Shown here: positions 1 through 64,000 of the stretch, in pieces
Position numbering within the stretch: the first letter of the stretch is position 1
Layout: every line of letters starts with the position of its first letter
NCBI GenBank assembly: GCA_963693365.1
Contig: CAVNZM010000003.1
Location: 14,478,914 to 14,542,913 of the forward strand
Reading direction: 5' to 3'
Length of the DNA: 64,000 nucleotides
Origin: Amoebidium appalachense
Lineage: Eukaryota; Protista; Ichthyosporea
The notes under the pieces: model-generated
The model's input: the letters and a program-made list of their open reading frames with translations, nothing else
The model's database searches: none
What the model was told of the DNA's origin: nothing
Translations under genes and position numbers: made by a program

Positions 1-13
1 CCCCCGGCCCGAT

Positions 14-3000
14 GTGTTCATCAACATGCGTGCGGCGCCTTACTCCACGGTCCAAGTAGCCGACAAGGGTGCATGTGCAGTGCTTGGGGTGGGCGACGTG
101 TTCTTTTCCAGCACCATCGACGGCGTTACTGCGGTGCATCAGCTGACGGATGTACTCTACGTGCCCTCCATCCCCGACACTCTCATCAGTGTGTTCACGG
201 CAACTACCAACGGTGTTTTACCCCGCTTTGACACCCGCGGCGGCGTTAAGTTGTGCTACGGCGATCAAATTCTGGCCACCGGCTCGGCTGTCGGCACCAA
301 GCTGTACCACATGGCGGTGTCTCTTCTGCGAGCGGACACAACCCCGGACGCCCAAACCACCACTGCTCCGCGTATCCTCAAGGTTACTGCCGACCTCAAC
401 ACGTGGCACTACCGTCTGGGCCATGCTGGCATTGACGCTGTACGCTCGGTCATCAAGTCTGCAGGCCTGTTGGTGGGTGGCGGTGCCAAGTCTCCGGGTG
501 TGTGTGAGCCCTGTGCCCTCGGCAAAGCCCACCGTGTTGCCTTCTCCGAATCAACTAGCCAAGCTCCCCGGGTCCTAGCCAAGGTTCACAGCGACATCAG
601 CGGCCCCTTCCCTCCCGCGATCGGTGGTGCTCAGTACTTGGCGACGTTCCACGACGAATTCACCGGCCACACCACGGCCGTGCCCCTCGTCAAGAAGTCG
701 GACACACTGGCTGCATATGTGACGTACCACAAGGCGGCGGTTACCCAACACGGTGTTCCCATGCAGGTGTTTCAGTCCGACGGGGGGGGCGAGTACATGG
801 GCACGGCCTTCGGGGACTACAACCGTGAGCATGGCATTCGCCATCAGATCACTACCACCGGCTCTCCTCAACAGAATGGGACTGCCGAACGACTGAACCG
901 GACCCTCCTCGACATGGTTCGGGCACTCCTGCAGCAGTCCGGCCTTCCGGTGGGATTCTGGGCCGAGGCAGCTGTGACCGCGGCTTTTATACGCAACATG
1001 CTCCCGTCGCGAGCCACCGGCAGCCAATCGTCTCCCGCCCTGCTGTGGACCGGCATTCCTCCCGACTACAGCCGGCTCCGTGTCTGGGGCTCTCCCTGCT
1101 ACGTCCATCAACAGGATACACCGAAACTGGCGCCTCGTGCCGTCAAGGGCATCTTCGTGGGCTACCCTCCTAACATCAAGGGCTACAAGGTCTGGATTCC
1201 AGCAGCACACAAGATGACCGTCAGCCGTGACGTGCAGTTCGACGAGGCTGCTATTCTGCACCCCCTCCGTGATGTCCCATCTGATTGGTCGACCGCACCG
1301 GCAATTCATCATTTTTTGGAGTCATCTGATTCGTCAAATCAGCCAGCCAATCACATCGTCCGGAATGATCAGCAATCTGATTCGTCTCGTCTGTCAGCCA
1401 ATGGGACAGCGCCGAGTGATCAATTGGACATTCCGATCCTGCCCGAGCCTGCACATCGGCTCCCCCGGACGACCCGTAGTGGCGCTGTGTACAACGACCA
1501 ACGTCGAGGCCCGACTGCCAACGTGGCTGCTGCTACGGCCCCCCTTGCCCCCCAGGCTACGGCTCCTGCATCAACACCCATCAAGGCTTCCACCATTGTT
1601 GTCCCCAAGACTGTCCGGGCTGCACTCAAGAGTCCCCAGCGTCTGAAATGGGAGGAGGCTGCACACCGTGAGCTCAAGGCCCTGGAAGACAACGGCACCT
1701 TCACCCTTGTGCCCCGTCCAGAGGATGGCTCCACTGTCATTCCGGTCGGCTGGGTCTTTACGGTCAAGCAGGACAACGTCGGCAACGTCACTGCTTTCAA
1801 GGCCCGGCTTGTGGCCCGGGGCAACTACCAGCAGCCTGGCCAGGACTATTTCGTCACCGAGTCACCTGTGGCTGCGCTGGCTACCATCCGGCTGGTTTTG
1901 GCTACCTCCGTGGCCCAAGGTCTGCCTCTGCGCCACATCGACGTCAACACAGCATTCCTCAACGGCACCGTCAACGAGACCATCTACATTGAGCAGCCCC
2001 CTGGCTTCGTCAACCCCTCGGCCCCCCATGCTGTCGGCTTGCTCCACAAGGCGCTCTACGGCCTAAAACAGGCACCGCGCCAGTGGTATGAGGCCCTCCG
2101 TGACCATCTCCTCGACCAAGGCTTCATTGTGAGTGCTGCTGACCCGTGCCTGTTCATCAAGAATGCCGGGACCCCAACGTTTATTGCCCTTGCTGCCTAC
2201 GTGGATGACTTCACCGTGACGGCCGCCACTGATGCGCTCATCGACGATTTTTTCACCAAGCTGGATGCTCGTTTCTCTGCCAAGGACCTGGGTCGTCCTA
2301 CCCTGCTCATCGGGCACACTCTTACCTGGCTGGAGGACGGGTCTCTGCGTCTGGGCCATCGTCAACACATCATCGACTTGGCTGCCCGTTTTCGTCTCAC
2401 CCACATGTCCGGCACCAAGACCCCCATCGTCCCGGGCCAGGCCAGTGAAAGCAACAAGACCCCAGCCTACAGCAAGAAGGAGGACTATGCCAGCCTGGTC
2501 GGTGCCCTGCTGTGGATTGCGCGTACCACCCGCCCCGACATTTCCCAGGCTCTGGGAGTCCTTACTCGACACATTCATGCGTCCACCGTCACCCACTGGA
2601 CTATGGCTACCAGAGTTGTAAGCTACCTGCTGGCCACCATCGACCTGGGTATTGTCTACCGTCCCGGCCCCCCCAACCTTGTTGGCTACTCCGACTCCGA
2701 CTACGCCGAGGACCGCGACACCCGGCGCTCCACCACGGGCTATGTCTTCTTCATCAACTCCTCCCCTGTGTCCTGGGTGTCTCGGCTCCAGTCCATCACC
2801 ACCCACAGCTCCACTGAGGCTGAATTTGTGGCCATGTCTGCTGCTACGAACGAGGCCCTATGGCTCAACTATGTGATGGACGACCTGGGCCTTAATCCTA
2901 TCAATGAGCCCACCCCGGTGCCCATCCATGGGGACAATGAGTCTGCCCGGGCCCTGCTGGACACCCTGGGGGTTAAGCCCAAGACCAAGCACATCGACGT

Positions 3001-3148
3001 CCGCTACTGCTCCGTCAAGGAACATCACCTGCTGGGCAACATCACTGTGGTCCCGGTGGCTTCTGCTGACAACAAGGCCGACATGTTCACCAAGGCCCTG
3101 TCTGCCTCTTTCTTCACCAAGGCCGTGGGGATGCTCAACATGTGCTGA
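14..3148 (+). CDS. Ty1/Copia pol polyprotein, 5'-truncated by the window edge (protease C-terminal part, GAG-pre-integrase, integrase, RT, RNase H)
   Basis: WHYRLGH...CEPC zinc-binding motif; integrase VHSDISGP / QSDGGGEY / QQNGTAER; RT KARLVARG, LYGLKQAPRQW, YVDD; RNase H YSDSDYA, STEAEF, TKHIDVRY, ADMFTK; INT-RT-RH order is Copia-type. Confidence 0.97.
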   Translation: MFINMRAAPYSTVQVADKGACAVLGVGDVFFSSTIDGVTAVHQLTDVLYVPSIPDTLISVFTATTNGVLPRFDTRGGVKLCYGDQILATGSAVGTKLYHMAVSLLRADTTPDAQTTTAPRILKVTADLNTWHYRLGHAGIDAVRSVIKSAGLLVGGGAKSPGVCEPCALGKAHRVAFSESTSQAPRVLAKVHSDISGPFPPAIGGAQYLATFHDEFTGHTTAVPLVKKSDTLAAYVTYHKAAVTQHGVPMQVFQSDGGGEYMGTAFGDYNREHGIRHQITTTGSPQQNGTAERLNRTLLDMVRALLQQSGLPVGFWAEAAVTAAFIRNMLPSRATGSQSSPALLWTGIPPDYSRLRVWGSPCYVHQQDTPKLAPRAVKGIFVGYPPNIKGYKVWIPAAHKMTVSRDVQFDEAAILHPLRDVPSDWSTAPAIHHFLESSDSSNQPANHIVRNDQQSDSSRLSANGTAPSDQLDIPILPEPAHRLPRTTRSGAVYNDQRRGPTANVAAATAPLAPQATAPASTPIKASTIVVPKTVRAALKSPQRLKWEEAAHRELKALEDNGTFTLVPRPEDGSTVIPVGWVFTVKQDNVGNVTAFKARLVARGNYQQPGQDYFVTESPVAALATIRLVLATSVAQGLPLRHIDVNTAFLNGTVNETIYIEQPPGFVNPSAPHAVGLLHKALYGLKQAPRQWYEALRDHLLDQGFIVSAADPCLFIKNAGTPTFIALAAYVDDFTVTAATDALIDDFFTKLDARFSAKDLGRPTLLIGHTLTWLEDGSLRLGHRQHIIDLAARFRLTHMSGTKTPIVPGQASESNKTPAYSKKEDYASLVGALLWIARTTRPDISQALGVLTRHIHASTVTHWTMATRVVSYLLATIDLGIVYRPGPPNLVGYSDSDYAEDRDTRRSTTGYVFFINSSPVSWVSRLQSITTHSSTEAEFVAMSAATNEALWLNYVMDDLGLNPINEPTPVPIHGDNESARALLDTLGVKPKTKHIDVRYCSVKEHHLLGNITVVPVASADNKADMFTKALSASFFTKAVGMLNMC

Positions 3149-3334
3149 GCACCCGTCATCAACCAACTGCGCCCTCATACTTCAGGGGGGGGGAGAGAGT
3201 TGCATCCGACTGTGCAACTACGTGTACCATACTAAAATTGAGTAGGGGAATCTTTATTGTCTGTATTTTGTGCACCTGAAGCACTCGAGCTCAGTTGCAT
3301 TAATTCATACCACAATTATCCAATTGAGTAGGGG

Positions 3335-4206
3335 TGTTGGAGTACACTGGTACTCCCGGCTAGCAATGTCTGTTAGAGAAAGTTTCTGAGCAATTGAATA
3401 ACTGTTTCAACACAACCTCGAGTGCATAGAGCTTTTGTTTACGGTCATATTCATATATGGTAGTTATATGTTTGAGCCAAAACTGTACCAATGACGAGCT
3501 TCACTAGCAACGTGCTAATTGTGCTCATTAATTAATATTCCCGGTTCAGATGATGTCATGTCTATATTTGCCACAGGATTCTATTCTTAGAGTGGTAGTG
3601 TGCTTTATTCCCGGATATTCTCAGAATATTTTTAGTTGTGTGAAGCAAGATTTACGTTTAACTGCAATTGGTGTGTTAAACACGTTTATTTGTGTGCTTT
3701 AGTGCAAGTTAACTAGCCACTCAACGTGCACAGTTAACTTTTATATCTTTAACGACTTGTTTTCATTGTGCTCTCTTTTCGGCCATGCTGTACATGGCCC
3801 ACCACCAGGGTGCACACGAGGCCACCATGAGGTGGCCAACGACTATATAAAGCAGTGCCTCCCATGTCACAAACATGGGAAGCAGAACGTTTGATTTACA
3901 CTTTTCTACTGTCGTTTCCAGTGCACAAAACACATAGACTAGTTACCCATCATACACGACACTATGTCTGACAACTTACAGTTGCAGCAACTAGTCCAAC
4001 TACTGGAGCAGAGGTTGGCCTCACAAGATGCAATCATTTCTGACTTACAGAAGGAACAACGTGCACTAGAACTAGCTTCTATGAACACAATGTCCAACAC
4101 CCCCTCCCTCCAACCCCCCCCCTTTTCCCCTTTCGGTACTTTTTCCTGACCAATGCCTTTGCAGACCACGGTCTGGGTATGATTTCTGAATAGGTCGGCA
4201 CCAACA
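3335..4206 (+). mobile_element. 3' LTR of the first Copia element (end uncertain: 4099 or 4206)
   Basis: TGTTGG immediately follows the PPT GAGTAGGGG; TATATAAA near 3844; inverted-terminus candidates TCCAACA (ends 4099) and CCAACA (ends 4206); partner LTR lies outside the window. Confidence 0.6.
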
Positions 4207-4609
4207 AGAGAAAGTGGTGCACGTGGGTGGTGGGTCTGTCATTACCCTTGCCATAGGGGTGTTGTTGGGGGTTGCTCTTATAATAAGGGTTTTTCTTGTG
4301 TGTTGTGATGGCTGTGCACGTGCGTGTTTTTATCGGCTCTGAGAGCGTATGATTAGGGATTGGTACATAGTGTGTTGGCATGGAGATATGTAAGAGTGTT
4401 TAAATGTACTTGGGGTTGAGTTTTAATTCCTTTGGGGTCATGGCATCAGGTAGAAACTTGTTTCGGTTTAATGGAATAATGGTATCTGTATATCAAAGCC
4501 TTTTGAAGCGAGAAAGGAGTGTGGCTGGTATGTGCACTCATATAGTGTGGGATAAGAAGACAGGAAGGTGACAAGACGCAAATGTGTGTACACACCCAGA
4601 TTTTCCTAC

Positions 4610-5368
<759 letters not shown>

Positions 5369-5519
5369 GCGCCTGTTGTTTTGCTTGTCATTTGTTGTTC
5401 TGGTTGATTACCTGTAATCTTCGCTTATTTATGTGTGTGTGTGTGTGTGTGTATGTATGTTGTGTGGGGTTGCACATACCGGTGTCTACTTTTCTTCTTA
5501 CTGTTTTTCTCTCCACACA

Positions 5520-6262
5520 CTTCATCTGTCCACTTCTGCATACCCCCTTTCATAGCTATAGACACACTTCACACATTGCGTTACGCGCACGCATGCACAC
5601 ACCGCTCTGTTGGCGACAGCTCCCTTGGAACCCATGCGGCATGTTACCCGCCGGCGTAACATAACTCGGACTATCGGTTTGGCTTTTTTCAAGCCCAAAG
5701 CAATGGGTGATACCATATTTCCGGCTGACATCCGGGGGCATAGCTTTCCGTTTGAAGACGATAAAGTTCCGCCCTAGTAAGCGTGTTACTACCCTGCGGC
5801 GTGGGTCAAATCTCATATTTTCCCCTCTGATTGCGAATTCTGCGGCCTTCGGGACTTAATTCTTTTCAGCTGGTGTAGTATGTTAGCCAGGGAAGTATCG
5901 ACTTAGGTATCGACGGGGGAGCTTCCTAGAAGCCCCGTCTCCTGAGTTCCTATCTATATTTTTCTTGCTTCTGCATACTGCTGCAACTTTAACCCCCGGC
6001 CTTTCCCACTGCCCTTGCCTGCATAAGCAACCCTGCTCGTCTCTGATCAAGACGGGTGACCTACTCATGTTCAAGTGAAACAGTATCTGAGTTGGGTTTC
6101 GTTAACGAGGGGAATAGGTCGAAACTCGGGTACTGTGGATGACGTGGCCCCCCCCTGAGGATGGGCTCTGCATATTATGCATACTCTTTATGTATGGCTT
6201 GCATTCTGCATCATGTTATCTGTTTGTTCTTGTGTACTTCGTACTTTTTGACGCGTTCAAAC
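5520..6262 (+). repeat. ~740-bp segment, inverted copy of 61816-62533
   Basis: Near-continuous reverse-complement match along the whole length with scattered substitutions and small indels. Confidence 0.92.
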
Positions 6263-6423
6263 CCCCCCCCCCCCCCCCCCCCGCAATAGTGTACATATGC
6301 AACACACGCATAGGGGGGGGGGGGGGGGTGGGGTGGGGTGAGGGGGGGGGGGGGGGAGATGGGGAGGGGGGGGGGGGGGGGTGCTGGAAGAGAGAGGATG
6401 TGATTGTGCATGGTTGGGTATAC

Positions 6424-7709
6424 TGTCATCTTCCCATGATTCATAACAAGACTTAGAAGTTGAGTTTTGTATTTGTTTATTAGTTTGTTGTAGTTTGTTT
6501 CCTTTTCCCTTTTCCTTTCTTCCTTTCTTTCTTTCTTTCCTTTCTGTTTCCGTGTACACAGATATCTTAGATCTCTGTACACATCGAGATATTTAGCTCG
6601 CGCACACGTATTGTCGTTTGTGTCAATATCTAAATATGTCATCCAATCAGATCTCGATTGTATTTTCCCAAATATAGTAACTTACATTCCTTTCCCATTC
6701 CTTTCCCACGACGTAGCATTGTGCTATGTGTCGTGTCCGGCTCGCGGTCGCTCTTTTGGGAGCTTGGCTTACTGTTACTATGTGGCGGGCTGGTGTACGT
6801 CATTGAAAGGCGCAACCATTTATTGTGCCAGATCACCATTACCGGCAATCATTCCCCAGATGAACTGACCTACCGAATTGCTTTTATACCAAAGCAATTT
6901 CGTAGCCGTGATTGTGGGACAGGAATGCCATCCAGCCTCACCAATCAAAAACCAGATCGGTGAGCCACATAACAATCCCCTCCCGCAAAGGACAAGCTAG
7001 AGTCTCCTGACTCGACTCCATGGGCACGAAAGACCCAGCGGGGGTGTAGCTTGTCGTGTCCGGCTCGCGGTCGCTCTTTTGGGAGCTTGGCTTACTGTTA
7101 CTATGTGGCGGGCTGGTGTACGTCATTGAAAGGCGCAACCATTTATTGTGCCAGATCACCATTACCGGCAATCATTCCCCAGATGAACTGACCTACCGAA
7201 TTGCTTTTATACCAAAGCAATTTCGTAGCCGTGATTGTGGGACAGGAATGCCATCCAGCCGCACCAATCAAAAACCAGATCCGTGAGCCACATAACACTA
7301 TGTTCTCCGACTATTAGGAATAATTATATTTAGACGTGTTATGATAAGAACATGTATAAATGTATGATGTGAACTAATAGTTACATAAGTGGTTTCATTT
7401 TGTTAAATGTCTCCGTGCTTTTATTAGAAGTTTCTTTTATTAGAGGATTGCATTTTATCTTCTATGTGTCGACAGACATTTCGATCGATATATTTTGCAC
7501 TCATAGTTTTCGTCTTTCTGATTGGAAAATAGAGTTTTCGTTCTTTTGATTGGTTTATCGATTTCACATTTCCAAGTATAAAAGGGACTTCATCTTGGAA
7601 TAAATATCAAGCAGTCGTATTCATTTCCTATGGTTCCAGAAATCGTTCCACCTCTCCGGTTGTGTTTCTTCCGTGTGTCTCTGTGTTGTGTAACCCACAC
7701 AAGATAACA
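6424..7709 (+). repeat. Copia-A 5' LTR (interrupted by the TRIM; lacks ~38 bp near its end relative to the 3' LTR)
   Basis: Direct repeat of 27996-28745. Confidence 0.95.
6729..7297 (-). mobile_element. TRIM (terminal-repeat retrotransposon in miniature), non-autonomous
   Basis: Two 246-bp TG..CA direct repeats (6729-6974, 7052-7297; two substitutions seen); 77-bp internal region with minus-strand PPT GGGAGGGGAT and PBS-position AGCTACACCCCC; TSD CTATG; absent from the Copia-A 3' LTR; minus-strand TATAAAA and TCAGTT Inr-like motif in the LTR. Confidence 0.93.
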
Positions 7710-7732
7710 GGTTTACGGCCCCTTTGCACGCT
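7710..7732 (+). promoter_or_regulatory. Copia-A primer-binding site, half-tRNA-iMet-like (degenerate, bipartite)
   Basis: GGTTTACGGCCC..GCACGCT directly after the LTR, compared with GGTTATGRGCCCAGCACGCT, the complement of the iMet 5' half. Confidence 0.65.
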
Positions 7733-7785
7733 AACACACAATCTCGTTACAACCGCGAAATTCCTCCGTCTTACTGCTTCAATCA

Positions 7786-8279
7786 TGATTGACAAACCGT
7801 CGTACATCAACCTTCCAATATGGAATCCGTCCGAGAAAAGAGACGAGAAACGTCTCAATTATTTCGAGTGGGAGCCACTCATACACCGGTTCATTAGAAC
7901 AACCATTGCCGAGAAATTCGTTGACGCTATCAAGAGGCCACAGTGGGTTGACGGCACTGAGGCCAACCAGTGGCTAGGCTACGCCACCAAGGACTCCTAC
8001 AAGAAAGCTTCCGACGTCCTCGACCAGATCCTCAACCAGTCCGTCCATCCGACAGAGCTCTACGACTCCGGCCGGATGCAAGACGGTGTCCACGGTGGAG
8101 AAGTCTTCCACAACCTGCGTATGGCGTATGTGGCAGAGAAGGAGGCCCGAGTCACCCAGATTCAAGTCACCTACGAGGAGCTTGAACTACGAGACTACCC
8201 CAACGTTACAGCATACCTCACTCGCCTCCAACGTCTGGCTACGACACTTGCCTGCCTCGACGAGCCCGTCCAGCACAAG
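7786..8279 (+). pseudogene. Copia-A gag N-terminus, interrupted by Gypsy-B
   Basis: MIDKPSY...VTAYLTRLQRLATTLACLDEPVQHK joins in frame to DVVRKFF at 23382 after removing Gypsy-B and one TSD. Confidence 0.9.
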
Positions 8280-9004
8280 TGACATATACTAATCCGTCTC
8301 AGCAGATTAGCCTAAGTCTACGATCGAGATCGGGGGGGGGGGGGGGGGGGGGGGGGGGTGGCCCGGGTCCACAGATCATCAAGATCAAGTCCGAGGCCTC
8401 AAGATAGCTGTACAGCTGCGTGCATCTTGCCTCTGCCGGCGCAGGGCATTGGACCACGTCAGCCGGGACAGCCGTCCAATAGAATTCTAATTAGTGTGTA
8501 GGATAGATCGTAGGAGGACTTAGGAATGTGATTGTTCGGGCAGAAGCCCTTTTGTAAGTATTGGCAAGGTTTGATAGTAGATGTTGCCAAACGTATTTAT
8601 ATATTTCGATGTAGAGGAAAAGGGGGAGGGGAGGGGGGGGAGGATAGTATGAAATGTAGATTTAGACTCTGCGGTCACGGTGCCACTAGGGGGAGGGTGA
8701 GGGGTGAGACATGGATAAATATATTAGTTGAGTAGATCGACTTAGCTCGTGCAGGCACACGATAAAAGTAGATCGGAATGTTTGGAATGTGGCATCGTAG
8801 GGGGGCCAGGTGATGATGATCTTTGAGGGCACGGCCTTGATGGCCTCAGTTGTAACTTAGTCTCATTCCGTACGGATCTAAGTTTGCCCGTCGGAGCCTG
8901 GTCTGAATAAACTTTACCGTTTTTCCGTACACGTTCGTTCCTTTTCGTGTGTGTACACTTAGTAGAGTGCCGCGTCTCTAGTACATATACATTAGGATAC
9001 GACA
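8280..9004 (+). repeat. Gypsy-B 5' LTR
   Basis: Direct repeat of 22656-23376 with a 6-bp indel, a few substitutions and G-tract length differences. Confidence 0.95.
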
Positions 9005-9013
9005 AGCTACACC
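9005..9013 (+). promoter_or_regulatory. Gypsy-B PBS position, non-canonical (AGCTACACC)
   Basis: Immediately after the LTR terminal CA; no TGG; the same 9-mer follows the TRIM 5' LTR. Confidence 0.6.
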
Positions 9014-9091
9014 TTTTCTTTTAGTGCGGTTTTTCGCGCTAGGGTAACGCGGTGACAGTTCCTTCTGGGCTGTTGCTACACCTCAAACACA

Positions 9092-9136
<45 letters not shown>

Positions 9137-9166
9137 AACCACACGAGTTCGGGCACACACCACACA

Positions 9167-9491
9167 ATGGCTAAGTTCAACGTAGATATGTTCTACGCAT
9201 TGGCAGCGGAGGATAGCTCCCTGCACACACAGGTTCCACAGGTTCATACACTAGACGTTAGACAGACCACAGCTTTCAGTTTTACACTCAAACACGACTC
9301 AGAAATACCTAGGTGGCTTAGGACACTCATAGCAAACACACCCACACTAGTGTTAGACACTAAGAAGGCCCCTACTGTGGCGGCCTCGTGCCTAATGATT
9401 AAGCAGTGCATCGACCACAAGACCATGGCCGACTTATGCACCCTGCTGGAGGAGCACCCGTACCGGGCCGAGCAGGCCCCCCAGGTGACGG
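9167..9491 (+). pseudogene. Gypsy-B gag N-terminus, interrupted by Copia-C
   Basis: MAKFNVDMF...QAPQVT continues in frame as ARIYEQQY after the TSD at 16216-16220. Confidence 0.85.
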
Positions 9492-10416
9492 TGTTGTAAT
9501 ACGTAGTATTTACATATGGTAAGATCTTCTCAGTTTGTGTTATGTTTCAGTTCATATGCTTAGTGTAAATGCCACACTCCTATTATGTAAAGTGTAGCAT
9601 CGATCTCCGATATGCTTGTATACTTGTAATCGTGTTGTATCGGCTTTAATCGTGTATTGTAATATCGATTAGAATATTTATATGTGTGTACACGGATCCA
9701 CCCACTCAGGGAGAGACGTGTACATGTTCGTGTGTACATAAATATCTCTGGTTATAGTTATGCTATTACTATCTTGTTTGTTGATCTGTGCTCTCTTTTC
9801 CTTCCTCTTTCTCCTTCCTTATTTTCTTTTCTTTCTCTCCTTGTCTTCATGTGTATAATCGTATTTCTTTTCTACTAATATATGTTAGGTAGATTTGTGT
9901 TACTTAATACGTGTTCATTGGACGGTAACACACTTAGGCTACACTTAGAATAGCATGTGTGTTTAGACTTCATTAATTCACTTTAGTTTTCATGTGTTGC
10001 CGGGCTTTAACCAATCATCAAGGTTAAGTGTGATATGTCTGAGTCTTTGCAGTATGTCATAGGTTAGAACTTCCTTGATGATGACACGAGTTGATCCTAA
10101 CTAGTGTCTGTGTCCTATCGTGTACGCCTCCGCGTACCGGATCTCTCTGAAAGCAATTGGTTCTTAGTGATTGGTTTCTATTAGAGATGGATCTGATTTC
10201 CGACTGGTCGGAAATCATGTATGGATTGGACTTAGAGGAATTTCAGGTATTTATTCGAAGATCAGAATAAATTCAGTTCAGTCGTGTCTAAACATTGATG
10301 TCTGTTGTGTACACTGCTCCGATCGTTCCGTGTTTTGTTGTTGTGTGTGTCTGTGGTGTTTTCACACTGCACCACTGTGTCTCTGCTTACATCCCAAATA
10401 CTTATAGAATTAAACA
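9492..10416 (+). repeat. Copia-C 5' LTR
   Basis: TGTTGTA...TTAAACA, direct repeat of 15291-16215. Confidence 0.96.
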
Positions 10417-10440
10417 GGTTATGCAGCCCTTTTGTACGCT
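10417..10440 (+). promoter_or_regulatory. Copia-C PBS, half-tRNA-iMet-like
   Basis: GGTTATGCAGCCC....GTACGCT, similar to the copia/Ty5-type PBS GGTTATGRGCCC. Confidence 0.75.
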
Positions 10441-10478
10441 CCCTACACACATCTAGAACTCGCGCTCGTTTTTCAATC

Positions 10479-13400
10479 ATGGATCCAAACAAAACTGGCG
10501 TAAACAAAATCACCATGTGGAAAGGTGAAGGGAAGACTGGTCCCGATAGCAAAACTACCTATTTTCAATGGGAAATCATTTTTCTCGGCATGATGACCGG
10601 CACTAAAGGTGTCCGACTCGTGGATGTTGTCCTTGCTGACAACTACGTCCCCCCTACCACCGTCGCGGTTGACGGTGAACCCCCCTTCTATGGCTACGGC
10701 ACTACCGCGGAACTCAAAGAGGCCCGCAATTGCCTCCTGCTCCATATGATACAGAACATCGACCCTTCCGTCCTCACCACCGTTGCCCAGTACCGTATTG
10801 GCATGGACCCTGAACGGGCCATGTGGAAATTCCGTCAACACTATCTCCAAGGCAAACCCGATCAGATCCGCATCCTTCACCGTCAGTGGGATGCCTGTGC
10901 CCTTCAGCCCGGTGAATCATTCACCACCTACCTGAGCCGTCTGCAGACCATCGTGAACCAGCTCCAGTCTCTCCAAGATGAGTCCATTCACTTCACTCGT
11001 CTAGCTGAGAAGTTCTTCAATGAACTCACCACCAGAGACGACCTCACCCCTGAGTTCAATCGTCTTATCGAAGACTATCACTTCGGTGATAAGCTATTCC
11101 CCGACTTCGAGTCCCTCCATAACCACGTCAAGGGCATCGAGTTACGTCAAGACCTCAAGATGCAACTCCGGAACAACCGTGCCCACCGTGCCTCCAAGTC
11201 CAGCATGGCATTAAATGCCAGTGCTCCCCCCCGTGATCTTCCTCGCCGTGACTTACGCACCCGACTTGACCGTACCTCTGGCACGGACCTCCGAACTCGT
11301 CTCTCCCGTCAGCACACCCGATCCCGTTCCCCCCACCGGCCTGCCTTCCGGTCCACGTCTCGTTCCCCCAGTCGTTCCCGTTTCTCGGGTTCCCGTCGTT
11401 CTGATTCCCCGGCTCGTTCTAACACCCCGTCCGTGAAAGAATGCTCCTACTGCCACGAGCCTGATCACACGATCATCGATTGCCCTGAGCCGAAATGCCG
11501 TATGTCCAGACACAACCGTTCCCGTCAAGGCAGTGAGAAATCTGTCTCCTTTGCTTTCTCGGCATACAATGCTAGCTCCGTCCCCGTGTCCTCCGACCCT
11601 GCCTGGGATTCCGGGTGCAACATGACTGTTTGCCCCACCCGTGAGTTCTTCCATGACCTCACTCCCCTTCCGACACCGACTCCCGTTGCTGCCTTCAATG
11701 GCACCCCCGTCTTGGCCACTCACACCGGCCATATCGTCATCAACACCACCACCGACCATGGCACTACCACCCTAACCATTGAAGCCTACTACACCCCGTC
11801 TGGCCAAGCCTTCCTCATTTCAACATCCCAAGCTGCTGCCGAATACATCAAGGGTGATTTGAACGATGCCTCCACTCCGTCATTCCTCTTCGACCGACTC
11901 ACCGGCCGTCATCTCGTCAACCTCCGTCTACACAACGGTCTGTATTACTTCAAGGACTACACCATTCAACCACCCACTCGTCCTGTGGCTCTGGCTGCCA
12001 CTACCAGTGTTAACCCATCCATCTGGCACCATCGTCTGGGGCACCGAGCTATGACCAGCATCAAGGACATGGTGAAACACGACCTTGTTATTGGTCTCCC
12101 CTCCTCTGTCCTCGACTGTGATGTTCCTGATTGTCATGGCTGCATTATGGGTAAGACCACCAAGGCTCCGTTCAGGGGTGACCGTCCTCACTCCAACATC
12201 CCCGGTCATGAATGGCATTGGGATTTTTTTGAGCCTACCACAACATCGTACGGAGGTTCCAAGGTTGCTCTCGTCACTGTCTGCCGTGCCTCTGGCCTCG
12301 TCAAGATCTACCCGATGGCCGACCGTACCATCACCCTGGATATTCTCACAGCTCACACCAACCTCGTTGCCACCCATGCCCCCTCCAAAGTTGGTGTTTA
12401 CCACTTCGACTCCGGCTCTGAGTTCACCTCCAAGGATACCCGTGCTTTTTGCCTCTCCCAGGGCATCAAGGCCAGCTATGCTCCGGTGGACTGCCCTCAA
12501 CTGAACGGCTATGTTGAACGACGTATGCGGTTCCTCCAAGAGATTGTCCGTTGCCTCCTCCATCAAGTCCAAGATCAGTCTCTGTCTCCCAAACTGTGGG
12601 CTGAGGCCCTCCAACATGCCGCCTACATCATCAACGTCACCCCGTCCACGACTGCCAATGGTCGTACACCATTCGAGGTTTTCTACGGTGTCAAGCCCGA
12701 CATCTCCGAGCTCAAAGTGTTCGGTTGCCCTGCCTACACTCACGTGCCAGCCTCTAAACGGAACAAGCTGGCCCCCACCGTCAAACTCGGCATGTATATC
12801 GGCTATGATCTTCAATCACACTGCCACCGGATCTTCAATGCCACCACCCATCGTGTCGGCCTCTTCCGTGATGTGATTTTCGACGAATCAGCTTATCTCC
12901 CGTCCGACATTCCATCAACCCTTCCGACCCCCGACACCACTGCTACCTCGACCACCCCACCCCCCACAGTTGACACTGAAGATGATGTTTGTCTGGTGTA
13001 CTCTGGCCCCCCTCCTGCCATCGTCGTTCCCCCGACACCCCCCCCCACCGGCCCCCCTGCCCCCGTGCCCGTCCAGCCTGCCGACCCTCATCCTGGCCCT
13101 GGCAACGTCACACCCATCCGACCCGGCTCCCCCGACAACTTCCACTCGGCCCCGTCCAGCCCGGAGGTTGCCCCCCCTGCACTTCCGAACTTCCAAGTTC
13201 CCCCCCCACCGTCTCCACCTACCCCGGTTCCTGCACCCCGTCGTTCTGCCCGTCTCCAGGGCAAGGTTGGACTTCAAGCCACCACCACCCTGCCAGTCCC
13301 CCCCGGTCCCCCCATCAACATCGACCAACTACCCAAACTTGTCCGTCAACTCTGTTCCGGACCCAATGGTGATCAGGTCAAGTCAGCCCTGACTGCTGAG

Positions 13401-14886
13401 TATCAAGCCTTCGTCGACAAAGACATCTTTGAACTTGTTGACCCTCCCCCTGGTGCTAACATCGTCGGCTTCAAGTGGATTGTCTCCGAGAAAACTCTCA
13501 ACTCGGCTGGTGACACCAAGATCAAGGCACGTGGTGTTGCTCAAGGCTTCAGTCAGCAATACGGTGTTGACTATGAGTTGATTGAGAGCCCTGTCATCCG
13601 TCCGGCTGCTCTCCGTGCCATCCTAGCTCTGGCCGTTGTTGAAGGTCATGACATACATCAACTCGACGTGTCTACGGCCTTTCTCAACAGCCCACTCACC
13701 GAGACCATCTACATGAAACAACCCCCGGGATTCATCACCATGGCCACACTTGGCAAGGTCTGGAGACTCAAGAAAGCCCTGTACGGCCTCAAGCAAGCCT
13801 CCAAGGCTTGGTACGACTTCCTCGACGGCATTCTTCTTGCCCATGGCCTGACCCGTACTAAGACCGACCCGTGCATCTACCTCCGGTTCTTCCCCAACAA
13901 CGATGTGGTACGGGCTGGTAACTACGTCGATGACTCCACCATCACCAACACCCGGGGTTCTACTGCTGCCAGTGACCTGGCTGCCCACATCAGCAAGATG
14001 GCCAGCTGTCGTATGAGTCCATTTGACCGTATGCTCGGTGTTGATTTTAATCACTCTGATCCCCATCACCTCCACATGCACCAGAGGTCTTACATCATGG
14101 ATATCATCCACGACTTCAACCTCACCGATGCCAAGTCCAAGTCTACCCCCATCCCTGCAGGCACCACCGTCTCCCTGGCTGATTGCCCCCCCCCAACCGT
14201 TCACCGTGCCCTACCGTGAGTTACTCGGCCGTCTCCTCTGGGTGGCACGGTGCACACGTCCCGACATTGCCTATGCCATCGGCTTCCTTGGTCGGTTCAG
14301 CACCAACCCCGGCAAGACTCACTGGGACCTTCTCCGTCGTGTGGCCCGGTACCTGCTCGGCACCATTGACCTTGGCATTGACTACAAGTACTCGGCCACC
14401 CAGTCCCCCATACTCGAATGCTACACGGATGCTGACTTTGCTGGTTGTGCCGACAGCAAGAAGTCTACCACCGGCTACATTATCGTGTTTGCTGGTATGC
14501 CCGTCATCTGGTACTCCAAGCTCCAGCCCATCACGGCCACCAGCACCACTGAAGCTGAGCTGATTGCTCTCAATGCTGGCACCCAAGAAGTTGCTTGGGT
14601 CCGTGACCTCTTCAAGGAACTCGGCTGTCCCATGCTTGCTCCGACTCCGGTGTACTGTGACAACCAGTCGACCATTGCCATCGTCAACTCCACCGGCATC
14701 AAGCACCGTACCAAACACATTGCCGTCCGGTATCACAACACCAAGGACTACATTGCCAGTGGGGACGTGGTTGTCCACTACGTTGAGTCAGCCCACAACT
14801 TAGCTGACATACTCACCAAACCCCTCCCCGGCCCGAGTCATGTCCACCATCGTGCTCGACTTTGTTTACCGGATATTGTGGATTGA
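10479..14886 (+). CDS. Copia-C gag-pol polyprotein (one frameshift in a C-run near 14186-14194, probably a sequencing artefact)
   Basis: Zinc knuckle CSYCHEPDHTIIDC; protease WDSG; WHHRLGH; integrase FDSGSEF, NGYVER; RT LYGLKQA, YVDD; RNase H YTDADFA, TKHIAVRYH, ADILTK. Confidence 0.95.
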
Positions 14887-15290
14887 CCCGACCTACTTCA
14901 AGAGTGATTTTCTCATGTGTACTACTTACTTTATCAACATCATTATATCATATGTATTGCCTTTGTGGGTATGCCCACTTAGGGTTTATATATAAGGTTT
15001 GACCTGTACCATCACTCTACTCTATCTTTCACTGGTTTAAAACCCAGTTAATCAAACACCGCCTATACACGTTATATATATTCGTTGTTTTTGCCCCGGT
15101 TCCTTCCCCCCTCCCCCCCCCCTTCCCCCCCTTCCCCCCCTTCCCCCCCCCTCCCCCCCTTCTCCCCCCCCCCCCCCCCGGGAAAAGTACACACTTTAAT
15201 TTTTTTTTTCCCGTTTCTGTTCTCAAGTGGGGAGATTTCACTAGTTCAGTGGGGATATGATAACACAAACTTCAAAGTCTTAAGTGGGGA

Positions 15291-16215
15291 TGTTGTAATA
15301 CGTAGTATTTACATATGGTAAGATCTTCTCAGTTTGTGTTATGTTTCAGTTCATATGCTTAGTGTAAATGCCACACTCCTATTATGTAAAGTGTAGCATC
15401 GATCTCCGATATGCTTGTATACTTGTAATCGTGTTGTATCGGCTTTAATCGTGTATTGTAATATCGATTAGAATATTTATATGTGTGTACACGGATCCAC
15501 CCACTCAGGGAGAGACGTGTACATGTTCGTGTGTACATAAATATCTCTGGTTATAGTTATGCTATTACTATCTTGTTTGTTGATCTGTGCTCTCTTTTCC
15601 TTCCTCTTTCTCCTTCCTTATTTTCTTTTCTTTCTCTCCTTGTCTTCATGTGTATAATCGTATTTCTTTTCTACTAATATATGTTAGGTAGATTTGTGTT
15701 ACTTAATACGTGTTCATTGGACGGTAACACACTTAGGCTACACTTAGAATAGCATGTGTGTTTAGACTTCATTAATTCACTTTAGTTTTCATGTGTTGCC
15801 GGGCTTTAACCAATCATCAAGGTTAAGTGTGATATGTCTGAGTCTTTGCAGTATGTCATAGGTTAGAACTTCCTTGATGATGACACGAGTTGATCCTAAC
15901 TAGTGTCTGTGTCCTATCGTGTACGCCTCCGCGTACCGGATCTCTCTGAAAGCAATTGGTTCTTAGTGATTGGTTTCTATTAGAGATGGATCTGATTTCC
16001 GACTGGTCGGAAATCATGTATGGATTGGACTTAGAGGAATTTCAGGTATTTATTCGAAGATCAGAATAAATTCAGTTCAGTCGTGTCTAAACATTGATGT
16101 CTGTTGTGTACACTGCTCCGATCGTTCCGTGTTTTGTTGTTGTGTGTGTCTGTGGTGTTTTCACACTGCACCACTGTGTCTCTGCTTACATCCCAAATAC
16201 TTATAGAATTAAACA
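15291..16215 (+). repeat. Copia-C 3' LTR
   Basis: Direct repeat of 9492-10416, preceded by PPT. Confidence 0.96.
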
Positions 16216-17230
16216 GACGGCTCGTATATACGAGCAGCAGTACGACGAGGGGAGGGACGAGATGGTGTCCCGGACGCTCGGCCAGAAACGTCTGGCCGCA
16301 CGCTTCATCCCCGACGACGAGGACGAGAACAGCACCGACGACGTGGACGGGGAGCTCGAGGCCTTCACACGGCCCGAGAACGAGCTCGAGTATACGGCCC
16401 GGCTCGTCGACCGATACCTGACGGCCGACCGGCGCCGCACCTTCAGGGCCCAGCTACGCGAATGGAAGTATACCTTCCCCACTCTAGACATGTCCCCCGT
16501 AGAAGCTCGTGCATTCTTTGAGAGGGAATATCGGGTCTTTGAAGACCTTTGTGAGTTAGCTGGTGACGTGAGTGATAGGGAAAAGTTCGAGTTTGCTCGT
16601 AAGGCTCTCTCTGTTAACACAGACACTGCACGCATGTTTGGGGAGCATGATGATGTAGATGAGGTGGTGTTGCATGTTAAACGTCACTTGCTTGCCATGC
16701 ACGAGGGGAAGTTCAATAAGAGGGATAAAAAGGAGGTGATGGAAGTAGACAAGAAAAAGAAGGAGAGTGGACAGAAGGGGGAAAAAGAGAAAAAAGAGGG
16801 TGAACAGCCAGATGCACTCACCATGTTGGTCAAGCAGGTTGCCGAGCTCTCCCAGGCCGTCTTCTCTGGCCGAGGGGGCTTCGGCTACCGGGGTGGCCGT
16901 GGCGGCAACCGGGGTGGACACGGCGGTCGTGGCAGAGGTGGACGTGGAGGACAACAGCAGCAGTTCACCGAGAGGTTTGCCCCTTATCTTGCTCGTGGTG
17001 GTGGGCAGGGTAGAGGGAGGGGGGGAAATGGTGGTGAGAGAGGCCGAGGGGGGCAGGGGGGAAGGGGGGGCCGTGGTGCACACGGTGGGCCCCCCCAGCA
17101 TGACCGGGCTCCCGGTTATGCTTTGCGCCAAGGTTTTGAAGTCCCCCCTGGCCCCTTCTTTGGTGCATGTTACTTTTGTGGCCGGCAAGGGCACTCTGCT
17201 GCATATTGCCGTAGTTACAAGAGCTATTGA
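16216..17230 (+). pseudogene. Gypsy-B gag remainder (capsid-like region, RGG-rich tract, CCHC knuckle)
   Basis: CYFCGRQGHSAAYC knuckle before the TGA at 17228-17230; GGRGG repeats. Confidence 0.88.
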
Positions 17231-20200
17231 GTTCCGGGGGAGGGGGAAGCTGGGGTCACTGCGGGAGGGGGGGGGGACAGTATCGGTCCCCCCCAGGTTG
17301 CAGAGAACCTTCACCCTCCCCCACCCCAGGTTAAGCTTCCCTTTGCCCCCTCACCGCCCCGATACGTGTGGGAGCCGGGCATCGTCGTGGGTCCTCAAGA
17401 CAGCGTCGAGGTGGTATGGCATGAATGTTTGTGGGGTGACTCTACCAAAGGTATGAATGGTGTGAATGTTTTGTGGTTGGGGGAGGTTCCCCAGCCACAA
17501 GTGGATGGTCTCAGTGTTTCTTGTCCCAACCCGGTGTTTGTTCTAACCACACCGGAGGGGGTTTCTGTGCCATTGTTTCCGGGAGGGGGGGGGGACACAC
17601 ACGAGTAAAGGGGGAAGGGGGGGGAAGGCACAGACACATAGAAACACACCACCACAACAACATACGACGGTTGCAGACACACCTACACCCACACACACAC
17701 CCACACACACCAAACACACACACACCACCCACCCCCACACCACACACACACACTCCACCACCACCCACATCACATACACACCCCACCCCACCCGTGCAGG
17801 CACCACAGGTAGGTATGTTGCACGTAGGTATCGAGGGTGTGAGTCTTCGTGGGCAGGGATTGGGTGTGAGTGATGATGTGTTGCTTGAATTGGAGGAGGA
17901 TTTAGTTGGTTTTAGCCGGCATTATATAGACGTATGGTTAGCTGATGGTAAGTTGAAGGCTGTTGCTTTGCTCGATGGAGGGGCTCAGGTTAATTGTGTG
18001 CATGCTTCGTTTATTCGTCGTTTTAATCAGGCCGGGGGGGGAAATTCCTATTTTAGATGCTTCTAGCACAGCCTTAGGTAGTGCTAATAATAGTAGTATG
18101 TCTGTGGAAGGTGTTTGTGTGTTGCCGTGTGAGATAGGTGGCCAGGCTATGCATATTATGTGGTTAAGGATTTAGCTCAAAGTGTTTTGTTGGGAGCCCC
18201 ATTTTTCCGTAGACATGTGAATGCTTTGTTTGAACGTACGAATGTTTTAGAATTGCAGTCCGGCGTTAAAATTAAAACCCATGATGGGCTCGACGGTTAT
18301 CAGTCTGGTGCTAGAACGGTAGCTGAAGTAGTAATCGAGCCTTATCAGTGCCAAACGGTACGTGTCCGAGCCGGCAATCATGTTAGGATAGGGGATTTAG
18401 GGGTTTTTACTCCGAAAACCCCATTTCAGGAGGTGGCTCAATGGACCCTTAGTCGGGTCTGGCCGGATAAGACGATAGAAATAGAATTAGTGAATCCGGG
18501 CATCGAGCCTATAGTGATTAGGTCAGGTGTTTCCGTCGGTAGTTTCACTAATGAGATTGGAAGTATAGAGGTCTCTCTTATTACCCAAAAGGAGGATGCC
18601 GGCTCGAAGGGTGACTCAGGAGGAGGGGGAACAACTTTATTTAACATTAGCCACCATAATGTCACCCGACACGATGGGGGGGGGGACCGGGACAGCACCG
18701 GTCCCACTCCCCCGACCCCCAAGAGGAAGGAGGGTCACCCCGGGTGTGAGAATGTGCAAGAAGGGGGGGAGGGTGTTGGTCTAACCCGTGGATCTGACGG
18801 GTTAACCAACACCGTGGGGGGCAGGGTGGCCACAGACCTGGCCCCCCACATACATGCACTAACTCATCAGGAATTGCCCGGGGGCATTGGTGTGCCGGGG
18901 GGAGGGGGGGGTGCTAATGGTGACCGCCTATATCCGGAGGTACCTCAAACTCACCCCGTGCAGCACCGATGTAATACAGGAGGTGAAATGTTAAGTGGCA
19001 CTCCGGTGAATAAGGATGCATCCACTTGTGATGGGGGTAACCCGGAGTTAGTATTGCCGTTTGGTATGAAGGAGGGGGATTGGACGGTGGAGCAGACAAA
19101 TTTATTAGCTAAGTTATTTGATAGGACTCGGTTTGCATTTCTGGCCGATGATAACGAAGTAGGCTTCGTTAAAGGGTTTGAAATGCAGATCGACACAGAT
19201 GATAATAGGCCGGTAGTGATGCCTAGCTACAGAATGGAGCAGTATAAATTGTCGGATGCGCTAATAATAGTGAGTGATATGTTAAAAAAGGGTCATGTGG
19301 AGCATAGTTCGAGTCCGTGGAGAAGTCCGGTGCTATTGGTTAAGAAGCCCGACGGGTCTTGGCGTCTAGTGAACGATTACAGGGCTCTGAATCGGGTCAC
19401 TAAGGCAGACCAATGGCCTCTCCCTAACATAGACGAGCAGCTTTCACAGCTGCACGGCTATACTCACTTTGCTAAACTTGATTTAAAAGCAGCTTTTTGG
19501 CAGATAAGGTTGGAGGAGAGCAGCAAGGAGAAGACTGCCTTTGCACTGGGTGACCAGCTGTTCCAGTACAAGGTGGTGCCGATGGGTTTGCTCTCCTCTC
19601 CAGCTATGTTGTGCCGGGTAATGTATAAAATTCTCCACCCTCATTTGGATGTATGCCACCCTTACTTGGATGATGTTTTAATTAAAGGCAGGTCATTTGA
19701 GGAGTTAGTTAATAATTGTGAAAAAGTATTTCTGGCTTTGGGTGAGTCTGGTCTTCGTATTAGCGGTAGCAAGACTGTGATTGGTGTGCCGGAGGTTAAG
19801 TTTTTAGGTCATATCGTGTCTAGTAATGGTCTTTCCCCGGATCCGGAGAAAATCCGGGCCATAGTTGAGTGGCCACGTCCTCAGACTGTCACTCAACTAA
19901 GGCAGTTTTTAGGTTTAACTAATTATCTCCGTCGTTATATTAAGGATTATAGTATGCTTGCTTTGCCGTTAACTAGTCAGACAGGGGGGGAGAAGAAGAA
20001 TAGAATAGATTGGTGTGTTGATGCTGTTTCTGCTTTCGAAAAGCTTAAGTTAGCTTTGCAGTCTTCGAGTATGCTTGTTCATCCTGATTTTTCGGCCGGG
20101 GGGGGGATGTTTAAAGTTCGATGTGATGCAAGTAAGGTTGCTGAGGGGGCAGTGTTATATCAAGTGCAGGAGGGGCAGGATAGAGTGATTGCTTATGCTA

Positions 20201-22522
20201 GTCGTTCATTTCGTAAAAGTGAACGTAGATATAGCAATCCGGAGAGAGAGTCCCATGCTATCTTTTGGGCAGTCTCACAGGCATGGAGGTATATACTCGC
20301 AGGCAGGACGTTCGAGGTCTACACAGACCACAAGCCCTGCCTAGCCATGGCCGGCACCACTCGTCTGGTCAACGAGAGGATGCAGAAGTGGGCCGCGGCT
20401 CTCGGTGAGTTCTCCTATAAATTGTTTTATGCCAAGGGTGAAACAATGGTTGACTGTGATGCTCTCTCTCGTGCTGCTTATATTTTGTTTGAAGAAGAGA
20501 AGGAGGGGGAGGGGGGGGGCTAGTGAGAGACGGGGGGGGGAGGGGGGGAAGGGGGGGGAGAGTGAGCAGAAAGGAATAGATGCTGTGTCTGTTGATGTGT
20601 CTTCTTGGGCTCCGGGGTTGCTTGCTTATAAGTGTAGGGGAGGGGGGGGGAGATATTTGTCAGTGTCTGAGGTCGGGACCGAGTCACATGGCTCGGCCCC
20701 TGCCTTAGCACCTACGGCTTTGATCTTAGCTCAGGAGGAGGATGTGTTGATTGGTCTGGTTAAGAATTATTTAAAGGGGCCGGTTGATTCGATTAAATTT
20801 AAAAATAGAAGGCAGATGATTAAGGTAGCTAAGTTAGCAAAAATGTGTCAGGTAGAGTAGGATTTAGTTTATCATTGTTCTGGGCCAGACGGACACCGAG
20901 TTTGGGTCCCGACGGCACTTGTGCCTGAGGTTTTACATATGGTGCATGAGCATCCCATGGCTGGTCATTTAGGTGTAAATAGGACGTTGCTTCGTGTTAA
21001 TCGTTCGTATTTTTGGCCGGGTATGAGTAGGGAGGTGAGGGATTATGTGTTGTCATGCATGCATTGTCAGGAAAGGAATGAGAGTCCCCACTCTCGTTCC
21101 CGCCCGTCGTTTATTAGGGATTTTAATGTTCGTATGTTTGAAAGGGTAGCGGTGGATGTGGTTGGTCCTTTTAATTCTACGGTTGAGGGTAACACTGTCC
21201 TTGTTACCGTCACCGATGTGGCCACTCGTTGGGTTGAAGTTTTTCCTCTCCCCACTGCTAATGCCGTTTTGTTTGCTCGTATTTTTGTGGATGACATTTG
21301 TCTTAGGTTTGGTTGTCCTCGTGTTTTGTTAACGGATAGGAGTCGTGTGTTTTTAAATCAGTTGGTGTCGGAGGTGTGTAAAATTTTAAAGGTTGCCCAT
21401 ATCACTACGTCTGCATATCACCCTCAAGCAAATGCCATCTCTGAACGTGTGCATGCAGTGTTTCAGAAGTCCTTTGGCAAAATGCTGGATGTGGAGGCTA
21501 ATGATTGGGATCATATGTCTAGGTTTATTGCTCATTCATATAATTCTACCCCTCATGCTGTGACTGGGTTTTCTCCGTTTTATTTGGTCTATGGGCAGGA
21601 GGCTATTAGTTTGTTAGATACGGCACTTTTGCCGATGGGGGGGACTGACAGACTAACTTATCCCCACTGGACGGAGTTCCGGGAGCAGCTACTAACCCGG
21701 GCCCGGGCTGCACGTGATGCAGCTCTGGCCCGTACACAGCAGGCACGGGCACGTGCAGACGTGTCCACACGTCCGTTACGTGAATTTGCCGAGGGTACTT
21801 TAGTTTTAATTAGGGATCATACTAGGAAACAGAGATATAAGCAGGAGCAGGAAGGTAAGGGTGAAGGTGAAGGTCTTCGTAAGTATGGTAAGAAATGGTT
21901 GCCTCTTTTCATTGGCCCGTATACAATAGTGGCTAGGTTAGGTCCGACGGAATATAAGGTGCAGAGGTTAGATAATGAGAGTGATGTTAGGTTTTATAAT
22001 GTAGATGATATAAAGGAATATTATGATAGGGCCCTTAGGGTTAAACGGCCGGAGGGCCGTCGGGTGTTAGATGCATTCACCCCCGACTATGACGGGTCGG
22101 TGGATGTATCGGAGGCTGCAGTAGATAAAATTATGGATAAAAAGGTTATCGAAGGTAAGGAAGGTAAGGTACATTATTATTTAATTCGTTTTGAGGGAGG
22201 TTATCAGGAAGATCAGTGGTTGCCTGAGTTTCATTTGGCTTGCCCGTTTTCTATTCGTGCTTATGAGGCTAGATTAGTGCAGAGGGAGTTGCCTAGTGCT
22301 CCCTCTAGGCCAAAGAGAGTTATTCCTCAGTTTAATCGTGGTGTGAAAAAGTCGATGGGGGAGGGGGCCGGGGGGGGGAGTGATGCAAATACACGTAGAC
22401 ACACGGGGGGAGGGGGAGGGGGGGAGGAGACCGAGGAGGAGTGTGAACGTAGTCGTAGGAATTTAATTTATTATCATAGGTGTCTCCGTAGGTATCAAGC
22501 TTATGGACCAGGTGTAGATTAA
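17231..22522 (+). pseudogene. Gypsy-B pol: protease, dUTPase-like segment, RT, RNase H, integrase, chromodomain; several frameshifts and an in-frame TAG at 20858-20860
   Basis: LLDGGAQVN protease; SPWRSPVLLVKKPDGSWRLVNDYRALN, LDLKAAFWQ, YLDD RT; CDAS, YTDHK RNase H; HEHPMAGHLG..CMHC, VAVDVVGP, TDRS, YHPQANAISER integrase; GPY motif; chromodomain-like 22121-22280. Confidence 0.93.
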
Positions 22523-22655
22523 TTTCTTATTATTCTTCGTAATTTATTTAATTTAATTTTTTTTAGGAGACTGATTAGTCTATGTCTTTTTAGGGGGTGT
22601 TAGATGTAATGTGACTGAGGTGGGACTCAGCTTTTCCGGGGGCCGGGGGGGGAGT

Positions 22656-23376
22656 TGACATATACTAATCCGTCTCAGCAGATTAGCCTAAGTCTACGAT
22701 CGAGATCGGGGGGGGGGGGGAAGGGGGGGGGGGGGTGGCCCGGGTCCACAGATCATCAAGATCAAGTCCGAGGCCTCAAGATAGCTGTACAGCTGCGTGC
22801 ATCTTGCCTCTGCCGGCGCAGGGCATTGGACCACATCAGCCGGGACAGCCGTCCAATAGAATTCTAATTAGTGTGTAGGATAGATCGTAGGAGGACTTAG
22901 GAATGTGATTGTTCGGGCAGAAGCCCTTTTGTAAGTATTGGCAAGGTTTGATAGTAGATGTTGCCAAACGTATTTATATATTTCGATGTAGAGGAAAAGG
23001 GGGAGGGAGGGGGGGGGGAGGATAGTATGAAATGTAGATTTAGACTCTGCGGTGCCACTAGGGGGAGGGTGAGGGGTGAGACATGGATAAATATATTAGT
23101 TGAGTAGATCGACTTAGCTCGTGCAGGCACACGATAAAAGTAGATCGGAATGTTTGGAATGTGGCATCGTAGGGGGGCCAGGTGATGATGATCTTTGAGG
23201 GCACGGCCTTGATGGCCTCAGTTGTAACTTAGTCTCATTCCGTACGGATCTAAGTTTGCCCGTCGGAGCCTGGTCTGAATAAACTTTACCGTTTTTCCGT
23301 ACACGTTCGTTCCTTTTCGTGTGTGTACACTTAGTAGAGTGCCGCGTCTCTAGTACATATACATTAGGATACGACA
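22656..23376 (+). repeat. Gypsy-B 3' LTR
   Basis: Direct repeat of 8280-9004. Confidence 0.95.
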
Positions 23377-26300
23377 ACAAGGATGTCGTACGTAAGTTCT
23401 TCCTTCACCTCCAGAAGAACACGGCCCTGGTCTGCTCCGACATTGAACGTCTCTGCTCCGACTACTGGATGAACAACAAGGCCTACCCGTCCTTCAATCA
23501 GCTCATCAGTGACATCCGAGGAGCTGAAATCCGTGCCGGCCTCATCGACGCAGGCACTGGTGCAACCGTCAACAACCGTCCCCTCCGTGCACTTCAGAGC
23601 AGAGTGCTTCCCCCCGGTGACCTCCGTAACCGTATCCCTCGACGTGAGCATACACCTCACCGTTCCCCGTCCCGTTCCCGTGATCCTCGTCCGTCCTCCA
23701 AGTCACCCGGCCCCCGTTCAACTTCCCCTTACCCCCGTGGTAACAGGGACAACCGTAACCGACAGCACAACACCAAGAAGGTGGAGTGTTCCTACTGCCA
23801 TGAGCCCCACCACATCACAGCATGCCCGGAGCCTGGCTGTGCTGTTGCTCGTCGTGCCAAGCAGGAGAAAGGCAACAAGAGTGTGCAATTTGCACTCATC
23901 TCCTCCACCGGCACACCCGACCGTGACGACCCCGTCTGGGACAGTGCTTGTTATGCACACATCTGCCCCATCAAGGAGTATTTCTCCTCCCTTACCCCGT
24001 GTCCCCCCGCCCCCATTCACGGCCTTGGCACCGTCAATGCCACACACCGTGGCATCATCAACCTGACACTGCACTACAACGGCCACTCAACCCCGTGCAG
24101 CATCAATGCTCTCTACGTACCCGAGTCACCGTCCTTCCTCGTGTCTGCCTCCATGGCCTCAACTGCCGGCCTCCTTGGTCACTGTGACGATGCAGACACT
24201 CACCCGTCGTTCCTCTACAGCCGTAATGGTGACATCATTACCGACCTCACTCCCCTCAACGGTCTCTACTACATCACTGACTATGTGATTGACACTCCTC
24301 AACACCCGTGGGTCCAAGCCTACACAACAAGGACTCAACCAACCGACGACCTCACCCTTTGGCACAACCGTCTTGGCCACCGTGCCCTATCCACCGTCAC
24401 CAGGATGGCCAAGGATGAGCTTGTCATCGGCATGCCCCCCTCCCTCAAGTCACCCGACCACAGTGACTGCTTCGGCTGCATGTCTGGCAAGACCACCAAG
24501 GCTCCTTTTCCCGGCACCCGTTCCCGGTTCACCATCCCCGGTGCTAAGTGGCACCTGGACTTCTTCGAAGCTCCCTGTGCTTCCTACGGAGCCTACAAGG
24601 TTGCTCTGGTGTGTGTTTGTGATGCCACCGGTTACACCACCGTGTTTCCCCTCTACAACCGTGGTGAAACCCTCAGCTACATTCAGTCTCTCGTTGAAAC
24701 CATCGAACGTCAGACACCTGAGATCGTCACCCATCTTCGGTTTGACTCCGGCTCCGAGTTCACCTCCAAGGACACCGAAGCCTACTGCAAGCAGAAAGGC
24801 ATCATCATGGAGTTTGCCCCCGTCGACACACCACAGCACAACGGTGTTGTTGAACGGAAGATGAGAGAACTGCAAGACTCTACAGTCCGTTGCTTCCTCC
24901 ATGCCGACAAGGACCAACCTCTCTCTCCCAAGTTGTGGGTTGCTGCTCTCAAGCATGCTGGCTACATCATCAACGTCACACCGTCATCTGCTGCCAACGG
25001 CAACACCCCGTTCGAGGCCTTCCACGGCTTCAAACCCGACGTCTCCCAGCTCCACGTGTTCGGCTCCCCTGCCTATGTGCATATTCCCCGATCCAAGAGG
25101 AACAAGCTTGCATCAACCGTCAGAGTCGGCACCTACGTCGGCTGGGATCTGCCCTCCAAGGCACACAAGATCCTCGACCATGCCAGCAACCAAGTCAAGA
25201 TCTGCCGTGACGTCATCTTCGACGAGTCAAAATTCACGAGCAGCACCAATCAGGTCCCCGATCCCCCCAAACCCGATCTGCCGACATTGGACCCCCCCTC
25301 CGACGACGACGATGAAACTCCGTCTGTGGTCATCTCCCAACCCTCCTGGCACAACCAACCAGCCCCGGTTGAACCCGTGCCTCCCCCGAGCCCCCCCCCG
25401 CCACTGGCCAACAACCCTTGCTGCCGGCCCCCCCCGTTGCTATGCATCAACCCGGCTACATGACTCCGGTTCCTCCTGGGTCCCCCACCTTCCACTCGGC
25501 CTCGAGCAGCCCTGTGGACACCGATGCCCCCCTCACCACCGGTCCTATTCCTGGCTTCCATGCCCCTGTCCCGGCCTACAACACCTCCCCGGCCTCCACC
25601 CCCCTCAAGGACCCCCCCAAGCCCAACCTTCGTCGGTCTGCACGTCTCACCAAGCCTCCAACGGCACTGGTCAGCATCACAGCACCGACCATCAACATTG
25701 ACCAACTCCCCAAGGGCATTCAAAAGCTTTGCAACGGTCCCAACGGTGATGCCGTCATAGTTGCCCTCACCTCCGAGTACCAAGCCTTCATCACCAAGGA
25801 TGTCTTCACCATCGTTGAACCCCCCCCTGATGCCAACATCATCAAGTTCAAGTGGATTGTGACTGAGAAAGTCCTCAACTCAGCCGGTGACACCAAGATC
25901 AAGGCTCGTGGTGTTGCAAAGGGCTTCACTCAAGTCTACGGTGTTGACTACGGTGACACCTCTTCCCCCGTGGTGATGTCCTCCTCCGTCCGTGCCCTCC
26001 TTGCCATCGGTGTGGACGGCAACCATGAGATTCATCAACTCGACGTCTCAACGGCCTTCCTCAACAGTCCTCTTCAAGAAGACATCTACATTGAGCCACC
26101 ACCTGGCTTCATCACCCCCGGCAACGAGCACAAGGTCTGGAAACTCAAGAAGGCACTCTACGGCCTCAAGCAAGCATCACTGGCCTGGTATGAGTACTTC
26201 GACAAGGTCCTCCTTGCTCACGGTCTCGAACGTCTCCGTTCAGATCCATGTGTCTACATCAAGACCTTCCCCAACGGTGACATCATCCTCACTGGCAACT

Positions 26301-27268
26301 ATGTGGACGACGTCATCATCATCTGCACGGCCAACTCTTCCCACACCAAGGATCTAGTAGACCACATCATGAAGTCAGCTCTCTGCAAGGTCGACCTCCC
26401 CGACATCTTCCTCGGCACCCAGCTCATCCACACCCCCGGTCACCTCAAGCTGCTTCAACAGTCCTACATCAACGACATCGTCAGAGACTTCAACCTCAAC
26501 GATGCCCACCCCAAGGCTACCCCCATTCCCGTCGGCACCGTCATCACCATCAACGAGAACGACTCACCACCCATCAAGGTTCCATACCGTGAACTACTCG
26601 GCCGTCTTTTGTGGGTTGCTCGTTGTTCCCGGCCCGACATCTCCTTTGCCATCGGCTACCTCGGTAGATTCAGTGCCAACCCCACCAAACTTGCATGGGA
26701 ATGTCTGCTCCGTGTAGTTCGGTACCTCATCGGCACTTCCAACCTCGGCCTTCACTACGACAAGTCTGCATCCGACGACAACACACCCTTGCTGGAGTGT
26801 TATTCTGATGCCGACTTTGCCAACCGTGACTGCCCCAACACCCGTCGTTCAACCACCGGATACGTCATCTTCTTCAAGGGCATCCCCATCACATGGTATT
26901 CGAAGCTGCAGTCCATCACGGCAACATCCACCACCGAGGCTGAGCTTCTGGCCATCAATGCTGCTGTTCAAAACGTCATCTGGCACCGTGATCTCCTCCG
27001 TGAACTCGGCTACCCGATGACCGACCCCACCCCCGTCTACTGTGACAACCAGTCCACCATTGCCCTCCTGCACACCAACAGCATCAAGCACCGGACCAAA
27101 CACATTGCTGTCCGGTACCACAACACGAAGGACTACATCAAGAGTGGGGACTCGGATGTGGTCGTCACCTTAGTGTCCACCAAAGACAACGTGGCCGACA
27201 TCTTCACCAAGCCCCTGCCCGGGCCCTCCCACGAGCAGCACCGTGCTTCACTCAGTCTTCGTGACTGA
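23377..27268 (+). pseudogene. Copia-A gag-pol remainder (frameshift in C-runs near 25390-25435)
   Basis: CSYCHEPHHITAC knuckle; WDSA protease; WHNRLGH; FDSGSEF, NGVVER; LYGLKQA, YVDD; YSDADFA, TKHIAVRYH; clearly related to Copia-C. Confidence 0.94.
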
Positions 27269-27269
27269 G

Positions 27270-27305
<36 letters not shown>

Positions 27306-27995
27306 TCATCTACAGTGGTCTTCAAGTAGGTTGGGGCCCCGGCCAGTGGTCTACACATCACCGTGTAGAGACACCTCCCAACGAAAGTCTACTGCTGTCT
27401 TCATCGATCTTCAGTGTGTGCATCTTCAGTGGGGACTTCTTCTCCACCATCCGTCGTTTATTTATATACCATCATATATATTGGTTTTCTTTTATATTCG
27501 ACTTATATATCTGTCGAACTGGGATGGCGTCTCAGTATAAATAATTATCTATAGCCAATGCGTGCTGGTTGACTGCCAGTCTAAACCTAGTCCTCGGGGT
27601 GCTCATTCCCCGTGTCTTAACTGGTTGACCACCAGTCAGGCTATAAATCAGTCCACAAGATGTTCATGCCTTGTGTTTACCTGGGTGGTCCCCAGTATAA
27701 ATCATTAGCCACCAACACATCACACATACACTAGTTGTTTTCTTCTATATATATTTATATATCGTCGTTGGCTACCGTCATGTTCCGAGTCTCCAGAGGC
27801 AACCGTCGTTGTGTGCTTCTTCCGTTTTGGTTTTCTTCCCCGGCTTGCAACTTCAAGTCTTCTCCATTGTCTTCTCGAGTGGGGAAACTTGACTGTGATT
27901 TCACGGCACCTGCTTCTACAAGTGTGAGAGTATTGACATCAACAGTCACATCAACAAACTTCACGAGAACCCAACTTCCAACCCTTGAGTGGGGA

Positions 27996-28745
27996 TGTCA
28001 TCTTCCCATGATTCATAACAAGACTTAGAAGTTGAGTTTTGTATTTGTTTATTAGTTTGTTGTAGTTTGTTTCCTTTTCCCTTTCCCTTTCTTCCTTTCT
28101 TTCTTTCTTTCCTTTCTGTTTCCGTGTACACAGATATCTTAGATCTCTGTACACATCGAGATATTTAGCTCGCGCACACGTATTGTCGTTTGTGTCAATA
28201 TCTAAATATGTCATCCAATCAGATCTCGATTGTATTTTCCCAAATATAGTAACTTACATTCCTTTCCCATTCCTTTCCCACAACGTAGCATTGTGCTATG
28301 TTCTCCGACTATTAGGAATAATTATATTTAGACGTGTTATGATAAGAACATGTATAAATGTATGATGTGAACTAATAGTTACATAAGTGGTTTCATTTTG
28401 TTAAATGTCTCCGTGCTTTTATTAGAAGTTTCTTTTATTAGAGGATTGCATTTTATCTTTTATGTGTCGACAGACATTTCGATCGATATATTTTGCACTC
28501 ATAGTTTTCGTCTTTCTGATTGGAAAAAAGAGTTTTCGTTCTTTTGATTGGTTTATCGATTTCACATTCCCAAGTATAAAAGGGACTTCATCTTGGAATA
28601 AATATCAAGCAGTCGTATTCATTTCCTATGGTTCCAGAAATCGTTCCACCTCTCCGGTTGTGTTTCTTCCGTGTGTCTCTGTGTTGTGTATAACATAACA
28701 CCCATCTGTGCTCTCTGCTTCTCCGTTTACCCACACAAGATAACA
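27996..28745 (+). repeat. Copia-A 3' LTR
   Basis: Direct repeat of the 5' LTR without the TRIM; followed by TSD TATAC. Confidence 0.95.
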
Positions 28746-29519
28746 TATACCGTGTTTCTATGGCGGTTTGCGCATATCTCATCGATCGCATGCATGTCAG
28801 CTGGCATGCATTGATAGTGTTTGTGGCGTGTGTCATAGTGTGCATGTGCATCCACACACAACTAGCGTGTATACTTTATTCTTGGAATATTAGCTCTCCG
28901 TCCAAGCACCCGCAATGTTCAAGATATGGGCCGTCATAATCTCTATTAAATACTGATATATGTATATCCGAAAAATCATTACATGATCATTCTGTTACAC
29001 CATACCGATGTTTTCCTTTCTTTACTAGTATTAACACTATAATATAAAAGTGATGATTAGAACCACTCTTTAAAAGCATACCACACCAGTCAACCTGTTT
29101 TGTTATGTACATAGATTATCCACTTTATATCAGTATATCCACCATATATCAACACCGATCAACCTATCAATACACAATCACTCAAATGTATACCTACATA
29201 CGGTTTATCCACATTGGTCGATCCTGTTCTGTTACACCATACATGAATATCTACATATGTATAAGTATATCTACACCCACACCCTGCTACAACATGGCCA
29301 CGCATATCTATCCACTGTATATCCACACCACTTCACGTGGTCTGTTATATCACACAGTTACTATCTCAAATGCAAATACCCATCGACATAGACTCATATA
29401 TGGTACATTACCCCAGAGCCGCCACGGATCAAATCCAAAAACGTGATATCCAAACAAGCCCAGCCATGCCAACTCCGTGCCGGTGAGTTTGGGCCAGGCG
29501 GCAAGCGGGCTGTGAGAGG

Positions 29520-31700
<2,181 letters not shown>

Positions 31701-32517
31701 CGTTAAGAGACTGATGTAGTACTGATGATACGACAAAAAAAAAGAAAAGATAAAGAATGAAACCATTGCTGCATCTTCCCAGTACAATCCCCCCTCTCCC
31801 CCCCCCCCCCTCCCCCTCTTACGGTACAACCTATCGTACTGCTTCCCTGCCCAATAGGTCCCTAGTGCCACTTGCCATTGAGATCTACGCAATTTACTCA
31901 TGTATGGCTAACCATTTAGCAATTGTAGGACCCCCGTAGTTAGGCTCATACGTCATAATTTATTAGGGGATCGTTGCAATTTTATTAGCCTTACTGTAGA
32001 TTCTAGTTTTTGGTATATCTCGTTGAATATCCGGTAAATCTATCTCAGCGACTATCTTGTTGGGTCTACAGCAACTGTACTAAATATCCAATCTTAGCCC
32101 TGTCCAAAGCCCCCGATCGAAATAAATCCATTTAAAAAAAAAAAAAAAAAAAAAAAGGCGAGATTTTGGAACTTCAATTGAACTTTTCTTCCAATTCACA
32201 CTTATCTCTAAAATGCGAGCACGGCTCGCTATATTAGTGTAGCCAAACTATACAACGTGTGGGCCAAACATTGCCAGTCGTGCCATGGAAGGCTGAGTGT
32301 TTGATATTTGTGTGTGATTATACATATGAGCGATATTATTCCACACGCATGGCCCAAATACACCTTCATTACTTTGAACACTGGATTGTTAAGGGTGTGT
32401 TAGCTTAGCTAATAACACCGTAGCACCCTATATTAGCTAGAGTACTGTCGGTGCTGGGTGGAAGACGGTAGTTGCCCGTGAGGGCCCCAAGGGGTCCCTC
32501 CGGGAACAAAACGGGAA

Positions 32518-32568
<51 letters not shown>

Positions 32569-32839
32569 TTAAACAACACTACTACGAGTGATTTGCACAA
32601 AAGGGCAAATTAGCTCTCGAAAAAGGCCTTTTTTCTCACTTTATCATTTTCCGCTCAGGGCAAAAAATAATACACTTAAGTTACTTTAAAAAAGACGCCG
32701 TGGTTTTGAGGCCAGTCGGCTTCTGCACCCAATCTTGCCAGTTTGTGGCCCTGGTGGGGGAAGGAATGGGGGTCAAAGTGCAAGTTTTTCCCGTTTTTCT
32801 TTTTGTGCAACACGTGACGTGCGTGGGTGGGGGATGCAC

Positions 32840-32885
<46 letters not shown>

Positions 32886-33535
32886 TTCCGTCTCTTGCCC
32901 CCTATTTTCAACGGTTCTTTTCTTTTCTTCAGTATTTTCTATTCTTTTCTTTTCTTAACTTTTTTTTTTTGAGGGGGTTTGTTCCTGTGTCTGCGGGGGT
33001 GTTCTAGGGGTGGGAGGGGGGGAGGGGGGGGGAGAGGGGGGATGGGGGGGGGAGAGGGGGGGGGGGGAGTAAGGGGTGAGGGGAGGGGGGGAAAGACGGG
33101 CCGGGGGTGGAGGGGGGTGGGGGAAGGAGGGGGGTGGACTTCCGACAATACAATGAGTTCTTACTGTGGGGCCGGGGGCCACGTTCTGATGGGGAAGGAG
33201 GTGCATGCCACATCAATATACATCAGCACTTTCTCCCCCGTGAGTGGACAGGGGGAGAGGGGAGGGTGGGGAGGGTGGGAGGGGGGAGGGAGAAGGGGGG
33301 AAGGGGAAGGAGGGGGGGGGGGAGGAGGGGGGGGATGGGGAGGATATCATGAGTCAACTGTCTCAATACATAATAAATGATTTTTCAAATTTTAGATGCG
33401 CCTACAGTTTTAATGACTTATGACATATTAATAGTGTGCAATAATGTACCACGTGTCACACAGTGTTTGTGTGAGTGCGTGTGTGTGTCTTTGCACCATA
33501 TACAGTCACGTGGCGCCTTCCTGTGTAACTGTTAC

Positions 33536-33570
<35 letters not shown>

Positions 33571-33617
33571 ATTGTTTTCACACGGTATTTGTGTTTCTCT
33601 GGTCTGCATGTGCTGTG

Positions 33618-33678
<61 letters not shown>

Positions 33679-33722
33679 TGCGCGCGTGTGTGTTTGTGTA
33701 TCATATTGTGTGTGTGTGTTTG

Positions 33723-33770
<48 letters not shown>

Positions 33771-34062
33771 TTTGTGTGTTTTTGTGTGTGAATATGTGTA
33801 CACTTGCAGTGTGTGGACGTGTGTGCATGACATGTATGTTTGTGTGTGGCACGGGTGTATGTGTGTGCATGCGTGCGTGCCTGCACGTGTGGTGGATCCA
33901 CGGTGGTGGTGGTGGTGGTGGACGTAGGTGTATCAAATTGTGCGTCCGTATGTGTGTGGGGGTCACGGGGGCCATTGTACACGTGTGTGTGTGTGGGGTG
34001 TGTGTGTGTGTGTCTGTGTGTGTGCACGTGTGTGGGTTTTGGCGAGGGGGGGGGTGGGGGGT

Positions 34063-34093
<31 letters not shown>

Positions 34094-34095
34094 GG
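32840..34095. repeat. Low-complexity block: poly-G and (GT)n/(GCGT)n
   Basis: Directly visible. Confidence 0.9.
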
Positions 34096-34620
34096 TGAAG
34101 GCCGGGAGTATGATCATATGGGTGGGCTCGGTCACGATGTGGATACTAATTTTATTTCTACGGTGGCAATGTGCGTGTGTTTGAGTCGTATATGACACTG
34201 TGGTCTCTTCTGCTGCTATGCTCCATTTGTGTGTCGCCAATATTATATGCGTGCGTGCCGTGACTCACGTGGCAAAAGTTTTACTTTCGCGCCGGCATCG
34301 GATGTCGGCAAGCAATGAGATCTATTAGTTTGTGAGCTTCATCTTATTTGCATGTAAGCATAGCTATGTATGTAGATTATAAATTTCATGATGCTTTTTA
34401 CCTCTTCAATGATTATGTAATAATATTCTGTTACATTTTCACTTGTATGCAAATCTGTGCAAATTGCCAAACGATCTGCCCAAGCAGCCCAACGGGCTCA
34501 CAAGTGGTCTGCAACCAATAGGAATGGATCTTTGGTTTGTTTATACATGCGCGCCATTTGATTGAATGTTTCAGCTCCACCAATCAATTGCGACCTGAAG
34601 ATCTAACTGTTAGATTCTAA

Positions 34621-34921
34621 GGATCCCCCAACACTCATATGTGTGGGGCGAGTCGAATGTGTGTAACAGCGGATTTCCGATTTTCCAGTTTCGAGAATTA
34701 GGCCACGTAAAATTCCGTTACAGACATAGGACTGCATGTGGTCCTACATATAGAAAAATCAATGAATATACTTTAGAAGGGTATTCTGGTATAGCGGAGC
34801 TCCATTTTCCGTAGTTACCAGTTACATACTGTTACACACATATGGAAATGGGGTCTCAAATTCCCGGGAGCATGGTTACAAAATTACGACTCGCCCCACA
34901 GTAGGAAGTTTTGGGGTATCC
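34621..34921. mobile_element. MITE-like non-autonomous DNA transposon
   Basis: Imperfect TIRs GGAT(C/A)CCCCAA...TGTGGGGCGAGTCG...TGTAAC at both ends; flanking direct repeat ATTCTAA at 34614-34620 and 34922-34928. Confidence 0.8.
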
Positions 34922-35923
34922 ATTCTAACGATGGCGATATCATCCACATACTATGACGTGGGCAACACAAAATTAGTATTCCCATTTACTGTACAGGTTA
35001 ATTCGTTTTCCTTTATCAAAGATTTCATTATCTTCAAGAAACTTTTGATCGTTTTTGTTTGTTTGTTCCGGAGCCCGGAGCTCCGGACCCTGATTCTCTG
35101 TCGAAAAGTTCGTAGCCTCTCACGCACGGATCGCGACCACGCCCAGTGCCATGTTGATGATCCATATTCAAGATCATCCTCATCACGATCCCTTAGATCA
35201 GCATCAACTCATGTTTCCAAGCTTCTTTGCAGTGAACCGAACCGCTTTGCCGAGTGAAAAGACTGAAAAATTATAATTAAAAAAAAACAGAATTTTCATA
35301 ACGTCTAGTGTAATGCATCTTGCGTAACGGAAGAAATTCATTTAAGTTCAAGCAATCCGATACCGGGCTGGCCACGTCCTGTTCCAATCTTATAAGTGGT
35401 CCACGAACCTCTTTCAACCAATAGGGAAAAAGCGCGGCAGGGTAACTCTATTAAACCAATCAAAACCATTCAGCACTTTGGACCATTTTTTCCCTCCAAA
35501 ATAACCAACCAAATTCATCATTTAGCATTATAATGGCTTTAAACACGATTTTAAACGTTTGTAAGTTTCAAATCACATGTTGTGGAGCACACACGTCGAG
35601 ATCTACGGGATGGGTGAGCCGTTGAAAAGGCGCCTTCAGTCTTCATTCTGCTGACAGTTCAAAAAACTCTTCTCGGCCGGGCTGGCGGCTTCTGGCCACA
35701 GCAAGCGGATAGGGAGTAGAAAAAATCACGACTCAGCAAATTTTTCTGAGACATCACATCTTAAATAACTGATGTATCATTTCTTTTTCTCCCAACCCCC
35801 AAAATACCTTAACACACCAGCAGGATTACGTGTGGGCTGTTCTGTTTTCTTGGCCTTAATTGTTCTTTCTAGATCTTGATCAATGACACTTCGACCTGCC
35901 GCAACGTCATCCTACCCATAAAC

Positions 35924-36565
35924 ATGCAGAACACCACGAATCCCTCCAAGATGCACACCCCAAAGCCCAAGCCAAGTCCCATATATGGCAGCGATGGCCA
36001 TATTTGGAAGCACCTCTCCCTCGTTGGCGGTGGCAGCTACGAAGGTGGTGTGCGCCCAGAGGATGGGAAAACTTTTCAAGGATGGGGCCTCCTTGTAACT
36101 TCCACACACGTTTACGCTGGGGAATGGGCGAACGGGCTTCCCTCAGGTGTAGGGGTTTTTATTGAACGTTTTCGTGGTTGCCGCTATGAGGGGGAGTTTA
36201 GAGAGGGAAGGGCCAGTGGACACGGACGCCTTGTTTTTGAATTTCTGAACGATGAGATAGGATCTGACGTCGTTGACACACACTACGTCTATGGGAGATT
36301 CTCCTACGGAAAGTTTGTACCCCCCGGAATTTTCGCGTTGAGAAACAGAGAGAGGGCGGCAAAAGCAGCAGCGGCAGCACGGAGTTTGGCCAGTGAAGTC
36401 ACATGTTTGAGCCCCAAGAAATTTCGGGCGGCTCCTTTGACCCCCCCGAGAGCGAGTCCTTGGGTTACTGCGCGTCCGATTATGTCACGTCAGCCGATGA
36501 TCAGAGCGAATGAATGGGTTGTGGAGACGGCAGAGCACGTTCCACCTCTGTTGCGTGCGTTTTGA
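35924..36565 (+). CDS. MORN-repeat-containing protein
   Basis: YEGG..FQGWG, YAGEWANGLPSGVG, YEGEFREGRASGHG fit the MORN consensus YxGxWxxGxxxGxG; an acceptor-like TTCTTTCTAG at 35863-35872 means an upstream exon is possible. Confidence 0.75.
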   Translation: MQNTTNPSKMHTPKPKPSPIYGSDGHIWKHLSLVGGGSYEGGVRPEDGKTFQGWGLLVTSTHVYAGEWANGLPSGVGVFIERFRGCRYEGEFREGRASGHGRLVFEFLNDEIGSDVVDTHYVYGRFSYGKFVPPGIFALRNRERAAKAAAAARSLASEVTCLSPKKFRAAPLTPPRASPWVTARPIMSRQPMIRANEWVVETAEHVPPLLRAF

Positions 36566-38139
36566 ATGATGTCTTTTTCTGCATCAGGGCTGTGTTGAAG
36601 AAGAAAATCCCCGAAAATTTTGTTAATATGCGAGTAAACAAGAGTAATAGCCTTTTATAGGAAACCAAGCAAACGAAACGATTCAAATGCTGTACATAAA
36701 TGTTAAGTACTTGTTAGAAAGATGCTTGTCATATGCAAAAGCTTAATCTCTTTACACGCAAAAACAGTCTCTTCTTGTGGGGGAGTAGATGGTGCCGCTA
36801 CATGGCTTCAACCTCCCCATCATAGTGCAAGATGGTATGTAATAGAGTTTAACATACATGTTTTTATGGAACTGTTGGAAACCTTTTTTGTTTGTTTTTA
36901 AGGAGCGGAAATGTATATATTGCTTATCTTGTAGCGTGTACAGCAGCATTATGTAGATATTTCGGTTATGAACCCAATCTTTTTTTCTCTTCGCCCGAAT
37001 TGTTTGGAAAGAGAGAATGAAAAGTGTGAATAAAACCTTGTGAATTTTTTCTGTTTTACTATGGGTAAAAAAAAACTGAAATTTTTTTTGTCAAAGCATA
37101 CCTCAACGCGTTTCTGTGACCCCCCCCCCACCCCCCCCTCCCCTTCTCCTCCCTCCCCTTCCCCCCCCCCCCCCCCCTCCCCCTCTTCCATGTTTCCTAC
37201 CTGTCCCCCCCTCCCCTCCCCTTCCCCTCCCAGCCCACTGGTTTGTGTCGCTCTCCGCACATTTCACACACACACACACACACACTGTGATGTCACGCAC
37301 ACACACACACAGACATGTCATTGAGAGCGGCGAAGAGGCATCCGCATATGCACACACACACACACACATCCTTACCGCATAGATCTCTTGCCCTTGCTGA
37401 CCGTTTACACGTACTATCCCGGGCCTTGTGCACATGAATCATCATATATGGGGCTAGCTAGGGGAGGGACTATGTAATATGCATCGATTATTCTCCAGTC
37501 CCGGCCCTGTGAATGATTATAATGATGGGAAGACGGTAAATGACTGATCGGTATGATTGGCAGACTGGACTCCATCATACCCAATTTGGAAACTATTTTC
37601 AAATAGTCCTGGTTGATTGGCTGTTTGATCTGGGGGCAAGGTTGGGTGTCGGTGTGTGTGGGGAAGGAGGTGGGGGGGGGGGGGGTGGGGGCGGGCTTGC
37701 GTTAGTAATTATTATATTTACCAACCTATTTTATCATTGTGTTAGTCGAAATAGGCTCAGTATGTAGCCTCAAGCAACAGAATCCGGTTTAGGCTTTGGC
37801 TTGTGTATATGCGGCGGATAAATGACTCTGTTCATGATACGGTAATGAGTCATTTTGATTGGCTCAGGGGGCCACTGCATCAGATGAGCCAATCACGAAC
37901 CACCAGGTGCGGTCATACTCTTTCTTCTCCCCATTCTTGATTTTGAAACGGTGAGGGGGGTTAGCAGTAACTTTTGGGGCGTGAGAGACGACCCCCCCCC
38001 CCCCCCCCCCCCCCCCTCTCCCCACCCCAGGGCCCCCCCTGGCTCCCCCCCCCCCCTCCCCCCCCTCCCCCCCCTCCCCCTGGAAGCCCCCCGGAAGGGA
38101 GAGGGGGGCCCACCAACCCCTCCGGTTACACACCCGCGG

Positions 38140-38183
<44 letters not shown>

Positions 38184-40307
38184 ACCCACCCCACAGGCTA
38201 CCATGACTATATTCAAAGTGAATTGATAACCTGATCATATGATAATAATGAATCGAAGCGGTCACATACAAGTTGCTAAACCGTAAACCAATATGAAGTT
38301 TACTACTAGGACTCTTTAACACCCTCCAGTGATATGCCCCCCCCCTCCCCTCTCCTCCCCCCACCCCCCCAGGTCCCTCCCTCATCATCGCGTACCTGGG
38401 TGGGACCGTCCCCCCATTCTCCCCACAGCGCGACACATACACGAACACCTTCACATGCATTTAATTAATAGAAAGTCAGTAAATTAAAATTTTAGTTAAT
38501 CATTTAAATTAATTATTAAAATAAAATTTATTAAAATTTATTAACATTAAAATATTAAGTAAATTAAAAAATTAGTTAATCATTATCACGGACCTGAACA
38601 CACATGTACCACATACACACACGATGTGCACAGATAAGTGATGCGTACAATTGTACCAGTAACACACCCACACACTCTACACGTTCACGAAGTTCTATAA
38701 AATTTTAATTATTACATTCCGGGACCCACCACACAGACACGCACACAGACACTGAGCACGTTCAATGATAATAGTTTAGCAATAGTTGACCGCAACGAAC
38801 ACAGCCTTTGGTGGGGGGAAAAGAAATGTTTGATCATCAAGTGTACGCACGGGGGGGGAGGGGGGGGGGGAAGGGACCCACCGCTTCCCATCCCCCCCCC
38901 CCCCCCCCCTTCCTCCCCGACCCGGAGGGTTTGGGTAGGAGGGATCCACCTACCCCTGCCGCGGGGGGGGGGGAGGGGGGGGGGGGGGGGGGGGGACCCA
39001 CCCACCCCATGGAGGTGGGTCCTCCCCTCCATCCCCTCCACGGACGTCGATATCTACTACTCCCCCCCCCCCCCCCCCCTCCCCCTCCCCCCTCCACCCC
39101 CCATTTCAAATTCAAAAATCCCTAGTATGATAGATGCCACTGAAGTTTTGTACTAATGATGTACATGTGCACATGCTTCTACAGCCTCCCCCCCCCCCCC
39201 CTCCTCCCACAAGACACACGTTTTTGTGTGTTGTTTTTTTTCGGGGGGGGTGGAGGGGGGGGAGGAGGAGAGAGGGGGAGAGTGGTGCAAGTGGATGGGG
39301 GGGAATTCGCCCTACACATGCACTGCGGCCCTCTCCCCTCTCCCCTCCCCTCCCCCCCCCCTTCCCCCCCCCCCCCCCCCCCCCCTTCTCCCCCATCCTT
39401 CCCCATCCTCCCCATTCACCAAATATCTGTGATTGTTTTTCTGCAGTGTGCAACAGACTTGATCCCCTCCGCCCCCTCCTCCCCCTTTGCTCAATCTTTA
39501 TTCCGAACTTGAGATCCCCCGCCCCCAACTCCTAACCCCCCCCCCCCTCCCCCTCCTCCCCCCACACTCGTGCGCCTTGTGTTTATTTCGCAGAACACCC
39601 CGTCGCCTTCCAATCCATAAATTCTGATATTTTGGCTTACCGCAGAACACTACAAATATTAAAAAGCACATGAAATAATCCCCCCTTGCCCCACCCGCTC
39701 CTACACATCGGATACCATACGTACACCACTTTCCCTCTCCTCTACTCGAGCACACAGACACAACATCCCTTCCCCCCTCCTTCCCTCCCCCCTCCCCCCC
39801 TCTTCCTTCCCCCCCCCCCCCCTCCCCCTCTTCCCCCTTCCCCCCCCCCCCCCCCCCCCCCCCTCCTCCTCCTCCTCCCGGGGCTCCGGGGCCCTGCGCC
39901 TAAAAAAGTAAAAAAAGAAAAGGAAAAAAGAAAAACTTTGAAAGAGTACGTGGTTAATGCATCAACACTTTTTGTTCCGTTGTGAAAATCGTACAGCACG
40001 GGAAAAGTTTCACAGCTTGGCGGCACTAGGGATGCATACTGCCCCCCCCTCCCCCCTCCCCGTCATCCCCCCCCCCCCCCCCCCCCCCCCCCCCACACAC
40101 ACACATCGAGATTCCGCCAGTGGAATTTCGAGCTAATCCCCCCCCCCTCACACACACACACACACCCCCGCCTAACCTCTAGTAGCAATCCAATGCTACA
40201 GTAGATCACATATTCACGTGTGGTGTACAGCCTTGCAAATATTGCCAACGGTTGCACAACTGTTATACATGCACCAGTCGTCGGCCCCTCTTCCTCCTCT
40301 CAAAACA

Positions 40308-40367
<60 letters not shown>

Positions 40368-40643
40368 GCACGCACGCACACACACACACACACACACACA
40401 CCCCATGATCCAGATCTAGACCCGTGTGCGCCCGCACGTGCACGCACACACGCTCAAGTAAACACACACAAATGCACACACACACACACACACATATAAA
40501 CACACATGGACGCACACACGCACACACGCACACCCACACACACACACGTAACACACACACAGACACACACACAATATAACCCGCCCCGCCAGCGCTATAT
40601 CTAATTTGCATTTCAGAGTCGTTGCACATATGCATGCAAAAAA

Positions 40644-40685
<42 letters not shown>

Positions 40686-40714
40686 CCCCCCACCCACCCA
40701 CCCACCCACCCCCC

Positions 40715-40988
40715 GGGCCCCACCCCACCCCTACCCTTCCCGCCCTGCTATCTAATCATGCGGCATAACGTTGTACATGCAAAAAATCTCTCCCTCCCCC
40801 CCCTCCCTCCCCCCCCCCCCCCCCCCCCCCCCAAGGCCTCCCGAGGCGGGGGGGCCCTTCTCCCCCTCCTTATGTATCCAACATCCCTCCCTCCCCTCCC
40901 TCCCGACTCCCCTGAGACACACATGCGTATGCCTGCAGATAGTTTGCCAACGCTACATGCATTAGGCCATGGACTTTTTTTTTTTTTT

Positions 40989-41038
<50 letters not shown>

Positions 41039-41197
41039 AGGATCCTCCAGGTCGGGATCCCATGTCCCTGCCCCAACAATCCTACATGCATGTAGCGTTG
41101 GCAAACTATCTGCAGGCATACGCATGTGTGTCTGAGGGGAGTCGGGACGGAGGGGAGGGAGGGATGTTGGATACATCATTAGTAGGAGGGGGAGAAG

Positions 41198-41235
<38 letters not shown>

Positions 41236-41330
41236 CCACGGGGAGGAGGGGGGGATTTTTTGCATGTGCAACGAAATCATTCGCATGATTAAATAGCAGG
41301 GCGGGAAGGGTGGGGGTGGGGGTGGGGGTG
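40715..41330. repeat. Long inverted repeat / foldback element
   Basis: 40873-40962 is a near-perfect reverse complement of 41086-41175; outer arms CCCTTCCCGCCCTGCTAT..TGCAAAAAAT and ATTTTTTGCA..ATAGCAGGGCGGGAAGGG also match. Confidence 0.88.
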
Positions 41331-41897
41331 GGGGGGAGGGGGAGAACCAAGACCCAAGCTTATTTAGGCAGCTCTGAATTTGACCGAAAAATGTATTAAT
41401 AGGAGCTGCGTCCGGGGACACCCAGCGATATTATGTATTATAAACTAGGGATTAGGCTAGGAAGAGAAACTTACGTCACAAACCTGTATATACATCGGGC
41501 TATATTAAGGATACTGGTGGTAGGACCAATCAAATCAAGTCTCACAGTACATACGTCATCCAGCACTACTACGAATATTCTCAAGGGCCAAAGCCTAAAG
41601 CAGGCTGACGATCGGCCATGAAAATTCAAACAATCGGATCGCACGATTACACTATTAAGCTGTAACTTATTACTGCACACACCGGCCAGTTGCACAACCG
41701 CAGTACTAGACTCGGGCACATACTTATGGACATTTTTTGTCTAAATAAAGCCAATGTATTATATTGAGCAGTTATCAGTCGGTTGTATGCTGTTGCTAAC
41801 TCATTACTGCGACTCGAATTCGAAGACAACCATCGAACAATTGAAAATACAAAACTTTCTACTACTTTTAGTCTACACTAATATTAGTCGCTATAAA

Positions 41898-43193
41898 TTA
41901 CTCACGTACATCGCTATGGCCGGTCATCATACATTCCAACTCACGGCAAAAATCCTGAATCGCAGCAACATCAATACCATCCTGCTGAATATCTTGGGAT
42001 AAACCCCCCCGTGATATATTTTCATGCCGATACAAAATTTCGGGCTGCGCGCCGGCGTTTGGCTCCCATGACATGTGGCGGGTGTTTTCGGCATGGCCGT
42101 GGCGGGAGGTGGGCGCATCAAAATTCGGAGTTGAAGAACGCTTGAATTTGTCGACGTGGAGCACTTTTGTCGGGTCGAACTGACTCGATTCGGGATTTGC
42201 CATTACCATTGTAAGGGGGCGGTCATTCACAGCCGATCTCGATTTCATCATAATCGGAGATTTGCTCGGACTCCTAGGCAGGTTCCCATGCGCCATTGCT
42301 CTCAAAACCCCCGCCAGGTGATCGATATCATCTGGAAAATCTTCGAGTTTGATCGCACGGCCCGAATCTCTGTAGGTTTCCATTAGATTCGATTGGCGTG
42401 CGATTTCAGGCCTCTGCAATCTCTCAATCGGATATGGCCCCGCAGATCTCTCAAGGGCCTCTACCGTAGGGTGTTTGGGATTATCTGTGGAATTCTCGAT
42501 TCGCGACGTAAATTCGGGCCCACGTGGAGTCGCCTGATTGGGTGTTTGCTCCATCGATTCGGGCCGATTCCATGACCCGGTTTCACGATGCATGACCCGC
42601 GGGTCGTCATTTGCGATTTCAGGCGATTGCGGTAGTGGTCGCGTCTGATCGTACTGATTTTCGGACCGCCTATTGTCATACCACGACTTGCTCCTAGCTC
42701 GCGACATGCTCCAAGGAGATCCCTCCCTAAAATTCAAATTTAAATTCTTATCGGGATTTCCATCCGAAGACGTTCTTTGCAACGTGCATGGATCCCCTCC
42801 CTCGGTGGGATCCGACATAGAACCCCCATCCACCGACTCTCGCCTCAACCCCGAATTTCTTCTCCGAGGCACCGCCGGGGATGACCGAACCGGGCCGGGT
42901 CCAGGAGAAAGGTCGGAATTTCGGTGCGAGTGACCCGTTAAATACGCGGTGCTGAATGTGTGTTTTCGGGTCACTACCCATTCCGACAAATGCCGACGCC
43001 TGTAGTGTTGGCGTCGGCTGTGCGACGTACTGTATCTTCGGTCACAGCCTTCAAATTCGCAGCGATATTCTCTCCCCTCGGAGTATTTTCGCAGCGAGGT
43101 CATCGATTCAGTATTCGCCATCTCGGAAATTTCGGTCGAAGTAGGGGGGTCTTTAGATGGCCGCAAGTCGTATCGGGAATCGTTGGAACTCAT
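41898..43193 (-). CDS. C2H2 zinc-finger protein (single finger plus long S/R/P-rich disordered tail), putative transcription factor
   Basis: YRCEFEGCDRRYSTSHSRRQHYRRRH = C-x4-C-x12-H-x4-H; long non-repetitive ORF; acceptor-like CTCTTTCTGCAG upstream at ~43264. Confidence 0.82.
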   Translation of the reverse strand: MSSNDSRYDLRPSKDPPTSTEISEMANTESMTSLRKYSEGREYRCEFEGCDRRYSTSHSRRQHYRRRHLSEWVVTRKHTFSTAYLTGHSHRNSDLSPGPGPVRSSPAVPRRRNSGLRRESVDGGSMSDPTEGGDPCTLQRTSSDGNPDKNLNLNFREGSPWSMSRARSKSWYDNRRSENQYDQTRPLPQSPEIANDDPRVMHRETGSWNRPESMEQTPNQATPRGPEFTSRIENSTDNPKHPTVEALERSAGPYPIERLQRPEIARQSNLMETYRDSGRAIKLEDFPDDIDHLAGVLRAMAHGNLPRSPSKSPIMMKSRSAVNDRPLTMVMANPESSQFDPTKVLHVDKFKRSSTPNFDAPTSRHGHAENTRHMSWEPNAGAQPEILYRHENISRGGLSQDIQQDGIDVAAIQDFCRELECMMTGHSDVRE

Positions 43194-43790
43194 TTTTACG
43201 GGTGGTTGGTATGTGAGTGGCCGATTAGAAAAGTCTAAACTACTTTCAGAGGTTTCCAAACAACTGCAGAAAGAGTGTTGCTATCCAAATTGCTCAAACG
43301 TATGCGAATTTTCAAGTAGAAACGTTAAATAGCCAACTTTCCATTTGTGTGTGTGTTTGTATGTGTTTGTAAGTGTTTGTGTGTGTGTGTGTGTGTGTGA
43401 ACCTTTCGGTGGGTCACTGATAATTCAGTCTGACGGCCGCTTGAATCAGATGATTCGACAAACGGGACGGTCTTCAGTTAAATATAAACGGAAAATTTGC
43501 AGAAGCAGCATATGTTGCCCAGGTTCCGCCTTGGTACTGCAGTATTCAGAAGTTCTCTCAAAACCTGCGAAAAAATTATTTTGGTTAGCAAGAAACGACA
43601 CCACAACGCATGGAAATCGCCTGCACACTTTGCAGTCAAAGCACGGCGTATTACCCCTACCCCCCCCCCCCCCCCCCCCCCCCCTGTGGTATCACCCGGT
43701 AGGGGAAGGGAGGGGAAAAAAAAAAAAAAAAAAAAGAGAGGTCGGCCCCGGCGAGGAGGGGGTGGGCGTGGGGGTGGGGGGAGGGGGGTT

Positions 43791-43902
43791 TGAATGCGGA
43801 ACACGGTACAAAGTTTCCGCATACACGATGAGAAGCATGGTGCAGGACACATGCAAACGCAAACATTCAAGTATGCAACATCGGCAATGCGCACAGTATG
43901 CG
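43791..43902. repeat. Short dispersed repeat (GAATGCGGAACA...AAACATTCAAGTATGCAACATC...CACAGTATGCG)
   Basis: Similar copies at 58157-58290 and 63023-63157. Confidence 0.8.
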
Positions 43903-44028
43903 CGGGGGGGGGGGGGGGGGGGGGGGGGAGGGGGGATGTATGCTTTACATAGAGAGTTTGGAAATATGGAGGAGACACCAAAGGACAAACTACAAAACAA
44001 CACACACACACACACACACTGTCACACA

Positions 44029-44066
<38 letters not shown>

Positions 44067-44990
44067 CAGAGAGAGAGAGAGATGCTGGCACACTACCGCA
44101 CATGAATTCGCGACCAAATTTACACTATTTCTGTAGCTGATGTTGACTAATATGCATTGCACACATGTTCGGGTTGAAAATCAATGATGAAGAGAAGGGT
44201 TCATGACCACATACATGCACTGTGCCCACACATGTGTTATTCGAAATTACACACAAGTTTCTTCCAGGCAATAGTCGTTGTATAGTAGTCGTAGTATAGT
44301 AGACACATTTTAAAAACTACTATAACAACAATTTGAAAAGTATAGTCTAAGTATATCTGAGATATACCTATAAACTTATACTATACTTTTTGATGTGGTC
44401 AATTTTACCCTTCCACTTTTTGTTTAGTATATAAAAAGTATATCGCGAACAGCCGACCGGATCTTGGTGCGCATTCGATGCGTTCGCCTCCAATCAAATT
44501 CGATCTGGCCAAAAGATATACTATACTTCCGAAGTATATCTTTTGGCCTTTTCATATGATCGATATACGTAAGTATATCGATTTTGAATATCTTTTTCGC
44601 GATCAAGGCTTACCAGATTTGGCAGGTCGGCGATATACTTATACTATATTTTCCAAAATGTATTAAAGTAATATGTGATTAGTGCCGGTTCACTCATAAT
44701 AATCTCACAGGCAAACTTTGGCTCACGCGCCCACACACAAAAATACAGTGTCACACCTATGGGCACTGCACATGTGCTTACACACTGATAAGCACACACA
44801 CAAACCGTTCTGACACACACACACACACGTGACCCACACACACCCACACCCACACACATCCACACGGTGAACCACTGTGACCCACCCACCGCCACCCACC
44901 CACTCATCCACACACTCACAGACAGAGCATCACAAAGACAACACAACAACAGGGCCTGTCATATTATGCAAACGTACTTGGGCACACACA

Positions 44991-45400
44991 AGGGCCCAAC
45001 CACATCAGCTGAGTCAACTTGCTCCGAGCAGAATTATTCTGCAAAAAGCAGAATCATTCTGCCAGAAGCAGAATCATTCTGCAAAAGCAGAATCAATCTG
45101 CAAACAGCAGAGTCATTCTGCTATGAGCAGAATCAATCTGCTAAAAGCAGAATTATTCTGCCAAACGCAGAATTATTCTGCTGTCGAAAGCAGAATGATC
45201 CTGCTTTTAGCAGGATAATTCTGCTAAAAGCAGAATAATTCTGCTAAAAGCAGAGTGATTCTACTCATAGCAGAATGACTCTGCTGTTTGCAGATTGATT
45301 CTGCTTTTGCAGAATAATTCTTTTTTTTTTTTTGGCAGAATAATTCCGCTTTTGCAGAACTTCCTGCTTTTTGCCGACTCTGCCGATGTGGTTGGGTCCT
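44991..45400. mobile_element. Foldback/MITE with an internal array of ~17 palindromic GCAGAATNATTCTGC units
   Basis: TIRs AGGGCCCAACCACATCAGCTGAGTC and GACTCTGCCGATGTGGTTGGGTCCT; ~20-bp period array whose spacers switch from A-rich to T-rich; sits in CA-rich sequence. Confidence 0.85.
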
Positions 45401-45426
45401 CACACACGTGTGCACACACAAACACC

Positions 45427-45821
<395 letters not shown>

Positions 45822-48669
45822 GAATTTCAGCATGAATTAGCCTGCTTCCCAGACGCTCAATACTATAGTAACAAAATTCAGTTTGGATCGGATTTTTGCT
45901 CAATTCATGTTGCTTACCTCTTTTTGGTTGACTCCAAAAACCACCGAATCATGCAACTGGTCGTAATCCACAGCTGCTGCCAGGTGAACACAGCAACGGT
46001 ATTGGTTTCCACTGGAGAGTCTGAAGCAAATCAAAGACGACAGGAGGCCCCAAACGTTTCAGAATAAACAGACATAACGACCCCGCGAGATTTTTACTCT
46101 ACAGTAGTGCAATTATAGTCACGCGGCAGTTTTCCAACGAACGACACACAGGAGGTTTTTAAAGCAACCGAGTTCCCACAGACTCACACGTTGCCATAAA
46201 AAGCATGCACAAAGACCTACAATCAAGCAGGCTCACGCACTGAAAACGCCTTCATTCATTGTTGTAGAACTTGTGAGTGCATCCGTACTACATGGTGCAA
46301 ATATGTACAGGCCGGTCTAGACCCATAATAGATGTGTAAAGAGCAGAAAAACGGGAAATGATTAGCTGCGCAAAAGTTCGGATCTATCTGTAACACATGT
46401 GGCAAAAGCTCCATAATAATTAATGCCCCTTTGGAATGCATGCACGTTCGAAAAAGACGCCGATGTTATCCCTACTTTTGTACATGCATGCACGGGCATA
46501 TACATTCATTTGTAGAAGTAAAGACAAAACGCAACAGCATAGCAAAAATTACAGCATATATTCCCTTGGGTCTAAGTGTCACACTCACGCCATTGTATAC
46601 GTAGGGGCTCCCTATCGTAAAAACGATTTTTTGAATTTCCTTATATGGGCAATCCGATCGAACCGGATTCGATCTCGACCAATCATAAAACGTACGCCAG
46701 TATTAATGCTAACGTGCTTTGATTGTCTTTGTGTGACCGATATCGATCATCAAGTTGTCGGCCGCGAGCTCGACCATAGCTCGAAATCGATTATCATTAC
46801 TTCGCCCTATATCTCTACATGACCCTATAGACCTACCGCAGACCCAGGAACGCACCTGAAAGGTAATAAAAAAAAATAATTACATAGTTATAAGTCTTTG
46901 TTGACATAGTTGTATAAGGAAATAATGCTTTATTATTACCGGCGCTCGGATGCAGGGTATCTGAAAATCAACAATTCTCCACCCTGAACTCTGTCTGAAC
47001 AAATCAGGCATTATCTGTTGGCAGAAAAGTTTGGATGGCGCGAAGACTTATCCAAACGCGCAGGTGTGTGTGCACTTATGCACATTTTTTGCCAACACAA
47101 GAAACAAACAAGTTTCATGTGTACCCACAAGGCAATAAGTACAAAAAACTTGGGTTAAAAATACAAAAAATAAATGTCTTTTTTGGTGTTGAACTAGTAG
47201 TGATTGAACATCAGCCTACATGGTAGTGGTACCCGCTGTGACTGTGAGGCTCGCGTGAGCGCCCGAGTGCCAGTGCAGTGCACCAATCGGATGCGATTCT
47301 TGCATCGTGTAGTTATCTTGGAATGTGCCTGCAACATTCCTGAAGGGAGGGGACAGGGTGTAAATTTTATACACGTGTATAGAGGATACATAACATAGTG
47401 CCCGGATTATCAGTGGCATTTGGGTAGTATTTTTCCCATCTGGATGGCCTTAATAGAGACACCCACCGTTTTAATGGTTATTTTCTTTTAGTTTCATATT
47501 CCCTTTAGAATCACTGGTCGAAAAATCAATGGCCTAATCTCAAGAAGTTACCGGGGAGGCGGGGGCACAGCGGCGGATTTCAGGGACATGACTAATTTCA
47601 CAGCCTGGGGGATAGGGTTGCAACCAAACACCGGATTTATACCCTAGATCTGAGTCAAACTCTATGCTAATTAGAAGAGTCCACGAGTCAAGTTCGCACG
47701 CATTATAGCTATACTTTTAGTAGTGTCTAGGACGTTTCAAGGGCCATATACATGCAGTCCGGCGGGCTTATATCGAAATGCTATCTATCATCGAGTTTCC
47801 GAAATACAGATCGCACACCCTGGTAGATATGCCGCGGCCATTGAAATGATGATCGGTCCGGTGTTTGCAAAACACCGTGACGGTCTTGCACGCATATTGT
47901 CAAATACTATAAGAAATGCCACAGAGAAAAAGTTTGTAAGACCAGGAGTAAGCTTACAAAGCATGCTAACCTCTTTGCCTCGAGTAAACAGCGTAAACCC
48001 CAAAAGATGTAGGGTTGATTTATTGCCATGAATGGCACTTGGATCTCGGGCACAGTGACGCACAACATTGTGCATGCCGGCCGTGCCCGGGCGGCGCAAG
48101 ATCTGGAAAAGTTCTCAGCGGCTTTCAAAATGCCGGCCGCTGGCCCGCCGATGGACCACATGACCCAACCTAGATAATTATTATGTAACTAATAATCTTT
48201 CATGTTCTGCAGTGGCTACAGCTAATATGCCAACGACTCAGTCCTGCCCACCCCCACAGTTTCGACATTATAATGCGGCAGGGACGGCGCACGTATCCAT
48301 CTATTCTCCGGAGCCCTCGGAGCCGATCGAGCTACCTTCATGACGCAGAATCTGCCTCATGAGTTTGACGCAGAATCTGCCTCATGAGTCATCTGCCTAA
48401 CTAATCTGTCTGATTCAGGGTGTGAAATTTGTTTTTGGCTGGTGCCAATTTGGTTGGCCACCAGCCTGGATGGCCCTAACAGAGCCAACAACCGTTTTTG
48501 GGTTTATTTTCTTATACATATGGCTCTTTTAGGGCCAATTTAAAAAAATTGATGGACCTGACCTCAAAATGTTAGGGTCAATTTTCGGAATTTCAGGGGC
48601 AATTTTCTGGCCCTAAACCCCGTAATTTTTTCTTTTTGACTCGGTTTTATTGATCCCTACATAACCACG

Positions 48670-48864
48670 GGGGTTTACGCTGTTTACTCGAGGCAAAGAG
48701 AACCAGTCTCAGGTATGGGGGGGGGGGTTTTGCTCGGAATATCCCCTCAGCGGTATATCATGATCACGTACATAGATGTCGGGTGGTGACTATATATCAG
48801 GGTTTACTTTCTCTACGAGACACCATAAAGACTACAAGGAGAAATCAATTAGTTGGGGTTCCCC

Positions 48865-48910
<46 letters not shown>

Positions 48911-48943
48911 GGGCTCCCCTCGGGACACTCGGTATCAGCTGGT

Positions 48944-48997
<54 letters not shown>

Positions 48998-51633
48998 TGT
49001 GTGTGTGTGCGCGTGCGCTATAATTTTGTAGTGATGTGTTTCTCAAGCCAATCAATACATCTAATAAACAGGTCGTAGTTACGCGTGTTTAGTATAAAAT
49101 CAAGGATGTTGTAATTTACAGGTAGGCTATCTTTCTGGGTGTCTGTTGTGAATGTGACGTGTGTGTGTTGCGGTATTATGTGGTCTATCAAACTACATTT
49201 GGCGATACATGACCGGTTAAACTGGTGTGTGTGTGTGTTGTTTGGGCATGCAAATGATGCCACCTTATACTTATTAGATCTCCACTGTATAGCACGTGTA
49301 CAGTAAAAGCGTGGTAATTGATCAATAATACCATCAGCTAGAGAAAGACCAGTTCTACAGGAAGGTAATATGTATTTAGGTGTTATACACTTGCGAGTGC
49401 CATATTTGGCAATATGGTTGAGGCGGTCAGTATATATAAAACGAGACATAAGGCTTAGTTTTTCAAGGTGTATGCTTTCATCGGGTCTAGTGTCGTGTGG
49501 TATCTTTTTCCATTTGTTATATTGCGTGATTATCTTGTGATTGTGTACATGTTTAATAAGTAAGTGGCAGTCCAAAGTCACACACACACTATTGCGGGGT
49601 TTATTTGTATTTGTGCCCAGGGGAGAAGGGGAGAGAGAGGGGAGGAAAGAGGGGAGAGGTGAGGAGGGGACAGGTCGGATAGAGAAGAGAGGGTGGGAGG
49701 GCAAATACTTCTTTAAGCGGCTTATGTGCTTATTGAATTTCAGCGCGAGATAGGATACTCTAGCAGCTATTGGGACCAGACCATATATCGAGAGCGTTAC
49801 AGGCCCAGGTTTACAACAGTTGTTAGATAGAAAGGAGGCAACTTCTGCTTCAAGGAAATTTGCCAAGGGTTTAAGCGCTCTAGTTCTCTCTTTCTTGATC
49901 CAAGCGGCGAGAAGGGGTAAACCATATTCACATGCCGGGAAGACAAAAGTGCGAATAAATGTAAGTCTAATAGAAGGATGGAGGGGTGTGTCTTTAAAAA
50001 TATTAGCCGAGAAGAAAGCTAACCGCTTACGAGCCAACTCTACCCTCTTTTCGACCATATGGGGAAACATAACACCAACAGAATCAACCGGAACACCAAG
50101 ATATTTGTATTCTGGAACTATAGGTACAGGTTTAGATGATAATGTAAATGTGTGTAAATTGTTAGCTATATCAGGTACAAGAACACCACACTTGTCTATG
50201 TTAAGGATCATAAGGTTTGCCTTGCACCACTCTGACACTACATCGAACAATCTTTGCAGGCGTCTAGGGGTACGGGCAAGGAGGGACAGATCATCAGCAT
50301 AGAGAAGTGCAGGCGGAAAGTTATTAATAGGGTCATCGTTTTCGGCGTAAATCTTGACAGCCAAATCATCTATAAATAGGTTAAACAAAAAGGGGCTAAG
50401 CAATGAACCCTGCAAGAGACCTCTAGTACGAGCAAAACCATATGAAAGATGCCCATTAACCACAGCTCTACCATAGGTTTGAGACAAGAGTGCTTCTAAC
50501 AGAACACCAATGCAGTGTGGTACACCCCGTGCAGCAAGCTTTTCCCATAGGAGACCAGGGGAGACAGAATCGTAAGCAGTTTTCCAATCAATAAAGCCAA
50601 CATATTGTGCACCAACTTGCATAGAATCGTGCAGTGCCATTATTTGAACATAACATGAATTGTTTTTACGAAAAGCGGATTGGCATGGGTGTATGTGAAG
50701 AATAGATTGAAACCTAGGGTGATGTGCAAATAACCTAAGTAAGCAAGCTTCAAAGAATCTACGAACAACCTGGGTTAGTGTAATGGGGCGAAAGGATGAT
50801 ATGGGGCCCTCAGAGTCCTTCTTAACTATGGGGATCACTAAGGTATCTAACCAAGATGACGGGACATGTCCACATTTAACACACCAAGAAAAGAGAGAGC
50901 TTAACATGATAGTAAGATCAGGTTTAATAGCACGATCACTTTCCTTTTGTGGGTAGGAGGGAACAAGGATTTTAAGAAACCCAGCAGGGAGTCCATCAGG
51001 TCCACAAGACTTACTAGAGCTATAACTAGATATCACAGACCATATGGCATCGGGACTGAAAAAGGGGAGGATCGTTTCTATGGGGATAGATGGGTCTACA
51101 GGCCACACAATAGGTTTCTGAGCGGGGGTCCTATCTTTAAACAGTTCCGAGAAATACTTATCAGAGTCTATGAGGGGGTCTCCAGTGGTATCACCAATAA
51201 TACGAGCAGGGGGGCCAAATCGATTCATACTAGCAAGCCGGCGCAAGCTTTCCTTTTGAGACAGGGGTTCACCTAGTCTAGCGGGAGTGGTGTTTGGTAA
51301 CAAGAGAGCATCGGGGTATTCCTTCCTACCACCGCCAGCATAATCACCGAGATCTATCAAATCATCAACAATAAAGTTAGTGCATGTATCTAGTACGAGA
51401 TGTGAATCTGGCCTGGCTTGTGCAGATTCTAATAGGCGCATATATATAGGGTGTTTCGTAGCATAGCATACACATACATCAACTCTACCCCACTGTGACT
51501 TAAGCTGGGATAGACGGAGGCGAAAGGTGGGAGGGGGAGGGGGGAGCAGATCAAGGGAGATCTTAGGTAGGAAAAGGATAGGAGAGTGGTCAGATGACCT
51601 AGAGAGGTTAGGAGGGAGAGAGAGTTTTGACAT
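48670..51633 (-). mobile_element. Non-LTR retrotransposon (LINE), endonuclease domain mostly missing
   Basis: RT ORF plus 3' trailer shared with the copy at 52273-53076. Confidence 0.88.
49018..51633 (-). CDS. LINE-type reverse transcriptase ORF (871 aa)
   Basis: KSCGPDG, FRPITL, QSAFRK, DWKTAYDSV, GLLQGSLLSPFLFN, LYADD, NIDKC, YKYLG; N-terminal SDHSPI resembles the last motif of an APE endonuclease; Cys/His-containing C-terminus. Confidence 0.93.
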   Translation of the reverse strand: MSKLSLPPNLSRSSDHSPILFLPKISLDLLPPPPPTFRLRLSQLKSQWGRVDVCVCYATKHPIYMRLLESAQARPDSHLVLDTCTNFIVDDLIDLGDYAGGGRKEYPDALLLPNTTPARLGEPLSQKESLRRLASMNRFGPPARIIGDTTGDPLIDSDKYFSELFKDRTPAQKPIVWPVDPSIPIETILPFFSPDAIWSVISSYSSSKSCGPDGLPAGFLKILVPSYPQKESDRAIKPDLTIMLSSLFSWCVKCGHVPSSWLDTLVIPIVKKDSEGPISSFRPITLTQVVRRFFEACLLRLFAHHPRFQSILHIHPCQSAFRKNNSCYVQIMALHDSMQVGAQYVGFIDWKTAYDSVSPGLLWEKLAARGVPHCIGVLLEALLSQTYGRAVVNGHLSYGFARTRGLLQGSLLSPFLFNLFIDDLAVKIYAENDDPINNFPPALLYADDLSLLARTPRRLQRLFDVVSEWCKANLMILNIDKCGVLVPDIANNLHTFTLSSKPVPIVPEYKYLGVPVDSVGVMFPHMVEKRVELARKRLAFFSANIFKDTPLHPSIRLTFIRTFVFPACEYGLPLLAAWIKKERTRALKPLANFLEAEVASFLSNNCCKPGPVTLSIYGLVPIAARVSYLALKFNKHISRLKKYLPSHPLFSIRPVPSSPLPSFLPSLSPSPLGTNTNKPRNSVCVTLDCHLLIKHVHNHKIITQYNKWKKIPHDTRPDESIHLEKLSLMSRFIYTDRLNHIAKYGTRKCITPKYILPSCRTGLSLADGIIDQLPRFYCTRAIQWRSNKYKVASFACPNNTHTHQFNRSCIAKCSLIDHIIPQHTHVTFTTDTQKDSLPVNYNILDFILNTRNYDLFIRCIDWLEKHITTKL

Positions 51634-52272
51634 GGTTGATGGCCAATAGAACTGAAAAAGCCAAAGCTACGAAATAAAAATAAAGCGACAAGTGACAAAG
51701 GACACCAGCGGGCAAAACCTTAAGTGTACGTGTATGCGTGAAACTAGTTTGCTCCAACTAGTCATATGCATCGATGTTGACCAGACCACACTCCGCAAGA
51801 AGACATCATTACTCAGTCTGCTGCTTCCCAACAGGCCCCCCTCAAAACCTACCGAGGCACAGCAAGCAAGTCAGCCTCTAAAAGAGCAATGCAGACCAAA
51901 TCTGAGCTAAAAAACAATCCCAACGGGCCCGGCCCCTAGATAACCCGGAGAAACTGCATCTAGCTCTCTGATAAGATGGCCTAGTTGTGGCAGGACACGC
52001 AGAAAAACACAATTACAGAATGCATGCGAGCAAACCCGGTCATTGCCATACGACTGGAGGCTAAGGACTGGCAGTCACTTGGAAAGCTCCCCGACGACGT
52101 AATTTCACAGCCTGGTCTGACTCTCCGGGGCGTGAGCTGGCGGCCGCTATATTCAAATCACGCATTATTGTCATGCCATGCATGGGCCCATGGCCGCGCG
52201 ACGCGGCCCGGCCATACATGGCTATGCATGGCAGCTGGCCATGGCGCCATGGCCATCAGTGCACATATGCAT

Positions 52273-52485
52273 GGGGTTTACGCTGTTTACTTCGGCGAGG
52301 CAAAGAGAGACCAGTCTCAGGTATGGGGGGTTTTTGCTCGGAATATCCCCTCAGCGGTATATCATGATCACGTACATAGATGTCGGGTGATGACTATATA
52401 TCAGGGGGTAATTACTTTCTCTACGAGACACCATAAAGACTAAGAAAAATCAATTAAAGTTGGGGTTCCCCGTTTTTTTTTTTTT

Positions 52486-52534
<49 letters not shown>

Positions 52535-52564
52535 CTCCGGCCTGGGACACTCGGTATCAGCTGG

Positions 52565-52659
<95 letters not shown>

Positions 52660-53076
52660 TGCGCTAAATTTTGTAATGTGTTTCTCAAGCCAATCAATAC
52701 ATTTAATAAACAGGTCGTAGTTTCGCGTGTTTAGTATAGAATCAAGGATGTTGTAATTTACAGGTAGGCTATCTTTCTGGGTGTCTGTTGTGAATGTGAC
52801 GTGTGTGTGTTGCGGTATTATGTGGTCTATCAAACTACATTTGGCGATACATGACCGTTTAAACTGGTGTGTGTGTGTGTTGTTTGGGCATGCAAACGAT
52901 GCCACCTTATACTTATTAGATCTCCACTGTATAGCACGTGTACAGTAAAAGCGTGGTAATTGATCAATAATACCATCAGCTAGAGAAAGACCAGTTCTGC
53001 AGGAAGGTAATATGTATTTAGGTGTTATACATTTGTGAGTGCCATATTTGGCAATATGGTTAAGGCGGTCATTATA
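52273..53076 (-). mobile_element. 5'-truncated second copy of the same LINE
   Basis: High identity to ~48670-49435 including the ORF C-terminus (RLNHIAKYGT...WLEKHIT) and the 3' trailer. Confidence 0.92.
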
Positions 53077-53249
53077 TGCCATGCGGCCCACGCGGCCGCG
53101 GCATATGTGACGCGCGCACTTGCACTGCAGGTTGCAGCTGGAGTCCAGACGCAAAAGGCTTTCCCGATGATATGATGCATTATCACACACACAGCTTACA
53201 GAGGGCAGGGCCGTATGGTGCACCATAGGGGCCTTGTGCACAGCACTGC

Positions 53250-53292
<43 letters not shown>

Positions 53293-53510
53293 TAGGGGAC
53301 AGAGGAGGTGGAAGGAGGAGGAGGAGGAGGGGGAGGAGGGGAGGGGAGGGGGGGAGGGGGGGGGGGGGGGAAGGGGGGGGGAAGGAGGATCGCATGAATT
53401 CTTGGAGGTTGGCAATCAAAAAGGTGCAACCACGCCTGCCACAAGCGGCTGAGAAACAACAGGCACAAACAAATGTGTAGGCATAAACTAGCCGAACAGT
53501 GCCCCACCAT

Positions 53511-53553
<43 letters not shown>

Positions 53554-53809
53554 CTTCACAGAATTTCATCAGGCCTCTACAAAGTAGAACAGGGGTTGAA
53601 GTCCGTTGTGCAGTACTCTTCCCCCGCTCCCTCCCCCCCCCCCCCCCCCCCCCCCCCTCCAAAAAAAAAACACCTTCCCAGTCTCTATGTGTGTGCGCGC
53701 ATGTTCCGCGTATGTGTTTGTGTTTGCTTGTGGGTGCATGCTTGCGTGTGTCCATCATGCCGGGACTGGGGTGGGAGGTTGCACGGGTGAATGGGGTGGG
53801 GAGAGGGGG

Positions 53810-53844
<35 letters not shown>

Positions 53845-54076
53845 TGGCGGCGGTGGTGGTGGTGGTGGTGGTGGTGGTGGTGGTGGTGGGGGGGGGGGGG
53901 GGGGGGGGGGGGGAGCGGAGGGACGGGGGGGGGACAAAAGAGACTAACGAACACACTCACCATTCAACACACAAAAAGAGACGAAAACCATGGCACGTCC
54001 GCTCACACCCACTTCCACTGAGTTATTTGCCGCCACATATGGGGGGTCAGCGGGTGAAGGGTTGGGGGTGGTGGGT

Positions 54077-54134
<58 letters not shown>

Positions 54135-55374
54135 GGGGTGGGGGGTGGGGGGGGGGGGGGGGGGGGGAGGACAAGGGTATGAAGAATACACACCATTCAA
54201 CGTGTAAAGGAACACACACACTCATACGTCCGCTCACACCCATTTCCACTGTTTTGAGTTATTTGCCGCCGTGTTCCCTTCCACCCCCGTTTGGAAAAAT
54301 GCCCCCCCGGTGCCTCCCGCCTCCCACCTGGTTGCCGATGGAGAAAATACGGGTTGGGCGGTAGCTATGTGTGGTGGCAAAGCAGTGATCGGGGGGACGG
54401 GCGGAGGCGGTTTGTTGGCTGCGTGTGGTGGGAGGGGGAGAGGAGAGGGAGAATGATGGGAGTGTGAGATCTGATTTATGACACAAGAAAAAACATAAGG
54501 ATAATTATAATACTACAACACATATATAACAAACAATCGGGACGCTTTAAGGGCGTGCGTTGGTTAAAAGACTGCCGCGCATCTCGGCCATGATTAATTT
54601 GATATTCACAAGCTTCTACCTTGTCCCCCCCTCCCCCCACCCCTTCCCCCCACTTCTGCTTGTTTTACGAGCCCCCCCCCCCCCCCCCCCCCCCCCCTCA
54701 TTCTTCCTCCCTCCCCCCACCCTTTCTCTCCCACTCCGCCCTTTCCCCGGCCATTCGAGCGTATCCCCCATTAAGATGAAGAAAGCTCAGAGTAAGAAGC
54801 AGACATTTGGGTATTTTAACCAACTCCAAGCCAGGTTTATCTCTCTATGTTTTTATTCAATCAGAAATGGAAAAGGACAACGTCCGTATGCTCGACCTCA
54901 GTGAAAATATAAGTTTTTGAGTCTATAATGGGGATTTTGCATACTTGGGTCTGGAGATGTGTGCTCAGATGCTTTAAGATGCAACAACCACCACCTCCAT
55001 TACCACCACAGAGAGGAAGAGGGATAGGGAGAGGGTGGTGGTGGTGGTGGTGGGGGTGGGGGGGGGGGGGGGGGGGGGGGGGGGAGGGAAGGAGGGAGCG
55101 AGGGTGGAAGGGGAGAGAGAAGTTGGGGGAAGCGAGAGATAGGAAGGGGAGGGAGGGTGGAATTGAGAGGGAAGAGACAGAGGAGGAGGAGGGAGGAGGG
55201 GGGGGGGGGGGGGGGAGGGGGGCGGAGAAGGAAGAATTGAACTGAAAAAGAGGAAACAAAAGAACAAGAAAAGAAAAGAGACCCCCCCCCCCCTCCCCCC
55301 CCCCCCACACACACACACAAAAAAAGGAGCCGGCAAAAAAAGAAAAGAAATAAAATATAAAACTAAAAACCTAC

Positions 55375-55468
55375 CAGCGGCCACAGCAGCCTCCTCCCTC
55401 CACCTGACCCACGGCTGCGCCTGAAACACCTCACCGTGTAGCGTGCCCCCCCACGTTAAAGTGCCCTC
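55375..55468 (-). CDS. Small exon of unknown gene, paralog 2 (EGTLTWGGTLHGEVFQAQPWVRW)
   Basis: CTACAG acceptor; peptide homologous to the exon at 60045-60112; donor position uncertain. Confidence 0.55.
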
Positions 55469-56308
55469 CTGTAGTTTCAAGACGTTAAATCTTAATGCAC
55501 ACGTCATAAAGCCTCTGAAAATACTTACAACGCCAGAGCAACTACCCGGGTGCTAGCTAGAATCCCCCCCCCCCCCCCCCGCCCCCCCCCGCCAATCTCA
55601 TATGTGACTATCACCCATCCGAAACCTACTAGGTCATTTCATACTACGGACACGTGTAATGCATATGCGTGCTAGTATTAGGGTGTTGTGCAAGCATACA
55701 GAGGTACGTACACGAATCCCGTACAGGGGTGCGGAGGGAGAGAGGGAGGGAGGGAGGGAGGGAGGGAGGGAGGGAGGGAGGGAGGGAGGGAGGGAGGGAG
55801 GGGGGGGGGGGGGGGGGGACGGAGCGAGAGGGAGGGAGGGAGGGAGGGAGGGAGGGAGGGAGGGAGGGAGGGAGGGAGGGAGGGAGGAAAGGACGGAGGG
55901 AGGGAGTGAGGGAGTGAGGGAGGGAGGGAGGGAGGGAGGGAGGGAGGGAGGGAGGAAAGGACGGAGGGAGGGAGTGAGGGAGTGAGGGGAGTGAGGGAGG
56001 GAGGGAAGGGAGAGGGGGGGGGGGGGGGAGGGGGGACGGAGCGAGAGGGGGGGAGGGGGGGGGGGAGGGAGGGAGGGAATGTGGGAGGGAGGGAGGGAGG
56101 AAGGAGGGAGGGACGAGGCAAAGGAAGGGGGGGGGACGGGGGGGGGGGGGGGGGGGGGGGGTAGTGAAGGCAAGGAGGGAGGGAGCGAGGGAGGGAGGGA
56201 GGTTGGGAGGGGAAGAGGGGGGGGGGGGGGGGGGGACAAGCAAGGGAAACAGACATATACAGGGGGGGGGGAGGGAACGAGATTAAGGTGAATGTCCTCC
56301 CAACCCAC

Positions 56309-56900
56309 CTTTCTTGCAGCACGCAGTGTATGTCTCAGTTGCAGCGACCACGCGCTGGGAATCTTATGGAGCAGAGTCATCACTTTTTGCACCACCGCTT
56401 TTTTGCTCTTCGTGTCGTCAAAATACTCGAAAAACACATCCCGTATACCGTCCGGCGTAAGAACCCCCCCCTGAATTGTTGTTTTTTTCGTCCTTATCCT
56501 TGTTGTTTTTTTCCTCCTTTCTCGTCGCCTTGGTGAAAATTTCCGTCGCTGCCTCTAGGGGGATCCGCTGCTTCTGGACGAGTTGTTCCAGAGCAGAACG
56601 CAGCGCTCCAGCCCTCTTGGAATATCCCACGACGGTTATCTCCTTTTTCGTTAGCGGCCGCTTGAAAACCTTCGAACTTAGCGAGCCGCCGTATATCCCG
56701 AGCGCCAATTTTCGCGCGATATCTACGCACGCTAGTGTAAGCATGGAGTGTAGGGCCTGGCTAGATATAACTCGTATGAGATAGTCCGGTAGATTTTCGT
56801 CCGGATTTGGGAGCATGTCGGTTTGTTGGTTGCTGCGGTCCCGTCCCGGGAACAGACTAAGAATGCGGTTGAGAGGGTCGGAACCTGACTCTTCGGATAG
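56309..56900 (-). CDS. Large exon of unknown gene, paralog 2 (one extra base, probably in the C-run at ~56464-56471)
   Basis: TACAG acceptor and AAG|GTGGGT donor; peptide homologous to 61111-61641. Confidence 0.68.
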
Positions 56901-56901
56901 C

Positions 56902-57422
<521 letters not shown>

Positions 57423-57847
57423 GGGGGGGGGGGGGGGGGGGGGGGGATGTGTGTGTGTGCGTGTGCGCACGTGTGCACGTGTGTGTTGTGTGTACTTGGT
57501 GGTTGTGGTTGTTCTTGTGGTGGTGTTTGGGTTGGGGGGGGGAGGAGAGGTTTGGGGGGAAGGGGGTGGGGGGGGGCTGAGGGGGGAGGAGGAGGGGGGG
57601 CACGGGAGGGGTTGCATTAGAATCGTATGTCGTAATGTAAATCGTGCTTTGTCATACCCCCCCCCCCCCCCCTCCTCCCCCCTTTCCCCGGGGGCACAGT
57701 TGACAGTGGAAACATAGGCAGGACCGACTATGCAACGGGAAAACAGAAGCAAGGATATGAATGTAGGGGGAAAATGGCTGGGAGGGCGGGTGCCGGGGAG
57801 GGGGGGGGGGGGGGGGGGGGAGGAGGGGGGAGGGGGGAGGGGCGGGG

Positions 57848-57891
<44 letters not shown>

Positions 57892-58156
57892 GGGGGAAGG
57901 GGGGAGGGGCGGGGGGAGGCGGGGGAGAGTGGGATGAGCCGCAAGGTACAAGGTACACACTAGTGACAGGCAACACAACCAGAGTGCAACACCCACACAC
58001 CCACACACCCACGCATAAAGAGATTGCATAAGAAGCAGAGCCGATCCATATGTGGGGCCCAAGTCATCCACAGTAGCCGAAAAGGGGGGGATGGGAGGGA
58101 GCGAGGGAGGAATGGAGGAAAGGAGGGGCCGGGGGGGGGGGGGGGGGGGGGGGGTT

Positions 58157-58412
58157 GAATGCGGAACACGGTATGAAGTACGCATACACGAAGGACACAT
58201 GCAAAGGCAAACATTCAAGTATGCAACATCAGCCATACGCACAGTATGCGTCATAAGCAGAACCCATCCTCAGGGAGGGCCCAAGTCATCAATTGCGTCT
58301 GAGTTTCGACCCCTTAGCCAGCGTATATACGACTCTCCAACTCAGACAGCAGCATCAACTGAACTTGGTAGGGTCAACCCGTCTTGATCAAAGACGAGCA
58401 GGGTTGCTTATG
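58157..58412. repeat. Diverged copy of parts of the 61816-62533 segment and of the short dispersed repeat
   Basis: CCCGTCTTGATCA.AGACGAGCAGGGTTGCTTA and CCCATCCTCAGGG..GGCCCA.GTCATC shared. Confidence 0.75.
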
Positions 58413-58532
58413 CAAGTAAGGTGAGCAAAACGGTGAAGATGTGTGTGCAAACTAATGCAGTGCAGCGAAAAATGCGTATGTGCTTACACACACGACACAG
58501 AGCAACCATGCCCGGTTGCATGGAAGTAAAAG

Positions 58533-58572
<40 letters not shown>

Positions 58573-58673
58573 GTCGGTTACCTCCAAGCTCAAATCATCC
58601 CCGACAGGTTCAAAGGCAGCCTCTGAATGGGTGGGGACTGTAGAGCCAGAAAGCGCAGTGGGGTCTTCGATGG

Positions 58674-58719
<46 letters not shown>

Positions 58720-59649
58720 GTTCCTTACCTGTGTGTGTGTGGATGCTTGCATGTTTGCGTGTGTATATGGGAGTGAGTGAGTGTGAGTGTGAGTGTGAGT
58801 GTGACATGAGTGTGAGTGTAAGTGTCAGTGTGCTTGTGAGCGTGAAAATGAGCGTGAAAGTGAGTATGTGCGTGCGTGCGTGCATGTGTGTGAGTTGTGC
58901 GTGTGAGCGTGTGCAAAGTTATACTGTGTGTGCCCCTGCCGTATTCCGCCCCTGCTTGTGTTAGTGTGTGAATGTATGTGCGCGCAAGAATGTGCATATG
59001 TCTGGCACGGATGTGAGGTTTACATGTGTGTAAGTGTTCCCACAAACGTGTCTGTTTTTGTCACTTGCGGCAGCGGTGGCCGGAGGGGGGAGAAGAAAGG
59101 GGAGGGGAAGGGGGGGGGTGTGGGTGGGTGGGTGTATGGGGGTGGGGGGAGAAAGGGGGGGGGGGGAGGGGGGGATATTTGTCAAACAAGGGGAAAGAAT
59201 ACATTATAACACAAAACACTACAAAACCGTTGCAAACTCAAAGACACCGTCGACGATATAGAAGGAGACATGATAAACAAGTGAGCCCAGTATCATTGGG
59301 TTTAAGGAAAGAATTTCGGCTCCTAGACCTATCAAACTAACTCTTTTCACTTTGCTTTGTTTCCATGGCAATTTACATGTCGACACGTCTTGCAAATAAC
59401 CGATAAACGACCAGAAGCAACAACAAAAAAAACATTATAGGGGGGCATTTATGCCAATTTATAAGCCCTTATCGGGTCAGAACAAAATGCTGCTTGATGC
59501 GCATCCCACCAATCATAAAGCGTAAAACACTTCTGGGCTTGACGCGACCCAGGTTCCTAAAAGGAAAAAACCCCCCATCAAACAGCCCACAACGAAAGAG
59601 CAGCCGGGGCAGGGGGGGCAGGGGGGTGGGGTGGGGTTGGTTTTTTTTT

Positions 59650-59680
<31 letters not shown>

Positions 59681-60044
59681 GGGCTGAGATGTAAGCATTA
59701 GAGCACGGGGACCATTGAAACAAAGACGTTGAAAAAACGACACAGGCGCCAAAACCAGGGGGAAAAAAAAGCGGTTTTGGGGGGGGGGGGGGGGGGGGGG
59801 GGGGAGAGAGAGGAGAGAGAAGGTGTTTATACCGTGAATTTCCGATAAGTTGGGGAGGGGCCGGCACCATATTGTCCATTAAAGGGTGGGGAACATTGAA
59901 GCAAACATGTTGAAAAAACGACAGACAAAGACACAAAGCAAAAAGCGGGTGGGCGGTTGGGGGGGGGGGGAGGGGGGATGGGGGGGAGGGGGGAGGGGGG
60001 GATCTATACCGTGAATTTCCGATGGATTGGGGAGGGGTTGGCAC

Positions 60045-60111
60045 CAAGTTGTCCAGGGTTCACGTGTGAAAGTCTCTGCGTTCAATGTGCCACCCCATTG
60101 CAACGTATCGG

Positions 60112-60112
<1 letters not shown>
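60045..60112 (-). CDS. Small exon of unknown gene, paralog 1 (ADTLQWGGTLNAETFTREPWTTW)
   Basis: CACAG acceptor, GT donor; homologous to 55375-55468. Confidence 0.55.
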
Positions 60113-60164
<52 letters not shown>

Positions 60165-60349
60165 TGCCTGTGTACGTGTGTGTACGCGTGTGTGTATGTC
60201 TGTGTATGCGCGCGCATGTGCGAGCGTACGTGCATGCATTTGTACGTGCATGAGTGTGTGGTTGTGTTTGTGTCAATAGTGTTTCCTTATATGCTGTTAA
60301 CATCTTGCCTTGTTTTCTCAAACAAAGTGATCTTGTTGGCCACCCACAG

Positions 60350-60384
<35 letters not shown>

Positions 60385-60555
60385 ACACACACACCACACC
60401 CAAAAAAAGAAAAAAAAAAAAAAAAACTGCCACCACCACCACCAACCCCGAACATCATGGTCAACTTTTCATCTCCTCTCGTTCCTTGTTCCTCACTGTC
60501 CTCCTCCTCTGCCCACCAATCATCCTTCCACCTTCACACACACAAAGCAAGAGAG

Positions 60556-60599
<44 letters not shown>

Positions 60600-60852
60600 T
60601 TCTTCCCCTTTCCCCCCTTCCACCCTCCCCTTTTTGCCCCTGGCCACCACCACCACGACTACACAGACACACACCCACTTCACGTTGACAAGTCCTCAAA
60701 ACTCGCACACACAGACACACACACATAAAGCCACACAACACACACAAAAAACAGAACAGTCTATCCCCCCCCCCCCCCAGACTTCCTCTCTACGTTTGCC
60801 TTAACCACAACAAAGCATCCACGCACCAACCACCACTCAATATTAACGACTA

Positions 60853-61047
60853 ATGGTTCTGTATAGACTACGTACCCCGACAGACCACTAAAATAAGCCT
60901 ACCACCGGGTGGTTTTCATTCAAAAATGACGTCACATTACACTACCGCATAGAGTAGCGAATAATATGACGTCATTTCAGATTGAAACCACCCGGCAGCT
61001 AGCTAACCTCTGTAGTCTGTAAGGGTATATAGTCTGCATTGACCCAT
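60853..61047. mobile_element. Small foldback/MITE-like inverted repeat within a predicted intron
   Basis: CCGGGTGGTTT..AAATGACGTCA and TGACGTCATTT..AAACCACCCGG (60905-60995) plus degenerate outer arms. Confidence 0.7.
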
Positions 61048-61110
61048 CACTCCATGATTATCTTTATTCTTTTAATTTCTTTTTTTTTTTTAAAAAAAAA
61101 ACCCACCCAC

Positions 61111-61641
61111 CTTGAAAGAGTTCGCCACCTCCCTGGCAAGCTCCACCGCCCACCCCCTCCCGATCTGCCTCAACAGGGTTAGAACCCTATGCACCACTTC
61201 CCTCCGCGACAAACCCCGCGAAAAATGCAAAAAAAGCGCAATTTTCCAATCCTCCGTCTTGGGGATATTCTTGCTCGCGTGCTCGAAAAGCGCGTTCGCG
61301 ACCGGGACAGGAATACGGAATTCCGACACCAACGTATTCAGCGTGCGGTGGAATTCGCCGACGCGCCTTGCCCTCTGGATACTTTGGTATTCATACTGGC
61401 TCGGTGTAATATTCAAAACTCTCCACAGGGAGCCATGAAGCATCTTGAGAATGGTGTCGACCTTGTCGAGGCACGCGAGCGTGAGCACCGATTGGTTGAT
61501 CATGCGCTTATCGGAGGGGGGGCGAAGGATTCGGAGCGCAAAGTCCGTTAGGGACTCCCCCGGTTCGGGGAGGAGGTGGGTTTGCGCTCGTACGCGTTGT
61601 TGTTGATAGAGAACGGTGATAGGTTCGAGATTGACGGTCGG
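61111..61641 (-). CDS. Large exon (177 codons, phase 0-0) of unknown gene, paralog 1
   Basis: CCCCTCTTACAG acceptor, AAG|GTGGGT donor, open frame of non-repetitive peptide homologous to 56309-56900. Confidence 0.72.
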
Positions 61642-61815
61642 CTGTAAGAGGGGAGAGGGAGGGGGGGGGGGGGGGGGGGGTGTTGAATGAGTCAGAGAGT
61701 ACGGAGTACATATATATATCGAATAACACAATGTAGAGTGCAAACCACACACAAAGAGTATGCATAATCTATCCCCAGGGGAGCGGGGGCGGGGGCAGAG
61801 GGGGGGGGGGGGGGG

Positions 61816-62533
61816 GTTGAATGCGTCAAAAAGTACGAAGTACACAAGAACAAACGGATAACACGATGCAGAATGCAAACCATACATAAAGAGTATGCAT
61901 AATAAGCAGAGCCCATCCTCAGGGGGGGCCCACGTCATCCACAGTACCCGAGCTTCGACCTATTCACCTCGTTAACGAAACCCAACCCAGATACTGTTTC
62001 ACTTGAACATGGGTAGGTCACCCGTCTTGATCAGAGACGAGCAGGGTTGCTTAAGCAGGCATGGGCAGTGACCGGGGGTTAAAGTTGCAGCAGTAAGCAG
62101 AAGCAAGAAAAATATAGATAGGAACTCAGGAGACGGGGCTTCTAGGAAGCTCCCCTGTCGCTACCTAAGTCGATACTCCCCTGGCTAACATACTACACCA
62201 GCTGAAAAGAATTAGGTCCCGAGGGCCGCAGAATTCGCAATCAGAGGGGAAAATATATGATTTGACCCACGCCGCAGGGTAATAACACACTTACTAGGGC
62301 GGAACTTTAACGTCTTCGAACGGAAAGCTATGCCCCCGGATGTCAGCCGGAAATATGGTATCACCCATTGCTTTGGGCTTGAAAAAAGCCAAACCGATAG
62401 TCCGAGTTATATGCCGCATGGGTTCAAATGGAGCTGTCGCCAACAGAGCGGTGTGTGCATGCGTGAGCGTAATGCAATGTGTGAAGTGTGTCTATAGCTA
62501 TGAGAGGGGGTATGCAGAAGTGGACAGATGAAG
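61816..62533 (-). repeat. ~720-bp segment, inverted copy of 5520-6262; may hold upstream small exons of paralog 1
   Basis: Reverse-complement match; ATG-initiated MGDTIFPADIRGHSFPFED.KVPP followed by a GTAAG donor in both copies. Confidence 0.88.
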
Positions 62534-62923
62534 GGGGTAGGTCGATGTGAAGTATGTATCAGGTATTGGCTTATCATGGATAGCGGCGTGAAGGCACGAG
62601 GGCCAAAAATAAGGTGTGATTGCAGAAATAGTAAAAATTAACTATATGACAACAATAACAATAATAACTAAATATAGCAAAAGTAATATTTATACACAAC
62701 ATTGACGGCCATGATGTCAAAAATAGCACGACAACAACCAAAAAAAACAAAACAAAAACAAGGAGAAATGGTGAAAACAATCTCACGGTTATATCAACTA
62801 AAAACAGCAACACTAAAAAAAACAAAAATGCGGGCTACAACAGCATGGATATTAAGTTTACTAACAGCAACGATGATAATAACAACGCCACTAACAGTAT
62901 GATATGTCGCCAACCTTGCCGAT

Positions 62924-62959
<36 letters not shown>

Positions 62960-63022
62960 AACCGAAAAAAAAAGGAGGGGCACGAGGGGGGGGGGAGGGG
63001 GGGGGGGGGGGGGGGGGGGGCT

Positions 63023-63157
63023 GAATGCGGAACATAGTACGAAGTACACATACACGATTAGACGCATGGCGCAGGACGCATGCAAAGGCAAACATTCAAG
63101 TATGCAACATCAGCAAGGCGCACAGTATGCGTCATAAGCAGAGCCCATCCTCAGGGA
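63023..63157. repeat. Short dispersed repeat copy
   Basis: Matches 43791-43902 and 58157-58290. Confidence 0.8.
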
Positions 63158-64000
63158 CGGCCCGGGGGGGGGGGGGGGGGGGGGGGGGGGGAGGGATCTC
63201 CCTATGATACCTTGTTCTGGCTCTGACTGAGATACATCCCAGGAATGGGGGATAAGCCACGAACCTGCACCCAAAATACGTGAGCATCTGGACCACACGC
63301 ACACAGGAAAAACAAGAAAAATGCGGTCAAAAAAACCCCAATTCAAGGCAAAAGTTACTATATCCCGAATAGAGTAAGCACATGCTTGATCGGCACTGAA
63401 CTCCCGCCCCCATCCACAGCCCCCCTCTCTCCCCCCTCCCCCCCCCCCCCCCCCTTCCCCACACACACGCACACAAAAGGAATCCCCCCCCCCCTCCCCC
63501 CCCCCCCCCATTTCTTCCCCTTCCGCCGGTTCTTCAAGACGATGATGTGTAAGAACGGGTATTAAGAGAGGACAGATGCATGCACACAGGCACATCCACG
63601 GCACACACACGGGGCCATCTGATCGACAGAAAAAAGAAAAAGCAATAATCAAAAAGTCAAAGGAATCGAGTCATGCAGAGAGCAACAACGTTTGCAGTCC
63701 CCCCCCCCCCCCCCCCCCCCCTCCCCCTTCCAAAAAAAAAAAAGGAAGAAAAAGAAAAAAAGAAAAAAAAAAAGAAAAGAAAAAAAAGAAAAGAAAGCAC
63801 TCATTTGGCCCATAGTCAAGCTTCCAGATAGAACATTCGGGAAGGAAATAACAACACAGGAACGATGGCTGAATGAGGAATGGACCATGAAAGAGGGTGA
63901 GACAAACTCTGTGAAGGCCGGGGGGTGGGGGAGGAGGGGGGAGGGGGGCGGGGGGCGGGGGGGACAAGAGAGCAAGAGAGGGGGGAGGGGGATGGGCTGT

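Follow-up and report, generated by a model that had tools for sequence, protein, structure and literature searches.

How does an LTR retrotransposon start reverse transcription when its 5' LTR is not followed by the TGG of a site for a tRNA 3' end? The window analysed here, a stretch of 64 kb of repeat-rich eukaryotic DNA, raises this question twice, for a short non-coding element (TRIM) and for a long coding one (Gypsy-B). Both are part of a nest at positions 6424-28700, in which self-BLAST and inspection of the ends revealed four elements, nested four levels deep. The TRIM lies within the 5' LTR of Copia-C and Gypsy-B within the coding region of the same element, and Copia-A is in turn inserted in Gypsy-B. 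The LTR pairs of the nest are 98-100% identical, which marks the elements as young. Their positions relative to the two elements of interest are:

6424 to about 7709: 5' LTR of Copia-C, which hosts the TRIM
from 27996: 3' LTR of Copia-C
9492-16215: Copia-A, inserted in the gag of Gypsy-B

The TRIM is composed of the following parts:

6729-7297, minus strand: whole TRIM, 569 bp, with an interior of 77 nt
6724-6728 and 7298-7302: target site duplication CTATG
7052-7297, minus strand: 5' LTR, 246 bp, TG...CA, with the end ACGACA
within the 5' LTR, minus strand: TATAAAA at nt 87 and AATAAA at nt 151
7040-7051, minus strand: putative primer-binding site (PBS) AGCTACACCCCC, flush with the 5' LTR and complementary to tRNA-Ala nt 1-12
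6991-6999, minus strand: internal TAGCTTGTC, with a predicted 9-bp pairing to the LTR/PBS junction at 7047-7055
6975-6987, minus strand: polypurine tract (PPT)
6729-6974, minus strand: 3' LTR, 246 bp, with two differences from the 5' LTR

The minus strand carries the PPT as well as the TATA and poly(A) signals, which fixes the orientation of the element, rules out the reverse one, and makes 7040-7051 the position of a PBS and not of a PPT. The plus strand reads GGGGGTGTAGCT at these positions, so that AGCTACACCCCC immediately follows the 5' LTR on the minus strand. With a length below 1 kb, two LTRs, a PBS and a PPT, a 5-bp target site duplication and no coding sequence, the element corresponds to a TRIM as defined in PMC10886601, and differs from that definition by its unusual PBS. 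An Rfam search over 6400-10500 gave no credible match and no tRNA- or 5S-derived segment was found in the TRIM LTR, which sets the element apart from Helenus, Ajax and Cassandra; no such PBS was found in the Helenus consensus sequences.

For Gypsy-B the features are:

8280-23376, plus strand: whole Gypsy-B
8275-8279 and 23377-23381: target site duplication ACAAG
8280-9004, plus strand: 5' LTR, with the end ACGACA
9005-9016, plus strand: putative PBS AGCTACACCTTT, with 9 Watson-Crick and 2-3 G:U pairs to the same tRNA 12-mer
9075-9084, plus strand: second copy of the site, GCTACACCTC, with 10 predicted pairs, -18.7 kcal/mol
9167-22522, plus strand: coding region with gag start (split by Copia-A, 9492-16215), reverse transcriptase (RT), RNase H, integrase and a chromodomain-like end
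22656-23376, plus strand: 3' LTR, directly preceded by a polypurine tract

The pol region is split over several open reading frames in the copy of the window. Its domains occur in the order RVT_1, RT_RNaseH and then Integrase_H2C2 plus rve, and the closest solved structures to the RT are those of Ty3 RT. Given this order and the Ty3-type RT, Gypsy-B is a Ty3/gypsy element. At its C terminus, the integrase matches the chromodomain PF00385 with E=2.9e-4 and 21.1 bits, which is under the Pfam cut-off of 25.1; the same domain is present in seven of the eight nearest relatives (56-70% RT identity). In a quick IQ-TREE analysis of 54 RT-RNase H rows, a set without Tf1 or sushi references and run without bootstrap, Gypsy-B fell in a clade of 17 rows with an SH-aLRT of 100, apart from the named plant and vertebrate rows. 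The proteins P0002-P0009 and P0016-P0024 form a clade of gypsy polyproteins, most of which carry a chromodomain.

What connects the two elements is the junction at the end of the 5' LTR, which is alike in both: ACGACA followed directly by AGCTACACC (9005-9013 in Gypsy-B). Otherwise the LTRs are unrelated, with just two 8-nt chance matches in blastn at word size 7. The sequence AGCTACACCYYY occurs twice in the 64 kb, both times at these LTR ends, compared to a mean of 0.08 in shuffled sequences, none of 100 of which reached two; as the pattern was derived from the two sites themselves, this count is a measure of rarity and not an independent test. At a fixed anchor, 9 identical nt would arise by chance with a probability of around 4e-6. 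The first-pass annotation had noted that neither 5' LTR is followed by TGG, and this was borne out: the first TGG lies at +15 nt from the TRIM LTR, and none is present within 32 nt after that of Gypsy-B. Canonical priming by a tRNA 3' end thus does not apply to either element. A 3'-CCA site further downstream was ruled out as well, considering that the position of TGG is not conserved. The remark that Gypsy-B repeats the motif at about 9076 also proved correct, as GCTACACC recurs at 9075-9082, 70 nt downstream of the first site, where 0.008 occurrences per 480 nt are expected. This second site (9075-9084) lies next to a stretch predicted to form a hairpin and to a run of A ahead of the gag start.

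The sequence that the TRIM site complements, GGGGGTGTAGCT, starts the tRNA-Ala 5' fragments given for human, Schistosoma japonicum and black pepper (PMC5318995, PMC3653858 and PMC4887504, respectively), and in human some Cys and Val tRNA genes share this 12-mer start. The earlier claim that the site is the complement of a common eukaryotic tRNA-Ala start is therefore upheld, the match being exact for nt 1-12 of the human, schistosome and plant tRNAs in these sources. For a given 12-mer the probability of such a match by chance is around 6e-8. No tRNA genes were found within the window itself. Of the host, one protein was compared; it has no relatives and is contained in a eukaryote collection. 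A search of viral contigs with the 12-mer extended by YAG recovered 120 loci, 89 of which overlapped a tRNA called by ARAGORN (31 were without a tRNA call). Within these 89 tRNAs (56 Ala and 18 Asp among them) the 12-mer was located at position 1 in 87 cases and at position 2 in two, a distribution that the three added letters favour and that concerns exclusively non-host tRNAs.

The predicted duplex of the tRNA 12-mer with the TRIM site comprises 12 pairs (RNAduplex, -24.0 kcal/mol). In Gypsy-B, TTT replaces CCC, and the duplex nevertheless retains 11 pairs (-16.9 kcal/mol, with a terminal twelfth G:U pair possible), because T can pair by wobble with G1-G3 of the tRNA. The statement in the first-pass annotation that Gypsy-B matches over only 9 nt consequently holds for Watson-Crick pairs and falls short once G:U pairs are counted. 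For Ty1 and Ty3 it has been described that the PBS is inherited and not recopied from the primer (PMC7472051); were this also the case here, a wobble variant like that of Gypsy-B could persist. The Gypsy-B site is predicted to be single-stranded (probability of being unpaired 0.50-0.98). The first 4 nt of the TRIM site are predicted to be held in an internal helix (probability of being unpaired at most 0.02). All sites point to one and the same tRNA, without covariation with a second one.

Other copies of the junction were sought in sequencing runs. Twenty of the 24 runs listed, from four named studies, contain the stretch or part of it, and one of them may be the window's own source. The TRIM interior including the PBS is identical in contigs of runs X1 (117 nt) and X13 (136 nt), there is no depth over it in X20, and empty sites are present in X1, X6 and X13. 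The Gypsy-B junction (8955-9092) is covered in all four runs compared, without any substitution at 9005-9013. Over these 138 positions two are substituted (8986 and 9044), and in all four runs the T run at 9014 lacks 1 nt. Given that so few positions vary, the invariance of the PBS is the norm for the family and is not evidence of special constraint. Two further contigs, each a single one with the matched length not stated, show how the block continues. One, from X20, follows Gypsy-B up to 9013 and then reads CCC, after which 255 or more letters are unrelated. The other, from X6, has CCCTAAAA (with CCC) after 9013 and then returns to 8994, forming a tandem repeat of the LTR end and PBS module (8994-9013) with a perfect 12-mer in the inner copy. 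The two contigs indicate that the perfect 12-mer also exists behind a Gypsy-B LTR end. For each of the three junctions with a perfect 12-mer (TRIM, X20 and X6), the similarity ends after the fifth C, where the tRNA starts. The site is genuine and family copies conserve it, and direct tests speak against two of the three priming modes known. In X13 and X20 a high-depth contig over 6719-6836 runs from the TRIM LTR end through 10 nt of window flank into unrelated sequence; a preference for certain target sites, or a different element with this part of the LTR in common, may lie behind it.

Outside these runs, searches with the RT yielded no match to DNA of Gypsy-B relatives in viral contigs, one 708-bp fragment in genome contigs, and 27 loci of 24-38% identity in metagenome contigs, in none of which the motif occurred at an LTR end. 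The metagenome loci included one long direct repeat (overlapping copies L017 and L019), which was not followed by the motif. The 15-mer of the junction was recovered at 21 loci in viral contigs, none with an upstream repeat or an RT, and these were discarded as chance matches.

The reading that we favour, with a probability of roughly 0.6, is that the 5' end of a host tRNA-Ala anneals to the site and is cut after nt 12, in the manner of Tf1, but in trans. Beyond the sequence match every step is one that we infer. The host would carry a tRNA-Ala that starts with the 12-mer, and nt 1-12 of this tRNA, still within the whole molecule or within a longer 5' fragment, would anneal (predicted at -24 kcal/mol for the TRIM and -17 kcal/mol for Gypsy-B). 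Such pairing places nt 12 at the LTR end and leaves the rest of the tRNA unpaired, so that a cut would be needed to provide a 3'-OH. The unpaired part beyond nt 12 would most plausibly be removed by the RNase H of the element, like in Tf1, where the RNA 5' end anneals to the PBS and is described to be cut between bases 11 and 12 (PMC7175516). From the new 3'-OH the RT would then copy directly into the end of the LTR. The 5' tRNA fragments in published tables measure 18-24 nt (PMC3653858, PMC4887504), hence a trimming step has to be assumed, and we propose that its substrate would be either the whole tRNA or an existing fragment of 18-24 nt. The shared LTR end and PBS suggest that the TRIM is mobilised by the Gypsy-B lineage, whose enzymes it would use. 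The earlier proposal of priming by a short 5' tRNA fragment has gained from the wobble pairing of Gypsy-B, the two additional contigs with a perfect 12-mer and the lack of a self-primer in the LTRs (see below), and the priming event itself is still something that we infer.

Among known systems, the Tf1/sushi group (Tf1, Tf2, Tj1, Tosmo; PMC7175516, PMC4600332, bioRxiv 10.1101/2022.12.06.519325) comes close. As described there, these are, like Gypsy-B, Ty3/gypsy elements without TGG, they bear a chromodomain, of which Gypsy-B has a candidate, and an 11-12-nt PBS next to the LTR pairs with an RNA 5' end that needs a cut for a 3'-OH. They differ in that the complement lies within their own LTR, whereas for the TRIM and Gypsy-B it is a tRNA 5' end and the two RNAs would have to pair in trans. 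Half-tRNA priming (copia, Ty5, Osser, Bryco, Bianca, fungal Helenus; PMC6317226, PMC10886601) likewise employs a cleaved 5' fragment of a host tRNA and a PBS without TGG. The systems covered by these sources are Ty1/copia elements whose primer tRNA is cleaved in the anticodon stem-loop. The match found here, in contrast, comprises nt 1-12, from the acceptor strand into the beginning of the D-stem, and concerns a Ty3/gypsy element and its TRIM. Skipper of dictyostelids (PMC5006619) and Tcn2-5 of Cryptococcus (PMC7175516), compared by description, are chromodomain gypsy elements with neither TGG nor LTR complement, and have an unexplained priming and a pyrimidine-rich leader start. Skipper has a degenerate polypyrimidine tract, for which that account reports no match to a tRNA 5' end. 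As to the two other elements of the nest, the LTR of Copia-A is followed by GGTTATGCAGCCC (10417-10429) and that of Copia-C by GGTTTACGGCCCC (7710-7722), both without TGG. We take these to resemble anticodon-arm (half-tRNA) sites, initiator-Met-like and possibly Tyr-like. The Tor elements of Oikopleura are reportedly primed by a spliced leader.

The primer might instead be another host RNA with the same 12-mer, such as the transcript of a tRNA-derived SINE, the end of a small RNA or an internal stretch of a tRNA, for example its anticodon arm. GTA, the anticodon of Tyr, is indeed found within the 12-mer, and half-tRNA primers from several tRNAs including Tyr have been described for fungal Copia elements and Helenus TRIMs (PMC10886601). 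Half-tRNA priming is, however, reported in these surveys for Ty1/copia alone (PMC6317226, PMC10886601), and Gypsy-B is Ty3/gypsy. Furthermore, the conserved block stops after five C, as expected for a 5' terminus. As a Tyr anticodon loop the 12-mer would require a G at position 32, which is unusual by tRNA rules, and we consider another RNA unlikely to be the primer. That the tRNA match is mere chance, the junction being simply inherited between the TRIM and its parent, appears very improbable. Every example does come from one lineage and one group of related samples, yet both flanks have fully diverged, and the probability of a chance match is around 2.5e-4 even when 1000 tRNA 5' 12-mers and four offsets are allowed for (assumed numbers). 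Improbable, too, is a role other than priming, in which the site would bind the tRNA-Ala 5' sequence for packaging or dimerisation, or because host 5' tRNA fragments target it, while the element is primed by another route. The second copy in Gypsy-B fits such a role, as it cannot be a start site and its predicted duplex is as stable as that of the first; against it, the first copy directly adjoins the LTR end, the very place where the 3' end of a primer belongs, and neither the TRIM nor Gypsy-B yielded a further candidate site for a primer.

Priming in cis from the element's own RNA, either by a Tf1-style transcript 5' end or by an undescribed fold, would render the tRNA match incidental or secondary. 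Self-priming is frequent in chromodomain gypsy elements outside seed plants, the chromoviruses Skipper and Tcn2-5 with their unexplained priming offer a parallel, and the pyrimidine run of Gypsy-B resembles that of Skipper. An exact scan of the TRIM and Gypsy-B LTRs for a self-primer (PBS complement) found none, however, and the best PBS-LTR duplexes, at -10.9 kcal/mol for the TRIM and -11.4 kcal/mol for Gypsy-B, compare to a mean of -11.6 in shuffles, with 114 and 108 of 200 shuffled LTRs, respectively, being equal or better. The 9-bp pairing of the TRIM junction (7047-7055) with the internal stretch at 6991-6999, pointed out in the first-pass annotation, is present and is attained by 5 of 1000 shuffles. 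The intramolecular mechanism that was suggested on its basis is weak, since Gypsy-B lacks the 9-bp partner (TAGCTTG is missing from its sense strand) and since priming from this partner would put the primer end 4 nt into the LTR, at the cost of the integrase end. The internal helix dominates the predicted fold of the TRIM and may, as far as the model goes, gate access to the site; folding of the whole leader was not special for the TRIM (z of 0.15) and modestly so for Gypsy-B (z of -2.0). That unrelated LTRs are followed by a shared PBS points to a partner in trans that both elements use, and altogether we regard cis priming as rather unlikely.

Going back to priming by the tRNA 5' end, the broader proposition would be that a chromodomain gypsy lineage applies the cut known from Tf1 in trans, with a host tRNA captured by its 5' end in place of the element's own mRNA end and a 12-nt primer released by the element's RNase H, as a fourth route of initiation; judged from sequence, we would give this even odds. 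In a survey of more than 13,000 plant elements (Neumann et al., PMC6317226) three primer types are distinguished, namely the whole tRNA, the half tRNA and the self-primer. No description of priming from tRNA nt 1-12 was found in the open literature, a scope to which subscription papers, Repbase notes and the main PBS table of REXdb do not belong. If true, priming by the first 12 nt of a tRNA would constitute a fourth type beside these three. It would also bridge tRNA priming and self-priming, hinting at how elements switch, and short 5' tRNA fragments would take part in retrotransposition directly. Sites of this kind would escape annotation that searches tRNA 3' ends only, and a match to tRNA 5' ends would be a cheap test for elements filed as 'no PBS'. 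The latter account for 6% in the plant survey (PMC6317226), and in a study where the 12-mers of tRNA 3' ends alone were searched, 361 of 1512 elements were without a match (PMC13524379).

Beyond the nest, the window contains an inverted repeat pair of around 770 bp and 92% identity (5520-6284 versus 61789-62533), to which shorter pieces near 58100-58420 and at 62965-63163 are related. An open reading frame of 882 amino acids on the minus strand (49018-51666) encodes a reverse transcriptase of the non-LTR type, and a partial copy related to it is located at 52273-53077.
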